Sequence record: OR352938.1
Strand: one strand, 5' to 3'
DNA from: Escherichia phage AV108
Length of the DNA: 64,000 nt
The notes under the pieces were generated by a model. It saw nothing but the letters and a program-made list of their open reading frames with translations, did not search any database and had not been told where the DNA came from. Positions within the stretch are counted from its first letter, which is position 1; each line of letters opens with the position of its first letter. Position numbers and translations under genes: made by a program. Shown in pieces: positions 1-64,000 of this stretch.

Positions 1-19
1 AGCCCCCTATGGGGTTATT

Positions 20-1159
20 ATGACACAAGATATAGAATTACGCAATACTGGAATTAGGTTTGCGCATTTCGACGAAGACTCTGCGACATTTACCAGCATT
101 TCAGAAAATAACTCTGTGATGTATAAGCTGGAAGTGCGCGGATCTAATGCGGATTCTACCAAACCAGCAAGGATTAGATTTAATGGAGTGGAGATCGTTG
201 GCACTGGCTATGAAAATGGCCTAAATTTTAAAGTTCTTACTCCAACTGGACAACTACACGAAGAAAAGGTATTCTATGGTCGCGGTGCTGTTTTGGCAAT
301 GCGTGATTATCTTTCTTTGCTGAAAGGTGACTATATCATTGCGATGGCAACGCATGGAGAATTGTTTGCAGATCCGATCAGTGATGGTGTATTCTCTAAG
401 CTGGGATCTGTATCATTCCCGAATCACATTTTGCTACAGCAAATGCCTCGTGTATCATATGCAGCAATTTATTCTACTAAAATGGGTAAAATTGTGTGCG
501 AAGGGATGCAAGCAACTCACGGGGAAGGACAAGATTCATCTATACAAATTGAGAAAGTCTATGATACTATAGATGATCTTGCTATAACAGGAACACCACA
601 ACGATTTTTAGATTATCCGGTTGAGTATGTTAGCGAAGATGCCGAACATTTCGAGCTAATACAATGGCCTCATGATGAGACCAGCGCCCCACTTGAGGAT
701 TTTAACATAAAGGCAGGTGACAAACTATCAATATCCTTTGAATTGTTCCGTGATAGTGCCGCAGCCGCAGCCAACGTAACAGCGCGTTTCTATCACAACT
801 ACTTCACCGATGGACAATATCAAACTGGTGTTCGATACAATGCCAGCAAAAAAGACCAATGGGAAAAGTTTGAAGCCGTCTATACCGTACCGGAAGGAGT
901 TGATAGTGTAGTAACTGGTTGTATCAGATATCCAACCAACTCCAATGAAGGTATTGTTAAAATTAGAAACATACTAATAACGCCGATCAGTGGAGTCGTC
1001 AAAACTACTGGTCCTACTTCATTTGGTGTTAATGGTGTTAGAACAACTCATATTCAGGATAACGGTGATTTTACTAACCCTGTAATGAGTCTTCTTAAAC
1101 TACCCAGAGATAATAAACACATCACATCCAACAACTTTAAAGAGTTCGATGTTGATTAA
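20..1159 (+). CDS. long tail fiber hinge protein (gp35-like)
   Basis: 379-aa ORF directly upstream of gp36/gp37 homologues; size and position match T4 gene 35; no sequence-level confirmation. Confidence 0.5.
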   Translation: MTQDIELRNTGIRFAHFDEDSATFTSISENNSVMYKLEVRGSNADSTKPARIRFNGVEIVGTGYENGLNFKVLTPTGQLHEEKVFYGRGAVLAMRDYLSLLKGDYIIAMATHGELFADPISDGVFSKLGSVSFPNHILLQQMPRVSYAAIYSTKMGKIVCEGMQATHGEGQDSSIQIEKVYDTIDDLAITGTPQRFLDYPVEYVSEDAEHFELIQWPHDETSAPLEDFNIKAGDKLSISFELFRDSAAAAANVTARFYHNYFTDGQYQTGVRYNASKKDQWEKFEAVYTVPEGVDSVVTGCIRYPTNSNEGIVKIRNILITPISGVVKTTGPTSFGVNGVRTTHIQDNGDFTNPVMSLLKLPRDNKHITSNNFKEFDVD

Positions 1160-1170
1160 CATTTTTAACA

Positions 1171-1199
1171 AGCCGATCCATGTGGTCGGCTTTATTTTT
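1171..1199 (+). terminator. intrinsic terminator after gene 35
   Basis: GC hairpin agccgatcc...ggtcggct followed by T-run tttatttttat. Confidence 0.6.
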
Positions 1200-1320
1200 A
1201 TACAGTTGGTTAAATTGTAACCAAAACGAAGAAAGATCTTTAGAATAATAGAAAATTTGTTTCGGTTAAAAAGTAGTCAGTGCCTACGGCACGTCGCGAA
1301 GCGATATTTTGTTAACATTC

Positions 1321-1328
1321 TATAAATA
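1321..1328 (+). promoter_or_regulatory. T4-type late promoter (TATAAATA)
   Basis: Exact TATAAATA about 35 nt upstream of the gene 36 start. Confidence 0.6.
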
Positions 1329-1361
1329 CTCGGAACTATAACTAATTTTTGAGGTTACTTT

Positions 1362-2852
1362 ATGGCAGATTTGAAATATGGATCTACTGTAGGTGGATCT
1401 CCCATTTGGACGCAAGGAAACTTGACGATCCAGCCAGCGGGGGATCAGCTTTTCTACAAAGGTCATAAAATCTATACCGCTTTTGATAGACCTTCGGCTA
1501 CCGATTTTGATGCTGTTAGTGCATCCGAAGGTGGCACATTTCAAAAGCAAGTTCATTTCGAGGAAGGTTTAAGCGTAGGTAGCGCATCGGCTGGAGAAAC
1601 CAAAAAGAATGGTATCTTTAAAGGTCAGAGCGACGCTGCTAATTTTGACGGCGTAAGCTGGGGTTTGCATTCATGGAAGTCAATCGGCTTTGTTAATGCC
1701 CGTGATGGCGTTATTATGGCGTATATTGACACCACAACGGGCGAATTTAAGTCTAAAGGGACTATCGAAGGGACAACCATTAAAGACACAGGTCAACGTG
1801 TCTATAGCCCTGTTAATAAACCAACGAATAATGATTTGGATTTAGTTTCCCGTCGCGGTGATACTCTCTCAGGAACGTATAATTTAAACACTGTCACTGT
1901 TAAACTATCGGTTGATTCGAAATTAATTGCAAGGGAACGTGATTTAATTAATTTTGATGCGACTAAGATCTATTATGGTAACGTTCTTGATACGTTGGTC
2001 TTCCGAAGTAAAGATGAGCCTACCATTTTTGTTAATGGCAGAGAAGGTCGTTTTTATCACACCAACAATAAACCAACTAAAGACGATGTTGGACTAGGCA
2101 ATGTCACCAATGATGCACAGGTTAAACGTGCTGGTGATATTATGGAAGGTAACTTGCAAGCGCCTAGAATGTTGGCGACAAACGATCCCGCTGGTCCTAA
2201 TGAATTGGTTCGTTTGAGCTACTTTGAGAAAAAATCAATGGTGGCAAATCCAACCATCATTGGAAATGTTGATTGGAACACTCTTATTAATCGCGGTATC
2301 TATCGTGTGGAAAATGCTGGGTCTGGTACTAATAAACCGTCTGATAGCTATTATAACGGCGTTTTGATGGTATATCGCCCAGAAGATGCGGTCGGTACTC
2401 GTCGAATTGTTCAGGTGTATTATCCTGAATCTATTGACCATCCTATGTGCTGGCGTTCGTGTTCTAATGAATCCTGGACTGCATGGAACTATGTAGATCA
2501 CCGTAAATTAGCCGATATTCGCTATGTTAACGTAACTGGCGATACCATGACAGGACCGTTAACTGTTCCGGCTGCAAATGGCGTTAGAACAGCTAAAACT
2601 AACTATAACGGGGATAACTGTTATGCGGCGTTAAGCGGTGCTGATGGTACTGCTATGATTCACCGCATTAGTGATATTAAAGGGACCGAAAAGCTGGGGA
2701 TCACCCACGACTCAAAGGTCGTGTTTTTCCGTTCTAGAAACAATACTCAAACCGTGGACCGCTATCAGCTTTATCATGAAGGTAATAAACCTACTCCGGC
2801 TGATGTTGGAGCGGTTCCACTTAATGCGGTGATTGATTTTGGTACTTTCTAA
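1362..2852 (+). CDS. 36: long tail fiber distal subunit gp36 (enlarged, 496 aa)
   Basis: N-terminus MADLKYGSTVGGSPIWTQGN resembles T4 gp36 start; position between gene 35 and gene 37. Confidence 0.75.
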   Translation: MADLKYGSTVGGSPIWTQGNLTIQPAGDQLFYKGHKIYTAFDRPSATDFDAVSASEGGTFQKQVHFEEGLSVGSASAGETKKNGIFKGQSDAANFDGVSWGLHSWKSIGFVNARDGVIMAYIDTTTGEFKSKGTIEGTTIKDTGQRVYSPVNKPTNNDLDLVSRRGDTLSGTYNLNTVTVKLSVDSKLIARERDLINFDATKIYYGNVLDTLVFRSKDEPTIFVNGREGRFYHTNNKPTKDDVGLGNVTNDAQVKRAGDIMEGNLQAPRMLATNDPAGPNELVRLSYFEKKSMVANPTIIGNVDWNTLINRGIYRVENAGSGTNKPSDSYYNGVLMVYRPEDAVGTRRIVQVYYPESIDHPMCWRSCSNESWTAWNYVDHRKLADIRYVNVTGDTMTGPLTVPAANGVRTAKTNYNGDNCYAALSGADGTAMIHRISDIKGTEKLGITHDSKVVFFRSRNNTQTVDRYQLYHEGNKPTPADVGAVPLNAVIDFGTF

Positions 2853-2857
2853 TTTTA

Positions 2858-2882
2858 GCGGGGATTATCTCCCCGCTTTTCT
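2858..2882 (+). terminator. intrinsic terminator or attenuator between genes 36 and 37
   Basis: Hairpin gcggggattatctccccgc followed by ttttct. Confidence 0.55.
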
Positions 2883-2922
2883 AAATAATATTATTCTAAT
2901 AACCGTTTAAGGATTTTATAAA

Positions 2923-5844
2923 ATGGCAGATTTAAGCAGAATCCAATTTAAACGCACTAGCACTAAAGGTCGTAAACCGGATGCTAGTACGATGAATCCG
3001 GGGGAATTGGCAATCAACCTTGCGGATCAATATCTTCTTACTAAAAATGATTCCGGTGATATTATCAATTTAAGTTGTCCTCCGGTGTATGACCGCGATG
3101 TTACAATGGCGGGTAAGGTTAAAGGTAATAATTATATCTTAAGTAAAACCGCTAACTATCTGGAAGATCAGACAGCGAGAGATCTTAACTACTTTGGCGC
3201 TTTCCGTACCAATGGTCTTGATGGTCTTCTCGAACTCACGCTAAACGTTCCTCACTCTTACGGCGTCCAACATGGTCGAGGATTTACTTTCCAATATGGG
3301 CACACTGGATCGCGTGTAGAAACTTATGGATACAATAAAGAAGGTCAAAAAGCATTTAGCTATAAAATGTATCACGAAGGTGATAAACCTACTCCCTCAG
3401 AATTGAACGTTTATAGCAAACAAGAAATTGACAGAATGTTTATTAAAAACGTTAAAATGTCTGTTCCTTCCGGTGACGCAACTCGTGGTTACTTTAAGAT
3501 CGCGACCGCAATGATTCCTCAGAATAATGGTCGAATGGCATTTTTACGGATTTACGGCGGAAACGGATATAATGTTAACTCCTACGATCAGGTGGAGTTC
3601 CTTGAAATTGTGATTCGTGGTGGTAATAATAACCCTAAAGGTGTTAGTATTGCTGCATATCGTCGTAATTCTTTGAACGTCCATGAAGTATTTGCAATTA
3701 ATACTTCCGGTGATAACTATGACATTTATGTTAACTATGGTCGTTACACCGATAACGTTATTGTAGAGTTTGGAAAAACTGTTGATGTTGCATTGACTGT
3801 TCACGATGTTCCTGAATTTTCGGCGACTAAACCCGCAACCGGAACTAAATTTGATGCTCGTGTTATTACGATGTTCAACACCGAAAACAAAGCCGGAACG
3901 TTGATGTTTGATAATAACGGTCAAGGAACATATGATATTATCAGCTTGAATAACTCGACTGATATCAATAAAAAATATCTTCGTAAGTTTCGTAGCAAAT
4001 CCACAGAAACAATATGGCATGAGGTTGTCGAGGGTAGCGTATATCGTTTAGCTACTGGCGTTACTGATCAGTCAGACCAACTAAAAATTGATTTTAATGG
4101 GGTTACTGTAAATCGTCTTTTCGTTAAGGGAAATAATGCTATCAGAATGGAGCGTAGAGACGGACAAAGTAATTACCTAGAATTTTATGATTATCGTTCC
4201 GGTGCTAACCGCCGTCAAGGTTATCTAGGGTATGGTGACGGTACTACTAACACCGTACAGTTAGTAAATGAATTAACGGAAGGTAATAACTCATTAAGAC
4301 TGGATGATACTGGTCAGGTTACGTTGTCTGTAGGCAAAACAAAAATTGTATATACCAACGGACAATATTATTCCGCTAACTCTGATGCATATCGTATGAT
4401 CTATGGCAATTACGGTGCATTCTGGCGCAATGACGGGACTAAAGTTTATCTTCTTTCCACCGAAGAAAATGACCATTTTGGTGGATGGAACGGCAACCGA
4501 CCATTCATTTACGATTTGACGACTGGTAAAGTTACTTTAGGTGGTGACGGTAACGAAGGTGCATTAGTTCTTGAAAGAGATAGCCGTGCTGCTAGATTTG
4601 CTGGCGACATTTACGTTGGCAAAGGGATGTTAACATTTGATGCCGGACGATTAAATTCTCGTGATTACTTCCGGTTTAACCATTGGGGCGATAGCAATAA
4701 CGCTCGTGATAACATCTTACAGCTTGACGATAGCAAAGGCGCACACTTCACCACTGAACGTACTTTAGCAACTGGTGCAATTAAAACTAAATTCTTCGGT
4801 GATTTGGAATCTGCTGGTCAAATTAAATGGGGTAAAGGGACCGCCACATCTACGTTTACTCTACGTGTATGGGGTAACGATAGTCGTAAACAAATATTTG
4901 AATGCGGCGATGAAAGCGGGTGGCATTGGTATACCCAACGAGCGGGGGGTCCTGGTACAAATGATATTATATTCAATGTTAACGGGAAATTTCAATCTCA
5001 GGGTTTTGAGACTTCCGGTAATATTAAGATAACTGGTCCAGACCTTGAGTTTCGTCGCACTGGTAATAAGCATATCTGGTTTAGAGATCCAAACGGCTTA
5101 GAGTTAGGCGTGATGTACTGCGATGATGCTGGTGCTATTCGCTTCCGTGGTCAGAAACAAGCCCAGTCGTGGAAATTTGCAGATAAAATGATCCAGTTGG
5201 AATCTGGTACTGTATCCGGTGGCGGTAATGGCCTGATTCGTGGTGAAGTTGCTGGCGGTAGTTGGGCTAGCTGGCGTGACCGTGCTGCTGGCCTTATGGT
5301 TGGGTGTCCTCAATCAACCAATTCCGCTCATAACATCTGGAAAGCTACTCATTGGGGTAAATATCACATCGCAGCAATGGGTGTACACGTTCCTAGCGGT
5401 ACTATCGGTAATGCTATAGCTCGCCTAAACGTTCATGACGCCAACTTTGACTTTAGCGCCTCCGGTGACATGTCGGCAGGGCGTAACGGTTCGTTTAACG
5501 ATGTGTACATTCGTTCTGATGCTCGCCTGAAAATCAATAAGGAAGAGTATAAAGAGAATGCCACCGATAAAGTTAATCGCTTGACGGTATACACCTATGA
5601 CAAGGTTAAATCTTTAACCGACCGTACTGTCATTGCTCATGAAGTTGGTATTATTGCTCAGGATCTTGAAAAAGAATTGCCGGAAGCCGTAACAACTTCT
5701 AAGATCGGAGATCCAGATAATCCAGAAGAGATCTTAACAATTTCTAACTCTGCTGTCAACGCTCTTTTAATTAAGGCGTTTCAGGAAATGAGCGAAGAAT
5801 TGAAAGCCGTTAAAGCTGAACTAGCGGAACTTAAAAAGAATTAA
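2923..5844 (+). CDS. 37: long tail fiber large distal subunit gp37 with C-terminal intramolecular chaperone domain
   Basis: 973 aa; N-terminus IQFKRTSTKGRKPDAS...GELAINL resembles T4 gp37; C-terminus SDARLKINKEE...GIIAQDLEKEL...coiled coil resembles S74-type self-cleaving chaperone. Confidence 0.85.
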   Translation: MADLSRIQFKRTSTKGRKPDASTMNPGELAINLADQYLLTKNDSGDIINLSCPPVYDRDVTMAGKVKGNNYILSKTANYLEDQTARDLNYFGAFRTNGLDGLLELTLNVPHSYGVQHGRGFTFQYGHTGSRVETYGYNKEGQKAFSYKMYHEGDKPTPSELNVYSKQEIDRMFIKNVKMSVPSGDATRGYFKIATAMIPQNNGRMAFLRIYGGNGYNVNSYDQVEFLEIVIRGGNNNPKGVSIAAYRRNSLNVHEVFAINTSGDNYDIYVNYGRYTDNVIVEFGKTVDVALTVHDVPEFSATKPATGTKFDARVITMFNTENKAGTLMFDNNGQGTYDIISLNNSTDINKKYLRKFRSKSTETIWHEVVEGSVYRLATGVTDQSDQLKIDFNGVTVNRLFVKGNNAIRMERRDGQSNYLEFYDYRSGANRRQGYLGYGDGTTNTVQLVNELTEGNNSLRLDDTGQVTLSVGKTKIVYTNGQYYSANSDAYRMIYGNYGAFWRNDGTKVYLLSTEENDHFGGWNGNRPFIYDLTTGKVTLGGDGNEGALVLERDSRAARFAGDIYVGKGMLTFDAGRLNSRDYFRFNHWGDSNNARDNILQLDDSKGAHFTTERTLATGAIKTKFFGDLESAGQIKWGKGTATSTFTLRVWGNDSRKQIFECGDESGWHWYTQRAGGPGTNDIIFNVNGKFQSQGFETSGNIKITGPDLEFRRTGNKHIWFRDPNGLELGVMYCDDAGAIRFRGQKQAQSWKFADKMIQLESGTVSGGGNGLIRGEVAGGSWASWRDRAAGLMVGCPQSTNSAHNIWKATHWGKYHIAAMGVHVPSGTIGNAIARLNVHDANFDFSASGDMSAGRNGSFNDVYIRSDARLKINKEEYKENATDKVNRLTVYTYDKVKSLTDRTVIAHEVGIIAQDLEKELPEAVTTSKIGDPDNPEEILTISNSAVNALLIKAFQEMSEELKAVKAELAELKKN

Positions 5845-5885
5845 GGAAAATCCCAGGGAAGGGAAACTACTAAGGAGAAACGGCT

Positions 5886-6125
5886 ATGGTCTATAATATC
5901 GTCATTGGTGCTTTGTCTAGTTTCGGAATGAAACTATTATCAAAGTTAATTAGTGAAAAGATGCTCACTAAAATTTTCTTCTATTGCGCTCGTCGTCTTG
6001 CGGCCTATACCAATACGCCAATTGATGATCGTTTCGTGGAAGAACTTTATAAGGAGTTTAATAAAGATCAGTCAGAAGATAGTAACGAGCAAGATAAACC
6101 TAGTGATAGTCAAGTACCTAAATAA
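5886..6125 (+). CDS. hypothetical small protein in the position normally held by gp38
   Basis: 79-aa ORF with hydrophobic N-terminus and acidic C-terminus; no similarity to gp38 seen. Confidence 0.3.
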   Translation: MVYNIVIGALSSFGMKLLSKLISEKMLTKIFFYCARRLAAYTNTPIDDRFVEELYKEFNKDQSEDSNEQDKPSDSQVPK

Positions 6126-6158
6126 GAGTACACTGTCATAGTTATCTTAGGGCATTAT

Positions 6159-6815
6159 ATGCAAGTTTCTGAAAAAGGGAAAGACTTTGCTATCTCAAAT
6201 GTCCTGCGCGCTATTTTCACAACTAAAAGCACGGAGTTGCTCGTACTTCGTGTTTTTGCTGCCGTCGTGTTGTCCATATTGGCATTTGTCGTTTATAGTA
6301 AAAACGAGTTATTTGCGCTTTATAAAGAGACTCGTTATGAGACTTATGCTCACATTCTCCAGGTAGAGAAAGACCGCAATTTTGATAATGCAGCACAGGA
6401 GCAGTTACAGATAGTTCATGTGTCGGCTGATGCCGATTTTTCTGCTGTTTTTAGTTTTCGTCCGAAAAACCTAAACTATTTTGTTGATTTGGTGGCATAT
6501 GAAGGAAAGCTACCGCATACAATCGATGAAAAAAATTTAGGCGGATTCCCTATCAATAAAACGAGTGAAGAATATCGTAGGCATCTTTTAGGTAAATCAT
6601 ATTTTACCGATAAAGATTTCCAGTATATTCCATCAAGAGAAAAGAAATTAGAGAATATCGATATAGGTTTCATGTATTCTTGTCCTATATTCAATCTCGA
6701 TAATGTCTATTCTGGTAGTATCGCCATTTCATGGAAGAATAAACCGGATATTGACATTGAGAATTTAGATACTCTTTGCAATCAATCTGCCAGAATCCTC
6801 GGAAGGATTAGATAA
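6159..6815 (+). CDS. t: holin T
   Basis: 218 aa, single N-terminal TM; strong match to T4 holin (LEQLQIVHVSADADFSAVFSFRPKNLNYFVDLVAYEGKLP). Confidence 0.9.
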   Translation: MQVSEKGKDFAISNVLRAIFTTKSTELLVLRVFAAVVLSILAFVVYSKNELFALYKETRYETYAHILQVEKDRNFDNAAQEQLQIVHVSADADFSAVFSFRPKNLNYFVDLVAYEGKLPHTIDEKNLGGFPINKTSEEYRRHLLGKSYFTDKDFQYIPSREKKLENIDIGFMYSCPIFNLDNVYSGSIAISWKNKPDIDIENLDTLCNQSARILGRIR

Positions 6816-6820
6816 CTTAA

Positions 6821-6850
6821 AGGGGAAGCCTTTCGGCCTCCCCTTCTTTT
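6821..6850. terminator. hairpin terminator between convergent t and leftward genes
   Basis: Inverted repeat aggggaagcc-tttc-ggcctcccct followed by T-run. Confidence 0.55.
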
Positions 6851-7098
6851 TATTGGCGCATAGACGCGCCTGAATCGCATTTTGACGCTGTATGATGAAA
6901 ACAGGTAGCGTACCAGTCATCGGCTTGTTTGTCTTCGTCAGAAAACGCGTAATTGCGTTGTATGCCGTTTTCTACTTTGACCAGTGCAATAGCTGTTTCT
7001 GGAAGATCAATCAATCGGACAAAATCGCCATCTTCCCATTCTACACGAGCAATATCATAACCCATCTCAAAATAAACAATCGCTTGCTCTAATCTCAT
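6850..7098 (-). CDS. hypothetical protein (DUF2829-like small phage protein)
   Basis: 82-aa ORF; GYDIARVEWEDGDF...ADDWY pattern resembles a small conserved phage domain; weak. Confidence 0.35.
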   Translation of the reverse strand: MRLEQAIVYFEMGYDIARVEWEDGDFVRLIDLPETAIALVKVENGIQRNYAFSDEDKQADDWYATCFHHTASKCDSGASMRQ

Positions 7099-7445
7099 TC
7101 TGGAAACTTCCCGTAAACATTCTCTGCCAACTTACGTGCATCGCTAATAATATCTTTCATGTGATGGTCGTATTGCTTTGCCATAATAAGAATACAATCA
7201 ATGAAGAATGAATAACGTCTAGAATTTACTAAAAAGTTTTTACCTAGTGAATCAAACGGATCTGGATCATCAAGTTCGATAGATTCTCTAACTTTAGACA
7301 ATTCTTTCATTACAAGGTTTACATCGTTTATAATATCTTTTGATTTATATGCGCCTTTCTTTAACAATATGGCGGTCAATTCTGACGCAGTTTCTTGAAA
7401 TTCTTTCTGATAAGCTGAGTTTACATCATCATCGATATTAAACAT
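7095..7445 (-). CDS. hypothetical protein, paralogue of 7455-7787
   Basis: 116 aa; shares MFNxD start and ENVYGKF/ENIYGNI C-terminus with the neighbouring ORF. Confidence 0.45.
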   Translation of the reverse strand: MFNIDDDVNSAYQKEFQETASELTAILLKKGAYKSKDIINDVNLVMKELSKVRESIELDDPDPFDSLGKNFLVNSRRYSFFIDCILIMAKQYDHHMKDIISDARKLAENVYGKFPE

Positions 7446-7454
7446 AATCGCCTC

Positions 7455-7787
7455 TCAAATATTGCCGTAAATGTTTTCAGTCATGGTTCTTGCTTCTTCC
7501 AGCATTTTGGTCATGCTCATGGTGTAGTTGTTATCTCGTACAGACTTAATAACGACAAGCAAGGAATCTAGGAAAACTTTATATACTCTCCATTTTACGC
7601 TATTGTTGAATAGTTTTATATCTTCTACTTTATCGATCAGATAACCTAAAACAGATAGCGCCTCGTTCACTTCTTCCGTTACTTTACTGCCACTAAACCA
7701 GATGGGGTAAAGCTGGATTGACAGCGACCGTGCTGCCTCTTTCAGTTCGGTCGCCTTCCATGATTCATATTGATCAAAGTTAAACAT
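7455..7787 (-). CDS. hypothetical protein, paralogue of 7095-7445
   Basis: 110 aa; tandem with a similar neighbour. Confidence 0.45.
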   Translation of the reverse strand: MFNFDQYESWKATELKEAARSLSIQLYPIWFSGSKVTEEVNEALSVLGYLIDKVEDIKLFNNSVKWRVYKVFLDSLLVVIKSVRDNNYTMSMTKMLEEARTMTENIYGNI

Positions 7788-7799
7788 TATAGAATACCA

Positions 7800-8132
7800 T
7801 TACAGATGAAAACCTGTTACGATCACCGCATCGATCATACCGCTAGGAATAAACGGTTCGCCCTCTTTTATTTCAACTTTGAATTGATGCCATTTCGCTA
7901 ATACTTCTTCCGGTACACCCAGCGATTTGGCGTCTGCTTTAGTTTCATCCATAATCCAACTAGGCTGCATGAGAGCATAGTTTACATAGTCCATTTCTGG
8001 GGTCATGTCATCAATGTTAATATATTTGCAGTTGACGCGTTTCAGAATTTCAAATTCTTTATTGTCAACCTGTACCATGTATAATTCAGTAGTTTCTGGA
8101 ATCAGTTCCCACACAATCAGTACATTTTTCAT
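7800..8132 (-). CDS. hypothetical protein
   Basis: 110-aa ORF in compact leftward early array; no motif recognised. Confidence 0.4.
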   Translation of the reverse strand: MKNVLIVWELIPETTELYMVQVDNKEFEILKRVNCKYINIDDMTPEMDYVNYALMQPSWIMDETKADAKSLGVPEEVLAKWHQFKVEIKEGEPFIPSGMIDAVIVTGFHL

Positions 8133-8140
8133 AGTTCACC

Positions 8141-8509
8141 TCACTTAACAAAGATTTTCTTTAATGCTTTCAGGATCGTTGCTTCCGGCGCTTCTTCCGG
8201 TGGAGGAAGCAATTCTACCACTTCCTCTTCCAACTCGATATAGTCTACCAGATATTCTACATAGAATGCAAGTGCTTCCATGAAATTAGATGCTACATCC
8301 GATTCACCACAAGCGCCTACATGCATTGTATAAACATCACTGCGATCAAGTTTGTGGATGCTTCCCAGATAGTTTCGGTTATACCAAACTTCCCACACTT
8401 TCAGCTTTCCGGTTTTAGTCGCTGTTTTATAATCGGTTTCGTAATGATGCAATTGACGTTGCAGATCATTGATAATAACACATTTTTCGTAATTGTTTTG
8501 AATTTCCAT
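8141..8509 (-). CDS. hypothetical protein
   Basis: 122-aa ORF in compact leftward array; acidic C-terminus. Confidence 0.4.
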   Translation of the reverse strand: MEIQNNYEKCVIINDLQRQLHHYETDYKTATKTGKLKVWEVWYNRNYLGSIHKLDRSDVYTMHVGACGESDVASNFMEALAFYVEYLVDYIELEEEVVELLPPPEEAPEATILKALKKIFVK

Positions 8510-8519
8510 GATGTAATCC

Positions 8520-8711
8520 TCACTTATCGTTAAGAAGTTCTAAAACCTTCTGTCGTACTTTATCAATATTAGTTGATTCAAAAACTGTACGGTATCCCCA
8601 GCTTTGACCGTATGAGCGCGAGCAATCCCCATATCCCCATTGTTCAACCTGATAATATTCAAGGAATGGATGTTGTCGAACTATGATACCATCGCGATTA
8701 AAAATTACCAT
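8520..8711 (-). CDS. hypothetical protein
   Basis: 63-aa ORF with GAGG-type RBS upstream. Confidence 0.35.
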   Translation of the reverse strand: MVIFNRDGIIVRQHPFLEYYQVEQWGYGDCSRSYGQSWGYRTVFESTNIDKVRQKVLELLNDK

Positions 8712-8734
8712 GATATAATCCTCACGTCAACAAC

Positions 8735-9016
8735 TTATTTTCTGTTGTACTTCTGCCACTTTCTGTAATACTGCTTGTAAAATTGTTTAATGTTTGGTGG
8801 TTCGTCACTATACATGTTATCAACCATCATGTCAATAAGACCTTCCGGTGTTTGATAGTTACCCGCTCGAATGAGTTCCTTAATCAAAAGATCTTGTGCC
8901 GCTTTATACTTGACAATAACAACTGTCTTTTCTGCCTTTCCAATTCCGATCCGGTCGTTAGCTCTCATAGCATCCCACCAATCTTTTTTAAACTTCATGT
9001 TGTTAAATTTCATCAT
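8735..9016 (-). CDS. hypothetical protein
   Basis: 93-aa ORF in compact leftward array. Confidence 0.4.
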   Translation of the reverse strand: MMKFNNMKFKKDWWDAMRANDRIGIGKAEKTVVIVKYKAAQDLLIKELIRAGNYQTPEGLIDMMVDNMYSDEPPNIKQFYKQYYRKWQKYNRK

Positions 9017-9816
9017 TAACCCTTCTTATATTCGCAAACATATTGAGTACCATAATCATAGCTAATGCGACCTTTCTCGATGACTTCAAAGCGGATTTCA
9101 TCGTTTTCCCCTACCCACATTTTGTACTCGTTGAAGTATCCTGCTACATCCGGTTTGCTCATACCAACAACCATATTTTTATATTGTTTGCTGCGTGTCA
9201 GATTTGATTTAAACACTTCGCGCTCATCAACATATACGAAAGAAGACAATTCACCTTCGGTCATGGTCATTTTCAGCTTGCCGCCCTTATTGCCATAAGT
9301 AGAGTTGCCATACAATGGATCTTTGCGGCTGTCTGTTTCAATACCATCAATGATTTTCCATGTAAATTTTGCAATGCACTGATAAGTGATAGATCCAGAG
9401 ATTTTCTCTTCTTTCTTCTGTTCTTCCACCACTTTTTCTTCCTGTTTCGGTTGTTCTTCTTCAACCTTCGCAGAAGTCTCTGAATCGCTTTCTGACGCGG
9501 TTTCTTCTTTAGGTAATACATTCATCAAGTTTTGGATTTGAGCGTTGTATACAGCCTCCAGTGGCTGAATCTGCCCGATATTGATCATTGTGTCACGAAC
9601 AGTTTTATTCCAGTTTCGTTGCTCTTGTTTCAGAGACGGATCAATCTTAACAGCCTTAACATACACCTCATGAAGTTTAGAGTCCAGTGCGGAGATAGAC
9701 TCATTAGCACAAATAAACTTCTCTGATTTGGTAGTAGCTTTAGCGCAATCAAAGGACGCAGCGTTAGCACCGAAAGCAGTAGCAGAAAGAACGATAGCAG
9801 CGATAATGTTTTTCAT
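9016..9816 (-). CDS. secreted protein with LprI/DUF1311-like N-terminal domain
   Basis: Signal peptide MKNIIAAIVLSATAFGANA; mature N-terminus FDCAKATTKSEKFICANESISALDSKLHEVY fits the lysozyme-inhibitor LprI-type motif. Confidence 0.55.
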   Translation of the reverse strand: MKNIIAAIVLSATAFGANAASFDCAKATTKSEKFICANESISALDSKLHEVYVKAVKIDPSLKQEQRNWNKTVRDTMINIGQIQPLEAVYNAQIQNLMNVLPKEETASESDSETSAKVEEEQPKQEEKVVEEQKKEEKISGSITYQCIAKFTWKIIDGIETDSRKDPLYGNSTYGNKGGKLKMTMTEGELSSFVYVDEREVFKSNLTRSKQYKNMVVGMSKPDVAGYFNEYKMWVGENDEIRFEVIEKGRISYDYGTQYVCEYKKG

Positions 9817-9843
9817 AATATATTCCTCAATGTTTTTCTTGAT

Positions 9844-9878
9844 GGGAGTATCTTACTACTCCCTTAATCCGGTGTCAA
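9844..9878 (-). promoter_or_regulatory. sigma70-type early promoter with stem-loop over the -10 (PeSL-like)
   Basis: Leftward TTGACA-N17-TAAGAT; inverted repeat gggagta/tactccc flanks the -10. Confidence 0.6.
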
Positions 9879-9885
9879 CTACTTT

Positions 9886-10098
9886 TTAATTTTTACCCGC
9901 TCGTGCATTAATACGCATTTTCTGCATAGCCATGATCTGGTTTACTGCTTCTTCTTTACGTTCTTGCGTGATAACGTGACCAGATTCAGCAAACTCTCCC
10001 GCAACTTCTTCTACGATCTCGCGAACTTGAGAACGTCCAAAGATGCGGTTTCCTTCGTAGCTCATAAATTCAGTCACTACTTGCTCAATAGATTTCAT
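9886..10098 (-). CDS. hypothetical protein
   Basis: About 70 aa from MKSIEQ with AAGGAG RBS; the track ORF begins inside the promoter. Confidence 0.4.
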   Translation of the reverse strand: MKSIEQVVTEFMSYEGNRIFGRSQVREIVEEVAGEFAESGHVITQERKEEAVNQIMAMQKMRINARAGKN

Positions 10099-10121
10099 GT
10101 GATTCTCCTTTAGTTTGGTAT

Positions 10122-10156
10122 GGGAGTATAATACTACTCCCATTTCTTTACGTCAA
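10122..10156 (-). promoter_or_regulatory. sigma70-type early promoter with stem-loop (PeSL-like)
   Basis: TTGACG-N17-TATTAT leftward; hairpin gggagta-taatac-tactccc. Confidence 0.6.
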
Positions 10157-10159
10157 CAA

Positions 10160-10321
10160 CTATTTTAAATTATTTTCGACCTTCATCCATTCCGCGTATT
10201 CTTGCGCGGCTACTTTCGGATTTAGTCCGTCTTCGTACATTGCTTCAAGTAATTCTTCGTCGGTGGGCTTATATCCTAGATAAGCCTCCACCTGATTTTT
10301 CCAAATTTTATACCAGTTCAT
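10160..10321 (-). CDS. hypothetical protein
   Basis: About 53 aa from MNWYKIW; the track ORF overlaps the upstream gene. Confidence 0.3.
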   Translation of the reverse strand: MNWYKIWKNQVEAYLGYKPTDEELLEAMYEDGLNPKVAAQEYAEWMKVENNLK

Positions 10322-10325
10322 ATTA

Positions 10326-10598
10326 TCACCAATCAAGAGCGCGTGTCTCTGCGTCTTCCCATGCTTGATCCATAACAGCCTTGAAAACATATTCTAGAGT
10401 ATCATCTTTAGAGAATCCGAAGACCTTAGACGGGATATCTTCAATTGCTACTCCCGCAACTTCTGCATTACGCGCTTGGCAATAATGCAACTCTAAGTTA
10501 TCGAGATAGCGACCGCCTAATTTATCCATATCATCCCAGCATTTCCAGTAACCTACTTGATCTGCAATTGCTAACACTTTGCTGTTTTTGTTGCTCAT
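10326..10598 (-). CDS. hypothetical protein
   Basis: About 90 aa from MSNKNSKV; RBS upstream. Confidence 0.4.
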   Translation of the reverse strand: MSNKNSKVLAIADQVGYWKCWDDMDKLGGRYLDNLELHYCQARNAEVAGVAIEDIPSKVFGFSKDDTLEYVFKAVMDQAWEDAETRALDW

Positions 10599-10629
10599 CT
10601 TTGATTCTCCTTTTGTTTGGTATGGGTGT

Positions 10630-10658
10630 ATTATGCAATGCTGGATTTGTGAAGTCAA
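10630..10658 (-). promoter_or_regulatory. sigma70-type early promoter
   Basis: TTGACT-N17-CATAAT leftward, directly downstream of a terminator. Confidence 0.55.
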
Positions 10659-10671
10659 CAACTTTTTAAAA

Positions 10672-10698
10672 TAAAAAAGCCGACCACAAGGATCGGCT
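10672..10698 (-). terminator. intrinsic terminator
   Basis: Hairpin gccgacc-acaa-ggatcggc with flanking T-run on the leftward strand. Confidence 0.6.
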
Positions 10699-10708
10699 TA
10701 ATAATCAG

Positions 10709-11101
10709 TTACTTACTAAATTTCTTTTTGGCTTCGTCTACTGCATGAGATGCCAGTACCGCAGCCGCATGTGCACTTTTATCTGTGTTACATAGAACAC
10801 CCAGATAAACATCACGCCAAAGTTTAATCATCTCGTAGATCATATCAATATCATTTTCTTGTTTGTTGGTGATGCTATTCGTCGTTATCTGGTAAGGTAA
10901 CGGCTTAATCTGTACTGGTTCCGCCATCGGGCTAAACGGTTTCTGATCAGTCATCGGATTAATTGGTGGCGATGTTTTCCATACGTCATTATTCCACGGT
11001 TTAATCGTTGTATCGTAAAGTTTATAAGGATTTTTGTCCGGGTCAACCATCCATGCATGATGAGTACCCAAACCATTTGAAGTGATGCGTCGTTCAGTCA
11101 T
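10709..11101 (-). CDS. hypothetical protein
   Basis: 130-aa ORF; proline-rich middle; no motif recognised. Confidence 0.4.
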   Translation of the reverse strand: MTERRITSNGLGTHHAWMVDPDKNPYKLYDTTIKPWNNDVWKTSPPINPMTDQKPFSPMAEPVQIKPLPYQITTNSITNKQENDIDMIYEMIKLWRDVYLGVLCNTDKSAHAAAVLASHAVDEAKKKFSK

Positions 11102-11104
11102 AAT

Positions 11105-11308
11105 TTATTTCCTCTCTGAAAATTCTTTCATCAAGCTGTCGATCTTTGCTCTGTGTTCTGGTGTGTTTGTTATCTCTGCTAACTTATTCAGAGATTCAAT
11201 AGTGATCCGGTTGGCTTCTTCCATAGTCTCAACGACCATTGGCACAATCTTTTTATTGTTGTACACAAATGCAATATAACCGCCTTCTGGATATTCTTTC
11301 ATAATCAA
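11105..11308 (-). CDS. hypothetical protein
   Basis: 67-aa ORF directly downstream of gene 52. Confidence 0.4.
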   Translation of the reverse strand: MIMKEYPEGGYIAFVYNNKKIVPMVVETMEEANRITIESLNKLAEITNTPEHRAKIDSLMKEFSERK

Positions 11309-12666
11309 CCCTTCTTAAGTTCTTTAAGATCTTTCTTATATTCCTTCATTGCTGTCGTCTTTGTCCAATACTCATATTCACTATGATGTTTATCGGCATC
11401 TTTGACCAGTCGATCATACTCTTCTTGAGTAACGCTATACAATGGCATAGAAACTAGCTTATCGGCGTATGGACGCAGTTTTTCGTGTCCATTGATGGAT
11501 TGCATTACCTCGGCCTTTTTCTTGCCCTGTAGCTCGATTTCGCCCTTAATTACGCGGTCGATAAATTCAGCTTTAGCCATTGCATAATTGTATGCTTCCA
11601 GCGTTTCCGCTTGCATCAATTCAATGCGTTTATCTACATAGCCTAATCGGATTTCGACGAATCGACGGATCAGATCGCTCGCTTTCTCGAATACTTCTAC
11701 TAAACCACGTTCGTTAACTACTACGATATTCTGGGCTACTAACTGCGTTAGTTTAAAATCCTTCATGATTTGCTCATGTCGAGCGGATTCATCTTCGCTT
11801 TTGAAATAATCGCGTTTCAGTGTTACTTCAAATCTGAATCCGTCCTTAGAGCAACGGTCATTATACGATACAATCAGATCTTTTTCTTCCAGTGCATCAA
11901 GTACCGCTACATATTCTTCACGGTCGAACTTATAAGGAACTTCTGATATTGTCAGCTTAGTCTTGCCGTTTAGTTCATATGTACCCTCAAGAATCACACC
12001 ATCGCGATCATCTCGCGGGATAACTTTACCCGTGAATTTCGGGAATTGAACACTAGGTTCTTTATCCAGTTTTCCGGCAAGTGCTAGCTCTGTGCATTCA
12101 ATGAGGCTTTCCAGTGAATGCGGTAAAATGTCAGTTTTATACCCTGTAGCAATACCACTAATACCATTAGCCAATACCATTGGCACAACTGGCAAGTAGA
12201 ACGCTGGCGGGATGTGTTCCAGATCTTCGTGCTTGGGTGCGCAATTCATATCTTTATAGATTTTAAAGAAGTTTTCATGCACGCGAGCAAAGATATAACG
12301 TGCCGCACCTGCTTTCTGGACTAAACGCGATCCGAAGTTACCTTGACCGTCAAGCAGTGGAGTATTATTGCTCCATGTATTCGCCATAAGTGATCCGGCT
12401 TCTACGGCATTAGTTTCCCCGTGGTGATACCCCAACTCAGCGACACCAGATCCAATATCTGCCATCTTACGGAATTTCTTACGGTCGCCTTTACTCTTTT
12501 GCAAAGCACATTCCATAACAAAGCGTTGCACTGGTTTAAGACCATCAACTAATTGAGGAATCCCGCGTTCCTCAGCAGAATAGATCGCATATTCCTTAGC
12601 TTCATTATGTACAATGCTTTCAAAGCTGCGGTAAGTAACTGATTTATTCATCTTCACCTCATACAC
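11305..12666 (-). CDS. 52: DNA topoisomerase II medium subunit (GyrA-like)
   Basis: GLKPVQRF, HHGE, DGQGNFGS motifs typical of the GyrA/ParC N-terminal domain; T4 gp52 size. Confidence 0.9.
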   Translation of the reverse strand: MYEVKMNKSVTYRSFESIVHNEAKEYAIYSAEERGIPQLVDGLKPVQRFVMECALQKSKGDRKKFRKMADIGSGVAELGYHHGETNAVEAGSLMANTWSNNTPLLDGQGNFGSRLVQKAGAARYIFARVHENFFKIYKDMNCAPKHEDLEHIPPAFYLPVVPMVLANGISGIATGYKTDILPHSLESLIECTELALAGKLDKEPSVQFPKFTGKVIPRDDRDGVILEGTYELNGKTKLTISEVPYKFDREEYVAVLDALEEKDLIVSYNDRCSKDGFRFEVTLKRDYFKSEDESARHEQIMKDFKLTQLVAQNIVVVNERGLVEVFEKASDLIRRFVEIRLGYVDKRIELMQAETLEAYNYAMAKAEFIDRVIKGEIELQGKKKAEVMQSINGHEKLRPYADKLVSMPLYSVTQEEYDRLVKDADKHHSEYEYWTKTTAMKEYKKDLKELKKG

Positions 12667-13021
12667 GCTTACAAATCACATTCTTTACTTTATCAGATTT
12701 ATCAGCCCAATCCAATAGCCATTTTAACGGAAGGATTGAAACAATAAACGGGGCAGCAATCAAAGCAAACATGATACACCGGATAATCAGGAAAGTGCAA
12801 GTAACAAAGCTAGCGATACTGATCCCGACAAAACAAAATACCATAGAAAACAGAGTAATGATATAGAAAGGCCAGAATACCCACTCCCGCATCTTAACGC
12901 CTTTGTATTCTCTGAATTGCTTAAAATCTACAAACAACTCTCGGATAGACGCGTACAGGACCGAAAAATCATCTTTCATTGCTCTGAATGAGCAATCTTC
13001 TATTTTAGAATGACCTAGCAT
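12659..13021 (-). CDS. hypothetical membrane protein
   Basis: 120 aa with two to three hydrophobic segments. Confidence 0.4.
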   Translation of the reverse strand: MLGHSKIEDCSFRAMKDDFSVLYASIRELFVDFKQFREYKGVKMREWVFWPFYIITLFSMVFCFVGISIASFVTCTFLIIRCIMFALIAAPFIVSILPLKWLLDWADKSDKVKNVICKRV

Positions 13022-13023
13022 TA

Positions 13024-13317
13024 TTAACCGCCTTTCATCATTGATACTGGAATTGTTTTCTGATTTGTGTATAATTGGCCTACTTCAATTTTTTCTTGAA
13101 TCACCACGACGTTACAATATCCACTATCTTTAAGTTTTCTGATAATGACTCGCTTTTGTTCGTCGGTGATAGGATTGACTGTTCTCACCAATTCACCGCA
13201 AATAATAGCACCATCTTTACAATTACCAGTAACTTTCATGCTACGACCGTGAACAACAACCACATCACCGTAAATCACATTTTCGTCGTCGTATTTGGTA
13301 ATAACCGTGACCGTCAT
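13024..13317 (-). CDS. hypothetical protein
   Basis: 97-aa ORF with GAGGG RBS. Confidence 0.4.
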   Translation of the reverse strand: MTVTVITKYDDENVIYGDVVVVHGRSMKVTGNCKDGAIICGELVRTVNPITDEQKRVIIRKLKDSGYCNVVVIQEKIEVGQLYTNQKTIPVSMMKGG

Positions 13318-13336
13318 AATGTATTCCCTCTAAGAA

Positions 13337-13354
13337 AGGCCGCGCAAAGCGGCC
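13337..13354 (-). terminator. hairpin terminator or attenuator
   Basis: ggccgc-gcaaa-gcggcc hairpin between leftward genes. Confidence 0.4.
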
Positions 13355-13362
13355 TATGTTTA

Positions 13363-13695
13363 TTATTGTTCTACAGTATAACCGTTGTTTTCAAGCCATG
13401 CAATAACAATCTTTTCGCCAATTTCATCGAGCATTTCATCAGAGCCATATTCTTTGATGAAAATCGATGGATCGTTATTGCTTACTACGTGCTGGATCAC
13501 AACATGTTCAGGAATTGCGTCTAGCAGTTCGCTATGATCATACTCATTAACGATATCTTCAACACTAACATTATTAACCAAATCAACATCATCCATAGTC
13601 ACAGTAACGCGACCGGACGGACGCAATGAATATTGGCTACTTTCAACTTCAACATGTGCACTTTCGCAAGTAACTTTCATATCAACCATAATCAA
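13363..13695 (-). CDS. hypothetical acidic protein
   Basis: 110-aa ORF. Confidence 0.4.
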   Translation of the reverse strand: MIMVDMKVTCESAHVEVESSQYSLRPSGRVTVTMDDVDLVNNVSVEDIVNEYDHSELLDAIPEHVVIQHVVSNNDPSIFIKEYGSDEMLDEIGEKIVIAWLENNGYTVEQ

Positions 13696-13703
13696 TTCCT
13701 CTG

Positions 13704-14705
13704 TTAGTAATGGCTAAAACCTTCGGTCACATCTTCAACCACATAGTAACGATGACAGCGCATTTTGGCATTTGCATAATCTTTCGGGATACTTACAACG
13801 TGACGCGGATCAACTTTGCATTTAATGATTCGGCCTCGTCCACCGCCATAGTGAGGAATATAGTGTTTCGCTGCAACGTGGAGGCCATTAGAGCAAGTGC
13901 GATCATCATCTGGGTCCACGTCTTTACGCTTCATTTTAACCGTGCGCCCTGGGCTATTATCAAACGTATGCGTAAAGAAATCTTTATAATCAACATCAAC
14001 ACGTTTCCATGCATAGAAACAACCATCTTCCCCGATCTCAATGTCGTTGTGCTCTAAGAAGTCAAACAGACGATCTACGGCCTTACGGCTAGGGTTTTTC
14101 TTGCACTTCTCAAAGAAGTTCAGATAGTGCGTATATGGCTTATTCTCTTTAATCGACTCCACAACTCGACGAGTCAGATTATTATCAAGAACAATATTAT
14201 GATAATACACAATACCATTTTCGATACGGAAAGCGCCGTGATAATATACTTCAACCGCTTTCTTAATGTCAATCAGCGTAATTGCTTTAATAAAATCATT
14301 CTGCTTAACTGCTTCCAGTGCTTCATTAAAGTTAACATGCGACGGATCAGCAGTATAAACAATGTCACCACATGTAATAGTAATAAACTTAGTTGAGGCT
14401 ATTGCTACGATTTTTGAGGAAGTAGTCACGGGCTTTTTTGCGCGTTCACCGCCTTTTCCTTTACTGGTTTTACGGCGTGCTTTACGTTTTTCTAGTGCCT
14501 TGCGGCCTTCCGCTACTGCGTCTTTCTGGATCAATAATACACGGGAGGCAGTGCGACGAGATACACCAAATGCTGCCGCAAGTGCTTCGCGGGTAGTAAA
14601 CTTACCTTCGCCCCACTGTTTAGCCAGTTTGATTTGTTTCGCAGAATCCAGGCATTGAACGTTACGGTCAGAGACGGTGATTTTTGCTTTAGTCATAGTA
14701 TTCAT
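13704..14705 (-). CDS. rIIB: rIIB protein
   Basis: Strong match to T4 rIIB (SRKAVDRLFDFLEHNDIEIGEDGCFYAWK; CSNGLHVAAKHYI; VVSIPKDYANAKMR; VVEDVTE). Confidence 0.85.
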   Translation of the reverse strand: MNTMTKAKITVSDRNVQCLDSAKQIKLAKQWGEGKFTTREALAAAFGVSRRTASRVLLIQKDAVAEGRKALEKRKARRKTSKGKGGERAKKPVTTSSKIVAIASTKFITITCGDIVYTADPSHVNFNEALEAVKQNDFIKAITLIDIKKAVEVYYHGAFRIENGIVYYHNIVLDNNLTRRVVESIKENKPYTHYLNFFEKCKKNPSRKAVDRLFDFLEHNDIEIGEDGCFYAWKRVDVDYKDFFTHTFDNSPGRTVKMKRKDVDPDDDRTCSNGLHVAAKHYIPHYGGGRGRIIKCKVDPRHVVSIPKDYANAKMRCHRYYVVEDVTEGFSHY

Positions 14706-14761
14706 TCCTCTATTAGTTGGGCGACTATCGCCGCCCGATTCACATCATTATACCAGAATTA

Positions 14762-14890
14762 TTTTGCTTCGACAACCTTTCGGATTGTGCGGTCTGATAC
14801 ATTATAGATTCGTGCCAGTTCGCCTTTAGTCAAGCCGCGAGCGTATTGTTTACGGATGGTTTCTTTCTGGATAGCGGTCAGTTTAGTCAT
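14762..14890 (-). CDS. small helix-turn-helix protein (43 aa)
   Basis: MTKLTAIQKETIRKQYARGLTKGELARIYNVSDRTIRKVVEAK; below the track cutoff; sits between rIIA and rIIB. Confidence 0.35.
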
Positions 14891-14901
14891 AATATCACCT
14901 C

Positions 14902-17010
14902 TTAAAATTTAACATTCTTAACCAGTTTCATAAAGTCTTGTGCGCGTTTGTCGTTATGCAGAATACGATACCAGTTATCTACAATATCATACAGTAACGG
15001 GCTATTATCTTTAAACTTCGCACAAACTGCTTTAATTCGTTCGTTTGCTGCCGTGAATTTTTCATCACAGATCTTTTTAGTTTCTTCGTCCATAATCCAA
15101 CGAGTATGAAGGAGTAACTTGGAAACCTCTTTATTATAATGACGACCGTACAGTCTGTCAATAAATTCTGGAACACAGCGTTCTAGTTCATCGTCATGAA
15201 ACAACATAGTGATCACACCCAGATATTCGCCATACCCCAGATGATTGGTCTTAACCTTCTTAGCCAGACCAGCCAGCTTACCGCGAACAAATTCTAGCGC
15301 ACATTCCAATTGTTCGTCAACGAGATATTTTTGTGTCTCGTTACGAGTAATAATATACTTTGTTACCCCGAAGTAGTCAAGCGCCGTGTGTAATGTATTT
15401 TCACTATAGATCGATTTACGACTACGGCTTTCGAATGCATCACCTACGCGGAACATGTGCAAGCCTGATAACTCGCGAATCTCTGCCGCTTTCATGTGAT
15501 GGCTGGTTTTATGCCAACTGTCACCAATCTTTTCCATAATATACACGTTAGGCAGCTTAGGAGTCGCTTCACGTTGTGTACGCTCGGTCTTCTCCGGTTT
15601 AACTGCTTTAGCACGCAGATCATCGGCCTCTGATACTTTAATAACGGTCATTTCAGAATCATCATAATACTGTTTGATGTACTCGAAAGTCTCCATATGT
15701 TTTTCGTTGTTCTGACGGAACACCAGTACCTTTTTATTGATGCCGTATTCCTGGACCATGCCGTTAAGAGTCAGTGCACGCAGTTTCGGTTTATCGGTAT
15801 CATCAATAAGACACGTAATATCTTCTTTATGCATCCATACAAAATGCGTAATATTGTATTGACTGCTAACGAAAGCAGGTCGCAATTTGCTGATTGTGTG
15901 TCGATGATGATACAGAGTATACACCTGACCTTCTACGTCATTAGGCGAATCTTTACCCGCATTCACAAACTTATTATAGATTGCTACCGGATCATCCCAC
16001 TGTCCGATCTTACCCATCTTGCTAATAATATTGCGTTGCGTCGATGAATACTCGCTCATAAATTGCGCAAGTTTACGCTCTGTTTTAATGTTGGCGATCT
16101 TCTCTTTAACCTTTTCCAACATCATTTCATTGATTTCTGCAATGCGTTTTTCGATGTTCGCTTTAGTCTCAATTGACAAGTGAACTTCTTCACGCGATGG
16201 CATCAGGTCCAGATCACCCAACTCAAAATTAATGTAAATGGTCTGGTGCTGGCGGTTTACAGCTTCTAACCATGTTCCGCGAACATATTCATACGGGATC
16301 GGATACTGGATCTTACCCATGATTGCATATACGACATAGGAATCGTTGTCACGCCCATTACACACATAATAATTATCAAAGCTAGGGAAATAATTAATTT
16401 CGATTGCATTGATATTTGGTTTGTGTTCCCCAAAGTGACGCAGTACAAATTGCGCTTCTCTATGCCATGTCTGAATATCTTTTTCTTTCACTGGAATAGT
16501 GATTTTCAGACCATTGTCTTCATAGGTCGGTTCGTCAAAAATCTGCACCATTTTCGGCATAGAGTTTTGCACAAATGCCGTAAAGCCATAAGCGCGACCA
16601 TTGTAATAGTTTACGATTGTAAAGGTGTCGGTATAGCTATAAGCAGACTTCGCACCCAAACCAAAAGACCCGATATAGTCATTAGTCTGGTCTTTTGTTG
16701 ATTCAAAGTAAACCGTAAACAGTTGTTCTAATTCTTTCTTAGACGGAATACCAGTACCATAATCACGCACAGAAAAATACGGTTCGATTGCAGTCGGTAA
16801 ATGAATATCAAACGGACGATCTAAGGTTCCGGCTTCTTTGTGAGTGTCGGTAGCATTGCACGAATACTCACGGACGCAAGCACGTTCACAATATTGATAA
16901 GTGTTCTTAGAAAGCACCATAAAAGCCTTGCTACTTGCTTTCAGTGAAAAATCAACCGCACCGCTCAAGTCACTGCCAAATACTTCTTCATTATCAATAT
17001 GCATTTTCAT
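14902..17010 (-). CDS. rIIA: rIIA protein (GHKL ATPase-like)
   Basis: 702 aa; Bergerat-fold motifs DYGTGIP and GSFGLGAKS; immediately upstream of rIIB as in T4. Confidence 0.85.
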   Translation of the reverse strand: MKMHIDNEEVFGSDLSGAVDFSLKASSKAFMVLSKNTYQYCERACVREYSCNATDTHKEAGTLDRPFDIHLPTAIEPYFSVRDYGTGIPSKKELEQLFTVYFESTKDQTNDYIGSFGLGAKSAYSYTDTFTIVNYYNGRAYGFTAFVQNSMPKMVQIFDEPTYEDNGLKITIPVKEKDIQTWHREAQFVLRHFGEHKPNINAIEINYFPSFDNYYVCNGRDNDSYVVYAIMGKIQYPIPYEYVRGTWLEAVNRQHQTIYINFELGDLDLMPSREEVHLSIETKANIEKRIAEINEMMLEKVKEKIANIKTERKLAQFMSEYSSTQRNIISKMGKIGQWDDPVAIYNKFVNAGKDSPNDVEGQVYTLYHHRHTISKLRPAFVSSQYNITHFVWMHKEDITCLIDDTDKPKLRALTLNGMVQEYGINKKVLVFRQNNEKHMETFEYIKQYYDDSEMTVIKVSEADDLRAKAVKPEKTERTQREATPKLPNVYIMEKIGDSWHKTSHHMKAAEIRELSGLHMFRVGDAFESRSRKSIYSENTLHTALDYFGVTKYIITRNETQKYLVDEQLECALEFVRGKLAGLAKKVKTNHLGYGEYLGVITMLFHDDELERCVPEFIDRLYGRHYNKEVSKLLLHTRWIMDEETKKICDEKFTAANERIKAVCAKFKDNSPLLYDIVDNWYRILHNDKRAQDFMKLVKNVKF

Positions 17011-17024
17011 AATATAATCCTCAC

Positions 17025-17282
17025 TTAATTAAAATCTTCTTTGTCCATCTCTGCGTAGATTGCATCCCACGCCCATAAATCAATAAACGCATTATATGTC
17101 ACGGTGCAATCGTTGTCAATCACTTCTTTCGCATATTTCTTGATGTTTTCGTAGGAAACTTGCGGATCAATTTTGTGTTTACGAAGGTGTGTATATTCAT
17201 ACCTCAAACATTTCATAAACAGGTCCATCGATTTCTTTTCTCGATGAGACTTGGCGATCAGAAAATCAAAACTTCGACTCAT
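17025..17282 (-). CDS. hypothetical protein
   Basis: 85-aa ORF upstream of rIIA. Confidence 0.4.
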   Translation of the reverse strand: MSRSFDFLIAKSHREKKSMDLFMKCLRYEYTHLRKHKIDPQVSYENIKKYAKEVIDNDCTVTYNAFIDLWAWDAIYAEMDKEDFN

Positions 17283-17292
17283 TTTCTACTCC

Positions 17293-17487
17293 TTATACAT
17301 TTTCAATCACCCATTGCAGATGGGCTTCTGCGTCAACCAGTTCAGCTCGGCTTTTCTCTAAGCACTTGCTGTATTCTTTACGTTCCCAATCAGCAATTTC
17401 GTTTTTCAGGACTTCTTCATAGTAAGCAATTACGCCTTTCAGGTCTGAAACTTTACGGCTTGCCAGTTCGATGTAATGGTTACGCAT
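17293..17487 (-). CDS. hypothetical protein
   Basis: 64-aa ORF with AAGGAG RBS. Confidence 0.35.
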   Translation of the reverse strand: MRNHYIELASRKVSDLKGVIAYYEEVLKNEIADWERKEYSKCLEKSRAELVDAEAHLQWVIENV

Positions 17488-17697
17488 TTTGATTCTCCTT
17501 TGTTACTAGATAACGAATTTGGTCTTGCATTGCGATCAGTTCCCAGCGTGCTACTTTCATCATAGAAACTGACTCTTTGAACATAATATTAGCTTTTTCC
17601 TTTTCCCCTGTCAAGTAGATTTCTGCAATTTTTCACAAAATTTTTGAGTTTCTTCATTCTTAAACGGTTTCATATAAGTCAACCTTTTGTTTTCGAT

Positions 17698-17732
17698 GGG
17701 GATATTATGATATATCCCCGATCCAGTGTCAA
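17698..17732 (-). promoter_or_regulatory. sigma70-type early promoter with stem-loop (PeSL-like)
   Basis: TTGACA-N17-CATAAT; 8-bp inverted repeat ggggatat/atatcccc encloses the -10; GATC adjacent. Confidence 0.55.
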
Positions 17733-17740
17733 CGGATTTT

Positions 17741-18040
17741 TTAATCTTTTTTCAGTGCATCCATTACTCGCTCTGCGATCAGTTCTCTTAAGCACTGATA
17801 ACCATGATATTTGATGGCAATGTCACGCAGATCATTAACCAGTTCCCGTACTTCATGGTCTTTCAGATCGTCTCTGTATTTCGATTTAATCGTATCTTTA
17901 GGTGGATTGCGGATAACCTGAAAACCTTGTTCTGCAATCACTGCGGCTTCGCGCTGGCGTTCATGTTGTACTGTATTTTTGATCAGGTCTGCTTCCATGA
18001 ACTTTGTCATACTCATCATCATGTTATTCTTTTTGCTCAT
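17741..18040 (-). CDS. hypothetical protein
   Basis: About 100 aa from MSKKNNMM with GAGG RBS. Confidence 0.4.
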   Translation of the reverse strand: MSKKNNMMMSMTKFMEADLIKNTVQHERQREAAVIAEQGFQVIRNPPKDTIKSKYRDDLKDHEVRELVNDLRDIAIKYHGYQCLRELIAERVMDALKKD

Positions 18041-18063
18041 TATTAAATCCTCATAAAAGAAAA

Positions 18064-18102
18064 GGGAGACTCCCATTATAGAGAATCTCCCTTGTATGTC
18101 AA
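18064..18102 (-). promoter_or_regulatory. sigma70-type early promoter with stem-loop
   Basis: TTGACA-N16-TATAAT; gggaga/tctccc inverted repeat around the -10; overlaps the 3' end of gene 39. Confidence 0.55.
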
Positions 18103-18105
18103 GTG

Positions 18106-19929
18106 TTATGATTGCATCCAAATTTTGCGTTGATCTGCATCTTCACTATAGAGCAAATCGAATAGCTCTTTATAGTTTTCCGGTAACGTGATGATCTCCA
18201 TTACAGGATCGTTGATCACGCGATGATAATCGGATTCTGTGAGCGATGCCAACCCTTTGATATATCGAATGTTATAACCTTTGATATTATCTCGGTCGTT
18301 CTCGAAATCTTCTAGGTCATAATACCATCGAACATCATCACCTTTCTTTGGTTCCGCAATGATAATAGGTGTTTTGATAAACCTGATTCGTCCATCTTCG
18401 AACAATTCAGGCCAACGTGCAAAGAAAGAGATCAGACTAGGTTTAATAGACCCGATCCCGTCAGTATCAGCGTCTGTCATAATCGCAATATTTTTGTATT
18501 GCATAACTTCCAATGCATCAACACCAAATTGCAAGCCAGTGATCGCCATGATGTTAAAAATTTCGGCGTTCTTAACGATCTTTGCCTCCGGTTGTTCCCA
18601 CGTTGTAAGAGTTTTGCCTCGCAACGGGAAACCGCCATGTAAATCTTGATCACGTACAGAGATCAGATAGTTGATTGCGGAATCACCTTCTGTCAAAAAC
18701 AGGGTAGTTTCTGCGTCAGTTCCAATAAGGTTAGCTTTAACGTGTTTTGCTACCTTAGCCCGTTTCGCTGCCTTCGCTGCCTTAGTCGCTGCCGCTTTAT
18801 CTGCTGCCTCTTTGCGTGCCAGGACTACAGCAATAATAGGCATAATAATGTTTTCTTTCTTCGCAATGACTTTAGCCAGCTTTTTAAAATCAAGATCAAT
18901 ATGACGCTTGATATCACCAGTTGGATTAGTCAAGCGTTCTTTTGTCTGTGAATCAAAACGGAGGTTAGGCAATTCACGAACAATCAAAATACAGGTCAAT
19001 CCAGACTTAACCGCAGCTTTAGTAACATCAACCTTATATTCTTTCTTGATTCGTTTTACAATCTCTTCACAAAGATCATCTGTCACGTAGTCTACGTGTG
19101 TTCCCCCGTTTTTGGTAAACAGACCATTAGCAAAGGATACTGATTTAAAACCTTCTCCCTCGACCGCCGGAACTAGAGCAAGTGAAAAGTTTTTATCTTC
19201 AATGACAAACGGATCATCATTGTATAGTTTAGCATAATCCTTGAACTTACTAACAATACGTTTACCATTAAACTTAAACGTGATCTTAGGAAAGATTACG
19301 CTCAATGATTGCAGACGATCATGAACAATATCTAAAACAGAGTTGTCCATCATATAACCTTCGAAGTGGTCGAAGTCTGGGCAAAATGTAACCTTTGTTC
19401 CCTTCAATTTTGATGGTTTTGACGACCATGTGATATTTTCAGCGCCGTTTGTGCACTGTACGGTCATTTCTGTTTCGCCGTCACATGTTACACCAGTAAA
19501 CCAATCGCTAAAGAAATTTGACAACGACGACCCCACACCGTTCATCCCTTGCGTTAATCGATTGGTATCATCAAAGTTAGACCCTGCTTTTGTTCGTGTC
19601 CATGCGGCTACAGGTTGCGGAATCTGCGTACCCTCTGGGGTAGTAACCATATGTTGAGGAATACCGCGACCATTGTCTGTTACCGTAACAATATTGTTTT
19701 GGATATCGACGCTAATCACATTGGCAAATTCAAAGTTAGTGCGGATCGCCTCGTCTACAGAGTTGTCGATGATCTCATCAATGATTTTAACCAGTCCAGG
19801 AACATATGAAATTTTTGTCCACTTACCGAACAGGAAACGTTGATGTTCTTCGTAAGTTGTTGATCCTATGTACATTCCTGCACGCTTAAGGACATGTTCA
19901 CGATCAGATAAAATGCGAAACTCACTCAT
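18106..19929 (-). CDS. 39: DNA topoisomerase II large subunit (GyrB-like), single polypeptide
   Basis: 607 aa; ILSDREHVLKRAGMYIGS and GHKL/TOPRIM features; longer than T4 gp39, consistent with the gene 60 portion being fused. Confidence 0.9.
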   Translation of the reverse strand: MSEFRILSDREHVLKRAGMYIGSTTYEEHQRFLFGKWTKISYVPGLVKIIDEIIDNSVDEAIRTNFEFANVISVDIQNNIVTVTDNGRGIPQHMVTTPEGTQIPQPVAAWTRTKAGSNFDDTNRLTQGMNGVGSSLSNFFSDWFTGVTCDGETEMTVQCTNGAENITWSSKPSKLKGTKVTFCPDFDHFEGYMMDNSVLDIVHDRLQSLSVIFPKITFKFNGKRIVSKFKDYAKLYNDDPFVIEDKNFSLALVPAVEGEGFKSVSFANGLFTKNGGTHVDYVTDDLCEEIVKRIKKEYKVDVTKAAVKSGLTCILIVRELPNLRFDSQTKERLTNPTGDIKRHIDLDFKKLAKVIAKKENIIMPIIAVVLARKEAADKAAATKAAKAAKRAKVAKHVKANLIGTDAETTLFLTEGDSAINYLISVRDQDLHGGFPLRGKTLTTWEQPEAKIVKNAEIFNIMAITGLQFGVDALEVMQYKNIAIMTDADTDGIGSIKPSLISFFARWPELFEDGRIRFIKTPIIIAEPKKGDDVRWYYDLEDFENDRDNIKGYNIRYIKGLASLTESDYHRVINDPVMEIITLPENYKELFDLLYSEDADQRKIWMQS

Positions 19930-19991
19930 TATTAAACCTCTTCATAACATAACCATAACTTACTGCAACCGCCACAAAGACGGCTGCAACA

Positions 19992-20019
19992 ATCATATTA
20001 AAAATTGAGTGATTGTCAA
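19992..20019 (-). promoter_or_regulatory. putative early promoter of gene 39
   Basis: TTGACA-N16-TATGAT about 60 nt upstream of the gene 39 start. Confidence 0.4.
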
Positions 20020-20028
20020 GTATATGAC

Positions 20029-20202
20029 TCATGACACGCGCACATTTTTATCATAGTACCCGCCATTAATCCCGCGCGGGGCAGTTAATCCCTGTTTGCA
20101 TTCTTTACCACATTCAGGGCATTCTGCCTTTTCACGTTCGGAAATTTTGCGGATTTTCTGAAATTGACCGTGTTCTTCACAAGAATAATCATATAATGGC
20201 AT
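20029..20202 (-). CDS. small zinc-ribbon protein
   Basis: MPLYDYSCEEHGQF...CPECGK: two CxxC pairs; about 58 aa. Confidence 0.4.
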   Translation of the reverse strand: MPLYDYSCEEHGQFQKIRKISEREKAECPECGKECKQGLTAPRGINGGYYDKNVRVS

Positions 20203-20203
20203 A

Positions 20204-20872
20204 TTATCCCCTTTGTTTCTTAACTGAATTTGGATCTGGATTTTCGGGCAAGTCTTCCAGACCCATAGCATAACGTTGTGCATAGATTAGCATAAGAATA
20301 TCGCGAGCGCAATCATGAATTGCATCATGCGCGATAAACCCGTCTAGCGTACCCATTGGTAACGGGCATTCACACATACCACGATGCATCAATGTACGCT
20401 CAATGGCGGTGCGAACGTCTCGGATGTTCCAGAATCGCACAGGTTCAAGATTGAACGTCTCACGGGTATTGTGTGCACGGCGGATCATATCAACTAGTAA
20501 CGGAATATCAAACGCATTACCGCGTGACCACATTACTGATTTAACCGGATCTACCCCTACGGCTTCACAGAATGCGTTAAAACGCGCTAAACCTTCTTTA
20601 GTTGATACTTCCGTACCATTTGTGATTAATTGCTTTCTCATGCCTTCTGAGGCGGTATTCTTCCACCATTCAACCACACCATGATCAAAGATCCTTACAC
20701 CTTTCTGGGAAGGAATATCAAATTTTACCAGAAAGGAATTGTCAACCAGTTCTTTAAATGTAGGTGGATTGTGCGGATCTTCTTTAAATCCGATTGCCGC
20801 CATATTGATCACCGCCCCATCAGGCGGATAACCTAAACTTTCAAAGTCAATCATTAAATCCACTGGAAGCAT
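20204..20872 (-). CDS. dexA: exonuclease A (DnaQ-like 3'-5' exonuclease)
   Basis: Strong match to T4 DexA (IDFESLG; VEWWKN; LEPVRFWNIRDVRTAIE; CPLPMGTLDGFIAHDAIHDCARDILM). Confidence 0.85.
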   Translation of the reverse strand: MLPVDLMIDFESLGYPPDGAVINMAAIGFKEDPHNPPTFKELVDNSFLVKFDIPSQKGVRIFDHGVVEWWKNTASEGMRKQLITNGTEVSTKEGLARFNAFCEAVGVDPVKSVMWSRGNAFDIPLLVDMIRRAHNTRETFNLEPVRFWNIRDVRTAIERTLMHRGMCECPLPMGTLDGFIAHDAIHDCARDILMLIYAQRYAMGLEDLPENPDPNSVKKQRG

Positions 20873-20873
20873 T

Positions 20874-21125
20874 TTAAATATCCTCCGCGATGTGTCGGAA
20901 CAACTCCAGGTCGTTTTTATCTAACACTAGATTGCATTTGGTTGACCGATAATTGCAAACATTAATCAGTAAACTTTCCATCGCCTGTACCGACTGTACT
21001 TTATGTCGAAAAGACATTACATGTTGTGCATAATCAGCGTGAATTTTATCACGATGGAATGTTACGATGGCATCTAAACATAACAGTTTATCAAGTTCAT
21101 CAATAATCATCATATCAGGAACCAC
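20874..21125 (-). CDS. hypothetical protein
   Basis: 83-aa ORF. Confidence 0.35.
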   Translation of the reverse strand: MVPDMMIIDELDKLLCLDAIVTFHRDKIHADYAQHVMSFRHKVQSVQAMESLLINVCNYRSTKCNLVLDKNDLELFRHIAEDI

Positions 21126-21297
21126 GCTTAGTGAAGTGATCTATCATGGAATTAATACAATCGGCCTCGCTGATTCCAGATATACCCCATCCGTAGTTAC
21201 CCCACCTGAAATGCATGTATACACATTCGCCATGATACGATACTTTCACTTCGTCAAATTCTGGGATACTTCGCATAATCATAATAATATTCCTCAA
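21115..21297 (-). CDS. hypothetical protein
   Basis: 60-aa ORF; possible TTGACT promoter upstream. Confidence 0.3.
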   Translation of the reverse strand: MRNIIMIMRSIPEFDEVKVSYHGECVYMHFRWGNYGWGISGISEADCINSMIDHFTKRGS

Positions 21298-21373
21298 ATA
21301 TAGTCTACACGATACCGTGCACGGGTAACACCCACATATAATAACTGCATTGCCAATTCAAAGTCAACATTAT

Positions 21374-22675
21374 CTAAGGGGTATACAGGAACACGCGGTC
21401 TACGCTGATTCCTTGTGACTTATGAATAGTGCAAGCTGGTAATGCTTTTACATTCAAGAACATACGCTTCATCGTCCAGAAAGAATCCCAATCCGGTTTA
21501 AAATTCGGATTCTCTTTCTTCATTTCGCGATATTGTCCGGCGACCGTATTCAGATAGATAGAGAAAATGTTCTTCTGACGTTGTTCTGTCAGAATGTTGA
21601 TTTCTACTAAATCTGGTTTATCTGTAGTGATTCCGACTGCATCTAAACCGACTTTCTGATTTAGGATTTCTTTGTCTTCGTCATCATCGACGCTTTCCAC
21701 TTTCAGAGTATAGCCTAAAACTGGTTGCGGATCTACCCCCGTGCAACGTAATGTAAATTCGCGCGGTATAACCTCTTTAACTCGGATCATCTCACCATTG
21801 TTAAAAATAACATTGGGGATCTTCTTCCCGCGTTCATCTCGCAGATATTCGATCAATGGTTCCTGAGTAACCAGAATTTCATCTACAATCACTGGTTCAT
21901 CGGTGTTATAAACGCGCTTACGTACAATTTCATTGAGTTTTTCGACGCTCTTGTTAGTGTAGGCCAGAATACGGTTTTCTAGAAGGTCTTCCGGCGTTTT
22001 AACGGTTTCGAAATAATGCTTCATAAACTCCGGCAGAGTTGAGCTATGGAATACACCCTCGTTACCGCACTGCTTTTCGAATACCCATTTACCATTACGG
22101 ACAGCGGTCGCCACATCAATTATTGGCGCATTAGATCGTTTAATCTCTGTAAGTTCTACATTCTGAAACCTTTCATCGGTGAAGAAAGGAGAGATCGACG
22201 TTGCGCCGCTCGGATCAACTGGTCGTAACTGGTACAGATCACCCACGGCAATAATAACAATTCGACCGTTGATACTCTTCATGAGAATATCAAATAGTTT
22301 CTTATCGACCATACTCGCTTCATCAACAATGATGATCTGAACATCATCTAGCTTAGGAGTATCTTTTTGCTCAAATACTTGAGTATCTTCATAGTTGGTC
22401 GGGTTTAGTCGCAGTAGTGCATGTAAAGTAAATGCTTGACGACCTACCGCTTTACTCAAAACTTTTTTAGCCTGGTGGGTAGGCGTTGCCAAAACCACAC
22501 CAGTTACACCACGGCGGACCATTTCCTGAACAATGAATTTCATCATTGCGGTTTTACCAGTACCCGCCGCACCACGGACAGTTGTATGCTTCTTTTGTTC
22601 AATGCGTTTCATTAGAACATCAAAAGCATGTTTTTGCCCGTCTGTTAACATATCGAAAGTTAATACTCTGCTCAT
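21374..22675 (-). CDS. dda: Dda DNA helicase (SF1)
   Basis: 433 aa; Walker A GAAGTGKT, Walker B IIVDEASM; T4 Dda size and position. Confidence 0.85.
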   Translation of the reverse strand: MSRVLTFDMLTDGQKHAFDVLMKRIEQKKHTTVRGAAGTGKTAMMKFIVQEMVRRGVTGVVLATPTHQAKKVLSKAVGRQAFTLHALLRLNPTNYEDTQVFEQKDTPKLDDVQIIIVDEASMVDKKLFDILMKSINGRIVIIAVGDLYQLRPVDPSGATSISPFFTDERFQNVELTEIKRSNAPIIDVATAVRNGKWVFEKQCGNEGVFHSSTLPEFMKHYFETVKTPEDLLENRILAYTNKSVEKLNEIVRKRVYNTDEPVIVDEILVTQEPLIEYLRDERGKKIPNVIFNNGEMIRVKEVIPREFTLRCTGVDPQPVLGYTLKVESVDDDEDKEILNQKVGLDAVGITTDKPDLVEINILTEQRQKNIFSIYLNTVAGQYREMKKENPNFKPDWDSFWTMKRMFLNVKALPACTIHKSQGISVDRVFLYTP

Positions 22676-22989
22676 TATCCTAAAATCCTCACCTTGCGAA
22701 CACAGATAGTATTGAGTTCTCGCCGTACCCGTTCTTTTTCATATTCAGGAATTTTATATTCGATACCATCCCGAACAATTTCAGAAGACCGGATTATGCC
22801 AAATTTTCGTTTAGGTACAACCTTGTATTTCGGTTCACCCGCCAATAGACTCTCACAATAATCTATCTGATCACACATTGACGCTAACGCAGCATCATGT
22901 GTTTCGCAAGTTAGGACGCGACCTTTCGCGTCCACTGAGTATTGAAAGAATCCGTCTTTATCACGATAACATACAGCAAATACATGCAT
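22675..22989 (-). CDS. hypothetical protein (dda.1 position)
   Basis: 104-aa ORF translationally coupled to dda. Confidence 0.4.
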   Translation of the reverse strand: MHVFAVCYRDKDGFFQYSVDAKGRVLTCETHDAALASMCDQIDYCESLLAGEPKYKVVPKRKFGIIRSSEIVRDGIEYKIPEYEKERVRRELNTICVRKVRILG

Positions 22990-23744
22990 TATAAACCTAC
23001 CTTCGCTTTCATCAATTCAATCCACGACGCATCAATCGGAAGCCCGTATTTCACGCGTTCTTTTTGTGCTGGCGTTAAGTTCTCATACTTAGAAAGAGAT
23101 TCAATCAAAACGCTGGTATATTTTAGCACGATTTCGGTATTGTTTGCAATAGCCTTAAGTTTTTCTTCTTTCTTGTTGATTTCGCTAAGGGCTTGCTTGA
23201 GATCTGCAATTTTCTGATAACGTTCTTCCATACGGAAGAGAGTATTTTTAATCGCTCGCTCGGCTGCCTCTGCTTTCTCCGGTTCGTTGTGTTTTTTATG
23301 GCGCTCGATTGCTAATTTCTTTTCTTCGATTGCCATTTCCTGATTTTTGATGCGATTCTCGTTAAGTTCGATCCACTCGATGTACTTCGCACGTAGGGCA
23401 ATTTCATCATCAGAAAGTTTACCTTTAGTTCCCAGTTCCTGGATCTCTTTAAGAGATTCGATAGTGTGATTGCCACGGAAAGAATTATATTTCAGTTTAA
23501 CCGGAATTACATTGCCATCAACATATCCCAGATTGCAATCAATGCGCTCTAAGGAGAGTCCGTCATCACCTTCACCAAACGCTTCACCTGAATATGCGCA
23601 ATGAGTCTGACGGTAAATGTTACGCACAGTGACTAAGCTCATAGAGAAGTCTTTGTTGCGACGTGAAGCGCCAGCCATGATAGAGTTCAGACGGAAAACA
23701 ACCAGCGCCAATTCTTCGTTAGATTTAAAAGCAAACAGTTTCAT
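22989..23744 (-). CDS. Srd-like protein
   Basis: 251 aa, coiled-coil-rich C-terminal half; size and position match T4 srd; by synteny only. Confidence 0.45.
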   Translation of the reverse strand: MKLFAFKSNEELALVVFRLNSIMAGASRRNKDFSMSLVTVRNIYRQTHCAYSGEAFGEGDDGLSLERIDCNLGYVDGNVIPVKLKYNSFRGNHTIESLKEIQELGTKGKLSDDEIALRAKYIEWIELNENRIKNQEMAIEEKKLAIERHKKHNEPEKAEAAERAIKNTLFRMEERYQKIADLKQALSEINKKEEKLKAIANNTEIVLKYTSVLIESLSKYENLTPAQKERVKYGLPIDASWIELMKAKVGL

Positions 23745-23773
23745 AATTGATTCTCCTTAGTTGGTATGTGTGT

Positions 23774-23802
23774 ATTATTGTCTATCTGGTTTGTGCTGTC
23801 AA
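23774..23802 (-). promoter_or_regulatory. sigma70-type early promoter
   Basis: TTGACA-N17-AATAAT upstream of the srd-like gene. Confidence 0.45.
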
Positions 23803-23805
23803 CAC

Positions 23806-24309
23806 TTAAATTAAAGAAAATTTGTAAATCTCTATCAGATCGCCGTTACACGCGTAAACTTCCTCGATCTCATCAAGGATCATGGTCGTCCCTGTCTTGT
23901 ATATGCACTCGCGCTCATCTGCCAACATAGCATACAAAGACAGTCGAGTAGTCGGATTGTCATACTCTTTAGACACCACTCGGTCAATAGCATGTTCGTA
24001 ATAATTCATGCAAGGCTTGGTAGGTTTTATTGCAATAATCTTTCCTGTTGCATAAACATCGGTTGCAAAGTCCTCTGCTGTTGATTGCAGTGGCGTAAAG
24101 CTCATAGGACGCTCTACAACGAAAGAATCACCTACAATTAAGGTATCCAGCTTACGACCTTCTCTTTTGCTCACACCGCGATACAAGGCTTCATGATGCA
24201 CTAACCGTTCAGTCTTTTCGATCAATCCATTAAGGATCGACATATCGATATTTTCTTTAGAGTTCATCACTTCATCAATGATGTTAAGTTCTTCTGGTGT
24301 AAATTGCAT
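23806..24309 (-). CDS. putative ADP-ribosyltransferase (ModA/ModB-like)
   Basis: Ordered R-S-E signature: LYRG, then QSTAEDF, then DERECIY; position matches T4 mod genes. Confidence 0.45.
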   Translation of the reverse strand: MQFTPEELNIIDEVMNSKENIDMSILNGLIEKTERLVHHEALYRGVSKREGRKLDTLIVGDSFVVERPMSFTPLQSTAEDFATDVYATGKIIAIKPTKPCMNYYEHAIDRVVSKEYDNPTTRLSLYAMLADERECIYKTGTTMILDEIEEVYACNGDLIEIYKFSLI

Positions 24310-24310
24310 A

Positions 24311-24342
24311 ATAAAAAAGCCTCCAATCTTTCGACAGGAGGC
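24311..24342 (-). terminator. intrinsic terminator
   Basis: gcctcc-N12-ggaggc hairpin with T-run on the leftward strand. Confidence 0.5.
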
Positions 24343-24372
24343 ATAATAAAACCATTATAGAGTAGTGTCAAC
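24343..24372 (-). promoter_or_regulatory. sigma70-type early promoter
   Basis: TTGACA-N18-TATTAT immediately after the terminator. Confidence 0.45.
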
Positions 24373-24378
24373 TAATTT

Positions 24379-24897
24379 TTAGTAGCCGCGTTCTTGACGG
24401 GCGAAGTTTTCAGCATTTTTCAGATAGTACAGCTTGAAGATATCCTTAGCGGTTAAACCTAAGCCCAGCATTTTAATCAGCACAAAATGCCAGATATCGA
24501 TCAATTCCATCACAATTTCGGTTTTATCGTCATCTGACAGATCAGCAAATTTACGCGCTCGTGCTTCGCCGTGGTTCTTCTTCCACACTTTAGTAATTGC
24601 GCTTGCATCTTTGCCATTTGACATGCCACCCAGGGCAACATAAAGTTCTCGTGTCTCGTCGTCGATTGCGTCATCCCACAACTTCATCCAGTCAAGGATC
24701 TCCCCGCAAGTTTCCAGCTTATCAGGATGCATTACCCACTCAAATTTATCAGCTAGTGCGACCTGTAATCCTTTTTGCATATCTAACATTACTTGCAGCG
24801 GATCTTTACCGCTAGTGATTGCCTCGGAATACGCAATACCAGCTTTAGACATAGTTTCATCATTAACAAGACCAGCACAAGAATTAAATTCACTCAT
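24379..24897 (-). CDS. putative dCTPase/dUTPase-like all-alpha NTP pyrophosphatase (gp56-like)
   Basis: Start taken at MSEFNSCAGL; helix-rich, DPLQVMLDMQ, ELIDIWHFVL motifs resemble MazG/gp56-type enzymes; by eye only. Confidence 0.45.
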   Translation of the reverse strand: MSEFNSCAGLVNDETMSKAGIAYSEAITSGKDPLQVMLDMQKGLQVALADKFEWVMHPDKLETCGEILDWMKLWDDAIDDETRELYVALGGMSNGKDASAITKVWKKNHGEARARKFADLSDDDKTEIVMELIDIWHFVLIKMLGLGLTAKDIFKLYYLKNAENFARQERGY

Positions 24898-24907
24898 AAT
24901 AAACCTC

Positions 24908-25471
24908 TCAAATAACATTAAACACTGCAAATTCACCGTGATACTTATACGCATAGTCATTATATACTATTGCGGCGTCTATTTCTAGGTCAAATTGTCC
25001 TATATAGACTTTATTTCCTTCATTGTCCCTTATCTGGGCGACCCATTTACCCGAACGACTATTATAATGCACTCCTTTAAAATTGCTAGTTTTAGTTTGG
25101 TTGTTTCTTCTCATATTTTGGGTATTCTGTTTTTGTGTCGCCTCTCTTAAGTTTGGAGGATCGTTGTTCTCTGGATTCCCGTCAATATGGTCAATGACAG
25201 GTGGGCAATACCCATGCTCTAAGAAGAATACTATTCTATGCACAAGCTCAAAATATTGTTTTCCTTCAAAAGAAAATGAGACTTTTAGGTGTCCGGCTGT
25301 GACTTTAGATACCTTTACTATATCACCAACCTTATAAAACTGGCCTTCTTTCGTCGTTCGGCTTGCTTTGCTGTTTGTTTTATGAATCAATATACCCCTT
25401 TCGTGTCTATATCTTCGACGTATTTCATCCTTTAATTCATCGCTCCATTCTTTGGCTTTCCTTACCCTCAC
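24908..25471 (-). CDS. free-standing HNH homing endonuclease with AP2 DNA-binding domain
   Basis: HNH motif HRIVFFLEHGYCPPVIDHIDGNPENNDPPNLREATQKQN; AP2-like FKGVHYNSRSGKWVAQI...YIGQFD...EIDAA. Confidence 0.75.
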   Translation of the reverse strand: MRVRKAKEWSDELKDEIRRRYRHERGILIHKTNSKASRTTKEGQFYKVGDIVKVSKVTAGHLKVSFSFEGKQYFELVHRIVFFLEHGYCPPVIDHIDGNPENNDPPNLREATQKQNTQNMRRNNQTKTSNFKGVHYNSRSGKWVAQIRDNEGNKVYIGQFDLEIDAAIVYNDYAYKYHGEFAVFNVI

Positions 25472-25488
25472 AATACAACCCTCATTAA

Positions 25489-26517
25489 TTAAAATTTACA
25501 ATATTTCATAAACCGCATTTTAGCCATCAGACCTTGTACGGTGTTCTCTTTGATATATTCCATGATCTGGTCGCGTGTAGCGCCCTCGTCCTGAATCATG
25601 GCGTTAACGTCTTTAGAATGCCACGGGCAACGATCCCACAATACAATCTTTTCCCCTGCATTGATAAACTTTTCCAGTCGGTGCATTGTATCGGCAGACC
25701 GTGGTTCCGCATCAAGTACAAACACTCGCTGGTCTGGGAAAGGGATTTCATCTAATCCCAAAGTACCGCCAGTAATTGCACACCCGTTATCAATAAACAA
25801 TGAATCGATCGGACCTTCTAAGAAATACACTGGTTTACTCGGATCGGCGCGTTCAAGACCATAGACCTTACTCGCTAACTCGTGAGTTTTAATCGTCATA
25901 TATTTGGTCTTTCCGTAATCCTTTCTCAATGCTCGCCCCTGAATGGATTCTATCTTGTTCTCGCGGTTAAAGATAGGAATCACTAAACGCGGTTCAGGTT
26001 GTGGATTCTTGAAAGTATCCGCCTTAATGTGATTTGCTACCTTTTGCCATTCTCTCGTGAAATACAGAAGATCCCATTTATCGTGAGGAATACAGCGATC
26101 ACTGACATACTTTATTATAGGATGATTAGCCGGAAGAGTATCTAATCTCTCGCAGAAAGGCAATGTTTGCACTTTCTTAATCTCCGGCTTTTCTACCTTT
26201 TTCAGTGGCTTGAACGTGGTGTTCTTGTGGTCGCCTTGTTCCTTCCGTCGTTCCATAAGCCATTCCCTGAATAGGTCCGGCTTATACTGTTTGAGAAATT
26301 CACCTAACGGCTGATTGTAGTTACAGTTGAAACAGCCGCAACGCAAACTATCCTTATAGGTATAGATACGGAATCGCGCCATTGTGCTATTCTTTTTGGA
26401 ATCTCCGCAGATCGGACAACTTGCTACTAACGTAAATGAGTTAGTATGTAACCGCTTGAAATTTCGTTCGCCGTATATGGCTTTTTCCGCTATTTCATAA
26501 TCTGCGTAGTAAATCAT
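25489..26517 (-). CDS. 61: DNA primase
   Basis: 342 aa as T4 gp61; N-terminal zinc ribbon CPICGD...CGCFNC; TOPRIM-like EGPIDSLF and VLDAEP. Confidence 0.9.
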   Translation of the reverse strand: MIYYADYEIAEKAIYGERNFKRLHTNSFTLVASCPICGDSKKNSTMARFRIYTYKDSLRCGCFNCNYNQPLGEFLKQYKPDLFREWLMERRKEQGDHKNTTFKPLKKVEKPEIKKVQTLPFCERLDTLPANHPIIKYVSDRCIPHDKWDLLYFTREWQKVANHIKADTFKNPQPEPRLVIPIFNRENKIESIQGRALRKDYGKTKYMTIKTHELASKVYGLERADPSKPVYFLEGPIDSLFIDNGCAITGGTLGLDEIPFPDQRVFVLDAEPRSADTMHRLEKFINAGEKIVLWDRCPWHSKDVNAMIQDEGATRDQIMEYIKENTVQGLMAKMRFMKYCKF

Positions 26518-26526
26518 AATAACCTC

Positions 26527-26730
26527 TTATAGCTCAAATTTCATGAAAGTTCCTACACTTTCATTTTCATTCTCTCCGTTTTCATCTAAGCCAAATTTGT
26601 AGACACTACCATCTGGCGATGTGTAAGAGAATACACGAAAACGGCCTACCGGATCAAGTTCCATGAACTCATATTCTTTTCCGGCTTCAAAAAGTGCATA
26701 TGTGCTTTTAAGACATTTCATCGTAATCAT
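26527..26730 (-). CDS. hypothetical protein
   Basis: 67-aa ORF. Confidence 0.4.
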   Translation of the reverse strand: MITMKCLKSTYALFEAGKEYEFMELDPVGRFRVFSYTSPDGSVYKFGLDENGENENESVGTFMKFEL

Positions 26731-26891
26731 TTAAGTGCCACCGACAACAGAATGAGAACTACACCAACATACATTGTGATCTCGGATAACTTTTCTGTTT
26801 TTGTTTTGTGTCCAGATAATCCGAAAACAACAACACCGATAATAGCGGACAGCAAGCCAACGATAAACATGATGATACTAAGCACCGTCTT
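26727..26891 (-). CDS. possible small two-TM membrane peptide (not in ORF track)
   Basis: GTG-initiated ORF of about 52 aa (LSIIMFIVGLLSAIIGVVVFGL...) overlapping neighbours by 4 nt. Confidence 0.25.
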   Translation of the reverse strand, partial: KTVLSIIMFIVGLLSAIIGVVVFGLSGHKTKTEKLSEITMYVGVVLILLSVALK

Positions 26892-27054
26892 TCTCCTTTT
26901 TGCGTTTTTCTTTACCCGCTACACTAGGTCCACGATTGGTAATAGATCCGTTCGTTTCACCTGCTGCGATTTTCTCAGGATTGCCGCCAGCATCGCCAGC
27001 GGTCATATCTTCTTTGAGTTTATTTTCTTCAACAAACTGTTTAAATCCAATCAT
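26887..27054 (-). CDS. possible small protein (not in ORF track)
   Basis: ATG overlapping the upstream stop (ATGA); about 55 aa MIGFKQFVEENKLK... Confidence 0.25.
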
Positions 27055-27428
27055 AGAATAATCTCTTTCAGTAAGTCAACAATCTGGTCTTTCGTCAGTT
27101 TATCCTGATTCTCTACAATCTTGATAACACAAGCATTAACATCTTTTCGAGTCACGCGGGAGATCGTTTTAATACGATGAAACGGTTCGTAGAAATATAC
27201 TGCTTCATTATAGAGAGCGGATACTTTACGACGCATTTGATCTTTATCTGACAAGAAAACAAGTGCTGTTTTATGACCTTCTACACCCGCCACGTTATAT
27301 AGTTCAGCAACACCCCAGCGACCTTCCGGTTCAATCATTCCGGCGTGTTTACCGTCGATAAAAATAAGAATATCTCCGTTGAATGCGGTTTTGAATGCTA
27401 CATCTTCCGGCGTAATCATATTTTTCAT
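27051..27428 (-). CDS. hypothetical protein
   Basis: 125-aa ORF. Confidence 0.45.
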   Translation of the reverse strand: MKNMITPEDVAFKTAFNGDILIFIDGKHAGMIEPEGRWGVAELYNVAGVEGHKTALVFLSDKDQMRRKVSALYNEAVYFYEPFHRIKTISRVTRKDVNACVIKIVENQDKLTKDQIVDLLKEIIL

Positions 27429-27458
27429 AATATAGTCTCCTTAGAGTTTCATTATAGA

Positions 27459-28094
27459 TCAAGCGAATGTAGAAAGCAAATGTTTTGTTTCTTTCAGTTG
27501 TCGTTCAAGATCTTTGCGTTTCTCTTTAAGTTGCATTTTAGCATTATTTCGCTGTTTTTCAACATCTTTATCAATGCTCTTATTCCAGTTATCAATATCA
27601 GAATAAGTTGGCATACCCAATTCTAGACCTAATGCGGTTGGATACAGGGTAACAGTCCATAAACCGCTAATCTTCTTAAATAGGTCTGGGTGTAGTGTAC
27701 TATCTACATCTTCCGGTGTCAACTCTTTTTCTTCTTTCAGTGGTGGGATCTCGTCATATGGTTCCAGTGCATTTACTTTAATATCAGATACCTCATCAAA
27801 GAATCCGCGTACATCCGCAGGAAATACACAAGCAATTTCCCAACCGTGATCACGCAGAGAAGTAATATTTTTCACTCCCCCACCATGTGTGATGATTGAT
27901 GTGACATTGCCATCAAGGTCCACCGAATTTACGAGAAATGGCTTATCGTCTGTCAGATCATTATAAAACTGTGCTTCGGCTGTAGTCATCTCCAGAAACA
28001 GATCTCGGATCGGACGACCATCAGGTGCGTTACCTTCCTTGAGAGTATAAAAGCGACTTACGATCCATTTTGGCGGTAAAGCATTAGCGATCAT
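27459..28094 (-). CDS. hypothetical protein
   Basis: 211-aa ORF between genes 41 and 61; charged coiled-coil C-terminus. Confidence 0.45.
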   Translation of the reverse strand: MIANALPPKWIVSRFYTLKEGNAPDGRPIRDLFLEMTTAEAQFYNDLTDDKPFLVNSVDLDGNVTSIITHGGGVKNITSLRDHGWEIACVFPADVRGFFDEVSDIKVNALEPYDEIPPLKEEKELTPEDVDSTLHPDLFKKISGLWTVTLYPTALGLELGMPTYSDIDNWNKSIDKDVEKQRNNAKMQLKEKRKDLERQLKETKHLLSTFA

Positions 28095-28122
28095 GTTATA
28101 TCTCCTATCAAATCATTCACCA

Positions 28123-28138
28123 GCGCCCCGCAGGGCGC
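28123..28138. terminator. GC hairpin of uncertain role downstream of gene 41
   Basis: gcgccc-cgca-gggcgc; no T-run on the leftward strand, T-rich on the rightward. Confidence 0.25.
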
Positions 28139-28144
28139 ATTTTA

Positions 28145-29557
28145 TTAGAAAGTCATGTTATTTGCTAGCTCGTCGAGTTTTTCTCGTTTCTCGGCTTGCT
28201 GTGCGCTTTGTGGTTTAACTTGTGCATTCTCCTGATCTGCGATCTGGTTTGGTACTTCATACCAACGCTGATTGCCTTTCTTCACACCAACGTTAAACCG
28301 TGAATAATAGTTCTTGTCACCGTAACGAGACTTGATCTGCTTCATGAGTTGGACGCCCATTTTAGCCAGGTCTTCGGTTTCGATAACACCCAACATAAAG
28401 TCGGCAGTAGCCGGAAGACCTGCTGATTCAGCGGTATCACTCATGTTAAGGTCGGAAGCATCCCAACCCGCGCGGGTAGTCTGTGCCGCAGTCCAACCAA
28501 CAACATCCCACTTAACAAAAAATCCTCGCAGTTCTTCCGCAATCGCCTTAACTAGTGTGTAACTATTTTCAGAGTATACACGCAAGCGAGACGATGCGCA
28601 AATCCCCAGATAGTCAACAATCACAACATCAGGTTTAAACTGTTTCTTGAGTCGCAATTCATTCATTAACGCCTCAAAGTGATTGGAGTTCGCGCCACCA
28701 GTCGGATACTGCTTGATCATCAATTTTCCAACCGGACGATCTCCGATCTTCTTATTCTTAACACGCTTCATGCGTGCGGAATATTCCGCAAAAGAAACAT
28801 TACCATTATCCAATTCATCTAATGTAATGTCAAGCAAGTTTGCGTCGATACGTTTTGCTACTACATGCTCCGCCATCTCCATTGAGATATACAATACATC
28901 ATAACCACATTCCATATAATCCGCAGCAAGAGAACACAAGCCAAGCGATTTACCAACGTTTACACCAGCAAGCAACACATTTAGCGTTTTTCTTTCCGCC
29001 CCTCCTTTCGTGATTTTATTCAACATCGGCAGCTTAAACGGGATCTTATTCGCCTTAGTCTGATATAGCAAGAATCGTTTTTCAAAGTCATTAAACCAGT
29101 CATGACCTACATCAGAATCAAACGTAATGGATAGTGCTTCCTGCATGATCTCAGGAATAGCACCCTCACTCGGCAATTTCTTATTCTGTTTCTCTTTTGG
29201 TAGTTGTGCGTTCGCCTGAATCTCTAGCGCCCGTGACATTGCATTATACATAGCGCGGTCACGAATAAATTTTTCGGTTTCCTTCATTAACCAATCAAGG
29301 TCTTCCGGTGTATTCTCCAGCGAATCGAGAAGAGTTTTCGCCCCTTCATATGTTGTCTGATTTCCTCTCTCCTTGTCTAAAGCAATCTGTAATGCAGTTG
29401 GCGTAGGAATATTGGAATATTCGTCTACGTGCTTTTTAATCAGCTTATAAATCAGTTTTTCTTCGTCTTCGGTGAAGTAGTCCGCTTTAAGGTGAGGCCA
29501 TACATTCGTAAAGAATGCGCCATTGTAAATCAACTGTGAAAAGATAGTTTTAATCAT
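28145..29557 (-). CDS. 41: replicative DNA helicase (DnaB-like)
   Basis: 470 aa; Walker A GVNVGKS; RecA-like fold features; T4 gp41 size and position. Confidence 0.9.
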   Translation of the reverse strand: MIKTIFSQLIYNGAFFTNVWPHLKADYFTEDEEKLIYKLIKKHVDEYSNIPTPTALQIALDKERGNQTTYEGAKTLLDSLENTPEDLDWLMKETEKFIRDRAMYNAMSRALEIQANAQLPKEKQNKKLPSEGAIPEIMQEALSITFDSDVGHDWFNDFEKRFLLYQTKANKIPFKLPMLNKITKGGAERKTLNVLLAGVNVGKSLGLCSLAADYMECGYDVLYISMEMAEHVVAKRIDANLLDITLDELDNGNVSFAEYSARMKRVKNKKIGDRPVGKLMIKQYPTGGANSNHFEALMNELRLKKQFKPDVVIVDYLGICASSRLRVYSENSYTLVKAIAEELRGFFVKWDVVGWTAAQTTRAGWDASDLNMSDTAESAGLPATADFMLGVIETEDLAKMGVQLMKQIKSRYGDKNYYSRFNVGVKKGNQRWYEVPNQIADQENAQVKPQSAQQAEKREKLDELANNMTF

Positions 29558-29871
29558 ACATAGCCCCCAACTACACGCATAACAAAGGTCTTGAGTTTAT
29601 ACCAGAAAGTTTCTTTTTTCAACTTTTCTTCTGCTTCTTTGATCTGCGCGGTTAACGCCTTAATGACGTGTGGATATACCACATCACGATCTGACGGCGT
29701 GGAGTAGTCGACCACAATACCTTTAGTGTCTGGATCGTATTCAACATTATGAATATAGACAATATGATGCTCTCCCTCTTCATCAACAATTATCAATTCC
29801 TGAATAACTGTCTTCATTGCTTCTTGAATCAAGCTGTGTGCTTCTTCTAAACTTGTTGGTTTCTTATCCAT
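29554..29871 (-). CDS. hypothetical protein (gene 40 position)
   Basis: 105 aa between uvsX and gene 41 with hydrophobic C-terminus; positional only. Confidence 0.35.
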   Translation of the reverse strand: MDKKPTSLEEAHSLIQEAMKTVIQELIIVDEEGEHHIVYIHNVEYDPDTKGIVVDYSTPSDRDVVYPHVIKALTAQIKEAEEKLKKETFWYKLKTFVMRVVGGYV

Positions 29872-29892
29872 AATATAATCCTCTCTAGATAT

Positions 29893-29916
29893 GAAAAAGG
29901 GGCACGTAGCCCCTTT
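29893..29916 (-). terminator. intrinsic terminator after uvsX
   Basis: ggggc-acgta-gcccc hairpin followed by T-run on the leftward strand. Confidence 0.55.
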
Positions 29917-29926
29917 ACTACCATTG

Positions 29927-30997
29927 TTATGCTAACATATCTTCGATTTCTTTGTCAACTGCTTCGTCGCTGATCACTTGCCCCAGCTTATAATGATCGT
30001 TGATTGCTTCGTTAAACTTATCGTTTGTCAGAAGTGGTTTCCAGAACTCAATGCTATTGGTTTCTTTAGCACGGAACTTGCGTTCTTCGGTTTCCATCTC
30101 TCCGGTCTCGGTATTCAGGATTGAACGAGAATACCAGCCGTTTGACGGTTTCACTACCCAGCCTAACTCTACAGCCAACTCCAGCAAACCGGAATAAGGA
30201 TCGATGCCACCGCTAAATGTTACGCTAATCGGGAACTTAGATTTTTCTTTAACGGTTCGTGATTTTTCCGCATTCAGGATAAAATCATAACCAGTAATTT
30301 CGGTTCCTTCTTTCTGCTGACGACGACCAATAATGAAAACTTCATTGGCTGAATACATCGCGCCAGTACCGCCGGACATAACGGTCTTACTAAACATTTC
30401 TTGCGTTTCGTAAGTGTGGTTAATAGCGATGCACGGGATATCATTCATAGTCAGATACGGCGTAACCATACGGAACAAGCCTTTAAGTGCTTTCGCTCGC
30501 GTCATATCCTGTGCGGATTTCTCATTAATCGCGTCTTCAACTTCTTTTTTACTTGCTAAGTTACCGATTGAGTCAATAAAGATGATCACTTTATCTTCAC
30601 GGGTAATTTGCTCAAGCTGGTTCATGATTTCAAATTTAAGTTCTTCGATGTTCTTGATTGGAACATGCACCACGCGATCAGGATCTACACCCATAGATTC
30701 CAGATATGCGGAAGTAATGCCAAACTCAGAATCAAAGAACAAGCACGCCGCATCAGGATTCTGTTTCATGTATGAACTAACACAAGTTAATCCCATGTTT
30801 GATTTAAAGTGCTTAGATGGACCAGCAAAGAAAATCAGACCAGATTGAAAGCCTTTTTTAAGATCACCTGAAAACGCAATATTCAGCATCGGGATCTTAG
30901 TGCGAGTATTTGTTTTTTCGTTAAAGAAGCTGGATTTAGACAGTACCGCAGTAGTTTTCAGGGTAGAGTTCTTTTTCAGTTTTTCCAGTACAGACAT
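29927..30997 (-). CDS. uvsX: UvsX recombinase (RecA-like)
   Basis: 356 aa; Walker A FAGPSKHFKS, Walker B IIFIDSIG, RecA-core features. Confidence 0.9.
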   Translation of the reverse strand: MSVLEKLKKNSTLKTTAVLSKSSFFNEKTNTRTKIPMLNIAFSGDLKKGFQSGLIFFAGPSKHFKSNMGLTCVSSYMKQNPDAACLFFDSEFGITSAYLESMGVDPDRVVHVPIKNIEELKFEIMNQLEQITREDKVIIFIDSIGNLASKKEVEDAINEKSAQDMTRAKALKGLFRMVTPYLTMNDIPCIAINHTYETQEMFSKTVMSGGTGAMYSANEVFIIGRRQQKEGTEITGYDFILNAEKSRTVKEKSKFPISVTFSGGIDPYSGLLELAVELGWVVKPSNGWYSRSILNTETGEMETEERKFRAKETNSIEFWKPLLTNDKFNEAINDHYKLGQVISDEAVDKEIEDMLA

Positions 30998-31008
30998 TAT
31001 TAATACCT

Positions 31009-31197
31009 CTATTCAGTTAATCCGTAATACTTTAATTGCTTCATTGTTATTCGATCTTTGTAGTGCTCTTGAATTAACTTTTTCATCGCATCAACATCGA
31101 TCGTCACAAATACTTCGTTGCTGTGATTTCCGTGAACTTTCTTGAAATGCTCTATGCCTTCCTCACGTTCACGTTTAATCTTTTCAATGTCTCTCAT
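31009..31197 (-). CDS. hypothetical small protein
   Basis: About 62 aa from MRDIEKIK; the only ORF between uvsX and gene 43. Confidence 0.3.
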   Translation of the reverse strand: MRDIEKIKREREEGIEHFKKVHGNHSNEVFVTIDVDAMKKLIQEHYKDRITMKQLKYYGLTE

Positions 31198-31241
31198 AGT
31201 ATATTTCTCACGTTGGCGGGTATCGTCACCCAACACCCGCC

Positions 31242-31269
31242 ATTATACACACTTTATCTTAAATGTCAA
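31242..31269 (-). promoter_or_regulatory. sigma70-type early promoter followed by 5' hairpin
   Basis: TTGACA-N16-TATAAT, then stable hairpin ggcgggt...acccgcc at about 31215-31241. Confidence 0.45.
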
Positions 31270-33937
31270 ACAGGTCAGTCAGAGAAGCAACTTTTTCATA
31301 TTGCAGCTTTGCAGCCGTGGTAATGTTCTCCAGTGGTTTGACGAAAGTCTTATTAAACAACAAAGGCCAGTCTAACCACTTTAACACCTCTGATTCAATT
31401 TCTGGTGGAATACGAGTACCAGACAACCAACCAAAACAGATTTCTCCAAACGGATTTCGATCTTTAAGCGGTACAATCATAACCTTCTCGCCTTCACGAA
31501 TCGGATCTAGTCCGAATTTTCGAGCATTACGATTATAACACAATACACTCTTAACCGCATACGGACAACCCTTAATCGGATACCCGTTTGAATCGCTGTA
31601 TTTCTGTAGGTTGTTTGCAGATGATACCGCAGCAACCTCAAGATAGTCAAGTTTTCTAAACTCTTGCTCAAAAATACCGTAGTATTCCTGCAATGACTCT
31701 TCCCCTTCCTGCAACATACGGCGAATACATTCTTTCAGTGATTTCTGACATGCTTTAGGGGTAGAGCTACGTTGCGTTTCCAATCCCATGATTTTTAGCT
31801 TAGGTTCAGCAAAGCGCGTTCCTTCCATATCCCAAACATTAAGAGCATAGCGTTTTTTACCCGTCCAGAATCCACCGATACCCGCAGATTTCAACGGAGG
31901 ACCAGCAATTGCCTCACGGTCCATAAACATCAAGTGCTCGTAGTTGTTCATGTACTCGCATAACTCGCGATATCCCTTGTCGATAATAGGTTCCATTCGA
32001 TGTTTACCGAAATTATCAAGGAAGTCAACAAGTTTTTCGGTATCATCGAAACGGTCTTCCCCGCCAACCTTATCAACAACATTGTTAACCAGCACATAAA
32101 CGGAGTCAGTATCACAATAACGAACATATGCAAAATCAGTTGTTCCACAAAGCTCGTTTAAGTATTCGTTAATCTTACGCTCAATCCACTGAATTGCAAG
32201 CTGACCGAACAGTGTGATCGCACTAGCGTTACGGAGATCATAAAAACGGAATTTAGGATTCCCCAACGCACCATAAAGGGAGTTGATCAAAACTTTTCGA
32301 GAAAGCTGGTTTGTATTGCACAAGATCGACTCGTCTTTACATTCTTCCAGCAATTTCTCTAAGGCATCTTTACTTAATGCAGAAAGCATCGATTTAAACG
32401 CTTCATCAAAGTCGTGACGCACTTCAACGCTATAGCTAATGGTTCCCCCATAAACATGATTTTCATCGTGTAGAATCGCTTTACATAGTTCAGCATTGCG
32501 ATCACATGCCAACATCATGTTTTTGTACTGCTTGCGCTGGTCGAATACCTTTTTAATCTCAATCGGTACGATACCATGAATATCTTTTCGATACATCCAC
32601 CCGTTAGGCGAGCAAGAATACTCATCACTCGGACGTGGTGCAGTTTTATTGATATATTCGTGCATCGGTGCAGCATCAAAAGATCCAGCGATTGTTTCAG
32701 GCGAAATATTAACCTGTCGAATAATAGATGGGTACAGACTTGTTAAGTCAAAGCTCATCATCCAACGGTAAGCATTCGGCACAGGTTCTTTTACGAATGC
32801 GCCCGGATAGGTCTGCTTAGGCTGTATCTTGTTCTCTGGTACTACTTTACCCTCAGCTTTCAGAGATCCGAAGATAATAGCATCCCATACTTTCATCGGG
32901 TTATAAACATGGTTAAATTTAATCTTTGCATAGAAACATAGGCTATACACCAGATCAATAAAACCACGCTTTTTATCAATCGCCAGAACACGATCAACGT
33001 CGCCGATGTTATAATCGATGTAAAGTTGATGGTTGTCATCACGCAATTTCTTTAACGGACCATCATAATCAACCTTACCTATTCCGGTCTCATATTCAGC
33101 AACATAATCTAAGGCATATGTTGGTTGAGTCGTAAAGCTAAATTTCTTGTATAAGTCAATGTAATCAAGGCTTTCGATCCCCATGATCGTAAAGGCTTCA
33201 CGCTCGTTGCCAAAATCATCCTGTGAGATTCGGGATTTAATCTTACCGCACGGGCTTAGACGGTTGGCGGTTCTACTTCCGAACTTATTACTGATACGTT
33301 TAATGATATACGGAATATCGAATGTTTCTGTGTTCCAGCCAGTGAAACCAACGGGTCGGTTTTCCTCAAAGAATCGGATGTATTCTAACAGCAATTCATC
33401 TTCTGTGTCATAAACGTTATAAACAACGCGCTCTACAATATCAGGTCGAAGAATAGACTTGCTTGCTTCCCAGATTTCACCGTTTTTTCCTTTCAAATCA
33501 AATACAAAGAAACGATCATGTACGGAATCATAATGCGTAATTGCATCGATAGGATATTTCGCTTCTTCTGGTTTAGGAAATTCCGGTGCAGTGACCTCGA
33601 TATCAACCCATGCTACACGGATTTTATTTCGGTCATATCGAATCTCGCCTTTATATGTATCGGACAGATAGGAGATGATAAAATCATCCATCCCTAGTGC
33701 CTCCTGCCCCATTTCTCCCATCTTTTTACGCCATTTGTTGGCCTCGTTCATAGATGGGAATTTTTTAGCAATGCAAGGCTTGCCATAGATATCTTTATAA
33801 TTCGTAACCATACCAGGCGCGGCATGATGAAATAAAGTTGGCGTATATTCAACGTAACGCTCTTGTTCTTGTCCAGCATCATCAATATAACGCTCGTAGA
33901 TCTTATCACCCACTCGCTCACATGACAGAAAATACAT
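31259..33937 (-). CDS. 43: DNA polymerase (family B)
   Basis: Exo motifs, YGG region, Pol C motif CDTDS; start placed at MYFLSCERVGDKIYERYID by alignment to the T4 gp43 N-terminus; track ORF extends 10 codons into the leader. Confidence 0.95.
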   Translation of the reverse strand: MYFLSCERVGDKIYERYIDDAGQEQERYVEYTPTLFHHAAPGMVTNYKDIYGKPCIAKKFPSMNEANKWRKKMGEMGQEALGMDDFIISYLSDTYKGEIRYDRNKIRVAWVDIEVTAPEFPKPEEAKYPIDAITHYDSVHDRFFVFDLKGKNGEIWEASKSILRPDIVERVVYNVYDTEDELLLEYIRFFEENRPVGFTGWNTETFDIPYIIKRISNKFGSRTANRLSPCGKIKSRISQDDFGNEREAFTIMGIESLDYIDLYKKFSFTTQPTYALDYVAEYETGIGKVDYDGPLKKLRDDNHQLYIDYNIGDVDRVLAIDKKRGFIDLVYSLCFYAKIKFNHVYNPMKVWDAIIFGSLKAEGKVVPENKIQPKQTYPGAFVKEPVPNAYRWMMSFDLTSLYPSIIRQVNISPETIAGSFDAAPMHEYINKTAPRPSDEYSCSPNGWMYRKDIHGIVPIEIKKVFDQRKQYKNMMLACDRNAELCKAILHDENHVYGGTISYSVEVRHDFDEAFKSMLSALSKDALEKLLEECKDESILCNTNQLSRKVLINSLYGALGNPKFRFYDLRNASAITLFGQLAIQWIERKINEYLNELCGTTDFAYVRYCDTDSVYVLVNNVVDKVGGEDRFDDTEKLVDFLDNFGKHRMEPIIDKGYRELCEYMNNYEHLMFMDREAIAGPPLKSAGIGGFWTGKKRYALNVWDMEGTRFAEPKLKIMGLETQRSSTPKACQKSLKECIRRMLQEGEESLQEYYGIFEQEFRKLDYLEVAAVSSANNLQKYSDSNGYPIKGCPYAVKSVLCYNRNARKFGLDPIREGEKVMIVPLKDRNPFGEICFGWLSGTRIPPEIESEVLKWLDWPLLFNKTFVKPLENITTAAKLQYEKVASLTDLFDI

Positions 33938-33969
33938 AATATAAACTCCTTCACTTACGAAAGACACTC

Positions 33970-33998
33970 ATTATAGGGGAATCGACTTAGTTTGTCAA
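33970..33998 (-). promoter_or_regulatory. sigma70-type promoter of gene 43
   Basis: TTGACA-N17-TATAAT; AAGGAG RBS 7 nt before the proposed start. Confidence 0.55.
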
Positions 33999-34019
33999 TA
34001 CCCCTATCCCATCAGTATC

Positions 34020-34382
34020 TTAGCGTCCGATCTGATATTTCTCGATCAGCGTCCACTCTTCTTTCTGTTTGAAAGACAGTACACGGAAATTATTAACTTC
34101 GGTAGTTTCAAAATCACTATCAATCAGGGTACACAGATTCCACTGCGCAAGAAGTTTTGCAATGTTATTACGGCGCAATTCATCTTCCCACGTCATCTTA
34201 ACACTACGACCATCTAATTTCAACAACTCCTTGAAATGAACGATGTAATAGCGCCCTTTCTTCTGGAGAATATGACAAGACTGATACAGAGTCTTGTCTC
34301 GATTGTTGGCAATGCCGCAGCGGGTTAAAGTCTCCTTAATTTTAAGGAAGTTTTCAGGACTAATCAAATTAATTTCAATCAT
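34020..34382 (-). CDS. regA: translational repressor RegA
   Basis: Near-identical motifs to T4 RegA (TLTRCGIANNRDKTLYQSCHILQKKGRYYIVHFKE; NNFRVLSFKQKEEW). Confidence 0.9.
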   Translation of the reverse strand: MIEINLISPENFLKIKETLTRCGIANNRDKTLYQSCHILQKKGRYYIVHFKELLKLDGRSVKMTWEDELRRNNIAKLLAQWNLCTLIDSDFETTEVNNFRVLSFKQKEEWTLIEKYQIGR

Positions 34383-34383
34383 T

Positions 34384-34962
34384 TTACCACCTTTCTATAA
34401 TCTTTTTAAGTCGTTTCCTTTCTGTCTGATTCTTAGTAACACCCGCCAAAAGTTCATCGGTCGCATACGGTTTAATGTGCTTCAATAACTTGTCCATATA
34501 TCCCTTTTCATTAGCCAAATCGAGATAAAACCTGGCGTCATCCATATTTACACAATATGCTTTCGCCACTGCCATTAAAACCAATTTTTGGTCCAATTCT
34601 TCTGTTAGTTTAGCCCATTTACCGTATCGTTTCCCCTTAGAAATACTCTGTAAGAGATAATCAAAATGCATTTGATCTGGGAGGCCATGACCGATTAAAT
34701 TCATCACATACGAGCTATATAGGCAATCTGCGTGCTGGGAAAGAGCGGTGTTAATCCATCTCTGGTTATATGCAGAATTATTCCCAACATTAACGCGCTG
34801 TTTATCTAAGGTGATATGATCCATCAGAGCAAATAATGCATTGTCGGTTTTCTCGGTGAACGTGTCCGCTAGTTCAGACACTTTTTCCCAATCACGAGAG
34901 CGCCATGCAATTTCATGCTCGTTTAATTGTGTATCATCTTCACCGAAAAATTGACCTAACAT
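34384..34962 (-). CDS. 62: clamp loader small subunit
   Basis: 192 aa between regA and gene 44; T4 gp62 size and position. Confidence 0.7.
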   Translation of the reverse strand: MLGQFFGEDDTQLNEHEIAWRSRDWEKVSELADTFTEKTDNALFALMDHITLDKQRVNVGNNSAYNQRWINTALSQHADCLYSSYVMNLIGHGLPDQMHFDYLLQSISKGKRYGKWAKLTEELDQKLVLMAVAKAYCVNMDDARFYLDLANEKGYMDKLLKHIKPYATDELLAGVTKNQTERKRLKKIIERW

Positions 34963-35951
34963 TATACGAACTCCAATTCAACCATTAATTGCATTAACAA
35001 AAAGACAATGTGAATCTCTTTATCAGCCGCGTGCGCAAACATCTGATTATTTTCACCGATAATCTCAGTGAGACGAATAATAGAAGCTGGCTTAACTTGA
35101 GTATACAACTCATTATAAAGTTTCTTGACAAATTGAGCGTATGTATTGGTATAGCGTGGCGCGAGTTTACGCACATTAGCAAACTGTTTAGTTTTAAGTG
35201 CTTCCACCACATCGGTTACTTCGGTATTGCTACTTTCGATAACCATGCTCAATACGCCAGCATCAATTTTACCATGTTTAGCGTAGCGGTCCAAAAGTTT
35301 CATTACGCGCCGGAAGTCTGGGAAGTTCTGCTTAACCAGTTCCGCCAATACGCGCATTTCTTCTACTGGCACACCTTCTTTATCAAGAATTGCTTTACAC
35401 CGGACGATCATTTCTTTCATCATGCGAAGCTGATCATCTTTAGTCGGAGATCCAAACGTGATGGGATCAAATCGAGATCGTAACGCCGGGATAATACCTT
35501 CTAGATCGTTTGCTGTGATAATGAATGTTACATTGTTTGAGTATGCCTCAGAGAAACTACGCAAGTGTCTTTGAGCGTCAGCCAACCCCGCTCGGTCATA
35601 CTCATCGATAATAACAACTTTGCCTTTTTCTCGTTTTTCTTCATCGAGTGATACACTCTGCGCAAAGCGTGTAATCTCATCGCGGATAAAATCAATCTTA
35701 CAATCTGCGCCGTTAACAAACAGATAATCAACACCCACATCTTCGCAAAGCGCCTTAGCAACGGTTGTTTTACCAGTACCCGGCGATGGGCTATGCAGAA
35801 TCATTGAAGGGATTCGGCCTTGCTTAACAATCTGCGCGAAGATCTTTTTATCTGCTTCCGGCAGAATACATTCAGAAATTGATTTCGGACGGTATTTCTG
35901 TTCCCACTGAAACTCATTTTCATTAACACTCAGCATATAATCACCTCTCAC
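34962..35951 (-). CDS. 44: clamp loader large subunit (AAA+)
   Basis: WEQKYRP, Walker A SPSPGTGKTT, DEYD, SRF sensor motif. Confidence 0.9.
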   Translation of the reverse strand: MRGDYMLSVNENEFQWEQKYRPKSISECILPEADKKIFAQIVKQGRIPSMILHSPSPGTGKTTVAKALCEDVGVDYLFVNGADCKIDFIRDEITRFAQSVSLDEEKREKGKVVIIDEYDRAGLADAQRHLRSFSEAYSNNVTFIITANDLEGIIPALRSRFDPITFGSPTKDDQLRMMKEMIVRCKAILDKEGVPVEEMRVLAELVKQNFPDFRRVMKLLDRYAKHGKIDAGVLSMVIESSNTEVTDVVEALKTKQFANVRKLAPRYTNTYAQFVKKLYNELYTQVKPASIIRLTEIIGENNQMFAHAADKEIHIVFLLMQLMVELEFV

Positions 35952-35964
35952 AAATTACATCATT

Positions 35965-35989
35965 AAAAAGGGGAGTATTTACACTCCCC
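35965..35989 (-). terminator. intrinsic terminator between genes 45 and 44
   Basis: ggggagt-atttac-actcccc hairpin followed by TTTTT on the leftward strand. Confidence 0.5.
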
Positions 35990-36001
35990 ACAAACATTAT
36001 A

Positions 36002-36691
36002 TTAGTCGGTGTAGCTGGAGTCAAGGTCACACGCGATCATATAAGATACGGTTTCACTTGCCAGCCATACAGCCTTACGGCGAGTGAAGCTCAGTTTGTA
36101 ATCGCCGAAGTCAGTAGCAACCAGTTTCATGTTATCTTTACGAATAAAGAAATGGAAGTCTGCGGTTCCGGTATATTCGCCCATATCAAGACAAAACATC
36201 TCATTAGGATTATTTTTGTCAATCTCTTCCCAACCTTTGATCATCAGACGACCATCAATCGGAAGAAATTCAAGGCGATCCACTTTAAGCTGATTGCTCA
36301 TTTTCATAAGCTGTTTCAGATCGTCGTTGCTCAGTTCGTAATCTACATCGCTTGCAGGTGGAGTAACTCGGCCTTTCGGTGATACGATAGCAGCAGCACT
36401 AGCACCTGGATAATTAATTTTCAGACGATCATTAGACACACGAATGTTACCAGTGCGGTCATCAACCGTAATATCTGCTTCATCGCCTACCAGATTCAGA
36501 ATACCCAAGAAAGAGTTAAGATCATAGATCCCAATTTCGTGTTCCAGTTCTTGATTCAGAGTCGCTTCACCATAGACAACGTTTGTCATGTTTTTGGTGA
36601 TCAGGACGTTTCCTTTTTTCAGGATGATACCTGGGTTAATAGCGGAAAAGTTTTTCAGGGTAGCAATGGTTTCTTTAGTCAGTTTCATCAA
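36002..36691 (-). CDS. 45: sliding clamp
   Basis: 229 aa; N-terminus MKLTKETIATLKNFSAINPGIILK matches T4 gp45. Confidence 0.9.
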   Translation of the reverse strand: MMKLTKETIATLKNFSAINPGIILKKGNVLITKNMTNVVYGEATLNQELEHEIGIYDLNSFLGILNLVGDEADITVDDRTGNIRVSNDRLKINYPGASAAAIVSPKGRVTPPASDVDYELSNDDLKQLMKMSNQLKVDRLEFLPIDGRLMIKGWEEIDKNNPNEMFCLDMGEYTGTADFHFFIRKDNMKLVATDFGDYKLSFTRRKAVWLASETVSYMIACDLDSSYTD

Positions 36692-36718
36692 ATCACCTTT
36701 ATCATGTTAATCAATTAA

Positions 36719-37117
36719 TTACGGGTTTACTTCGTGCTCATTTTGAATCTTTAGCATTCTTTCGATAAATTTTTTCTCGGCTTCCTTGTCGGATGAGTGA
36801 GTATACTTCAATCCAATGTAAGCTGTCAAGTATTGTTGCAGAGCATAGACAGTAACAGGATTCTTTGCGGTCTTTTTGCCGTCGAGATATACCAGATCAC
36901 CACGAACATCAAACGCAAGTTTACGACGAATCACATCATCAACAAATTTATCTAGAACAAAATACCACTCAATACACTCTATCCCGTGACGGTAGTTCAT
37001 TACATCATTATCTTTGATATAGTCAAACGGAATATGACATAATTTACTATTTTGTAGGATGAATAGCATTTGTTCTTTTAAGCTCATACGTTTCATTCTA
37101 TCACTTCCCATCAGCAA
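36719..37117 (-). CDS. RNA polymerase-binding protein RpbA-like (positional)
   Basis: 132 aa immediately upstream of gene 45 as T4 rpbA; no sequence confirmation. Confidence 0.4.
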   Translation of the reverse strand: MLMGSDRMKRMSLKEQMLFILQNSKLCHIPFDYIKDNDVMNYRHGIECIEWYFVLDKFVDDVIRRKLAFDVRGDLVYLDGKKTAKNPVTVYALQQYLTAYIGLKYTHSSDKEAEKKFIERMLKIQNEHEVNP

Positions 37118-37493
37118 TTGCGATCAGACGAGTTACTACTACGCTAGCGGCTTCAATCAGCAGTTCATCAGTGTCAATCTGATAACCTTTTTCGAGAATA
37201 TCTTTACCTCGAACAGTTTTAGAGCCTTTAGCAATTGAATCATCGTAATACTTGCGCATTGCAGCGATCCATTCTTTTTGCACCATATCATCAATATGCG
37301 CGTACAGTTCAAAGCGTGTTTGCTGCGGGATAACCTTCATTTTAGCTTTCTCGCTTTCCGGCATTTGTAGTACCCACGCTTTACGGATCTTGTTCATTGC
37401 TCGGTCAAATTCGAGGCTGGTTTTCTTGTTCTGAATGTCTGCTACAGTAATTTTAGCCAGGTTTGCGGAAGTAGTCATAATATTAATCTCCAA
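37101..37493 (-). CDS. hypothetical protein
   Basis: 130-aa ORF between gene 46 and the rpbA position. Confidence 0.4.
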   Translation of the reverse strand: MEINIMTTSANLAKITVADIQNKKTSLEFDRAMNKIRKAWVLQMPESEKAKMKVIPQQTRFELYAHIDDMVQKEWIAAMRKYYDDSIAKGSKTVRGKDILEKGYQIDTDELLIEAASVVVTRLIAIADGK

Positions 37494-37508
37494 AATAAAA
37501 TCAGTATA

Positions 37509-37739
37509 TCACGTTCTAAAGTTTGTTGCAACCCCAGCATCAGGGTAATCAAGTTTATCAAAGTTGGGGACCAGCATAAACTCATGATGACGACAAGACA
37601 ACATTTTTGTTATGTCTTCATCGCTGTATATGCTGTTTTTCATATCCCCCATACTAACTACATATTCTTCACCGGAATATAGATTGATTAAGGTATACAA
37701 TTCTAACTCCGGCTGCGTTACTCTGTCAAATGTTAACAT
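37509..37739 (-). CDS. hypothetical protein
   Basis: 76-aa ORF. Confidence 0.35.
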   Translation of the reverse strand: MLTFDRVTQPELELYTLINLYSGEEYVVSMGDMKNSIYSDEDITKMLSCRHHEFMLVPNFDKLDYPDAGVATNFRT

Positions 37740-39423
37740 TCATTTCAGTGAATCGCCCACGTTTAACCATCTTGAGATGACGGCTAAAATCATCAGGGTT
37801 ATGGTCACGATGGCTGATAATATACACGTTATCATCTAACTTGTCAATGATGGAATCAAGTGCTTTTACGCCTTGAACGTCCGTAGCCCCATCATAAATT
37901 TCGTCGAGTACCAACAAAGAAATATTAGTACCAGATACTTTACCAGCAACATCACGCCATGTAAAGAGCATCGCAAGGTCAATACGTGCTTTTTCGCCTT
38001 GACTGAATGATGTATACGAAAACGATTCACGCCCCCGTGATTTGATTGTTTCGTTAAACTCTTCATCTAGCGTAAAGATATAATCCGCTTCCATGATATC
38101 TAGATAATACGCAATCCGATCATTGAAATATGGAATATATTTCTTGACGATAGACGCCTTAACACCGGAATCCTTCAACATTTCTGTTACAAATCCACGA
38201 TGATATTTTTCAAGAACTAGCTTTGATTTTTCATTAGTAATCTCTACCAGTTCGTGTTCCAGTTTAGCAAGTTCTTCGGAATTGTCAACCCTTTCTTTTT
38301 GTAATTCCTGAATTGCTTTCTGGATCTGTTTAGCCCGACCTACAGATGCCGTTAAATTCGCTCTCAGTGACTCTATAGCGCGTTTAATTTCCAAGACCTT
38401 AGTTTGTGCTGTCTGGAAAGAATTGGCTTTCTCTGCGTATTCTACGCGTTTCTCGTCAATCAGAGACAGTTTATGTTCTGCTTGTGCTTTTTGTTCGCGT
38501 ACAGCTTGATCATTACCCTGAATGATCGGTTGTGTGCACGTAGGACAGATCCCGCCTTTCTCGTGCATATGGATAACACGATCAAAGTTCTGGATCTGTG
38601 CACCAATCTGTGCGATAGCCGTATTAATTTTAGCCAATGTCGCGCTAGGATCTTCCGGCATAACAGCAGCCAATAGCTCATCGGTCAAGCGCGTTTCTTC
38701 GGCTTTAAACGCTTTAGCTGATTCTACTTCTTTCTCGTACATATTCTGCAAACGCTGTAGATTCTCGGCACTCGCCTTGCTAGCGTCTTCTATGTACTTT
38801 TTATGAGTGTTGATTTGTTGCTGAACGTGATTAGCTTTCATTTCCTGCATTTGGATATTCTGGGTAATCTCGCGCACATACGCTTTATTCAGTTTATCCA
38901 TTTCGCCTAGCGTAGCAATATCAAGCAAATCCTCGACCAGTTTACGGCGACCCGCTGCCGGAAGACTCATAAACGGAACATAACCAGCAGTGCCTAAAAC
39001 AACGATCTGTTTAAAGCTGGCTAGGTTCATGCCTATGATACCTTCAAAATATTCCTGAAAGTCTTTGGTGCTTGCGCTCTCGTCGATCTTTTGACCGTCG
39101 CGATGCACTTCGAATACTTCCGGTTTTTGACCACGTTTGATATAAAACTCTTTCCCGTCCAGTTCAAACCAGACTTCGACTAACAGTTTCTTTTTGTTGA
39201 CGCTGTTAATCAATTGGCCTTTCTTGATACTACGAAACGGTTTACCGAACAACACAAAGCAAAGCGCCTCAATCATGGTCGATTTACCAGCACCGTTAAC
39301 ACCAGTGATTAGTGTCTTTTTGAATCCGTCTAGCTGAATCTCTACAGGTTCAGCACCCACGCTCATTATATTTTGATAGCGCAAGGTTTTAAAATTTAAC
39401 TTTGCCATTAATCCACTCCGCAA
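37726..39423 (-). CDS. 46: recombination endonuclease subunit (SbcC/Rad50-like)
   Basis: 565 aa; Walker A GVNGAGKST; central coiled coil with CPTC zinc hook; ABC signature region. Confidence 0.9.
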   Translation of the reverse strand: MRSGLMAKLNFKTLRYQNIMSVGAEPVEIQLDGFKKTLITGVNGAGKSTMIEALCFVLFGKPFRSIKKGQLINSVNKKKLLVEVWFELDGKEFYIKRGQKPEVFEVHRDGQKIDESASTKDFQEYFEGIIGMNLASFKQIVVLGTAGYVPFMSLPAAGRRKLVEDLLDIATLGEMDKLNKAYVREITQNIQMQEMKANHVQQQINTHKKYIEDASKASAENLQRLQNMYEKEVESAKAFKAEETRLTDELLAAVMPEDPSATLAKINTAIAQIGAQIQNFDRVIHMHEKGGICPTCTQPIIQGNDQAVREQKAQAEHKLSLIDEKRVEYAEKANSFQTAQTKVLEIKRAIESLRANLTASVGRAKQIQKAIQELQKERVDNSEELAKLEHELVEITNEKSKLVLEKYHRGFVTEMLKDSGVKASIVKKYIPYFNDRIAYYLDIMEADYIFTLDEEFNETIKSRGRESFSYTSFSQGEKARIDLAMLFTWRDVAGKVSGTNISLLVLDEIYDGATDVQGVKALDSIIDKLDDNVYIISHRDHNPDDFSRHLKMVKRGRFTEMNVNI

Positions 39424-39652
39424 TCACACATTCCATAATATTAAATGCTAACACATCTTCATCAATGTTGTAAACACTTGCCGCCTTCACTTTAACTAAT
39501 GTGTCTCTGCGATCTGGCAGCATGATCACATAATCCAGTGTCGCCGGATCATATGTCATAAAGGGATCAATGTAAATCCCTTTATTCAATGCCAGATATT
39601 CGCGAAGACCTTCTATAACCCTGTGTCTAAGGTAGGTCATCGATAGAATCAT
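39389..39652 (-). CDS. hypothetical protein
   Basis: 87-aa ORF. Confidence 0.35.
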   Translation of the reverse strand: MILSMTYLRHRVIEGLREYLALNKGIYIDPFMTYDPATLDYVIMLPDRRDTLVKVKAASVYNIDEDVLAFNIMECVIAEWINGKVKF

Positions 39653-40239
39653 TTTAGTTTATGTTCCTCTAAAAATTCTTCAATTTCACCTTGCAGGTCT
39701 TCCGCTTGTTGTTCCAGAATATCGCGAAATTCACCTACAGTCAAGCGGTAATCACACTTCACCAGTCGATGCGGGAGAATATACCCTTTATACATTGTCT
39801 CTGACGCTTCCAGGAATACCCCACTATGCATGACAGAGATCCAACCTGTTAACGTCAATGGAGTATTCGGAAAATAATACTTGCTGGATTGTTTCCACTG
39901 GACGAAAGCACCATATACAATAGGATTATATTCACCAACCACACTCTTAATAATGGATTCTACTTTGTCTTTTACAAAGTCGCCAATGTCCATAGTTATC
40001 ATCAACTCTTTTGGATTAATGATTTTAAGGTAACGACGATAGTCATCATCATAATACAGCTTAACTACTGGTTCACCCCACATAGACGAAATATTCGCTT
40101 TCAGATATCCATAAATCGGATTCTTATCATAGGATTGTTTTAGCGTGTAGTTATGCAACAGCGTAATAAAATGTCGCATTACCAGTTTATCTGGATCAAC
40201 CGCGCCCATAGTCGTATTCATAATATGTTCCTTTCTCAA
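39649..40239 (-). CDS. hypothetical protein
   Basis: 196-aa ORF between genes 47 and 46. Confidence 0.45.
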   Translation of the reverse strand: MRKEHIMNTTMGAVDPDKLVMRHFITLLHNYTLKQSYDKNPIYGYLKANISSMWGEPVVKLYYDDDYRRYLKIINPKELMITMDIGDFVKDKVESIIKSVVGEYNPIVYGAFVQWKQSSKYYFPNTPLTLTGWISVMHSGVFLEASETMYKGYILPHRLVKCDYRLTVGEFRDILEQQAEDLQGEIEEFLEEHKLK

Positions 40240-40513
40240 TGGCTTCTTGTTTCAGGTCTTCTAACATTTCATCAATAGCTTGTTTCAGCATATGACGCAG
40301 AGTAAAGTAGTAGTGTTCATCAAATTCTATTTCCGCGCGAGGAATAGAGCGAAACTTACACTTAACGGTAGTATCAGTGAGTCGCTTTTCGACCATCATC
40401 CGAACTTCTTCATGCTCTTTGGAATACCATACATCAACGGTGATCCCCTTACGTCGAGCAAACATAGGCAATGCCGCATTAAATTCCATTACCTTTTGTG
40501 CAAGTGTTTTCAT
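40196..40513 (-). CDS. hypothetical protein
   Basis: 105-aa ORF. Confidence 0.4.
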   Translation of the reverse strand: MKTLAQKVMEFNAALPMFARRKGITVDVWYSKEHEEVRMMVEKRLTDTTVKCKFRSIPRAEIEFDEHYYFTLRHMLKQAIDEMLEDLKQEAIEKGTYYEYDYGRG

Positions 40514-40773
40514 CGTACAGACTCCGTAGATCCACGCGCAATAACATTCTGGGTAATATCAGCAACCTTACGGGATACGATGTTTGTAAGCCCCTCTTTG
40601 GTGATATTTTCACGATCAAATGGGATTTCGTCATGAGTCCACAAACCATAGTTAGATCGAAATGATAGCATATACTGACCATCTCGCACAACCTCAAATA
40701 CATGGATCTTAGTGAATTTCGATAAACCTTCGTTGATTTCTTTCAGTGCATTAGTAATCATAACAACCTCCAA
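40510..40773 (-). CDS. hypothetical protein
   Basis: 87-aa ORF. Confidence 0.4.
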   Translation of the reverse strand: MEVVMITNALKEINEGLSKFTKIHVFEVVRDGQYMLSFRSNYGLWTHDEIPFDRENITKEGLTNIVSRKVADITQNVIARGSTESVR

Positions 40774-40785
40774 TCAATTTTAGAT

Positions 40786-40814
40786 AGTATAACGGGGATT
40801 TCTCCCCGCGTCAA
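40786..40814 (-). promoter_or_regulatory. sigma70-type promoter with hairpin filling the spacer
   Basis: TTGACG-(cggggagaaatccccgt, 17 nt)-TATACT; overlaps the 3' end of gene 47. Confidence 0.5.
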
Positions 40815-41840
40815 CTAACTTTTTGCGCTATTTACTTCGGCTAAAAGTTCATCAGAAATACGCTTGACCGCCGCAAGTTCTTCCGGTTCTAGGTTTTGTT
40901 CTTCCAGATATTCATAGACCATCTGAATAGTGCTTTTAACTTCAATAACACCTGTTTCCTGTGATGCGCTACTCTCCAGCTTATGGACCACTTTTAGCTT
41001 GTGCACAACGGCCTCTAACGCGCTTTCTAACTTAGTTAACCCATTATCAGCAACCGTTGCGATAAGACGCACACTAAGCCCCTTAAAGCGTTCTACATCG
41101 ATCTTATCATCTGACGGGTAAGTGATACGCACATGATAAGTTTTGTCATTCTGGATAAACTCTTTTTTGTGTGTATCGGTATCGAATACCCAAAACCCAC
41201 GCGGATCGTTTTCGTCACCCGCCGTTAGTGTGTATGGTGTACCAATATACGTTACGTTACCGCCATCGCTGATAGTATGAAAATGACCAGAAAACACTTC
41301 ACGGTATTTCTTGAGAAAGTCCGCGCTATAACCTTCGGATTTTAGCCCTTTATAGAAATAGTAACCGGACAATTCCCAATGGCCTACACAATATTCGCTG
41401 AATGAGTTTTGAATAAACTCTAAAATCTCTGATTTATTGTCATCGCAAAACCACGGAAACAGATCAAATGATACACCATCAAAGGTAACTGTTTCCGGCT
41501 TATCAATAACTTTAATACAATCATATTGGCTTAACACTTCACGCGGTGCGTTAGGCTGGATCTTGTTTCGTTTAAACATATCATGGTTCCCGACCGTGAT
41601 ATAACAAGTAATACCAGCCTCTTCCAGTAGCGGGATGACCTTAGTACGGTTAAATTTCATGGTTTCATGGGTAATTGCTTTTCGGCAATCAAACCAATCC
41701 CCTGTTTGAATCCATGTCTTAATATTATGCTCTTTGGAGTATTCAACCGCCTTCTTGATGGTATCAAGAATATACTCATGCACCCACGGATCATCGCCAC
41801 CGATACCAGTATGCAGATCACCTAAAAGCAAAATTTTCAT
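40815..41840 (-). CDS. 47: recombination endonuclease subunit (SbcD/Mre11-like)
   Basis: Phosphoesterase motifs GDLH, GDWFD, GNHD, GHFH. Confidence 0.9.
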   Translation of the reverse strand: MKILLLGDLHTGIGGDDPWVHEYILDTIKKAVEYSKEHNIKTWIQTGDWFDCRKAITHETMKFNRTKVIPLLEEAGITCYITVGNHDMFKRNKIQPNAPREVLSQYDCIKVIDKPETVTFDGVSFDLFPWFCDDNKSEILEFIQNSFSEYCVGHWELSGYYFYKGLKSEGYSADFLKKYREVFSGHFHTISDGGNVTYIGTPYTLTAGDENDPRGFWVFDTDTHKKEFIQNDKTYHVRITYPSDDKIDVERFKGLSVRLIATVADNGLTKLESALEAVVHKLKVVHKLESSASQETGVIEVKSTIQMVYEYLEEQNLEPEELAAVKRISDELLAEVNSAKS

Positions 41841-41892
41841 AGTCTCTTCCTCTCTTCGTTTTCGATGCTCTCACTATATCACAGAAAAATAA

Positions 41893-41908
41893 AAAGGGAA
41901 ACCCCTTT
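41893..41908 (-). terminator. weak hairpin with T-run
   Basis: aaaggg-aaac-cccttt followed by T-run on the leftward strand. Confidence 0.25.
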
Positions 41909-41930
41909 CAGAGTCTCCCTTATAAAGCCA

Positions 41931-42218
41931 TTACAGCATACTTAATACCGTTTGCCGTGTACTAATCCACATAGCAGAAAGCAGTTCTGGCGTGTGTGGC
42001 TGTTTGTAGATATCACGTAATTTTCCGATAGCGTAGATATACGCATCACGATTATCATCGATGATAGCTTGTTCAGCCCACCGCTTAAGTCGTGCAATCT
42101 CTCGCGAGTTCTTACGCAAGATCTTTTCCGCTTTCTTAGCGGCTTTAGCCTCTAGTTCTGCTTGTACTTTGTCTACTTCATTCACTGCAATCTTGTCATG
42201 CTGTTCATCGTAAGTCAT
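41931..42218 (-). CDS. hypothetical protein
   Basis: 95-aa ORF, basic helical. Confidence 0.4.
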   Translation of the reverse strand: MTYDEQHDKIAVNEVDKVQAELEAKAAKKAEKILRKNSREIARLKRWAEQAIIDDNRDAYIYAIGKLRDIYKQPHTPELLSAMWISTRQTVLSML

Positions 42219-42219
42219 G

Positions 42220-42453
42220 TTATTTTACCTCTGGGATATAATCAATTATTAAAGAAAATTCATCTTCTGATACATTATAGCTATGTGAGATTGTACCCGT
42301 CAAGACCTCAAGATCCGGTGATTTGATATTGCACGGATCGATAATCACCGGAACGCCGCAATCTCTCAAAAATAATTTGGCGAAATACGGCACGAGGTCA
42401 GTTTCAAACTCTGCTTCTTCCAGCAAACGGGAAATGTTAATTTTCAATCTCAT
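42220..42453 (-). CDS. hypothetical protein
   Basis: 77-aa ORF. Confidence 0.4.
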
Positions 42454-42970
42454 AAAATTGGTCCAGGCTAGGCAATTCCTCGGTCAATACATCTTCAACC
42501 TTTGGCGCTTTCGGTTTATTGACCGATTCCTCGTAGTTGTTGATTTTATCGTAAATGTCCTGTATGAATGCCTCATCAGCAATCTGGCACATATCAGCGT
42601 CGCGTTCGTCATATACATGATGCACAAAATATTTGTATTTTGCGGCTGTCGCTGTTCTCTCTTTTTTAATGCGCTGTACAAAAGCATTAAAGCACGCTTG
42701 CGTGATGTAAGCATGAGGATTTTTATACTTTGTCTCGTCAAAATTAATCAAACCCTTGACCGCCGCTTCGATTCCGTCGTCGATCATTTCTTCGCGCCAT
42801 GTTTGACTATAACCAGAAAAGTTAAAACGACGTGATAGATTTTTAGAGATTTGCATAATTGCTAGGCCGATTTGATCGCTCATTGGAACTTGCCGACCTT
42901 CTGCTGCAATTTGTTGTTTCCAACGGCAAATTTCTTCGTAAAGCTCTTTATTGTTTACATAATCAGACAC
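42437..42970 (-). CDS. 55: late sigma factor
   Basis: Strong match to T4 gp55 ([56 protein letters not shown]). Confidence 0.9.
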
Positions 42971-43010
42971 TTCGCACCCTCGCTATTATTTAGGAAATAA
43001 CCCGTTCGGG

Positions 43011-44480
43011 CTATTCCCCATTACCATTATACTTTCTTTGCTTAGTTATCCACACTCTAACCATCTCTACAGATTCGCCGTCAGACGGATCAAGAGTTTT
43101 TCCTTTTTTCTTCATGCGGTACTTAAATCCGTTAAATCTTGCATTCTCTTGCTCGTTAAAGTCGAACATCTTTTTAAATGATTTTCGCCCTTTACGCTCA
43201 CCGCATTCTAGCGGAATCATTCGGTCTGTTATTACATTGGCATTAGGCAGAAACGTTTTTAGATAATCAACCAACGCCCAATCAGGAACATATAGATTAA
43301 CATTCTCCTTGCTCTCGTTGTCTCTCAGGTTACAACGCAAACATAATTGAAATGCTGGTTCCAGATAATCAGACACATGACGCGCTTTCAAAAACTCGTT
43401 TGTCGGGAGATCGCAACTATTAGCAAGACCTTTTAAAATATCAATCTCCCATCGTTGAGGGTTAAAGCTGAACATCACAGCAACATTTTTATGATGAATG
43501 TAAGAGTTAAGACCATAAGATCCGTAAGGTATCCGCTCACCAATACCATTTGTGCACGCTTCACGGTCCCGATTCACGGTATAAATGAAGTCATCACCAC
43601 ATTCATTTTTAACCATATCAACAAGACGTTCAAAGGTATTGTTTGTTTCTGACTGGTGACGCGACCATCGTTCGGAGTCCGTCATAAGGATGATATTAAC
43701 TCTATCTGTATTTTTATACTCTTTGAAATATAGTCTGGATTCTAGCGCACTAGGAACAAAATCGCAATTTGCATAGTATCGTAGATACTTCCCACTATAT
43801 GTATCAAAGAGATTTGCACATGCTATCGTAACCTTTTTAAAGTCTCCCCACGTACCGTGTTTGTTATCGTTCAAGAAAACAATTTTCGACCCATTCTTCC
43901 GGTGTCCTTCGTTATGTTTTACCATAACGTTGATTTTCTTCTCTAATAACGCCTCATAAAGCCCTCTAAGAGAAGAATCGATCATATCAGTACCATCCTT
44001 TGCACTTTCTATCTTTTCTTTGATAGCGGCCTTCTCAGAGTCTTTTAGAACTAAGTTCTGTAGGCATTCCGATTCGTCGGCGATTGGTTCGCAATGCTTC
44101 GTGATAAGTTCAAGATTAGACTTAAACGGATACTCATTAAATTCAACCAGTTGAGGAACTTCATCAATGTAAAGAGCATATTCACCAAACATTTTTGAAC
44201 GTTCCATATTAGATAACGCTGTATGTGTAATGAATATCACATCAGCACCATCTTTAACTGATTGCATTATAGACGCTTGCACTGTCTTAAGGCTTCTTAG
44301 TCTTGTGCTATCAATCAAGACAGCACGACCGCCCATTCTTTTAAACTTATTGTAAGATTGTTCACTTAAAACACGAGATGGCGAAGCAATAACCGCTTTT
44401 TCTTTTGTCTCTAGGACGTGGGAAAGTATAGCATCAGTTTTCCCCGCCGCTGGCAATGCGATTAATGTTTCAATCTTCAT
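43011..44480 (-). CDS. P-loop NTPase of unknown function
   Basis: 489 aa; Walker A ALPAAGKT at residues 8-15, Walker B-like ALYIDEV near residue 105; no further assignment possible by eye. Confidence 0.55.
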   Translation of the reverse strand: MKIETLIALPAAGKTDAILSHVLETKEKAVIASPSRVLSEQSYNKFKRMGGRAVLIDSTRLRSLKTVQASIMQSVKDGADVIFITHTALSNMERSKMFGEYALYIDEVPQLVEFNEYPFKSNLELITKHCEPIADESECLQNLVLKDSEKAAIKEKIESAKDGTDMIDSSLRGLYEALLEKKINVMVKHNEGHRKNGSKIVFLNDNKHGTWGDFKKVTIACANLFDTYSGKYLRYYANCDFVPSALESRLYFKEYKNTDRVNIILMTDSERWSRHQSETNNTFERLVDMVKNECGDDFIYTVNRDREACTNGIGERIPYGSYGLNSYIHHKNVAVMFSFNPQRWEIDILKGLANSCDLPTNEFLKARHVSDYLEPAFQLCLRCNLRDNESKENVNLYVPDWALVDYLKTFLPNANVITDRMIPLECGERKGRKSFKKMFDFNEQENARFNGFKYRMKKKGKTLDPSDGESVEMVRVWITKQRKYNGNGE

Positions 44481-44785
44481 TAGAAACCCTTACGTCGTGC
44501 TTTCTGGCATTTCTTGATCATTTTATCAGAAATTTCGCGCTTAGGTGCAATCTCTTTCACACCGAAAGCACTAATGCCAAATTCAGAGAGAATATATTCA
44601 ACCAACAATTCACGCACACGCGCTTTACCGATATTCACGCCGTTATTTTTCAGATATGTCTGACCTTCGACTTGCATCAGATCTAAGTCTGCGTCGGTAA
44701 TATTGATTTCTTCCATGCGCCCAAATCGAGAATAAACCATGTGTGCGATTGCATTGTGTACTAACATAATATATTCCTCACTCAA
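44480..44785 (-). CDS. hypothetical protein, translationally coupled to the NTPase
   Basis: 101-aa ORF whose stop overlaps the NTPase ATG (ATGA). Confidence 0.45.
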   Translation of the reverse strand: MSEEYIMLVHNAIAHMVYSRFGRMEEINITDADLDLMQVEGQTYLKNNGVNIGKARVRELLVEYILSEFGISAFGVKEIAPKREISDKMIKKCQKARRKGF

Positions 44786-44788
44786 GAA

Positions 44789-44947
44789 TTACTTAATGAT
44801 ACTTACTTTACCAGATCCGTGACAATGAGCGCAACACCCATCACCACGCAATCCTGTTCCGTTACAGTGTTTACACTTCTTCAAAGGTAAAGCCATTATA
44901 GCAAATAAAGCAATAATGAATACCGAAACTAAATTCTCAATAATCAT
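44789..44947 (-). CDS. small membrane-anchored protein with DnaJ-type zinc finger (not in ORF track)
   Basis: 52 aa: N-terminal TM helix then CKHCNGTG...CAHCHGSG (two CxxCxGxG repeats). Confidence 0.35.
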   Translation of the reverse strand: MIIENLVSVFIIALFAIMALPLKKCKHCNGTGLRGDGCCAHCHGSGKVSIIK

Positions 44948-45206
44948 AAATCGCCCTCAGTTCTTTATAGCCTCCAATGTGCTCGTTGTCAATGAATATC
45001 TGGGGGTATACAAACCGGAGGCTCTTTGAGTTCAGCCTCCCCGCCAGTTCTTCAATCATATCACGGTCGGGAATAATGTCAACCCCGACCTGCTTGAATA
45101 CTGGTTTAAGTGTATACGGAATACCCAGATCATCCAGTAGCTTCATTGCACTAATACAACCATAACAATGATAAGCCTCTTTCGGTATGCCGTATATCTC
45201 GATCAT
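44937..45206 (-). CDS. glutaredoxin-like protein (NrdH/NrdC family)
   Basis: CYGC active site; YPQIFIDNEHIGGY glutaredoxin signature. Confidence 0.7.
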   Translation of the reverse strand: MIEIYGIPKEAYHCYGCISAMKLLDDLGIPYTLKPVFKQVGVDIIPDRDMIEELAGRLNSKSLRFVYPQIFIDNEHIGGYKELRAIYDY

Positions 45207-45703
45207 TTCTCAGCCTTTAATCTTTCTAGTTCTTCTTCCAGTTCCTTGATCCGTTGGTCACGTTCAAAGTCACGCTGCAACTTAGTGGCAAATACTCGTT
45301 TAAACTGTTTGTAATCATCGATTTTAAACACTTCTTCTTCGCCATAGCGACGCACAGAAACTTCGTAGTTATTGAAGAATTGTTGCATCATTGCTTCGGA
45401 TGATAGTTCTGCTGATACCACTTTAAAATATTGATCTTCGGTCGGTGAAAACCAATTACAAGCATAAAGATAAACCTTTTCATTGTCTGGACACTGGTAA
45501 GCCTTACCATCGATTTCAATCACAGAAACATATTCAGGTATAGTCGATGAATCAATAGCTAAGACTTTAAACTGACGGTCCCCGATAAACTCGGAGATCA
45601 CACGATTCGCATCACTGGTTGCAAAGGCTTTACGCGCTTGTTCGCTTTTCCACTGATAGGTCATACCAACAACAAACATATTACCAACCTCGCTCTTTAC
45701 CAA
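45203..45703 (-). CDS. paralogous-family protein A
   Basis: Shares TYxWK...PFxV...IEIDG...WF...FFxEV core and charged C-terminal helix with family members. Confidence 0.5.
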   Translation of the reverse strand: MVKSEVGNMFVVGMTYQWKSEQARKAFATSDANRVISEFIGDRQFKVLAIDSSTIPEYVSVIEIDGKAYQCPDNEKVYLYACNWFSPTEDQYFKVVSAELSSEAMMQQFFNNYEVSVRRYGEEEVFKIDDYKQFKRVFATKLQRDFERDQRIKELEEELERLKAEK

Positions 45704-46214
45704 TCAAAAATTCAACTTCACGACGTTTAATATCTTCTTGAAGGTCTTTAATCTTCTGTCGATCTTGCATGATTTCATCCATCTTGTCAAGTGCTGCAAT
45801 GAAATCATCGAAACGTTCAAAGGTTTTACCTTCATTTGCTTCGCTAAATTTAACCATAGTCAGACCGTAACGACTACTAAACAGACGTTTCAACTGTCCA
45901 ACGATCTTAGAATCAGTGGTTATAACTTCCAATTCTTCTACTTCTTGAAAGAATTTTCTATCAGAATCAATAAACCAGCTAGTTCCTTTATGGTTGCTAT
46001 CTTCGGTTGCACTCATTAGAGTATGGTCTTTACCATCAATTTCAATTACATCAATTTGCCCACATGGACTAACCTTTTTAACAGTAAAAGGTCTATAATT
46101 TATTGCTCGTGCAATAACATAATTAAGGTTAGATACGTTTTCAGCATAATGGCAGAAGTCGGTCATAGCATTCGCATCTTTCCAGGTGTAAGTTTTACCA
46201 ATTTCCCATTTCAT
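45681..46214 (-). CDS. paralogous-family protein B
   Basis: MKWEIGKTYTWK...PFTVKKVSPCGQIDVIEIDGKDH; tandem family member. Confidence 0.5.
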   Translation of the reverse strand: MKWEIGKTYTWKDANAMTDFCHYAENVSNLNYVIARAINYRPFTVKKVSPCGQIDVIEIDGKDHTLMSATEDSNHKGTSWFIDSDRKFFQEVEELEVITTDSKIVGQLKRLFSSRYGLTMVKFSEANEGKTFERFDDFIAALDKMDEIMQDRQKIKDLQEDIKRREVEFLIGKERGW

Positions 46215-46226
46215 AATATATTCCCC

Positions 46227-46706
46227 TTAACCGATTTTATCAAGTTCGTTTAATGCTTTCTCTGCTTCCTGTATAGCTTGCACCCTTTCCGGCATTTTGT
46301 CAAGAAAATCTTTCAACTCTTCAAAACTGGAGATATGACGCAAGGCGTTAGCACCGATAGCCGCATGTGATTTGCATTCAAAGCGGATTTTATAATTATC
46401 CATCGCCAACTTGAGAAGATCAATTAATTTAGATTCTTCTGGAATAATAATTTCTTCAAATCTGCTACGGTCATGATCCAGAAACCAACAAGATAGACCT
46501 ACATCGGTTGAACTCATATAAGTTCCATCATGAAGATAAACAGACCGCACGTATCCTTTTTTCGCATCAACCGACGCAACTTTAAACGGTAATCGCAGAT
46601 ATTTCAAATAATCAACATCATACCATTTAAAAAATTGGTTTGCATCTTTTACATCTTTCCACGCATAGGTCTTACCAGCTTCCCATTTCATAATATCATC
46701 TCTCAT
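46227..46706 (-). CDS. paralogous-family protein C
   Basis: MKWEAGKTYAWK...PFKVASVD; tandem family member. Confidence 0.5.
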   Translation of the reverse strand: MRDDIMKWEAGKTYAWKDVKDANQFFKWYDVDYLKYLRLPFKVASVDAKKGYVRSVYLHDGTYMSSTDVGLSCWFLDHDRSRFEEIIIPEESKLIDLLKLAMDNYKIRFECKSHAAIGANALRHISSFEELKDFLDKMPERVQAIQEAEKALNELDKIG

Positions 46707-47232
46707 TTTTGATACGTGATTCTAATTGGATCATACGGTCGCGCGTTTGTTTGTATTCTCGGATAGCACCGATCCGGCTAGGCATACCATCCAGTACGCT
46801 CTTAATACCTTCTAGGGTAGTAATTTTGGCAATGCTATTATGTAACCCCATCTTATCGATCAACTGAATGTCGTAGGCTTCCATAAGCAGACCCAAGCGT
46901 TCTAAAGTTAGGTCTTCTTCTTTTTCTTCCGAATCTGGAATCTTAGGTTCAATAGTAACTTCGGTAAAGAAACGACGCTCACCCGACCAAAACCACACGC
47001 CGGAACAACCAATAGGGGATTCTTTTAACGTCATAGAGTCGAAATTACTACCAATAATAGTAATTTCTCTAACATCACCATCATCGTCAAGGTCTTCTAC
47101 CCTAAACGGGCGACCAGCCAACAGGTCAACAATACATCTGTTAATAGACGACGAAAATTTAGTCAGTTCGGCTTTCGACGCTTCACATTCAATCTTGTAA
47201 GTTTTACCAACTTCCCATTCCATAATAATCAC
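46696..47232 (-). CDS. paralogous-family protein D
   Basis: MEWEVGKTYKIE...PFRVEDLDDDGDVREITIIG; tandem family member. Confidence 0.5.
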   Translation of the reverse strand: MIIMEWEVGKTYKIECEASKAELTKFSSSINRCIVDLLAGRPFRVEDLDDDGDVREITIIGSNFDSMTLKESPIGCSGVWFWSGERRFFTEVTIEPKIPDSEEKEEDLTLERLGLLMEAYDIQLIDKMGLHNSIAKITTLEGIKSVLDGMPSRIGAIREYKQTRDRMIQLESRIKNER

Positions 47233-47233
47233 C

Positions 47234-47743
47234 TCAAATAATTTTCACTGGAATACTATTAACAATCTTGTATTGTACTTGATTGTCAGACCCCCGCCAC
47301 GGCTTCTTCGTTGGCATATCTTTAATATAACGCCCATCGATGAACATGTCAACTGATTCTACAATTTTTCTTTGCTCATCATTCAATTGGTCAAGGGTAT
47401 AACCAGACCATAGCCAAATATCTTTATTTGGCATCCATGATTTTACTTCATCGATGATCCGCTGTACACCCTTTAAATTGCGTTTATACAGTGGATCACC
47501 ACCTAAGAATGTTAGCCCCTGAATAAAATCAGGTCTAAGCAGATCCAGAATCAATCCCATTGTATCATCGGTGAATGGTTCCCCGTTCTTAGGATTGAGT
47601 ATACTGGAATTAAAGCAACCATCACATGCGTGTGAACATCCGGTAACGTAAAGGGAGACTCTCACTCCCTCACCGTTAACCATATCACAATCTTTAATAT
47701 CGGCATAGCGTAGTTTGCCGTATGTATCAGAACTCATATTCAA
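47234..47743 (-). CDS. nrdG: anaerobic ribonucleotide reductase activating protein (radical SAM)
   Basis: CxxxCxxC-type cluster GCSHACDGC near the N-terminus; size and position as T4 NrdG. Confidence 0.9.
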   Translation of the reverse strand: MNMSSDTYGKLRYADIKDCDMVNGEGVRVSLYVTGCSHACDGCFNSSILNPKNGEPFTDDTMGLILDLLRPDFIQGLTFLGGDPLYKRNLKGVQRIIDEVKSWMPNKDIWLWSGYTLDQLNDEQRKIVESVDMFIDGRYIKDMPTKKPWRGSDNQVQYKIVNSIPVKII

Positions 47744-47879
47744 TTACCCCGAACTCGTTTACAATCTGCGCTTTATAGTAACCACCGCGAGATGCTAATA
47801 GATAAGCTGGGCTTAGGTATTCGTATTCACGGATTTCTACTTGTGCGTTTTCAGTTTCCCAAATCAGTAAAGTCCACAT
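47727..47879 (-). CDS. hypothetical small protein
   Basis: About 50 aa from MWTLLIWETENAQ with AGGAG RBS; track ORF starts inside the promoter. Confidence 0.3.
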   Translation of the reverse strand: MWTLLIWETENAQVEIREYEYLSPAYLLASRGGYYKAQIVNEFGVIEYEF

Positions 47880-47921
47880 ATTTGATTCTCCTGTAAAGTT
47901 GTATCTCGTCTTGATGAATAT

Positions 47922-47950
47922 AGTATAGGGGATCTCGCGATCCCCGTCAA
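47922..47950 (-). promoter_or_regulatory. sigma70-type promoter with hairpin filling the spacer, two GATC sites
   Basis: TTGACG-(gggatcgcgagatcccc)-TATACT. Confidence 0.5.
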
Positions 47951-47954
47951 GCAT

Positions 47955-48503
47955 TTATTTTAAATTTTTTCGAATGTAGTCAGACCATTCCTTCCCTGTC
48001 AGTTCGGTCCCATTCTGGAAACTGAAATATTCATACGGCATCGAGTCAAGATAAAACAGGATCATACATCGCGCCATATAATACCAATCACGATTAAAGT
48101 AAACTACGTTATCACCAGTACCATCAACCCCTTTATCATAACCATCGCGGGTACGGGCAACCCATTGAATAGTATCATTTTTCTCACGGATAGTAACAGG
48201 TTCCCAATATCCAGCACATCCAGCATGACCACACGAACAAGTAAGGAAATATTGTCCTTTTGCTTTGTTGTCATCCCATTCACGATGGATCGGTTTGATT
48301 TCGTGAAACATTGCCAAACAATCATGATTATGCAACACCGGCTTACCATCAATCAATGCATGGAATGTATACAAACGACCCGTAGACAAATAGCTATCCT
48401 CACGCTCAACCAGTTCAATAGCAATCTTTTTAGCTCGTTCTTTGTGTCGTTGTGCTTTACGCTTACGGTTTAATGATTTCATATTCACCTCACACATTAT
48501 CAA
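47955..48503 (-). CDS. hypothetical protein (cysteine cluster)
   Basis: 182-aa ORF; CSCGHAGCAGYW cluster. Confidence 0.45.
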   Translation of the reverse strand: MIMCEVNMKSLNRKRKAQRHKERAKKIAIELVEREDSYLSTGRLYTFHALIDGKPVLHNHDCLAMFHEIKPIHREWDDNKAKGQYFLTCSCGHAGCAGYWEPVTIREKNDTIQWVARTRDGYDKGVDGTGDNVVYFNRDWYYMARCMILFYLDSMPYEYFSFQNGTELTGKEWSDYIRKNLK

Positions 48504-49039
48504 AGGTCGCGATATAGTACATTATGAAAATGAGAACTTGCATTACCAATATTGTAGATAATAAATTCTTCATCCGGCGCTTGCGCTACAAATTGAGTAT
48601 GAGCAACCGCCACAACCTTAAAAATACGATCCGTGATCTTGTGTTTAATTTCTGCCCCTACTTCCATAGGAACATATTCATTTGTTTCTGTTTCAGTCGC
48701 AAAACAGCCATCTTCTTCATAAGCACGAACAAATCTGTCGCAATCAGTACGCTTAACAAATTCAAGAGTATATAATTCTCGTGAATTGTCGGTATAGACC
48801 AATACAGAATTATTATGATAGCGAATCACATACAGGTTATTATCATCGTCAATTACGCAAAAGCTACGGATTCCTTCGCCTTGACTCCAGCAGATATTAA
48901 CCACCGTTCCTCTAATAAAAAAACTTTCCTTTAAATTAAAACTAGTCAATGTGCTAGCGTGCATTTTAACAACAACACCATCGCCAATTTCCAGTTTACG
49001 AATTTTAACTTCTTTGCTCAGTACACAAAACATCATCAT
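48500..49039 (-). CDS. hypothetical protein
   Basis: 179-aa ORF. Confidence 0.45.
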   Translation of the reverse strand: MMMFCVLSKEVKIRKLEIGDGVVVKMHASTLTSFNLKESFFIRGTVVNICWSQGEGIRSFCVIDDDNNLYVIRYHNNSVLVYTDNSRELYTLEFVKRTDCDRFVRAYEEDGCFATETETNEYVPMEVGAEIKHKITDRIFKVVAVAHTQFVAQAPDEEFIIYNIGNASSHFHNVLYRDL

Positions 49040-49068
49040 GTTGTCCTCTCGTTGTTTTCGATGTGAGC

Positions 49069-49096
49069 ATTATACATTAGCTAATCATGTTGTCAA
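49069..49096 (-). promoter_or_regulatory. sigma70-type early promoter
   Basis: TTGACA-N16-TATAAT immediately downstream of the nrdD terminator. Confidence 0.55.
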
Positions 49097-49102
49097 CACC
49101 CC

Positions 49103-49139
49103 AAAACGAAAAAGCCGACCCTTTCGGATCGGCTAAAAA
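49103..49139 (-). terminator. intrinsic terminator after nrdD
   Basis: agccgacc-cttt-cggatcggct hairpin flanked by A/T runs. Confidence 0.6.
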
Positions 49140-51002
49140 TTACATGTGCTTAACGCGGTTTACCATCTCGGAGTGTTTCCCGTGGTTAAATGGACGCAGA
49201 TCAACAGATCCAAGATATCCACTAACGCGACGGATAACATTCATCTTTTCCAGATTGTCGTTGCCGCAATCAGGACAAACAAAACCAGACTCGGTCGCTC
49301 TCATTTCCTTATTAGACCCGCATACATGACATACATCAGAAGGAGTATTAACACCGAAGTAGTGCAATTTATCCATTGCATAGTCTACTACAGTTTCAAG
49401 ACCTTTCAGGTTGTTTTTCATGTCTGGGAACTCAACATAAGAGATCATGCCACCGGACGCCAGCCAGTGATAATCTTTCTCAAAGTCAATTTTCTCAAAC
49501 GGTGTAACCTTCCGGTCTACGTCAAGGTGGAATGAGTTGGTGTACCAGTCTTTATCGGTAGCACCCTTAACAATACCAAATTGCTCTCTGTCCAGTCGAT
49601 TAAATCGATAGCAAAGGCTCTCGGCTGGCGTACCGTAAAGACTAAACCCAAGTCCGGTTTCGTCCTTCCATTTTTCAGTATAATGACGCAAGATCTTAAG
49701 AATATGTTTACCGTATCGCTGCGCATCTTCCGAATCAAACGGATGAACATCAAACAGGACGCTCAATACCTCATGTAAACCAATATATCCAAGAGAGATA
49801 CTAGCGCGACCATCTTTCAACACTTCCAAAATTTCATCGTTTTGATGAATACGGAAAAATGCACCTTCGGTATATAGTACAGGAGCAACATTGGCTTTAG
49901 CGCCTTTTAAAGCGTCTACGCGACTCATGAGCGCATCAAAACAAATAGGCATACGATTAGCTAGCTCTTGTTCGAATAGCTCAATTCTGCGCATTACAGA
50001 CGCTTTACCAGCACGACGCGCGGCAATAAGAGCAATACGCGGAAGATTCAGAGTCACAACACCCAAGTTATTACGTCCGTCTAATACTTCTTCGCCTTTC
50101 TCATTATGCCATACACCCAGGAAGCTACGACAACCCATCGGGCTAACCGGAACACTAGATCCAGTGATGCTACGGTTATTCTTCGCAGAGATATAATCAG
50201 GGTAAAGACGCTTACTAGAACATTCCAATGCAAGTTGCTTAATGTCGTAGTTCGGATCTTCCGGTTTAAGGTTTAATCCTTCTTCTAAGAACATCACCAG
50301 CTTAGGAAACACCGGAGTTATACCGTCTTTACCTAAACCTTTAGTTCGAACTTTCAGGATCGCTTTCTGAATCAGTTTTTCTTCCCAGCTAGTACCCATA
50401 CCAAAGGTTAAAGTCACAAAAGGCGTTTGACCGTTGGTGGAGAACAAAGTGTTGATTTCATATTCCAACGCTTGATACCCGTCTAGCGTTTCTTTTTCTG
50501 TCTTCTCTTGTGCATAGAGAGTATCAGCTTTGATTCCGTAGGTTTCGGCATCAGCAAGGTGTTTATGATATGTTTTCTCAACGTATGGCGCTAAAACCTG
50601 ATCGATGTTTGCAATTGTGGTCCCGCCATATTGATGACTTGCCACCTGTGCGATAATTTGAGCGGTTACAGCACAAGCAACGCCGATCGATTTCGGACTT
50701 TCGATTTGTGCGCTACCCAATTTAAAACCATTCTCTAACATGTCTTTGAGATTAACAAGACAGCAGTTAGTAAACGGCATAGCGGGTGCATAATCCATAT
50801 CATGATAATGAATATCACCGTCTACATGCGCTTTATAGATGTGCTCAGGTAACACGGTTTTAGCAATCTGTTTAGACACAGCGCCAGCAATCAGATCTCG
50901 ACGTGTCGGGAATGTTCGCGCGTCTTTGTTCGCGTTCTCTTTACTTACTTCGTTTTCTTTACCCGTTGCGATCTCTGTAATGTCTTTGATTAGTTTTTCC
51001 AT
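49140..51002 (-). CDS. nrdD: anaerobic ribonucleoside-triphosphate reductase
   Basis: 620 aa; C-terminal glycyl-radical motif RVSGYLG; zinc-ribbon cysteines CHVCG...CPDCG. Confidence 0.95.
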   Translation of the reverse strand: MEKLIKDITEIATGKENEVSKENANKDARTFPTRRDLIAGAVSKQIAKTVLPEHIYKAHVDGDIHYHDMDYAPAMPFTNCCLVNLKDMLENGFKLGSAQIESPKSIGVACAVTAQIIAQVASHQYGGTTIANIDQVLAPYVEKTYHKHLADAETYGIKADTLYAQEKTEKETLDGYQALEYEINTLFSTNGQTPFVTLTFGMGTSWEEKLIQKAILKVRTKGLGKDGITPVFPKLVMFLEEGLNLKPEDPNYDIKQLALECSSKRLYPDYISAKNNRSITGSSVPVSPMGCRSFLGVWHNEKGEEVLDGRNNLGVVTLNLPRIALIAARRAGKASVMRRIELFEQELANRMPICFDALMSRVDALKGAKANVAPVLYTEGAFFRIHQNDEILEVLKDGRASISLGYIGLHEVLSVLFDVHPFDSEDAQRYGKHILKILRHYTEKWKDETGLGFSLYGTPAESLCYRFNRLDREQFGIVKGATDKDWYTNSFHLDVDRKVTPFEKIDFEKDYHWLASGGMISYVEFPDMKNNLKGLETVVDYAMDKLHYFGVNTPSDVCHVCGSNKEMRATESGFVCPDCGNDNLEKMNVIRRVSGYLGSVDLRPFNHGKHSEMVNRVKHM

Positions 51003-51015
51003 TGTATCACCTATG

Positions 51016-51037
51016 AAAAAGCGGGATTTTCTCCCGC
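51016..51037 (-). terminator. intrinsic terminator
   Basis: gcggga-tttc-tcccgc hairpin followed by TTTTT on the leftward strand. Confidence 0.5.
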
Positions 51038-51048
51038 TCGTTGATAGT

Positions 51049-51543
51049 TTATTTTACCAGTTCTGCTAATTCTTTTTCTTTAGCTTCTAGTTCAGCTTTA
51101 AGCTGTTTAATCTCTTGTCGCTTCTTATTAGCGGCTTCTTGCTTACTATTTCGGATAACCTGATCTAGATACAACTCCCAATCCTGAATATTTTTGATAA
51201 TGTATCCGTCAACATTAATTGGTCGGAGATTCAGTACAGCTTCCAGTTTAGTCGCAAAAACTTTAATTGCTGGTGTGAAGTATTCATATTCGTTATCTTC
51301 AAACCAATAACCTAGACTTGCATTATCAATACGAAGACGAAGTTCAAGATCAAGGTCTTTATCTTCGGTGTAAAGATCTTTCACCTGACCCAGCGAACTA
51401 ACAACAACTTTAAAACGAATTTTATCTACACCACCAAACACATCAGTAAGTATATCAGCAATTGAGCTATTAGCGCAAGATTGGTCGCTGAATGCGTCAA
51501 GGTTTTCTTTAGTTACAGTATACCAAACATCTTGTACCCACAT
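51049..51543 (-). CDS. paralogous-family protein H
   Basis: WYTVTKENLDAF...IRFKVVVSS...WFEDNEYEYF with coiled-coil C-terminus; family member. Confidence 0.45.
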   Translation of the reverse strand: MWVQDVWYTVTKENLDAFSDQSCANSSIADILTDVFGGVDKIRFKVVVSSLGQVKDLYTEDKDLDLELRLRIDNASLGYWFEDNEYEYFTPAIKVFATKLEAVLNLRPINVDGYIIKNIQDWELYLDQVIRNSKQEAANKKRQEIKQLKAELEAKEKELAELVK

Positions 51544-51573
51544 AATATAATCCTCTCGTTGTTAAGTGGGAGT

Positions 51574-51601
51574 ATTATAGCATACTCCCTTCGCATGTCA
51601 A
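51574..51601 (-). promoter_or_regulatory. sigma70-type early promoter with stem-loop (PeSL-like)
   Basis: TTGACA-N16-TATAAT; hairpin gggagta...tactccc over the -10. Confidence 0.55.
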
Positions 51602-52776
51602 GCACTAACTTTTTTCTTTACTGCTTTCACCTTCTGGCGAATTGCTCGAATCTCTTCGATCTCTTTTTCAGTATCTTTAACAATTTCTTTGCGATTCTGA
51701 ATATCTTTATCGAGATTATCATCAAGTTTAGGCAGCATGTCAATCAAGAACTTTTTAAGGTCTTTCAGGTTGCGAATAACAGTACCTTCACCCATTACCG
51801 CCACGCCTACACCATCCGGCAGATCACCAAACAGTTTAACCAGTTCAGACAGATGATCATGATCTTCTAGTGCTTCTTCCGGTTCAGATGGCAGTTCAAC
51901 AAAGTAATAACGTTCATCATTGCTGATCAGGTGATACCAGCAAAGCCCAAAAGATTTAGGAGTATATTCTACACCACCAACTTCAACTGCGTCAACACTT
52001 CCGAAAGAATCTACTTTAGTTACCTTAAATCCATGTTCCAGCGTTTTAATAATTTCAATAACATGACTGGATACGGTTTCAGTATTAAACCAATGAGGCA
52101 AATTATGTGGATTTGGCTTGTATCGTTCGCCTACTTTAAATCTCTGACCACGCTCTTGCATACGGACATATTCAACTCGCGTGATTTCCGCGAAGTATTC
52201 AAATTCGCTACCGTCAAACAAGCAATTCCATTGATCACAAAAACGATCCGCCTTGACGGTTTCACCTTTCGCGGTGATCATGGTAGCTGATCCGTGCAAT
52301 TCTTCTTCAACTAAAAAGCCATATTCGACAAAATCAACAAGTTTCATGGCTTCTTTGTGCTCTGGGTCATGCTCTCCCCAGAATCGCTTAAATTCTTGCA
52401 AACCTTCTGGGGTAAACGAATAACATTTACCTTTTTCAAAGTAAGTCGGCATTGCATCCTCTTTCTTGTTCATCGCTTCGTATGCCTCTTTTGAGATACG
52501 TTTAAAGTATTTGCGCTCATTGTGCATAATCATAGTAGACCAATAATAAACGATATCCTCAGCGGAATAAACTACATCTCCAGCTTCAATAGTAATAACA
52601 TGACCGTGGTCATCTTTTTCTAATACTTTAAAGCCCTTTTCTACGATTTCAGCAACCCGAATATGACCACGGCGCGAAGCATCGGTCAGAATAATTGAAT
52701 AGCGAGAAAAGTCTAGAAACTCATCTTTACCGCCTTCACGGAATGCATAGTAATGACCTTCAAAGAATTTAGCCAT
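51598..52776 (-). CDS. paralogous-family protein E (three tandem domain copies)
   Basis: 392 aa; repeated GFKVLEK..., GFLVEEE..., GFKVTKVDSFGSVDAVEVGG modules; ERKYFKRIS shared with F. Confidence 0.5.
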   Translation of the reverse strand: MAKFFEGHYYAFREGGKDEFLDFSRYSIILTDASRRGHIRVAEIVEKGFKVLEKDDHGHVITIEAGDVVYSAEDIVYYWSTMIMHNERKYFKRISKEAYEAMNKKEDAMPTYFEKGKCYSFTPEGLQEFKRFWGEHDPEHKEAMKLVDFVEYGFLVEEELHGSATMITAKGETVKADRFCDQWNCLFDGSEFEYFAEITRVEYVRMQERGQRFKVGERYKPNPHNLPHWFNTETVSSHVIEIIKTLEHGFKVTKVDSFGSVDAVEVGGVEYTPKSFGLCWYHLISNDERYYFVELPSEPEEALEDHDHLSELVKLFGDLPDGVGVAVMGEGTVIRNLKDLKKFLIDMLPKLDDNLDKDIQNRKEIVKDTEKEIEEIRAIRQKVKAVKKKVSA

Positions 52777-52808
52777 AATATAATCCTCTCGTTGTTTAGA
52801 TGGGAGTA

Positions 52809-52837
52809 TCTTACTACTCCCGTTTCATCATGTCAAG
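52809..52837 (-). promoter_or_regulatory. sigma70-type early promoter with stem-loop (PeSL-like)
   Basis: TTGACA-N17-TAAGAT; hairpin gggagta-tcttac-tactccc identical in type to 9844-9863. Confidence 0.55.
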
Positions 52838-53417
52838 CGTTAAATGACTTTTGGATCTCTTTCAGTTCAGCTACTTTATCGGCGCTGAATTTAGCGTAGG
52901 TATCATGTCGAATAATTTCACTTTCAAGAAAGGTTTCCAGCCGAGATCTATTTTCAATAAGGAACTCTTTCAGGTCTTCCGCGTTCTTGATAAAGATTTT
53001 ATTGTCAGTAATGTCATCTTCAATCGCAAAGGAGATAGAGCGAACTTTACCAAACAAGTTAATCAGATCTTCCAGAGATTCTTCTTTCTTAACTGGTTTC
53101 ATTTCTTCAAACTGCTTTTTAGTGATGCGTTTAAAGTATTTGCGCTCGCTTGCATCAATCATGATTGATGCACCCTCATAATCATGAGTTTCTACCAAAT
53201 ACACTTTACCCATAACATTAACCGTAAGAACTTTAAAGCCCCTGTGAAGCACACCATACAGGAACTTGTTATGTTGTGGGTAGCGTTTAACAAATTCCTC
53301 TGCGGACTTAGCATTACGGAAAGTGTAATAACGACCTCGTTCAAAAACAGCATCATTTGAAGACTTAGCCGGATACAATTTATACGTTTTCTGTACCATA
53401 ATATAATCCTCTATCAT
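52833..53417 (-). CDS. paralogous-family protein F
   Basis: RYYTFRNAKSAEEF...GFKVLTVNVMGKVYLVE...ERKYFKRITK. Confidence 0.5.
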   Translation of the reverse strand: MIEDYIMVQKTYKLYPAKSSNDAVFERGRYYTFRNAKSAEEFVKRYPQHNKFLYGVLHRGFKVLTVNVMGKVYLVETHDYEGASIMIDASERKYFKRITKKQFEEMKPVKKEESLEDLINLFGKVRSISFAIEDDITDNKIFIKNAEDLKEFLIENRSRLETFLESEIIRHDTYAKFSADKVAELKEIQKSFNA

Positions 53418-53425
53418 TTCACTAA

Positions 53426-53686
53426 TTAAACAGCACGGAACAGAATGCGCTCACACGGAAGCAGCATAAATTCCCAACGCGGGTCAAAGTCTTTAGCGGT
53501 GTATGTTTTCCCATCAACCGCTATTTCACTTACATAACCAACAGGTGACACTTTAAGAACAGTAAACCCGTTCTTGATGACTTCGTAGGTATCTTTCACC
53601 CCTTCGTATTCATCATCTAAGAAGTCTTTATGTGCTTGCTCAGATTTAAAAACATAGGCCACACCGGATTTAAACATCTTACGCAT
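53426..53686 (-). CDS. paralogous-family protein G (single short domain)
   Basis: VAYVFKSEQAHKDF...GFTVLKVSPVGYVSEIAVDGKTY closely parallels member A. Confidence 0.45.
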   Translation of the reverse strand: MRKMFKSGVAYVFKSEQAHKDFLDDEYEGVKDTYEVIKNGFTVLKVSPVGYVSEIAVDGKTYTAKDFDPRWEFMLLPCERILFRAV

Positions 53687-53717
53687 TGTTGATTCTCCTT
53701 CTTGATTAGATGGGAAT

Positions 53718-53748
53718 ATTTTACTACTCCCATTTCATGTTTGTCAAC
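53718..53748 (-). promoter_or_regulatory. sigma70-type early promoter with stem-loop
   Basis: TTGACA-N18-TAAAAT; hairpin gggaata...tactccc. Confidence 0.45.
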
Positions 53749-53750
53749 TA

Positions 53751-54239
53751 CTATCTTAATCTTTGTATGAATTGTTTCTTATACTTCTTCGTGATTTCTT
53801 CTCGTGTATCAGCGTCGCAGTAATCGAAACCTTCTGCGTCCATAATATCAACCATCTCCGCGCGTGTCAAGCGTGAAAATCGTTTTACTTTATCAACAGC
53901 ATATTGAGGATGTAAATGATTGTTGGTGTAGTCTCCTTTGATGTAATTAACATAGTTTGTAGCCCAAACAACGAAATCAGCACCTAAAGCACCAACACCA
54001 AACCGTTTAAAGTCTCCGGTCAACGATCCTTCTAGGCGGTTGCAACACGAATGAAGCAATCCCCTTACGCGGCCTTGCCCTTTCCCATCTAGATCATGAT
54101 CATGGTCAAGATGGTTTTTGCTCATATCCTCAAAAAGTGGCAATTGACAAAGGGGGCAAATGCCCCCCTGTTTTTCGAATAGTTCTTGTTTGTACTCTTT
54201 AGCACTCTTAGCAGTCAGTAACATAAATTCACCCTCCAA
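53751..54239 (-). CDS. 49: endonuclease VII (Holliday junction resolvase)
   Basis: Match to T4 gp49 (CPLCQ...NHLDHDHDLDGKGQGRVRGLL..CN..EG). Confidence 0.85.
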   Translation of the reverse strand: MEGEFMLLTAKSAKEYKQELFEKQGGICPLCQLPLFEDMSKNHLDHDHDLDGKGQGRVRGLLHSCCNRLEGSLTGDFKRFGVGALGADFVVWATNYVNYIKGDYTNNHLHPQYAVDKVKRFSRLTRAEMVDIMDAEGFDYCDADTREEITKKYKKQFIQRLR

Positions 54240-54248
54240 AGAAGGTAT

Positions 54249-54542
54249 TTAACCATTAATCTTGTTTTTGACTACAAAGGATCTGAACTCATCAAAACCA
54301 CCTATATAATCACCATTATAGAAAATCTGCGGCATGGTGGCAATAACTTCTACCCCTGCGCGATCCTGAATGTCGGCAATGATAGAATCAATCTTTACCG
54401 GACGACCGTTTTCGTCTACACCATCATTAACCGGAATGTAGATGTAAGGGATCTTACGCGATTCACAAAGGCGCTTTGCATTCTGGCAATACTTACAGTT
54501 GTAACCTTCAAAACCAAAAATTTCTACCATATTATACCTCAA
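54249..54542 (-). CDS. nrdC: thioredoxin/glutaredoxin NrdC
   Basis: CKYCQNAKRL active site and MPQIFYNGDYIGGFDEFR match T4 NrdC. Confidence 0.8.
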   Translation of the reverse strand: MRYNMVEIFGFEGYNCKYCQNAKRLCESRKIPYIYIPVNDGVDENGRPVKIDSIIADIQDRAGVEVIATMPQIFYNGDYIGGFDEFRSFVVKNKING

Positions 54543-55351
54543 TCTACGTTAGTTACATAAACTTCTTGCGTATCAGAAGACTTGCCACCTGAACGATCTA
54601 GGCAATAGGTCTTATTCAACAGGACGCAGTTTAGATCATTCCGCTTGATAAAGTCAAGAAGATGATCATTTACCTTTCCCTTATGATGCGTGACATTACT
54701 GATACCAAACTGAAAACCACGCGCCATAATAGATTCTACCCACTGATAGAATTTAATCTCTTCCTCGTCACTCCAGAACTTATTATATTCCGCAGAAGTG
54801 ATAAGATACGGCGGGTCCAAATAAACGAAATCACCTGGCAAGATCTCGATCTCGTCATATCGTCCAGAAGTAAAAATGATTCGACCGTCTTTGTTTTCTT
54901 CCTTAAAATTCAGGACACGCTCTACCGCGTTTTCGTTAAAAGTCCGGCGACCAAAATTAGCATTAAATTCTCCCTTTCGGTTATGGCGGTTAATGTTGCT
55001 AAAACTGTGCTGAATCAACACAAACAGCGATAGCGGATCTGGATTCTCGTTATACTTCTTACGAAATGTCATGTAAGCGTCTTTATCTTCGCGAGACAAA
55101 TCATTTTCGGCAATAATCCGCTTGATCGTAGAAACCGGATCAGGACACTCGTCAATCGCTTTGTACGCGTCAATTAAGCGGTGATCATAGTCATTAGCCA
55201 GCACATCCCCTTCGACGTACAGAGACACGCTCAAGCCTCCACAAAAGGCATCAACAAAGCGGTTATAGTGCTTAGGGAAATACTTACTAACACCTGGCAA
55301 TAGCTTTTCCTTATTGCCAGTATAGGGAATTAAACCTAATGCTTTCTTCAT
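54539..55351 (-). CDS. dam: DNA adenine methyltransferase (GATC)
   Basis: Match to T4 Dam: NRFVDAFCGGLSVSL (SAM binding), DFVYLDPPYLITSAEYNKFWS (DPPY motif). Confidence 0.9.
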   Translation of the reverse strand: MKKALGLIPYTGNKEKLLPGVSKYFPKHYNRFVDAFCGGLSVSLYVEGDVLANDYDHRLIDAYKAIDECPDPVSTIKRIIAENDLSREDKDAYMTFRKKYNENPDPLSLFVLIQHSFSNINRHNRKGEFNANFGRRTFNENAVERVLNFKEENKDGRIIFTSGRYDEIEILPGDFVYLDPPYLITSAEYNKFWSDEEEIKFYQWVESIMARGFQFGISNVTHHKGKVNDHLLDFIKRNDLNCVLLNKTYCLDRSGGKSSDTQEVYVTNVD

Positions 55352-55782
55352 TATCCCTTCCTCAAATAAGTTCGCTCAATCTCTACCAGTTCGAAAAATT
55401 CCTGCCAATCACACGGAAAATTGCAGTTTCCGAAATGATCCTCTTTGTAAAGTTCTTTACCGGATGGCAGCTTAATATCTGTTACGCTGTAGTATCCGCA
55501 ACAATCGCAATCACCCTCTGTATATTCTGTTTTAGTCGGAATATCCAACATTGCCAGATACAAAGGTACATCGTCTTGCTCAAAGTTCATGTAACCTTCA
55601 TGGTCAAACGAGACAAAGTTATCATCGCCACCGAAAGGGATATAATGGTCATAATCTGTTACAGGTTGACCGTGTAATTCCCATTCTACAATTTTAACAT
55701 TACCGCTAAACTTGATACCCATAATTTCAACAAGAAAATGAGTATCGTCAATGTAAATCTTACTAGGGGTTGGATAAACCAT
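55351..55782 (-). CDS. hypothetical protein
   Basis: 143-aa ORF; cysteine pair DCDCCG. Confidence 0.4.
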   Translation of the reverse strand: MVYPTPSKIYIDDTHFLVEIMGIKFSGNVKIVEWELHGQPVTDYDHYIPFGGDDNFVSFDHEGYMNFEQDDVPLYLAMLDIPTKTEYTEGDCDCCGYYSVTDIKLPSGKELYKEDHFGNCNFPCDWQEFFELVEIERTYLRKG

Positions 55783-55792
55783 TATATAATCC

Positions 55793-56089
55793 TCATATCT
55801 CAGAGAATAGAATCTCTGTTAGCTTAACTGACTGCTCTCTGAATGTTAGCGTATACTCGAAAGGAAAGTCAACACCCAACTTCAAAAGAGAATAGCCTAC
55901 AGCCTCTTTATGCTTATCGGTTAGAGCAATCCTAACCAATTCCCGTTGAATCTCTTTAGGCGGTGAATGGATAGTAACACGGGTATCATGCAATGTCCAG
56001 TCACCATTTCGAATTAAGATTAACGGTTTATCATCATTGAAGATCACCGACCCCTTTCCGGTAGGTGAGTGTTTTAGACTAATCATCAA
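55793..56089 (-). CDS. hypothetical protein
   Basis: 98-aa ORF. Confidence 0.4.
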   Translation of the reverse strand: MMISLKHSPTGKGSVIFNDDKPLILIRNGDWTLHDTRVTIHSPPKEIQRELVRIALTDKHKEAVGYSLLKLGVDFPFEYTLTFREQSVKLTEILFSEI

Positions 56090-56321
56090 ATTCTAAGAAA
56101 TATTCTGGAACGATATACCCGTTAAAGTCATTACACTTATAAAAATGTGGTGCATTCAATGCTGGATGAGCATTAGTAAAGAGTTTACCCTCTAGAAACA
56201 GAATGTAATTAATAGGTCTAATACCGACAGAATCAGGGTCTAAACCTTTTTCTTTCAGTTCAGCCAGCGTTAAAACTCGTCCAGATCGTAACTTAGCCAT
56301 GATTTGCCCCCAATTCATCAA
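56079..56321 (-). CDS. hypothetical protein
   Basis: 80-aa ORF. Confidence 0.35.
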   Translation of the reverse strand: MMNWGQIMAKLRSGRVLTLAELKEKGLDPDSVGIRPINYILFLEGKLFTNAHPALNAPHFYKCNDFNGYIVPEYFLEFDD

Positions 56322-56586
56322 GATTGTGTCGCAGCATTTCAGAGTATTTTTCTACTTCCTTAATCTTAGTGTGGATATCCACGATCTCATCCACACTATC
56401 AGAAATTTTAATGGCATTCGCGAGCGTGCTTTTACCCGCTTTCACAGTCTCTTTCATTTCAACCAACATGTCCGCGTGTTTCAATAGTAATTCTTCACGT
56501 CGAACATAAGCGGCGGTCAAAGCCTCATCAGCGATTTCTAAAGCATTTTCAGCGACACCAACAACCATTTTACGAGTAGACAGCAT
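56293..56586 (-). CDS. hypothetical protein
   Basis: 97-aa helical ORF. Confidence 0.4.
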   Translation of the reverse strand: MLSTRKMVVGVAENALEIADEALTAAYVRREELLLKHADMLVEMKETVKAGKSTLANAIKISDSVDEIVDIHTKIKEVEKYSEMLRHNLDELGANHG

Positions 56587-56600
56587 AAATTCACCTCACA

Positions 56601-56909
56601 TTATTTCACGTTAACGCCGTCATCAATCCAGCCGACGCTATTGGGTTTAACAGTTTTACCATAGGATGCATACTTAATCAAGCATGGTTTAACATCATTA
56701 TCAAATCTTCCTAAACGTACTCCCAAATCAGGAATATCCATGTATGCGGCTTTATATCCCCATGTACCGTATTCAGAATCAATCTCAACCGGACGGCCTT
56801 TAAAAGCATACACTACACCGTGACGGTCAACGATAACATAGCAATAACCAGCCGGAAGATACACAGTTTCGCCGTAAACTTTAACTGGAGTAGCAGAAGA
56901 GATAAACAT
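56601..56909 (-). CDS. hypothetical protein
   Basis: About 102 aa from MFISSATPVKVYG with GAGGAT RBS; track ORF begins inside the promoter. Confidence 0.4.
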   Translation of the reverse strand: MFISSATPVKVYGETVYLPAGYCYVIVDRHGVVYAFKGRPVEIDSEYGTWGYKAAYMDIPDLGVRLGRFDNDVKPCLIKYASYGKTVKPNSVGWIDDGVNVK

Positions 56910-56935
56910 AATATAATCCTCACATCGTTCATTTG

Positions 56936-56972
56936 ATGCGGTCATTATATGATAACCGCATTTTCATGTCAA
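56936..56972 (-). promoter_or_regulatory. sigma70-type early promoter with stem-loop
   Basis: TTGACA-N17-TATAAT; inverted repeat tgcggt...accgca around the -10. Confidence 0.5.
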
Positions 56973-56979
56973 CAGTTTT

Positions 56980-57336
56980 TTAAAAATCTTCTTCCGGTTT
57001 ATATCGACCGTCATCGACTGGTTTTGGACTGAATCCTTTATGCGTGCGCGGCTTCGCTTCCGGTTTACCAGCAATCATCAAACCAAAACATTTCAGCCCC
57101 TTATAACACATAACAATATCAACCACGGTCCACGTTATAGGCCATACGATTGCAGCAATACAAAATGCTCCTGTATCGACCTCTTTGGTGTCCTTGTCGA
57201 ATCTGGCGTACAAGCAGAATACTAGATACGAGATCATTGCACCAGTAGTCCAGATATAAAGCACATTAACAATATCTTGTGTTGTCACATTATCCTCCTT
57301 ACATGTCTTGCAGTGCATAAAAGCATTTTTCTTCAT
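56980..57336 (-). CDS. hypothetical membrane protein
   Basis: About 118 aa with two hydrophobic helices. Confidence 0.4.
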   Translation of the reverse strand: MKKNAFMHCKTCKEDNVTTQDIVNVLYIWTTGAMISYLVFCLYARFDKDTKEVDTGAFCIAAIVWPITWTVVDIVMCYKGLKCFGLMIAGKPEAKPRTHKGFSPKPVDDGRYKPEEDF

Positions 57337-57577
57337 AGTCATAGAAAATGTCAAAGTATGCCTTTTCCACATACTCGCCATTAATCCAAGCGGCAGTAAC
57401 AATCAGAGTGGTCCAGTTAGATCCGCTCTCAACGGTAAAGGTTTTAATACCCAGCTTCGCTGCCAAGTCGAACGCAAACCGGACGCAACCACGACAGGAA
57501 GTGATATTGGAAGTTTTGATTTTAAAGCCACCGCGAGTTTTAGAAATTTCTACTTTAGCGAAAGACAGGTTGCTCAT
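57299..57577 (-). CDS. hypothetical protein
   Basis: About 92 aa from MSNLSFAKVE with AAGGAG RBS. Confidence 0.4.
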   Translation of the reverse strand: MSNLSFAKVEISKTRGGFKIKTSNITSCRGCVRFAFDLAAKLGIKTFTVESGSNWTTLIVTAAWINGEYVEKAYFDIFYDYEEKCFYALQDM

Positions 57578-57619
57578 TTTGATTCTCCTTAAAAAAGTGT
57601 GTTTCGTTTTGATGTGTGT

Positions 57620-57648
57620 AGTATAGGGGATCACCGATCCCCTGTCAA
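57620..57648 (-). promoter_or_regulatory. sigma70-type promoter with hairpin filling the spacer, two GATC sites
   Basis: TTGACA-(ggggatcggtgatcccc, 17 nt)-TATACT. Confidence 0.55.
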
Positions 57649-57656
57649 CAACTTTT

Positions 57657-57920
57657 TTATGATTTTAGTGAATTAACCACTACATCAAAATGATGTACAG
57701 AGCACACCTTACGAAACACATACTCATCATGTTTAGGGGTCGCCCCCAACCTCTCTATTTCGCTCGCCATAACGACAAACTGTTTATCTGGTGCATATGC
57801 CTTGTGTGCTTCAACAACGCACGGAAAACGCGTTTTAGAGAGTTCTGGATAGTTTTCTGAATCCAGAAGGACGATGAATACCCTATTACATTGATTGTAG
57901 AATCCGGTTTTTGATTTCAT
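57657..57920 (-). CDS. hypothetical protein
   Basis: About 87 aa; start uncertain, overlaps the upstream ORF. Confidence 0.3.
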   Translation of the reverse strand: MKSKTGFYNQCNRVFIVLLDSENYPELSKTRFPCVVEAHKAYAPDKQFVVMASEIERLGATPKHDEYVFRKVCSVHHFDVVVNSLKS

Positions 57921-58227
57921 CAAGTTTTCTTCTCTGTGCAATTCGTGCAATCTTCCTTTCATGATTTCGTTGGTTCCTGTCTTCATAGTCTACCCACTCA
58001 ACAAGATCTTTACCTAACTCGAAAGCCCATTCTCGATCCTGCTTTACGTTTTGTAGGTATGAGCTTTCCGACACTCGACGAAGTGATGTTGTCGTAACAA
58101 GAATGATCTCAGGAATGGTCGGATGTTCTTTTCCATATACAATAGGACGCGAGTCACTATCAATACCTTGTAAGAAGGTGTATCCTGAATCACTTAGAAT
58201 CATATACTTTTTCATTTCACACATCAC
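57886..58227 (-). CDS. hypothetical protein
   Basis: 113-aa ORF, basic C-terminus. Confidence 0.4.
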   Translation of the reverse strand: MMCEMKKYMILSDSGYTFLQGIDSDSRPIVYGKEHPTIPEIILVTTTSLRRVSESSYLQNVKQDREWAFELGKDLVEWVDYEDRNQRNHERKIARIAQRRKLDEIKNRILQSM

Positions 58228-58481
58228 AGTTTCCTCAACCAGTTATTCAAGCGAGTAAACCATGATGCTTTTCGTGCTTCTTTTACTTTATGTGCACGTA
58301 AACCACTGAAACACCATTCATAATCATCACTGAAACATGATTCAACAGGAACACCCGCATTTCGTAGTTCTCTGGTCTTTATCATGAATCCTTGACATAA
58401 GGGGCGACCTTCAACAATGATAGGAAGTTTAACTTTTTCCATGAAAGTATACCCAGCACGGTCAATAATTTCAATTTTCAT
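58224..58481 (-). CDS. hypothetical protein
   Basis: 85-aa ORF. Confidence 0.4.
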   Translation of the reverse strand: MKIEIIDRAGYTFMEKVKLPIIVEGRPLCQGFMIKTRELRNAGVPVESCFSDDYEWCFSGLRAHKVKEARKASWFTRLNNWLRKL

Positions 58482-58725
58482 TTACATTATCTCCATAGAT
58501 CTTTCCAGCAATATCAATTTCACCAGCGCGAACATCTAGGATAAGATGCGGTAGGTGTATGCAGTTTTCCCACCCTACGCGCTTCATTTCTTCTACGGTA
58601 ACGTAAGCCCACCCGTTCGCTGTAATAAAGTCTACTTCAACCTTGAGAGGAAAGCAAGACTTTTCTATGTCTTCGAATCCGACAATATGTTTTGTTGTTG
58701 AATATGGAATATATCCGGTGATCAT
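58471..58725 (-). CDS. hypothetical protein
   Basis: 84-aa ORF. Confidence 0.4.
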   Translation of the reverse strand: MITGYIPYSTTKHIVGFEDIEKSCFPLKVEVDFITANGWAYVTVEEMKRVGWENCIHLPHLILDVRAGEIDIAGKIYGDNVNEN

Positions 58726-59156
58726 TTTGTGATCTCCTTATACTCAACACACCATAAGCGGGTAGCCCATGATAAACGCTCATAACGCTGGCAGAAATCG
58801 GACCATAGATATTGTGCACCGTTCGGCATAGTTGAAATATGCGTTTTCTCTCCAACTTTCACGAAAGAAGTATTCGATTTTGTGATCTCGACCGGAGTAT
58901 ATCCGAAAGCGGGTTCCAAGCCAACATCTGAACTAAATGCCAATTTAACAGAATTTGTTTTTCTGACCGCTGTCCGGTTTCCTTCTGGGTATAGCACAGC
59001 AGGTTTAGCGCCTAAGCGGATAAACTCAGTATTTTTAATGAACAGAATATCATGATAACCGTCATATTCTGACACTTCCATAGTAACAGGAAAATCGACA
59101 TGTGCTAAACCTGGTAGATCTCGCATATCATGAAAGGTCGCCATCAACTTTTTCAT
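58722..59156 (-). CDS. hypothetical protein
   Basis: About 144 aa from MKKLMATF. Confidence 0.4.
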   Translation of the reverse strand: MKKLMATFHDMRDLPGLAHVDFPVTMEVSEYDGYHDILFIKNTEFIRLGAKPAVLYPEGNRTAVRKTNSVKLAFSSDVGLEPAFGYTPVEITKSNTSFVKVGEKTHISTMPNGAQYLWSDFCQRYERLSWATRLWCVEYKEITK

Positions 59157-59166
59157 TCTATATTCC

Positions 59167-59364
59167 TCACTCTTCTGTTTCATTTCTTTTATATGGTACG
59201 ATAACAGGATTAATACAGCAAGCACCAATTACGTTATGAGCACCACAATTTAAACATTTATAGTCATGGAACTTATTAAGGAATCGACCAAACTCATAAC
59301 CGACTAGCGCCGCATGTACTTGAGTCTCGATCTCATCCATATCAGCCAATGTTTTAACCTTCAT
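59167..59364 (-). CDS. small cysteine-rich protein
   Basis: About 65 aa; CLNCGAHNVIGACC cluster. Confidence 0.35.
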   Translation of the reverse strand: MKVKTLADMDEIETQVHAALVGYEFGRFLNKFHDYKCLNCGAHNVIGACCINPVIVPYKRNETEE

Positions 59365-59374
59365 AGTATAATCC

Positions 59375-59665
59375 TCAAATGGTAGTTTTGCGAAGATGGT
59401 CATTACATGCTTTTAATGCATCAGTCGCGGTGTCATAGCGAGTATTATCATAGCACCAATAACCATCTGTCAACTGATAAATTAATCCATCCTTTTTAGC
59501 TTCGATGAAAGATAACTCTTTGAAAGTTTCTACTTTCTTTGCTGATACTCCACGGTCACGGCGTTTATAGAGTTTAGCTAAAATGCGTTCAGCTTGTTCC
59601 TCTTTATCACCTGACAGATCCCAGATGATGTTTCGGATATGCTTGATTAATTGTTCAGTGGTCAT
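59375..59665 (-). CDS. hypothetical protein
   Basis: 96-aa ORF with AAGGAG RBS. Confidence 0.4.
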   Translation of the reverse strand: MTTEQLIKHIRNIIWDLSGDKEEQAERILAKLYKRRDRGVSAKKVETFKELSFIEAKKDGLIYQLTDGYWCYDNTRYDTATDALKACNDHLRKTTI

Positions 59666-59694
59666 CTTTGATTCTCCTTAGTTGGTATGCGTGC

Positions 59695-59722
59695 ATTATA
59701 GCATTGTGATTATCTTTGTCAA
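59695..59722 (-). promoter_or_regulatory. sigma70-type early promoter
   Basis: TTGACA-N16-TATAAT directly downstream of a terminator. Confidence 0.55.
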
Positions 59723-59726
59723 CACC

Positions 59727-59760
59727 CAAAAACAAAAAAAGGCTACCCCGAAGGATAGCC
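59727..59760 (-). terminator. intrinsic terminator after the gp38-like gene
   Basis: ggctatcc-ttcg-gggtagcc hairpin followed by a long T-run on the leftward strand. Confidence 0.55.
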
Positions 59761-59768
59761 CATAAAAA

Positions 59769-60545
59769 TTACACGCGAGCACCGTAGATCGTGCCTACTT
59801 TATCCCAGCGAGGGGCATTGCCAGTAACAGCCTTACCAGCCGCTCCGCCATTATACTCTGTACCGTTCCCCTGAGTATTACATCTTCCTCCAGCAGCACC
59901 AACGTTACCGCCCGCACCGCCTGTATATGCACTAAGAGACCCCGAACCAACAGATCCTTTACCCGGAGCGGAAATGGAGCCAGCGGTTGCACCAGAACCC
60001 ATATTAGAGGAAGACCCGGCAGCACCGAATGGGCGACCACCGCCACCACCAAATACTAGTCGACCCCTGTTACCTCCACCGCCGCCACCGCCGCCACCAG
60101 CGATAGCACCGTTATTTGTAATTCGTAGACGTGTACCGATAGCGTTATTGATTGCGTTTCCACCAGCAGCGCCAGCAGCGTTACTACCACCATTACCCCC
60201 ACGTCCGTAGACAGTCACACCGGAGTTAATGATCAATGTTACATATTCGTTTGTTAACGAGCTAGGGAAGTCAAGACAAGGAACGCCAGTAGATTGGGAA
60301 ACAATATCACCCGTGATAGTAATTACTACAGGAGTAGATCCTTGTGCTTTCATCCAGTTAATAAGAGTGTCTTTATTGTAAGAGTTACTAGCACCAATGC
60401 TATAATGAATCTCTTTAGAGCGTCCGACCATTGCCGACATATACGCCGGACGACCTAAGCGTACAGCTTGCATTGCGGCGCTCATCCACCGTTGACCAGT
60501 CTCGGACACAGCAGATGATCCTACCCATCCAGAAGATATTGCCAT
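59769..60545 (-). CDS. glycine-rich protein resembling gp38-type tail fiber adhesin
   Basis: 258 aa; N-terminal GWVGSSAVSETGQRWMS-type segment then several glycine-rich motifs (GRGGNGGSN, GGGGGGGGGNRG, GGGGGRPFGAAG, GGAGGNVGAAGG) separated by short variable stretches; GAGGAA RBS. Confidence 0.5.
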   Translation of the reverse strand: MAISSGWVGSSAVSETGQRWMSAAMQAVRLGRPAYMSAMVGRSKEIHYSIGASNSYNKDTLINWMKAQGSTPVVITITGDIVSQSTGVPCLDFPSSLTNEYVTLIINSGVTVYGRGGNGGSNAAGAAGGNAINNAIGTRLRITNNGAIAGGGGGGGGGNRGRLVFGGGGGRPFGAAGSSSNMGSGATAGSISAPGKGSVGSGSLSAYTGGAGGNVGAAGGRCNTQGNGTEYNGGAAGKAVTGNAPRWDKVGTIYGARV

Positions 60546-60599
60546 AAAATTTCCTCACAAGAAAAGCCCCATTTAAGGTGCATTGATTGATAATATTAC

Positions 60600-60821
60600 T
60601 TAGATGATCTCTGCTTCACCATTCAGGAAGAAAGACCATGTTTTGTTAGGATAGCGAAGCGCCCATGATTCAGCAGTTTTAACACCCGCTTCGAACAATT
60701 GACGGCTGGTTACTTTAGCCATACCATCGAAGATGGCAACGTTTTCAATAATCATCGGGTACTTAGCGCCACGCATGAAACCGAAACCAGCGGAAGATTT
60801 GATAATTTTAACAGTTGCCAT
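60600..60821 (-). CDS. hypothetical protein
   Basis: About 73 aa from MATVKIIKSS with AGGAGA RBS; immediately upstream of the gp38-like gene. Confidence 0.4.
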   Translation of the reverse strand: MATVKIIKSSAGFGFMRGAKYPMIIENVAIFDGMAKVTSRQLFEAGVKTAESWALRYPNKTWSFFLNGEAEII

Positions 60822-60862
60822 TTTGATTCTCCTAGAAAGTGTATCTCGTTTCGATGGGTGTA

Positions 60863-60890
60863 TTATGCAATAACACCGGATCGCTGTCAA
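60863..60890 (-). promoter_or_regulatory. sigma70-type early promoter
   Basis: TTGACA-N16-CATAAT; ggtgt/acacc inverted repeat around the -10; GATC in spacer. Confidence 0.5.
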
Positions 60891-60907
60891 CACTTTCTAA
60901 GAAATTT

Positions 60908-61192
60908 TTAAACTAATCGAATATAACCCAGAATTTCAGCACTTTTAGCCAGATCTAAAACTTCCCATTCAAGGTCTCCATAGTCATAATTTGCAACCAT
61001 CAACTGACCATTTTTCATGCAGCAATCATGAGAGAAAATTTGCCCCGCATAAACTACGATAGTGATAAACTTTCCTGATTCTGGCGGTGTGGAAGACAAA
61101 GCGGCCATATGACCATTCAGCTTAGTCACCAGTGATGGAACAATAAAATTCGGGCTTACCTTAATACCGTTAAATTCGTTTGTGTCTTTCAT
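60908..61192 (-). CDS. hypothetical protein
   Basis: 94-aa ORF. Confidence 0.4.
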   Translation of the reverse strand: MKDTNEFNGIKVSPNFIVPSLVTKLNGHMAALSSTPPESGKFITIVVYAGQIFSHDCCMKNGQLMVANYDYGDLEWEVLDLAKSAEILGYIRLV

Positions 61193-61539
61193 GCCAGACC
61201 TCGCAAAACACTAATAGCATAATCATGCTGGTTATTCATAATATCAATTGCATTGTGATAACGAGCTAAACCATCAAGGATAAATTCTTGTTTATCTTGT
61301 TTCAGTTTGGTATCACGCGCAGCCATAAGAGCATCAAGAACAGGTCCAAAGTGATTATCTAATTCATCTTCGGTTGCAATGTTTCCTATTGCCTCGTCGA
61401 TCCGTGATTCTAATGCTTGCTTTTCGTTGATCACTTGCTGGGTATATTCCAACACATCAAGAATATCGCGGGTAACATCGCCATGATAAGGTATTCCCGC
61501 ATGAAGATGATCAATTAGTCGTTGAATGTCAATGTTCAT
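61189..61539 (-). CDS. hypothetical protein
   Basis: 116-aa ORF. Confidence 0.4.
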   Translation of the reverse strand: MNIDIQRLIDHLHAGIPYHGDVTRDILDVLEYTQQVINEKQALESRIDEAIGNIATEDELDNHFGPVLDALMAARDTKLKQDKQEFILDGLARYHNAIDIMNNQHDYAISVLRGLA

Positions 61540-61874
61540 TTGTAACCCTCCTCTGAAAGCACATCCCAGATCGTTGAGTCAAGGTGCATTAAATTCCACA
61601 TAATAGAGTCATAACTACCGAAGCCAGAAGTAAAAATTACATCACACTGGCGATAGGTCTTATGAAAATCGGTGGCTGTCTCTGCATCAATAGGCATATC
61701 GTCACCGGAAAGCACCAGACATTTAAGAATCATAACTCTGTTAGCCGTTGGCGCTTGCTTAGTCTTTTCAGCATATTTTTCGATGATCCGTTTTGCCTTT
61801 TCTTCTTTGATACGTCCAGACCAAATCCGGTTTCGGTATTGATTCATAATAATTTCAATCACATCATTTTGCAT
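61536..61874 (-). CDS. hypothetical protein
   Basis: 112-aa ORF. Confidence 0.4.
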   Translation of the reverse strand: MQNDVIEIIMNQYRNRIWSGRIKEEKAKRIIEKYAEKTKQAPTANRVMILKCLVLSGDDMPIDAETATDFHKTYRQCDVIFTSGFGSYDSIMWNLMHLDSTIWDVLSEEGYK

Positions 61875-62073
61875 TCTTCACGGTCTCCATAATTGTTTTG
61901 TAAGCCAGTTTAAGATGATCACCGAAAAACTTTGCGGTGTTACCCTTCGGATCGCGGAGCATGGTTTCTACGATCTCATCGGCAGTAACAATTTCTCCTT
62001 TCTTTGCTGCATGTTCTACCATATACTTCAAAGTTTCTTCGGAAGCAAGTGCTGCCGCTACTGGATTAATCAT
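61864..62073 (-). CDS. hypothetical protein
   Basis: 69-aa ORF with AAGGAG RBS. Confidence 0.4.
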   Translation of the reverse strand: MINPVAAALASEETLKYMVEHAAKKGEIVTADEIVETMLRDPKGNTAKFFGDHLKLAYKTIMETVKNAK

Positions 62074-62096
62074 TTTTGATTCTCCTTTGTTGTCGA

Positions 62097-62125
62097 TATG
62101 TGCATTATGCTATACCCTATTCCGG
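62097..62125 (-). promoter_or_regulatory. sigma70-type early promoter
   Basis: TTGACA-N17-CATAAT immediately downstream of a terminator. Confidence 0.55.
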
Positions 62126-62130
62126 TTGTC

Positions 62131-62166
62131 AACACCTAAAAACGAAAAAGCCACCCTTTCGGATGG
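62131..62166. terminator. hairpin terminator
   Basis: agccaccc-tttc-ggatggct hairpin flanked by A-run and T-run; same sequence family as 49103-49139. Confidence 0.5.
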
Positions 62167-62402
62167 CTTTTTGATTATATTTTATTCACGTCCATTTGTA
62201 TAGTAGTGTTTGAATCGACCTTTGCTAAACTAGTTAAACATAGTAACCAATTCACCATCCCTTTCCAATGATAACCCTTCCTCATCTTAGACGGGTCTTC
62301 CGATTCGGTAGTAATTGAACACGCGAAAGTATGAGGAAGCCAAATAGTTGTGTTAATGCTAGTATTCTTTTACTTCTGGTATGCATCCCACAGTGACTAA
62401 CA

Positions 62403-62801
62403 TTAATCCAGTCGAGTGAGTTTATAAATTGTTTTAAAGCATAGAGCTTTGATATCGTCTAAAACGCTCTGTAACGAGCTATCAACATCATTATAAATCT
62501 CACTAGCCATTTGCGTTAACTCTTGCAAATAGGCAATTTCGCTAATCTCCTTGCGGACGACCAACTTTGGCTGATAACGACCAGTGATCCCAATATTGGT
62601 TTCAGTGAAATTATCAACCAATTCTTGCATTTCAAGATAGAACTCTTCTAGAGCCTTATGTTTTGCATAAGATCCAGGACCAGTTACCCCAAAATGCGCA
62701 GAATGCATATAAGTAACACTCATCAGACATTCACCGATAAAGCGGTCAACTTTATTAGCCTTTCCCTCTTCGGACGTCTTTAGAAAATCACTGAATTTCA
62801 T
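62403..62801 (-). CDS. hypothetical protein (rI.-1 position)
   Basis: About 132 aa from MKFSDFLK; directly downstream of rI as in T4. Confidence 0.4.
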   Translation of the reverse strand: MKFSDFLKTSEEGKANKVDRFIGECLMSVTYMHSAHFGVTGPGSYAKHKALEEFYLEMQELVDNFTETNIGITGRYQPKLVVRKEISEIAYLQELTQMASEIYNDVDSSLQSVLDDIKALCFKTIYKLTRLD

Positions 62802-63090
62802 GTTCTCGATTCTCCATATTATGCAACAGAACAAATTGTTGTGCGGCATATCCCCCCATAATAAAACACTGCCTAGAATCCATACATTTACTACGAGCAT
62901 ACATCTTCATAATATGGGCATGAAATTTCTGGCTGGTTTCAATGGAAGGAGATATTTTGTTTACATATACTATCATTGCGCCGTCGAAATAATCAGTAAA
63001 GTCACCAGTTGGATCATATTGATCAGCACTGACACTTCCGACCGCAGTCAAGCATATTGCCGCTGTTAGAGTTTTACGAATAAATGACAT
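62788..63090 (-). CDS. rI: lysis inhibition regulator rI
   Basis: 100 aa; N-terminal signal-anchor; QKFHAHIMKMY...C...C...GGYAAQQ pattern matches T4 RI; adjacent to tk. Confidence 0.7.
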   Translation of the reverse strand: MSFIRKTLTAAICLTAVGSVSADQYDPTGDFTDYFDGAMIVYVNKISPSIETSQKFHAHIMKMYARSKCMDSRQCFIMGGYAAQQFVLLHNMENREHEIQ

Positions 63091-63123
63091 AAGTCATTCC
63101 CCCAGATTGAAAATATTCAGTTA

Positions 63124-63131
63124 TATTTATA
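63124..63131 (-). promoter_or_regulatory. T4-type late promoter (TATAAATA) upstream of rI
   Basis: Exact TATAAATA on the leftward strand about 35 nt before the rI start. Confidence 0.5.
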
Positions 63132-63158
63132 ATCCGGGGCTTTATTTATGATTAACTC

Positions 63159-63755
63159 TTATTTGGTAGTACCATCAATAAAATGTTTACGACACACAGA
63201 AACATATTTATCCTCTGCACCAACTTCTATTTGAGCACCATCGCGAATAACATTACCATCTTTATCTACGCGAAGGACCATAGTCGCTTTCTTGCCACAA
63301 TGACAAATACCCTTCATTTCGACCAGTTTATCAGCAAATGCCATTAATGCCGCAGATCCTTCAAATAGATTGCCCTGAAAGTCAGTGCGAAGGCCATAGC
63401 ACAGTACAGGGATATTAGCATCATCAACAAGCGCACACAAGCCTAAAACATGCTCTTTAGTCATAAATTGGGCTTCATCTACAAATACAGCATCAGGACG
63501 CCAGCGATCCGTTCTACGCTTACCTAGTGATTCACGATAAACCAAGTCGAAAAGATCATCCGATTTAGTGAAGGTGATCGCTGGAGCACTTAGACCAATT
63601 CGGGAAACGACTTCACTTTCTGAATCTCGATTATCAATCGCTGGTTTAAGAATTAATACTCGCATATCACGTTCGGTATAGTTATAAGCACTTTGTAACA
63701 GAGAAGTTGATTTGCCAGCGTTCATAGATGCATAGTAGAAATATAATTGCGCCAT
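63159..63755 (-). CDS. tk: thymidine kinase
   Basis: Walker A MNAGKST; LILKPAIDNRDS; VFVDEAQF; YGLRTDF; CHCGKKA zinc motif; matches T4 and E. coli Tdk. Confidence 0.9.
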   Translation of the reverse strand: MAQLYFYYASMNAGKSTSLLQSAYNYTERDMRVLILKPAIDNRDSESEVVSRIGLSAPAITFTKSDDLFDLVYRESLGKRRTDRWRPDAVFVDEAQFMTKEHVLGLCALVDDANIPVLCYGLRTDFQGNLFEGSAALMAFADKLVEMKGICHCGKKATMVLRVDKDGNVIRDGAQIEVGAEDKYVSVCRKHFIDGTTK

Positions 63756-63991
63756 TAATTAATCTCCAAAAATCCAACAAGACCTAAACCGATATAAGTC
63801 CAGATACAAAGGAAAAAGAAGCAAACACCCATAGCAAAGATAAATCCGCGTAGTGTCTTTGGATAACCTACCCAATATTCCCGACCATCTTCTAACCGGA
63901 TCAACTTATTGCCTTGCGAGTCCATATCAACTACAACATGTTTATTTCGAGATTGCAATAGATATTGTTTTACAATCTCTACACCCGCCAT
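63755..63991 (-). CDS. hypothetical membrane protein
   Basis: 78-aa ORF with C-terminal hydrophobic stretch; coupled to tk. Confidence 0.4.
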   Translation of the reverse strand: MAGVEIVKQYLLQSRNKHVVVDMDSQGNKLIRLEDGREYWVGYPKTLRGFIFAMGVCFFFLCIWTYIGLGLVGFLEIN

Positions 63992-64000
63992 AATAACAAT

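Follow-up and report, generated by a model that had tools for sequence, protein, structure and literature searches.

The window analysed here is a 64,000-nucleotide stretch of the genome of Escherichia phage AV108 (OR352938.1). Like its relatives RB49, phi1, GEC-3S, Cognac and FL38, this phage is a Krischvirus, one of a group of T4-like coliphages, and the 4-kb stretch around its nrdD cassette is ~98% identical to several deposited Krischvirus genomes. The first 6.8 kb carry rightward late tail-fibre genes; from ~6.8 kb to the end of the window transcription runs leftward, so that the minus strand is the reading strand of the four intergenic cassettes described below. Each cassette fills one whole intergenic gap of ~105 nt, measured from hairpin to ATG. 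The focal one (−35 at 49096) lies between nrdD (upstream) and a 179-aa ORFan (downstream), and the second (59722) downstream of the gene for the gp38 adhesin, the host-range determinant of these phages (PMC9569957), and ahead of a 96-aa ORFan. The third (62132) stands ahead of a 69-aa ORFan and is separated by a 230-nt spacer from the rI.-1-like gene upstream, and the fourth (10658) lies between a 130-aa ORFan (upstream) and a 90-aa ORFan (downstream). In the following, the cassettes are named after a neighbouring gene or after the position at which their −35 hexamer starts. A promoter and a terminator are annotated at the orthologous nrdD site in the GenBank record of GEC-3S, and terminators of these cassettes are annotated in other Krischvirus records too.

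Composite elements of this kind are known as promoter-early stem-loops (PeSLs), which were defined in RB49 and phi1 (Arbiol, Comeau, Kutateladze, Adamia and Krisch, 2010, Genome Biol Evol 2:140; PMC2839356). There are ~52 of them per genome, divided into five subclasses, one of which has its stem-loop upstream of the −35; they are mostly found in hyperplastic regions, ahead of ORFans, and their plastic neighbours include nrdD, hoc and g43, so that nrdD is mentioned there by name (PMC2839356). The early promoters of RB49 have been confirmed by 5′-end mapping (PMC1524935), and the PeSL concept has since been extended to other T4-like groups (Comeau et al., 2014; PMC4122927). The four cassettes of the window have the following parts:

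49037–49139, minus strand: the focal nrdD cassette (PeSL, terminator-upstream subclass), with the nrdD stop codon at 49140–49142 and the ATG of the 179-aa ORFan at 49037–49039
49113–49134, minus strand: hairpin of the nrdD cassette, AGCCGATCC-GAAA-GGGTCGGCT
49097–49112, minus strand: T-run and linker of the nrdD cassette, followed by the −35 hexamer TTGACA at 49091–49096
49069–49074, minus strand: −10 hexamer TATAAT of the nrdD cassette, with the SD GAGAGG at 49045–49050
59663–59766, minus strand: gp38 cassette, with the gp38 stop codon at 59769–59771 and the ATG of the 96-aa ORFan at 59663–59665
59740–59761, minus strand: hairpin of the gp38 cassette, GGGCTATCC-TTCG-GGGTAGCCT
59717–59722, minus strand: −35 hexamer TTGACA of the gp38 cassette, with the −10 TATAAT at 59695–59700 and the SD at 59672–59677
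62071–62172, minus strand: 62132 cassette, with the ATG of the 69-aa ORFan at 62071–62073
62145–62172, minus strand: hairpin of the 62132 cassette, AAAAAGCCATCC-GAAA-GGGTGGCTTTTT, bidirectional in shape
62127–62132, minus strand: −35 hexamer TTGACA of the 62132 cassette, with the −10 CATAAT at 62104–62109 and the SD at 62079–62084
10596–10703, minus strand: 10658 cassette, the most divergent of the four, with the upstream stop codon at 10709–10711 and the ATG of the 90-aa ORFan at 10596–10598
10677–10699, minus strand: hairpin of the 10658 cassette, AAGCCGATCC-TTGT-GGTCGGCTT
10653–10658, minus strand: −35 hexamer TTGACT of the 10658 cassette, with the −10 CATAAT at 10630–10635 and the SD at 10605–10610

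Read 5′ to 3′, the elements follow one order: stop codon, 5–9 nt, a GC-rich hairpin with a tetraloop, T-run, linker, −35, 16–17 nt, −10, a 5′UTR of ~25–35 nt, SD and ATG. The distance of 5–9 nt between the upstream stop codon and the hairpin applies to three of the cassettes, those following nrdD, gp38 and the 130-aa ORFan. The stems comprise 8–12 bp, are closed by tetraloops and end 17–19 nt upstream of the −35 hexamer; T-runs flank the hairpins and would give the RNA a U5–U7 tail. In RNA folding, the four hairpins reach −16.5, −12.7, −14.7 and −17.8 kcal/mol, with z-scores from −3.5 to −5.3. The promoters, 25–35 nt ahead of SD and ATG, match the consensus at 12 of 12 positions in the nrdD and gp38 cassettes, at 11 in the 62132 cassette and at 10 in the 10658 cassette.

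A terminator scan detected all four hairpins, together with a further one on the plus strand (1170–1192), among its strongest matches, and in consensus scans the four cassettes are among the best promoter-like and terminator-like sites of their regions. The total numbers of terminator-like sites are close to what shuffled sequence yields (15 vs 14.0 and 20 vs 14.0), so what counts is not their number but how good they are and where they stand. No Rfam family matched anywhere in the window at the gathering threshold. In sequence, the cassettes have the anatomy of a canonical intrinsic terminator with a consensus sigma-70 promoter behind it.

These results bear on several points of an earlier, sequence-based reading, hereafter the original prediction. 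It had located four copies of a terminator-plus-promoter unit at 10630–10698, 49069–49139, 59695–59760 and 62097–62166, and all four are there, with their functional reading on the minus strand. It had also placed the −10 about 17 nt beyond the −35, in agreement with the measured spacers of 16–17 nt. Its unit size of 50–60 bp was too small, the conserved unit extending over ~105 nt from hairpin to ATG, and the −35 string it quoted, TGTTGACAcc, occurs literally on neither strand; the minus strand reads GGTGTTGACAAC. Its functional proposal, that the terminator insulates the upstream gene and the promoter restarts transcription for the next, is supported by the anatomy, by the GEC-3S annotation and by lacZ fusions of other PeSLs. 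These fusions cover PeSL211/210, 206/205 and 193/192 only, and revealed very strong promoters and a terminator activity comparable to that of rrnB T1 (PMC2839356). For the four copies described here, we infer that both activities are probably present as well.

The four cassettes are part of a wider family within the window, and one of their modules also occurs on its own:

9816–62172, minus strand: span of the PeSL family in the window, with ~23 intergenic cassettes that combine a sigma-70 promoter and a stem-loop
9878, 10156, 10658, 17732, 18102, 20019, 23802, 24371, 31269, 33998, 36024 and 40814, minus strand: −35 starts of the first part of the family
44825, 47950, 49096, 51601, 52836, 53747, 56972, 57648, 59722, 60890 and 62132, minus strand: −35 starts of the remaining members
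10141–10170, minus strand: 5′UTR/SD end of PeSL 10156, which has its hairpin over the −10; recombination partner of the 10658 cassette
1170–1192, plus strand: hairpin module alone, AAGCCGATCC-ATGT-GGTCGGCTT, 22/23 identical to 10677–10699, after a gp35-like late gene

Among the ~23 members, only the four reported copies have the hairpin upstream of the −35. In other members it is found between −35 and −10 (57648, 47950 and 40814), over the −10 (51601, 52836, 53747, 10156, 9878 and 17732) or downstream of it (18102, 31269, 36024, 24371 and 20019). Extended −35/−10 patterns are correspondingly frequent, with 22 matches vs 3.1 expected, and the strands differ strongly, with 53 sigma-70-like sites on the minus strand vs 7 on the plus strand.

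While the copy list of the original prediction holds for the four cassettes, it missed the hairpin-only fifth copy at 1170–1192. No sigma-70 promoter was found downstream of this hairpin, which would act as a putative terminator of the gp35-like late gene; at this position, between genes 35 and 36, T4-like phages are reported to have a conserved terminator (PMC1524935). Beyond the window, in the gp57A/gene 1/dmd region, there is another terminator-type member, which combines the linker and −35 of the family with an unrelated stem, CCCCGAAAA/TTTTCGGGG. Given the lone hairpin on the one hand and this foreign stem with a family linker on the other, the copies are possibly mosaics of sub-modules.

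As to how similar the copies are, whole cassettes are 65–75% identical in pairwise comparisons, vs ~51% after shuffling. In the window, the stem pattern GCCGATCC-N4-GGTCGGC has 6 matches vs 0.45 expected, and the 24-nt linker TTTTTNGTTTTNRGGTGTTGACAA matches exactly three cassettes, which agree at 22–24 of its 24 positions, with 0 matches expected from 100 shuffles even when 3 mismatches are allowed. The 10658 cassette has no match to this linker at up to 3 mismatches. A resemblance by chance is excluded. The stems provide additional detail. Since MAFFT misaligned them, stem pairs were read from the individual RNA folds. The hairpins at 1172–1190 and 10679–10697 have identical arms and different loops, that at 49113–49134 has this stem plus an additional G, and all five hairpins keep a constant inner stem, ATCC/GG(G)T, which includes a G·T wobble. 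The remaining differences between paralogous stems comprise one paired deletion and two double compensatory changes; in the relative ECD7, the G·T wobble of the inner stem is replaced by an A–T pair. Taken together, sequence and folding show that the stem pairing is under selection.

With chance set aside, the likeness could still result from pure functional convergence, in which independent terminators beside strong early promoters have come to resemble each other through consensus needs, with neither a common origin nor a role in recombination. The needs in question are a GC stem with a T-run, an AT-rich upstream region, TTGACA, TATAAT and GGAG. Several observations are in keeping with this view: the modest identity of whole cassettes, the −35/−10 spacers, which at ~36% identity between cassettes are close to random, the coding flanks, in which an alignment of the four cassettes revealed no similarity, the fixed position of every copy within the genus, and the unrelated stem of the gp57A/gene 1/dmd copy. 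As the spacers are essentially unrelated, part of the resemblance indeed reflects functional constraint and not recent copying. Yet any GC-rich stem would terminate, and GCCGATCC..GG(G)TCGGC nevertheless recurs three times, while ATCC..GG(G)T is kept in all five hairpins. Likewise, the linker CGTTTTnGGGTG, which leads from the T-run to the −35, is not a consensus element and is still common to three copies, and a crossover in ECD7, described below, lies inside sequence common to two cassettes. This shared sequence beyond functional need and the chimeric junction make convergence an improbable explanation. The data support instead that the cassettes share sequence, namely the stem arms, the inner stem and the 24-nt linker, that is not demanded by function.

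The term 'near-identical' that the original prediction had used is therefore adequate for sub-segments of three copies, but not for whole cassettes or for the spacers, nor for the 10658 copy, which is an outlier. It had also named an alignment with flanks as a check, and was to fall if this showed no shared flanking sequence and a similarity limited to the generic hairpin and −35 consensus: flanking sequence is indeed not shared, yet the similarity is not limited to a generic consensus.

To follow the cassettes across phages, a 79-nt unit was compared with 50,697 phage records (blastn, 'distant' setting). It matched only 58 Krischvirus records and, marginally, a Stenotrophomonas phage, in which the match is confined to the hairpin (E = 4e-3). 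Nearly all of the 58 records have matches at ~3 places per genome, and all copies that were checked are syntenic. The nrdD copy is syntenic in 58/58 records, where it is mostly 96–100% identical (lowest value, 88%), vs ~65–82% between paralogues inside one genome, which argues against recent copying. Among 5,426 complete E. coli genomes, no match to the cassette was found. An exact scan of IMG/VR for the 24-nt linker returned only a contig identical to ECD7, with four copies, and a 13.8-kb contig (L013).

 A host origin of the cassette was dismissed, as there is no match in the E. coli genomes; L013 was dismissed as a homologue, as it has the linker motif and lacks the hairpin and the −10; and the fourth ECD7 copy (L010) was dismissed as a non-syntenic insertion, as all 58 genomes have it conserved in the gp57A/gene 1/dmd region, beyond the window, which makes it another fixed member of the family.

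The original prediction had also offered 'mobile' as one possible description of the module, and had suggested a search for it at non-syntenic positions in related phages. A self-copying element, MITE- or transposon-like or a homing target, would be spread by a hairpin-recognizing enzyme dedicated to it, be it a transposase, an integrase or a homing endonuclease. Like such an element, the unit is compact, occurs in several copies and carries a hairpin; the hairpin occurs alone on the other strand at 1170–1192; homing endonuclease genes are present in the genus; and PeSL mini-circles have been detected and a stem-loop binding protein has been speculated upon (PMC2839356). Against this stand the positions of the cassettes, as the search across the 58 Krischvirus records found the same copy number, with every checked copy syntenic and at the same place in essentially all of them. 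Neither terminal inverted repeats nor target-site duplications were found around the four units, nothing similar was found in E. coli genomes or non-Krischvirus phages at the sensitivity of blastn, and the exact-pattern scan of IMG/VR yielded an ECD7-like genome and one unrelated contig only. Furthermore, the mapped crossovers lie in the SD/5′UTR and not in the hairpin, and no integrase or recombinase is known in RB49 or phi1 (PMC2839356). The cassettes thus do not qualify as MITEs or transposable elements, and with their fixed positions, no hallmarks of such an element and no recombinase, an active mobile element is very improbable. With copies at fixed positions in 58 records, 'mobile' in the sense of recent transposition is not supported. 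Considering the synteny, the identities of orthologues and paralogues, the E. coli result and the result for terminal repeats and target duplications, the four copies are therefore old paralogues that are fixed in the genus and are not currently transposing.

We compared the window with RB49, phi1, JK32, G2248, Brandy and ECD7, and found for all four copies that the cassette coincides with a mosaic boundary in one relative or more. One case is ECD7, which lacks the window interval 10133–10601. Its junction is a chimeric cassette, in which the terminator, −35 and −10 of the 10658 cassette are fused to the ORF downstream of PeSL 10156, with a crossover inside the AAGGAGAATCA box that is common to both cassettes. 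The two form a direct repeat (family D2; window 10100–10170 and 10602–10672, 71 nt, 76% identical). Brandy has insertions at PeSL 10156 and at PeSL 10658, and both the ECD7 deletion junction and a Brandy insertion fall into the 5′UTR/SD part of the 10658 cassette. An ECD7-type deletion between PeSLs 10156 and 10658 is also the linear product expected of a mini-circle exchange.

At the gp38 cassette, G2248 lacks window 59690–60599, that is, gp38 together with the terminator, −35 and spacer of the cassette. These are replaced by a PeSL of another subclass, whose spacer hairpin is the same as that of the 40814 unit of the window, and homology resumes in 'cataccaactaaggagaatcaaa'. The right end of this gp38 deletion is a stop codon at 60600 and not a PeSL. 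At the 62132 cassette, JK32, G2248 and Brandy each have an insertion of 2.0–2.1 kb (annotated ORF, ~2.1 kb) directly upstream of the terminator; in JK32, the stop codon of the inserted ORF abuts the hairpin. This ORF has no match in Pfam or PADLOC, and only a weak, Hoc-like C-terminal match among PHROGs. In phi1, ORF084.1 lies directly upstream of the same terminator; ORFans 84.1 and 263.1 have been listed as specific to phi1 (PMC2839356), and 263.1 maps to PeSL 9878. At the nrdD cassette, finally, the boundary is a step in similarity: the JK32 cassette is 93–97% identical, and the downstream ORF is 43–83% identical from a few codons in. An equally sharp step follows PeSL 51601; across the two sites, identity in JK32 goes from 93–100% to 40–75% just past the cassette.

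All four cassettes thus have at least one boundary within ~25 nt (~50 nt for some events at 62132). In an informal tally based on 2–4 genomes per region, ~9–10 of 16 distinct events in the window touch a PeSL, a proportion that is confounded because viable indels are expected to be intergenic under any mechanism, once selection has eliminated those that disrupt genes, and PeSLs constitute much of the scarce intergenic DNA. Changes away from PeSLs comprise homing-endonuclease insertions (19876/19943, 24892–25479, 32735/32744 and 41841), a rearrangement within a paralogue family (45915–46212), an indel in ORF074 (58309–58481) and the hypervariable part of gp38. The mosaic boundaries and the ECD7 chimera are as the published PeSL model predicts and support a role of the cassettes as recombination linkers. 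We infer that the junctions were produced by recombination between cassettes rather than by selection on random events. The claim of the original prediction that the module was spread by recombination instead of evolving independently is supported by the sequence shared beyond functional need and by the position of all four copies at indel or mosaic boundaries, one of which is a chimeric cassette.

We consider it very probable that the four units are PeSLs, each an early promoter with a terminator, and that this accounts for how each of them works, for their linker role and for their nature as old paralogues. They contain a sigma-70 promoter directed towards an early ORF, a stem-loop upstream of the −35, an upstream stop codon in an AT-rich region, and SD and ATG at the 3′ end; they are located in an RB49/phi1-type genome next to nrdD, gp38 and ORFans; and they coincide with indel or replacement boundaries, including a chimeric PeSL. 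The cassette is thus already known, as part of a described family in the genus of its first description.

As PeSLs, the cassettes would work as follows. The hairpin and its U-tract would stop transcripts arriving from the upstream gene, be it nrdD, gp38 or an ORFan, and the adjoining promoter would be read by the host sigma-70 RNA polymerase immediately after infection, so that transcription would restart ~25–35 nt ahead of a stereotyped SD and ATG. The T-rich tail of the terminator probably stands in the position that the AT-rich, UP-like region occupies in other PeSLs. Since the ~23 cassettes share 20–100 nt of similar sequence, they may offer the efficient homologous recombination of the phage short patches of homology, or 'linkers'; T4-type recombination needs <50 bp of homology (PMC2839356). 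Genes between cassettes could then be deleted, inserted or swapped with their own expression signals kept.

A further reading assigns the shared hairpin a more active part, as the recognition or cleavage site of a structure-specific phage protein that would set off targeted recombination, and the cassettes would then form an integrase-free, attC-like system. The possibility of hairpin-targeted recombination had already been raised by Arbiol et al. for stem-loops in general (PMC2839356). For the present hairpins, this reading draws on the constant inner stem ATCC/GGGT, on the recurrence of the hairpin on the other strand, as late terminator of gene 35/36, and on the fifth terminator-type cassette, with its unrelated stem, beyond the window; a candidate protein would be endonuclease VII, with an extruded cruciform as its substrate, or another factor. 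As mentioned, crossovers map to the SD/5′UTR and not to the hairpin, and we regard such a system as unlikely.

Seen as PeSLs, the cassettes can be placed among known systems. They share their genus, architecture, hyperplastic location, association with indels, nrdD as a named neighbour and the subclass with an upstream stem-loop with the PeSLs of RB49 and phi1 (PMC2839356), from which they differ in nothing essential. Their stems are of mixed GC sequence (GCCGATCC/GGGTCGGC) and not of the 'frequent' polyG/polyC type, and the junctions in ECD7, G2248, JK32 and Brandy come from genomes that were sequenced after that study. The PeSL-like motifs of T4/PST and KVP40/nt-1 (PMC4122927) are likewise composite terminator/promoter points of exchange between unrelated sequences in hyperplastic regions, but they belong to other T4-like groups, and we found no sequence match outside Krischvirus. 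The T-even elements, which are based on early promoters of the T4 type, have been described as analogous rather than homologous (PMC2839356).

A more distant parallel has been drawn in the same work (PMC2839356): lambdoid morons (Hendrix et al., 2000) are genes that travel with their own promoter and terminator, and the 'linker' sequences of Botstein and Campbell are conserved intergenic stretches that direct recombination to harmless sites. Unlike in these cases, the shared cassette sequence is itself the crossover site here, as the ECD7 junction illustrates. Integrons are comparable in that hairpin-forming attC repeats flank single-gene cassettes and that circular intermediates have been reported for PeSLs (PMC2839356). 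By contrast, the system described here has no integrase, provides each cassette with its own promoter, and has its mapped crossovers in the SD/5′UTR instead of the hairpin.

What is added to the published model is that the four cassettes conform to it in genomes sequenced after 2010 (ECD7, G2248, JK32 and Brandy), while their own positions are stable throughout the genus. PeSLs represent a concrete mechanism of modular evolution in large lytic phages: with promoter/terminator linkers, accessory genes can be gained, lost or swapped and are still correctly expressed and insulated. Among the genes concerned here are nrdD, an auxiliary metabolic gene, and the gene of gp38, the host-range adhesin. 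This is of relevance to host-range shifts in therapeutic coliphages, and several Krischviruses come from phage-therapy cocktails; it is also relevant to phage engineering, in which the cassettes could be used as natural 'landing pads'.

In the comparison with relative JK32, sequence identity drops just downstream of two promoter-early stem-loops (PeSLs; cassettes of a sigma-70 promoter and a stem-loop), those with -35 positions at 49096 and 51601, at the following genes:

48500-49039, minus strand: ORFan directly 3' of PeSL 49096
51049-51543, minus strand: ORFan directly 3' of PeSL 51601

The JK32 alleles of both ORFans are strongly divergent, with ~40-75% nucleotide identity to the window, while identity is 93-100% across the cassettes and the genes preceding them; the boundary falls a few codons inside the downstream ORF. 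In G2248, the gp38 adhesin gene is absent from its usual locus (L005, the G2248 sequence, 3667-3727 vs window 59690-60599), and the two neighbouring ORFans are joined there by a single PeSL of a subclass that differs from the window's.

Comparison with JK32, G2248, Brandy and phi1 identifies a polymorphic insertion site upstream of the 62132 cassette:

62173-62402: spacer of 230 nt, apparently non-coding

The site is occupied by a 712-715 aa ORF in JK32, G2248 and Brandy (in the relatives' sequences, L004 6183-8321 and L005 5309-7453) and by ORF084.1 in phi1. The JK32 copy, the only one scanned, has no match in Pfam or PADLOC; its sole PHROG match is weak, Hoc-like and C-terminal.

Further indels involve two other regions:

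24908-25471, minus strand: homing-endonuclease-like ORF of 187 aa with HNH_3 and AP2 domains
46175-47228, minus strand: three paralogous small genes in tandem (repeat family D6)

The former is flanked by primase (gp61-like) and dCTPase (gp56-like) genes, and the entire 588-nt block containing it (24892-25479) is missing from Brandy and JK32. The D6 paralogues are 76-84% identical at their 5' ends, and the indels in this region (45915-46212), which set Brandy and JK32 apart from the window, fit unequal recombination in which the partners were paralogues and not PeSLs.

Short elements also recur. At many minus-strand sites the translation-initiation region takes one of two stereotyped forms, AAGGAGAATCAAAGATG or GAGGATTATATTATG (repeat families D12 and D1/D5/D8/D10), for example:

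10596-10612, 59663-59680 and 23741-23763, minus strand: initiation regions
17008-17022, 51541-51555, 52774-52788 and 56907-56921, minus strand: initiation regions

The GGAG-type SD could be a RegB-type target. Many PeSLs also have CCCAT(A/C)(C/G)AAAC in common in their initial transcribed region. The 24-nt linker between T-run and -35, together with the -35 pattern, has an exact match in an unrelated metagenomic viral contig of 13.8 kb (IMGVR_UViG_3300030101_003938, 10800-10823), with neither a hairpin nor a -10 box beside it and no similarity to the window found beyond this match.

The cassette hairpin at 10677-10699 has a near-identical copy on the opposite strand:

1170-1192, plus strand: hairpin AAGCCGATCC-ATGT-GGTCGGCTT, 22/23 identical to 10677-10699
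1322-1329: late-promoter-like box TATAAATA, upstream of a gp36-like ORF

This copy serves as a terminator 3' of a gp35-like late tail-fibre gene and has no sigma-70 promoter downstream, which suggests that the hairpin, as a sub-module, is reused independently of the promoter.

Follow-up and report, generated by a model that had tools for sequence, protein, structure and literature searches.

The window, a 64,000-nucleotide stretch of Escherichia phage AV108 (sequence record OR352938.1), matches 58 Krischvirus genomes, RB49, phi1, JSE, and ECD7 among them, at 94-98% identity. Three short gaps between co-directional genes each carry, on the minus strand, a sigma-70-type promoter whose spacer is a GC-rich inverted repeat. 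In the gene numbering of phi1 and RB49, the gaps are ORF071/ORF070 (site 1, 57620..57648), ORF054/ORF053 (site 2, 47922..47950), and gene 47/ORF038 (site 3, 40786..40814). A sequence-only reading of this DNA had described three leftward TTGAC(A/G)-hairpin-TATACT motifs, and these were found base for base, on the minus strand, at all three positions. The paired GATC sites that it reported inside the stem at two of the three are present at sites 1 and 2, site 3 being without GATC. Its assignment of a phage-encoded Dam to 54539-55351 was likewise correct: the ORF (54539..55351, minus strand) encodes a D12-class N6-adenine (GATC) DNA methyltransferase of 270 aa (PF02086, E = 1.6e-30), and its orthologue is annotated as dam in RB49, phi1, JSE, and ECD7.

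At site 1, the minus-strand hexamers TTGACA (-35, 57648-57643) and TATACT (-10, 57625-57620) enclose the spacer GGGGATCGGTGATCCCC (57642-57626). Its hairpin consists of GGGGATC (57642-57636), the loop GGT (57635-57633), and GATCCCC (57632-57626), with the GATC pair at 57639-57636 and 57632-57629. The full cassette (57575..57665, minus strand) comprises the stop codon TAA of the upstream ORF (57659-57657), an A-rich UP-like tract, the promoter with its hairpin, the conserved leader CATCAAAACGAAAC, an SD sequence AGGAG (57589-57585), and the ATG (57577-57575) of a 92-aa ORFan. Site 2, on the same strand, has the hexamers TTGACG (47950-47945) and TATACT (47927-47922) around the spacer GGGATCGCGAGATCCCC (47944-47928). 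Its hairpin is formed by GGGGATC (47945-47939), the loop GCGA (47938-47935), and GATCCCC (47934-47928), the last G of the -35 hexamer being part of the 7-bp stem; the GATC pair lies at 47942-47939 and 47934-47931. The flanks include a TAA stop (47957-47955), an SD (47892-47888), and the ATG (47879-47877) of a 50-aa DUF7170 protein. Site 3, also on the minus strand, has TTGACG (40814-40809) and TATACT (40791-40786) around the spacer CGGGGAGAAATCCCCGT (40808-40792), with a hairpin of CGGGGA (40808-40803), loop GAAA (40802-40799), and TCCCCG (40798-40793). The stop codon TAG of gene 47 (40817-40815), which encodes the Metallophos protein gp47, adjoins the -35 hexamer; an SD GGAGG (40771-40767) and the ATG (40761-40759) of an 83-aa ORFan follow.

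The three sites are built alike. Upstream stops (TAA, TAA, and TAG at sites 1, 2, and 3) end 8, 4, and 0 nt before the -35 hexamer, the flanks are A-rich, the hexamers match the sigma-70 consensus at 10-11 of 12 positions, the spacers measure 17 nt, and an SD (AGGAG or GGAGG) with an ATG comes 25-43 nt past the -10 hexamer. The downstream ORFs of 92, 50, and 83 aa have no Pfam match or a DUF match only.

Exact matches to TTGAC-N18-TATACT in the window are sites 1, 2, and 3 only; when one mismatch was allowed, the number rose to 16 for an expectation of 1.33, and every one of them was on the minus strand. A census of about 70 sigma-70-like sites of that strand found spacers folding at -10 kcal/mol or below at these three alone, the next best reaching -3.8. 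Folding this stable occurs in 27 of the 127,966 17-mers of the window (2.1e-4), a rate that, multiplied by some 70 promoter-like sites, gives about 0.015 hairpin spacers expected against three observed. The earlier description of the spacers as GC-rich inverted repeats was borne out. Folded alone, the spacers reach -10.0 to -10.9 kcal/mol, and the hairpin is the dominant structure in 71-nt RNA folds of the sites (z-scores of -2.4 to -3.0). Rfam searches at the gathering threshold gave zero family matches in 40000-59000.

Elements of this kind were described by Arbiol, Comeau, Kutateladze, Adamia, and Krisch, who found in RB49 and phi1 about 52 repeated motifs per genome and named them PeSLs (promoter-early stem-loops); according to the available text, a PeSL combines a consensus sigma-70 early promoter with a Gn-loop-Cn stem-loop, most often located between the -35 and -10 hexamers (Arbiol et al., 2010; PMC2839356). 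The authors proposed that the stem-loop serves to terminate or attenuate incoming upstream transcription, and that modular shuffling and the formation of mini-circles proceed through the cassettes. The RB49/phi1 type was later given as GN-loop-CN with TTGACA-N17-TATAAT, again in the available text (Comeau, Arbiol, and Krisch, 2014; PMC4122927). Sites 1-3 are, with a probability of roughly 80%, PeSLs of the published spacer-hairpin subclass, that is, repeated 60-90-bp regulatory cassettes of RB49-type T4-like phages that unite a promoter, an RNA stem-loop, and a recombination repeat. The hairpin-spacer feature is already known, and the three sites in effect belong to an already described set of elements; the copies 071/070, 054/053, and 47/038 are unnamed in the main text of both papers, in the portions available. 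A hairpin census of the window also recovered the other published PeSL class, in which the -10 hexamer lies in the loop: GGGAGTAG-TAAGAT-ACTCCC is found at 52821-52802, and similar elements at 51589, 17719, 10143, and 9863.

The designation of the sites as leftward early-type sigma-70 promoters agrees with published predictions. The RB49 orthologues of sites 1 and 2 appear in the early-promoter list of that phage as Pe:43045 (score 38.3) and Pe:33349 (score 16.2), respectively, site 3 being absent from the list (Nolan et al., 2006). It agrees as well with the very high activity of a paralogue in E. coli. No transcriptome or TSS paper on Krischvirus was found in the literature. Early 5' ends of RB49 were reportedly mapped by Desplats in 2002.

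Over 72 nt, the cassettes of sites 1 and 2 (site-2 copy 47950-47881) share 80.6% identity, and they have the stem, the -10 hexamer, and the leader in common. Another paralogue of the site-1 cassette, with 76.5% identity, is located at 60896-60819; its promoter, TTGACA-GCGATCCGGTGTTATTG-CATAAT (60862..60890, minus strand), has no hairpin and is followed by a leader and SD as in site 1. This copy shows that the consensus hexamers were kept though the stem-loop was lost. Intergenic cassettes were extracted from the hyperplastic region of phi1 and RB49, and more copies occur in these phages at 187/186, 192-193/191, 206/205, 210/209, and 211-212/210; further ones are present in ECD7-like contigs, and the hairpin of site 3 recurs at nrdA/233 of phi1.

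Two of these positions connect the sites with published experiments. PeSL206/205 of RB49 reads TTGACA-GGGGATCGGTGATCCCC-TATAAT, its spacer being identical to that of site 1, and PeSL206/205 of phi1 reads TTGACA-GGGGATCACCGATCCCC-TATACT (ACC loop), with a spacer equal to the site-1 allele of phage JK32. The sole wild-type clone of PeSL206/205 yielded about 13,000 Miller units in an E. coli reporter, and nearly all other clones of PeSL206/205 and PeSL193/192 carried mutations in the -35 or -10 hexamers, suggesting a toxically high strength (PMC2839356, available text). PeSL211/210 of RB49, TTGACA-GGGGATCACGTATCCCC-TATACT, has a leader almost identical to that of site 1, and its hairpin is the site-1 allele of phi1, JSE, ECD7, UPWr_E1, and Brandy. 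According to the available text of the same paper, the PeSL211/210 stem-loop decreased lacZ expression about as much as the rrnB T1 terminator, a result that concerns one stem-loop in a plasmid context (PMC2839356). Promoter and attenuator activities were thus demonstrated at paralogous positions with the same or near-identical cores, and sites 1-3 would be expected to have both.

Orthologous positions were compared in 12 fetched Krischvirus genomes and two IMG/VR contigs, and the hairpin-spacer sites were conserved in 12 of the 12 related genomes examined. The arms GGGGAT/ATCCCC of site 1 do not vary among the 14 genomes, and the central 5 nt occur in six forms (CGGTG, CACCG, CGCCG, CGGCG, CACGT, and CGCGT). 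Site 2 is invariant except in KMB43 (centre CTCGCG for CGCGAG) and phi1 (-35 TTGACT), and site 3 shows zero variation among the compared genomes. A constrained stem with a free loop is the pattern that would be expected of a selected hairpin. No special meaning is attached to the C of the -10 hexamer, since TATACT and TATAAT alternate among orthologues.

Stem variation also occurs among the paralogues, where a change of A to G creates a sense-strand G·T wobble, as in GGGGGTC...GATCCCC of RB49 187/186 and phi1 193/191. An automated count of G·T against A·C was confounded by the chance complementarity between the end of TTGACA and the start of TATACT (ACA...TAT, C·A), which inflates A·C, and the stems were therefore read manually. 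Internal G·T pairs were found in four hairpins, along with one candidate internal A·C (phi1 alt/183), which RNAfold resolved as a bulged helix. The loops include the GNRA tetraloops GAAA, GCGA, and GGGA. Because G·T is tolerated in RNA but becomes A·C in the other arm of a cruciform, and given the GNRA loops, these variants, small in number, favour a probable function as sense-strand RNA.

Palindrome centres also occur as exact reverse-complement pairs: CGGTG/CACCG at 071/070, 206/205, and 187/186, CGCCG/CGGCG at 071/070, CGCGAG/CTCGCG at 054/053, and CTTG/CAAG in a non-Krischvirus lineage. Such a loop flip changes three or four bases at once to the exact complement, and hairpin-mediated template switching or minute inversion is the best explanation for it. 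Exact inversion of the loop therefore implies that a DNA hairpin forms at least occasionally, probably in replication. Its repeated occurrence between orthologues is a new detail beyond the PeSL papers. Footprints of recombination were observed at site 2, where upstream homology stops at the AT-rich/-35 edge of the cassette in JSE, Makalu001, SSG23, and KMB43, and where the sequence after the -10 hexamer is replaced in Makalu001 and SSG23 by that of site 1, ACACACATCAA for ATATTCATCAA.

These elements may work at three levels. As duplex DNA, each site would be a sigma-70 promoter close to consensus and preceded by an A-rich tract, used by the host RNA polymerase right after infection for expression of the downstream small ORFan. 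In transcripts that start at upstream promoters and run through the site, these 17 nt would form a G4...C4 hairpin (about -10 to -12 kcal/mol) directly behind the upstream stop codon, and this hairpin may attenuate or terminate read-through, or stabilise the 3' end, so that neighbouring units are insulated. As a dispersed repeat, the cassette would provide a substrate for homologous recombination and gene conversion and thus shuffle the ORFans. RNA polymerase hardly reads the sequence of a promoter spacer, so this segment can host a hairpin at no length cost. The promoter role was shown for PeSL206/205, whose spacer is that of site 1 or differs from it by the flipped loop, and the attenuator role for the PeSL211/210 stem-loop of RB49; both presumably apply to sites 1-3. 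The GATC pairs would then represent the inherited stem GGGGATC/GATCCCC of one cassette subfamily and no separate regulatory device.

Published and comparative evidence fits an RNA-level stem-loop on read-through transcripts better than it fits gating by DNA structure. Canonical intrinsic terminators were considered at sites 1-3 and rejected for want of a U-tract: no T-run follows the hairpins, whose tail is TATACTA, and a simple scan for intrinsic terminators called none of the three. ORFs flanking the three gaps have no entry in the supplementary files of Nolan et al. (2006), the TransTerm terminator list included.

Alternatively, a dimeric phage protein could bind the G4...C4 repeat and serve in recombination or, as a repressor, block access to the promoter; a palindrome-binding protein for recombination was in fact a speculation of Arbiol et al. 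(PMC2839356, available text). Strong conservation of the stem in paralogues and orthologues around a free centre would suit such a protein, as would the placement between the -35 and -10 hexamers, a classical operator position. However, half-site spacing ranges from 2 to 5 nt (the copies have loops of 3 or 4 nt, and the other lineage has CTTG), the stems differ by subfamily (GGGGATC, CGGGGA, GGGGAG, and GGGAGTA), and the position relative to the hexamers changes with the PeSL class. The G·T variants, moreover, preserve pairing and not sequence, and no candidate protein was identified. This explanation is considered unlikely.

Another proposal, quite unlikely on the present evidence, is a cruciform switch, in which supercoiling would extrude the spacer palindrome, collapse the spacing between -35 and -10, and turn the promoter off, so that output would track the superhelical state. 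The palindromes are perfect and GC-rich with loops of 3-4 nt, and the exact reverse-complement replacement of loops among orthologues is a signature of an occasional intrastrand hairpin in DNA, but replication can yield such flips without any regulatory role. Arms of 6-7 bp are at the lower limit for cruciform extrusion. Sense-strand G·T variants of the stem would become A·C mismatches on the other cruciform arm. In most PeSLs, furthermore, the stem-loop covers the -10 hexamer or lies upstream of the -35 or downstream, positions in which a spacing switch would fail. The cloned PeSL is described in the available text as very strong and constitutive on a supercoiled plasmid (PMC2839356). A precedent for such a switch exists in the promoter of Horwitz and Loeb (1988; cited in PMC6060812, available text). 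The supercoil-extruded hairpins of the phage N4 early promoters are another.

Also quite improbable is that the GGGGATC...GATCCCC subfamily, about 7-8 of the approximately 52 PeSLs per genome, forms a functionally distinct subset that works at the DNA level. Its spacer palindrome would form hairpins in vivo, as the repeated exact loop inversions suggest, and through the paired Dam sites the activity of the promoter, or recombination, would be tied to replication or to the methylation state. A further proposal is gating by Dam (or SeqA), in which the methylation state of the spacer GATCs (full before replication, hemimethylated just after) would switch early promoters through SeqA or through altered contacts with RNA polymerase; this is very unlikely, and the suggestion of the sequence-only reading that methylation could gate these promoters found no support. 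Several circumstances favour it. The phage carries its own dam gene, and about 7-8 PeSLs per Krischvirus genome have GGGGATC...GATCCCC in the spacer. The same stem is found in an unrelated uncultivated phage, as TTTACA-AGGGGATCTTGATCCCC-TATAAT. RB49-type phages have no MotA and no middle mode, and the shut-off of their early promoters is less well understood (PMC1524935). The available text of the PeSL papers makes no mention of GATC or Dam (PMC2839356; PMC4122927). Finally, in about 8 of some 11 spacer-hairpin PeSLs the G4/C4 stem is extended by ATC/GAT, which would be a large excess for independent copies. The extended stems can be explained, rather than by selection for Dam sites, by inheritance of a successful cassette, whose leaders are homologous too, a distinction that sequence alone cannot make.

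Comparative evidence nevertheless weighs against methylation gating. GATC sites are present in only about 15% of PeSLs, and the same architecture exists without them at site 3, nrdA/233, and 191/190. Natural alleles lose GATC while pairing is kept: in 6 of the 12 fetched genomes (7 of 14 with the IMG/VR contigs), the right arm of site 1 has TATC in place of GATC, a form also seen in RB49 211/210. In RB49 187/186 and phi1 193/191, it is the left arm that has lost the site, to a GGTC whose G·T pair preserves the stem. GATC frequencies are those of the background: the approximately 70 promoter spacers include 6 with GATC, where the window frequency predicts 5.7, and the 373 GATCs of the window, against 359 Markov-expected, are neither depleted nor enriched. 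Since GATC is palindromic, its presence in either arm of a perfect inverted repeat entails a second copy in the other; this forced second copy and the paralogy of sites 1 and 2 reduce GATC at two of three sites to about one independent event. More generally, the GATC-bearing copies are all paralogues and do not count as independent evidence. A GGGGAT/ATCCCC stem without the C/G extension occurs at 17719 (GGGGATAT...ATATCCCC), and GGGGATC...GATCCCC is also found in ordinary terminator-like hairpins of unrelated viral contigs. SeqA prefers GATC sites about one helical turn or more apart. Here the distance is 7-8 bp, and the sites are confined to spacer positions 3-7 and 11-14, outside the hexamers or any known regulator site. 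Known promoters that respond to Dam methylation carry GATC within a -10 or -35 hexamer or where a regulator binds. E. coli DH5alpha is a dam+ strain. The reporter clone was fully active in it, according to the available text of the 2010 paper. No published test of PeSL activity against dam status or hemimethylation was found. The GATC content of one PeSL subfamily is a new question, and on the comparative evidence it looks incidental.

As separate observations, a BamHI-type restriction site in the stems was considered and rejected, as they contain no GGATCC, and the uncultivated lineage IMGVR_3300033696 gave no megablast match, with one ORF showing weak protein similarity to Vibrio phages. A chance origin of the palindromic spacers, for which nothing speaks apart from the small number of sites, has a negligible probability and was rejected on the excess of three observed over about 0.015 expected, the conservation in all 12 related genomes, and the several paralogues per genome.

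As PeSLs, the three short intergenic gaps can be annotated as an early promoter, a stem-loop insulator, and a recombination linker, and this labelling would explain the local operon structure as well as the mosaic breakpoints in relatives. The analysis finds again a published regulatory and recombination cassette and adds little to it, its value being a clean annotation. In the loop flips among close relatives, a lytic phage genome would preserve a compact natural record of hairpin-mediated template switching or of minute inversion. If Dam gating were true, it would mean a replication-coupled shut-off of early promoters in T4-type phages devoid of the MotA middle mode; a DNA-level or Dam role restricted to the subset would, if true, imply replication-linked silencing of some early promoters in a MotA-less T4-type phage.

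Comparison with known systems helps to delimit these elements. Promoters sensitive to Dam in E. coli, such as IS10 pIN, dnaA P2, P1 cre, Mu mom (OxyR), and pap (Lrp), resemble sites 1 and 2 in having GATC in the promoter region in the presence of Dam. In those promoters, GATC overlaps a hexamer or a regulator site and is conserved, whereas at sites 1 and 2 it lies in the spacer stem, is dispensable in natural alleles, and is not enriched.

The early promoters of phage N4 contain hairpins with stems of 5-7 bp that are extruded by supercoiling; they are read by the virion RNA polymerase, a single-subunit phage enzyme, and not by the sigma-70 holoenzyme. With these and with the Horwitz-Loeb promoter (Science 241:703; in PMC6060812, available text), PeSLs share a short inverted repeat in the core promoter that could extrude under supercoiling. 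The Horwitz-Loeb promoter is, according to that text, an artificially selected construct. PeSLs differ from both systems in the constitutive strength of the cloned element and in stem variants indicative of RNA-type pairing.

The likeness to Rho-independent terminators lies in the GC-rich stem of 6-7 bp with a loop of 3-4 nt right past a stop codon, and in a paralogous stem-loop that terminated about like rrnB T1 in a reporter (PMC2839356, available text). Sites 1-3 differ from such terminators in having the tail UAUACUA instead of a U-tract.

With respect to the PeSLs of RB49 and phi1, no structural difference was found, the GATC/Dam aspect and the loop inversion being the points absent from the available text of the papers. 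The likeness extends to the genus, the TTGACA-N17-TATAAT-type promoter, the AT-rich upstream tract with a stop codon, the Gn-loop-Cn between -35 and -10, the SD and ATG of a small ORFan on the 3' side, the repetition in the genome, and the association with homology breakpoints. Compared with the tested PeSLs 206/205 and 211/210, the spacers of the sites are equal or differ in the loop only.

The 17-nt spacer hairpins of site 1 (57648-57620, minus strand) and site 2 (47950-47922, minus strand) belong to promoter-early stem-loop (PeSL) cassettes, in which a sigma-70 early promoter and a stem-loop precede the SD and ATG of a small ORF. The hairpin centres (57635-57633 and 47938-47935, both minus strand) were compared with orthologues in L001-L012 and with paralogues in L013, L014 and L015-L031. 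Between close phage relatives the centre has repeatedly been swapped for its exact reverse complement, the arms remaining constant. The four pairs found, CGGTG/CACCG, CGCCG/CGGCG, CGCGAG/CTCGCG and CTTG/CAAG, imply a minimum of four independent events. These changes look like the product of template switching mediated by the hairpin, or of minute inversion; the PeSL papers make no mention of loop inversion.

The cassettes also appear to exchange sequence with one another. In Makalu001 and SSG23, the site-2 cassette (compared with 47922-47950 of the window) has the site-1 sequence after the -10, ACACACATCAA, a sign that dispersed PeSL copies undergo gene conversion with one another. At site 2 in JSE, Makalu001, SSG23 and KMB43, other sequence takes the place of the upstream gene's 3' end as far as the edge of the cassette. 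A paralogue of the site-1 cassette at 60862-60896 has the same SD and the same leader (the conserved stretch between -10 and SD), but in its spacer, GCGATCCGGTGTTATTG, the left arm survives only as a remnant and the hairpin is gone.

In the depositors' automated annotation of Ec_Makalu_001 (MN894885.1; L006 18455-18501), the region orthologous to the site-1 hairpin is a plus-strand "terminator". On that strand a T-run, complementary to the A-rich UP tract upstream of the -35, comes 9 nt past the hairpin.

The conserved SD, AGGAGAATCAAA (57589-57585, 47892-47888 and paralogous cassettes), contains GGAG, the motif at which T4-type RegB endoribonuclease cleaves early mRNAs, and thus the PeSL cassette may also carry an mRNA-inactivation site.

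PeSL-like cassettes are arrayed very densely in the uncultivated phage contigs IMGVR_UViG_3300033696_000007 and _000004 (L015, L016, L027), for which megablast against GenBank phages gave no match. Their leaders, TACCAAATCAAGACAACAACGG, are nearly identical; the dominant class has its -35 enclosed by a GGGGTT...AACCCC stem, and a minority class reads TTTACA-AGGGGATCTTGATCCCC-TATAAT. PeSL-type cassettes thus reach beyond Krischvirus. L015 (9460 nt, GC 34.5%) has 116 GATC sites against about 30 expected from base composition, an approximately fourfold excess.

A second PeSL class occurs in the window at 52836-52802, 51601-51568, 17732-17698, 10156-10120 and 9878-9844. Here the -10 hexamer is enclosed by a GGGAGTA.../...TACTCCC or GGGGATAT/ATATCCCC stem and so lies in the hairpin loop, and these elements correspond to the published PeSL class whose stem-loop overlaps the -10.

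Follow-up and report, generated by a model that had tools for sequence, protein, structure and literature searches.

Gene 38 of an RB49-like phage lies at the locus standard for its lineage, 54.7 kb from gene 37, and most probably encodes the receptor-binding long-tail-fibre tip

The open reading frame (ORF) on the minus strand at positions 59769-60545 of the window, the 64,000-nucleotide stretch of the Escherichia phage AV108 record OR352938.1 analysed here, is with a probability of about 0.9 the gene 38 of an RB49-like phage at the locus standard for its lineage, its product forming the tip of the long tail fibre (LTF) that binds the receptor. Over 2 kb around the gene, the window shares 98% identity with Krischvirus RB49 and 90-98% with about 40 further RB49-like coliphages, and by its sequence the window phage is a Krischvirus (RB49-like). 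The synteny typical of T2/T6/S16-type gene 38, directly after gene 37 in a late operon, is absent from the window. The sequence-only reading on which this study follows up had estimated a displacement of about 54 kb onto the opposite strand, and the measured distance is 54.7 kb, with gene 38 on the minus and gene 37 on the plus strand. Gene 38 and the parts of its product are the following.

59769..60545, minus strand: gene 38, T2/S16-type long-tail-fibre adhesin of 258 aa (Pfam, PDB 6F45_D, PHROG 2056; annotated in Phi1 and RB49)
approximately aa 1-45, or to approximately aa 110 if the beta-helix part is counted: N-terminal gp37-attachment domain of gp38
approximately aa 114 to 245: glycine-rich motifs of gp38 alternating with hypervariable segments

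The ORF starts with ATG and is intact. Its 258-aa product matches the Pfam family PF05268 (GP38) at profile positions 1-218 of 218 (E 4.4e-72), PF21721 (Gp38_N) with residues 1-40 (E 3.9e-18) and PHROG 2056, 'tail fiber protein; host specificity' (2e-98). The sequence-only reading had taken the product for a gp38-type glycine-rich adhesin and had named S16 gp38 as the homologue to look for. Both Pfam families and the structure agree with this, since S16 gp38 (PDB 6F45 chain D) aligns with the window gp38 over nearly the full length (residues 1-256 against 1-247, E 1.4e-49). The attachment domain at the N-terminus, the glycine-rich motifs and the C-terminal strand of the window gp38 all lie within this alignment, and the N-terminus matches the S16 attachment domain residue for residue. 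Glycine makes up 34% of residues 114-258, and an alignment of eight Krischvirus gp38s shows invariant G-runs and an invariant GGGGGRPFG motif, with variation confined between the motifs. Judged by these matches, the product is a full-length T2/T6/S16-type gp38 adhesin. A tblastn search of the window for gp38 homologues returned one copy, this ORF. A pseudogene or relic was considered and rejected, because this single-copy ORF is intact and is involved in the exchange of hypervariable segments described below.

The gene is annotated at the same position in Phi1 ('38, gp38 distal long tail fiber adhesin'), and equivalent gene 38 annotations are found at this locus in RB49, JSE, ECD7 and GEC-3S, with flanking small ORFs, rI and tk that are identical in kind. 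The location between dam and rI/tk that had been proposed agrees with these rI and tk flanks and with a methylase gene that lies approximately 4 kb farther on in the relative G2248. Gene 38 of RB49, Phi1 and JSE is the same gene in the same surroundings of ORFs, terminator and promoters (96-98% nucleotide identity, point differences only), and Phi1 gp38 is 98% identical to the window protein. In approximately 43 Krischvirus records gene 38 lies exactly here, which makes this the normal gp38 locus of close relatives, one half of what the sequence-only reading had itself named as counting against its interpretation. The displacement of gene 38 in RB49 and the small ORF in its usual place are described by Trojet et al. 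(2011, PMC3157838), citing Desplats 2002, and a 2025 paper states that the gp38 genes of FL37 and FL38 are 'not located near the holin' (PMC12032242). The literature therefore already covers the element and where it has moved to, the small ORF behind gene 37 and the adhesin function; the genus-wide tally and the mosaic across loci given below are extra detail and no new kind of thing. The value of the finding is mainly negative, as there is no new kind of element to pursue.

The partner of gp38 and the genes that follow it at the canonical locus are these.

2923..5844, plus strand: gene 37, distal long-tail-fibre subunit of 973 aa (Pfam Gp34_trimer and Peptidase_S74; annotated in RB49 and Phi1)
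5515..5844, plus strand: C-terminal intramolecular chaperone of gp37, aa 865-973, starting at the autocleavage motif YIR/SDARLK (the slash marks the cut)
5886..6125, plus strand: 79-aa ORF ('Dc5' in the RB49 annotation), function unknown, phrog_402 match (5.5e-20)
6159-6815: holin t, after the 79-aa ORF

The window gp37 matches S16 gp37 (6F45_A) weakly, and its distal part is only approximately 92% identical to that of RB49. Its possession of a C-terminal chaperone had been pointed out by the sequence-only reading, which considered an adhesin uncoupled from gp37. The domain is present (Peptidase_S74 at aa 865-924, E 1.4e-11), but it is no mark of independence from gp38: a self-cleaving gp37 chaperone domain is normal for gp38-using fibres, and in RB49 gp38 caps gp37 once the domain has been removed (PMC9569957). 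All Krischvirus gp37s examined keep the cleavage motif DVYIRSD-RLK, whether or not gene 38 is next to gene 37. The 79-aa ORF was likewise correctly placed by the earlier reading in the canonical gene 38 slot (5886-6125), but it is not a replacement, as the gene order is 37-38-ORF79-t in sister phages that keep gene 38 behind gene 37 (kvi, FL15 and others). Because ORF79/Dc5 is present in all 58 Krischvirus records (95-99.5% identity), with or without gene 38 at the early locus, it is a separate conserved gene, a neighbour of the holin and no stand-in for gene 38.

The distribution of the early-strand locus was surveyed with the 'empty' junction of phage G2248 as query, which matched 58 Krischvirus records; these are records and not independent phages, six phages being present in both GenBank and RefSeq copies. 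Gene 38 is inserted at the exact junction in 43 of the 58 (match in two pieces, spanning approximately 2.17 kb), while 13 have the empty junction (one piece of 1.3 kb) with flanks that are 95-99% identical. The remaining two are phiS, with a shortened junction, and FL04, in which the junction is cut by the end of the record. The elements at the boundaries of the insertion are given here.

60600..60821, minus strand: 73-aa ORF, homologue of Phi1 ORF080, function unknown, phrog_7345 match (3.4e-33); first gene of the transcription unit that contains gene 38
59731..59761, minus strand: intrinsic terminator directly after gene 38, a hairpin at 59761-59740 with a 9-bp stem (GGGCTATCC/GGGTAGCCT) followed by a T-run (terminator scan)
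59695..59722, minus strand: next early promoter, TTGACA, 16 nt, TATAAT (12/12 matches)

The 73-aa ORF is there whether or not gene 38 is, and in G2248 it adjoins the empty locus: a promoter whose spacer contains a stem-loop comes immediately after its stop codon. Behind this stop codon the window has a 54-nt leader, gene 38, the terminator and a different version of the promoter, with homology returning after the -10 box. The terminator at 59761-59740 and the promoter at 59722-59695 form a PeSL-type cassette, which is the right-hand boundary of the presence/absence polymorphism.

Fifteen records are without gene 38 at the early locus, and the tail-fibre locus was inspected in 14 of them (all but MIZ4). 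In 11 of these 14 gene 38 lies directly behind a different gene 37 (kvi, FL20, FL15, KMB43, MIZ5, LF73P4, phiS, FL04, Skers, G2494 and G5211). The other three, G2248, G37-3 and UPWr_E1, have gene 38 at neither the early nor the canonical locus; they carry a third type of gene 37 and, in the canonical slot, three unrelated extra ORFs of approximately 100 aa each. For G37-3 and UPWr_E1 this absence refers to the two loci inspected, and for G2248 to the whole genome, in which tblastn gave no gp38 hit at E <= 10. Among the matches listed, each of 60 records, the close relatives of the window phage included, has a single gene 38 match.

The position of gene 38 goes together with the kind of gene 37. 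The gp37 of phages without the early-locus gene is at most 50% identical to that of the window or can be aligned only in parts, and the window-type 3' end of gene 37, running into Dc5, is found in all early-locus phages among the matches listed. Phages with a canonical gene 38 match this 3' end in the chaperone core only (75%). By these comparisons the two positions of gene 38 are mutually exclusive and tied to the type of gp37, which therefore fits a distant gene supplying the tip of that particular gp37. Across the 58 Krischvirus genomes the adhesin gene thus has two alternative loci, separated by 55 kb, or is absent, which illustrates how fibre tips evolve. For receptor prediction and the engineering of therapeutic RB49-like phages it follows that gene 38 should also be searched for away from gene 37.

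The two parts of gp38 behave differently in this respect. Identity was taken by segment from the alignment of eight Krischvirus gp38s, for the N-terminal ~110 columns and for the specificity segment (columns 161-250), with these results.

window and GEC-3S, both early locus: N-terminal 98%, specificity 64%
kvi and FL15, both canonical locus: N-terminal 96%, specificity 65.5%
window and kvi, early and canonical locus: N-terminal 46%, specificity 94%
GEC-3S and FL15, early and canonical locus: N-terminal 44.5%, specificity 84%

The N-terminal domain is thus 98% identical within a gp37 type and approximately 45% between types. In these alignments the attachment part follows the locus and the gp37 type, and the specificity part is traded between loci; the displaced gene 38 therefore shares in the exchange of hypervariable segments through the glycine-rich motifs, as described for canonical gene 38 by Trojet et al. 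(PMC3157838). The canonical-slot gp38s, including those of the Krischviruses kvi, FL15, FL20 and G2494, have family and architecture in common with the window gp38, and the 94% identity of the kvi specificity segment points to exchange through these motifs. In contrast, their N-terminal domain is only approximately 45% identical to that of the window, they are paired with a different gp37, and their genes follow gene 37 after 37 nt, co-oriented with it in the late operon. The N-terminus of these Krischvirus copies is of the T2/T6 type, and the gp37 of G5211 is annotated as similar to T6. Since the canonical-slot copies have this N-terminus and accompany foreign distal parts of gp37, it is likely that they were imported as pairs of genes 37 and 38, and that the resident gene 38 at the early locus, now mismatched, was lost.

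A 2022 study of RB49-like phages identified RB49 gp38 as the LTF adhesin and published AlphaFold models of it; in two RB49 host-range mutants the sole changes are gp38 E230K, or E230K together with Y231S (PMC9569957). Both E230 and Y231 are present in the window gp38. Because the RB49 mutants map to gene 38 and both residues are kept, the gene is probably that of a working adhesin here. Incorporation of the window gp38 into the virion would follow from homology and from RB49 genetics. Genome-wide screens found OmpA to be the receptor of RB49 (bioRxiv 10.64898/2026.04.02.716166), and gp38 of the RB49 type targets OmpA or O-antigen (PMC9569957; bioRxiv 10.64898/2026.04.02.716166). Furthermore, FL20 depends on OmpA (PMC12032242), and its gp38 shows the same tblastn identity to the window protein as that of kvi, with a specificity segment about as similar as that of kvi (94% for kvi). 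As the OmpA-dependent FL20 resembles the window gp38 as closely as kvi does, OmpA is likely the receptor of the window phage, and some O-antigens may be recognised as well, as in RB49.

The closest structural template, the gp38/gp37 tip of S16 (PDB 6F45), shares near-full-length homology with the window gp38, and its gp37 likewise has a C-terminal chaperone. Unlike in the window, gene 38 of S16 directly follows gene 37, and the hypervariable loops differ. Marti and co-workers reportedly found in 2013 that S16 binds OmpC.

The RB49, JSE and GEC-3S records name the product 'distal long tail fiber assembly catalyst', which would suit a protein that, like T4 gp38, helps gp37 to fold and is not part of the virion, and T2-type gp38 is needed for fibre assembly too. 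T4 gp38, an assembly chaperone and not a virion component, shares the gene number and sometimes the product name with the window protein but is unrelated to it, and in T4 the adhesin function resides in the gp37 C-terminus (PMC3157838). The window sequence belongs to the adhesin family that was solved with the gp37 tip (6F45_D) and not to the T4 chaperone, and gp37 has an intramolecular chaperone of its own. In addition, the RB49 host-range substitutions lie in C-terminal loops of gp38 (PMC9569957), and the specificity segments correlate with receptor use (PMC12032242). A function limited to fibre assembly is hence most improbable.

The less usual side of the gene is its regulation, for which the following elements on the minus strand, in addition to those above, have to be considered.

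60551..60556, minus strand: ribosome-binding site (RBS) of gene 38, GAGGAA, spaced 5 nt from the ATG and unlike the AGGAGAATCAAA leader of the PeSL-driven ORFs
60559..60581, minus strand: small hairpin and U-run between ORF080 and gene 38 (GCACC-TTAAAT-GGGGC TTTTCTT)
60862..60890, minus strand: sigma70-type early promoter, TTGACA-17-CATAAT (11/12 matches, promoter scan); annotated in GEC-3S
62145..62172, minus strand: strong terminator with a 12-bp stem, separating the ORFs that precede gene 38 from the rI late unit (terminator scan)
63124..63131, minus strand: nearest upstream late promoter, TATAAATA, before rI and 2.6 kb upstream of gene 38

Gene 38 had been credited with its own RBS and terminator, and both were recovered (GAGGAA at 60556-60551; hairpin at 59761-59740 with T-run). 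A sigma70-type promoter had also been proposed at approximately 60863-60890. The TTGACA-17-CATAAT element is indeed there, but it belongs to the 73-aa ORF: the promoter at 60890 is followed by the conserved leader AGGAGAATCAAA and the ATG of ORF080, gene 38 starts 320 nt downstream of the promoter, and the hairpin intervenes. At the hairpin site Phi1 and GEC-3S have a perfect GCCCC-TTAATT-GGGGC attenuator, annotated as a terminator in GEC-3S, and for RB49 a 5-bp terminator between 38 and ORF080c is predicted at 46164-46179 (Nolan 2006, suppl. 6). The alignment shows the window version to be weakened by two substitutions relative to Phi1 and GEC-3S. Its predicted fold (-6.5 kcal/mol) is no better than that of shuffled sequences, and the hairpin at 60581-60559 was accordingly rejected as a terminator in the window and is called a weakened hairpin here. 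A TATTAT in the 54-nt leader was discarded as a sigma70 promoter, lacking an acceptable -35.

As the earlier reading had noted, TATAAATA is missing upstream of gene 38: neither TATAAATA nor an ATAAATA-type one-mismatch variant was found on the minus strand between 60546 and 63124. T4 late genes are marked by a TATAAATA-type promoter ahead of the gene or its operon, and gene 38 has none in this interval. The only other minus-strand one-mismatch site upstream of the gene, TATGAATA at 61240-61233, was rejected as a late promoter, as its core A is changed and it lies 700 nt away inside an ORF. TAATATTA and CTTAAATG in the 54-nt leader, each with three differences from TATAAATA, were rejected as hidden late promoters. 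No promoter belonging to gene 38 itself could be recognised, and terminator-like elements flank the gene on both sides. For a T4-type late function it is unusual that a structural gene should lie behind a hairpin with U-run and a sigma70 promoter and should lack a late promoter within 2.6 kb.

This arrangement lies behind the most far-reaching proposal of the sequence-only reading, namely that an adhesin-like protein is made early and independently of gp37 and serves as a decoy, masks the receptor, excludes superinfecting phages or acts as a retargeting module. The sigma70-type promoter 320 nt upstream, the lack of a late promoter within 2.6 kb and the position of the gene amid uncharacterised ORFs on the early strand are all in keeping with it. 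Against it, this is the sole gp38 of the genome and the RB49 host-range mutations map to gene 38; its gp37-attachment domain is intact and co-varies with the type of gp37; and the early-locus gene is lost precisely where another pair of genes 37 and 38, or a gp38-independent gene 37, was acquired. Furthermore, no secretion signal is evident in the N-terminus of the window gp38, so that an early, intracellular gp38 could have no access to the outer face of OmpA. Four observations contradict an activity uncoupled from gp37: the gene is single-copy, the attachment domain of its product is intact, that domain varies together with gp37, and host range maps to the gene in RB49. We consider such an activity to have very little chance of being correct.

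The same adhesin might instead be transcribed late. A gene product that is needed only late, together with the rI late promoter upstream on the same strand, would suit read-through from that promoter (63131-63124) past the terminator at 62172-62145, or the use of a late promoter that departs from the consensus. RB49 reportedly has early and late promoter classes only, with no MotA, an account credited to Desplats in 2002. This division is also given in PMC1524935, according to which RB49 late promoters vary, and tolerate variation, at position -13. However, 2.6 kb and two predicted terminators (62172-62145 and the hairpin at 60581-60559) lie between the rI promoter and gene 38, and no ATAAATA-type site is closer. 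The rI promoter corresponds to Pl:48756 of RB49, the sole late promoter predicted in the region, with none between 46.2 and 48.7 kb (Nolan et al. 2006, suppl. 5), and the terminator at 62172-62145 has its counterpart in the published RB49 terminator 47750-47767, 'RB49ORF084c<--rI' (Nolan 2006). A review of T4 late transcription mentions RB49 for gp55 only. Late transcription of gene 38 together with gene 37 thus looks unlikely from the arrangement of these signals, and late expression by either of the two routes is doubtful. The literature search for Krischvirus RNA-seq or virion mass spectrometry returned nothing usable.

Under the preferred reading, in which gp38 is the LTF tip, homology to S16 and T2 and the genetics of RB49 suggest the following course. 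The trimeric gp37 would fold with the aid of its C-terminal chaperone domain, which would then cut itself off at YIR/SD. One gp38 would dock with its N-terminal domain on the exposed gp37 tip, and the hypervariable loops between the glycine-rich motifs of its C-terminal domain would bind the host surface. The gene 38 module, which extends from the stop codon of the 73-aa ORF (left) to the PeSL-type cassette (right), would be one of those that RB49-type phages shuffle at PeSL-type boundaries in the hyperplastic early-strand region. Transcription would most probably occur by read-through from the 60890 promoter via ORF080 and the weak hairpin. Such read-through may yield a modest supply of gp38, of which approximately six copies would be needed per virion (one per fibre, as in S16), and gp38 made early would wait for gp37 made late.

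A more elaborate version would have gene 38 expressed from the first minutes off the host-sigma70 promoter via a leaky attenuator, with the free adhesin serving a second role beyond capping gp37. In that case gp38 made in advance might titrate or mark new receptor inside the infected cell, or block receptors on debris and neighbouring cells after lysis. We regard this as very improbable.

The ends of the module resemble the PeSL cassettes of RB49 and Phi1 described by Arbiol et al. (2010, PMC2839356), with a stem-loop terminator, a consensus sigma70 promoter and the AGGAGAATCAAA leader. As is typical of PeSL, close relatives differ here by an insertion, deletion or replacement that ends at the cassette (13 empty and 43 filled junctions). 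Both the cassette structure and the end points suggest that the gene 38 module is PeSL-bounded. Gene 38 is not mentioned by Arbiol et al. (2010, PMC2839356), who report that hoc, another virion gene, is PeSL-associated too. The terminator of the cassette is the counterpart of the published RB49 terminator 45339-45360, 'RB49ORF078c<--38' (Nolan 2006). The AGGAGAATCAAA leader motif occurs 10 times in the window, in all cases on the minus strand, compared to 0.75 occurrences expected.

The gene 38 products in the RB49, JSE and GEC-3S records (AY343333, EU863408 and HE978309), encoded at the locus equivalent to window 59769-60545, are listed as 'distal long tail fiber assembly catalyst'. This is the name of the T4 gp38 chaperone, carried over to an unrelated adhesin of the T2 type. 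Several other records label g38 just 'hypothetical protein'. The g38 of G5211, located in the canonical slot after g37 (L011 3642-4441), is annotated as two overlapping ORFs and is matched by tblastn in two pieces, an indication of either a frameshift or a sequencing error around codon 30.

In three Krischviruses (G2248, G37-3 and UPWr_E1), gp38 is absent from both the early locus and the canonical slot. The g37 of these phages is divergent, with the C-terminal Peptidase_S74 chaperone domain being retained, and is separated from Dc5, the 79-aa ORF preceding holin gene t, by three successive ORFs of ~100 aa:

L004 12408-13314, three ~100-aa ORFs of G2248
L017 3539-4445, three ~100-aa ORFs of G37-3
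L018 3549-4449, three ~100-aa ORFs of UPWr_E1

A Pfam search with these ORFs gave no match; they may represent an alternative fibre-tip or chaperone set. Dc5 itself (window 5886-6125, plus strand) is 95-99.5% conserved across 58 of 58 Krischvirus records, with holin t directly downstream in every case. It matches phrog_402 and contains a hydrophobic stretch at its N-terminus, and a lysis-related role is conceivable.

The exact late-promoter motif TATAAATA occurs twice in the 64 kb of the window:

1321, plus strand, TATAAATA before g36
63124, minus strand, TATAAATA before rI

The motif is thus rarer than chance in this mostly early window, as 2 exact copies compare with 5.8 expected and 79 one-mismatch variants with 129 expected. 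The leader/RBS motif AGGAGAATCAAA, counted with at most one mismatch, is present in 10 copies compared to 0.75 expected for the window, all on the minus strand:

10600, 17488, 47881, 57578, 59667, 60822, 62075 and others, minus strand, AGGAGAATCAAA

This motif is a marker of the early transcription units of the PeSL type (promoter/stem-loop cassette) described for RB49 and Phi1.

Between ORF080 (the Phi1 name for the 73-aa ORF upstream of g38) and g38, Phi1 and GEC-3S share a perfect hairpin, GCCCC-TTAATT-GGGGC, followed by a U-run. The window hairpin (60559-60581, minus strand) reads GCACC-TTAAAT-GGGGC, with two substitutions that leave one stem pair broken. Such a weakened hairpin could allow higher read-through into g38 in the AV108 isolate.

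The 73-aa ORF (60600-60821, minus strand), directly upstream of g38, and an 85-aa ORF 2 kb downstream (58224-58481, minus strand) form a paralogue pair, both matching phrog_7345 (E 3e-33 and 6e-39, respectively). Several further small ORFs nearby look loosely alike by eye. Between rI.-1 and a terminator/promoter cassette, ~230 nt (62175-62402, minus strand) contain no convincing ORF. At the equivalent site, G2248 carries a 714-aa ORF (L003 4509-6128 / L005 46893-49037) for which a Pfam search returned no match, and the Phi1 annotation places a 42-aa ORF.
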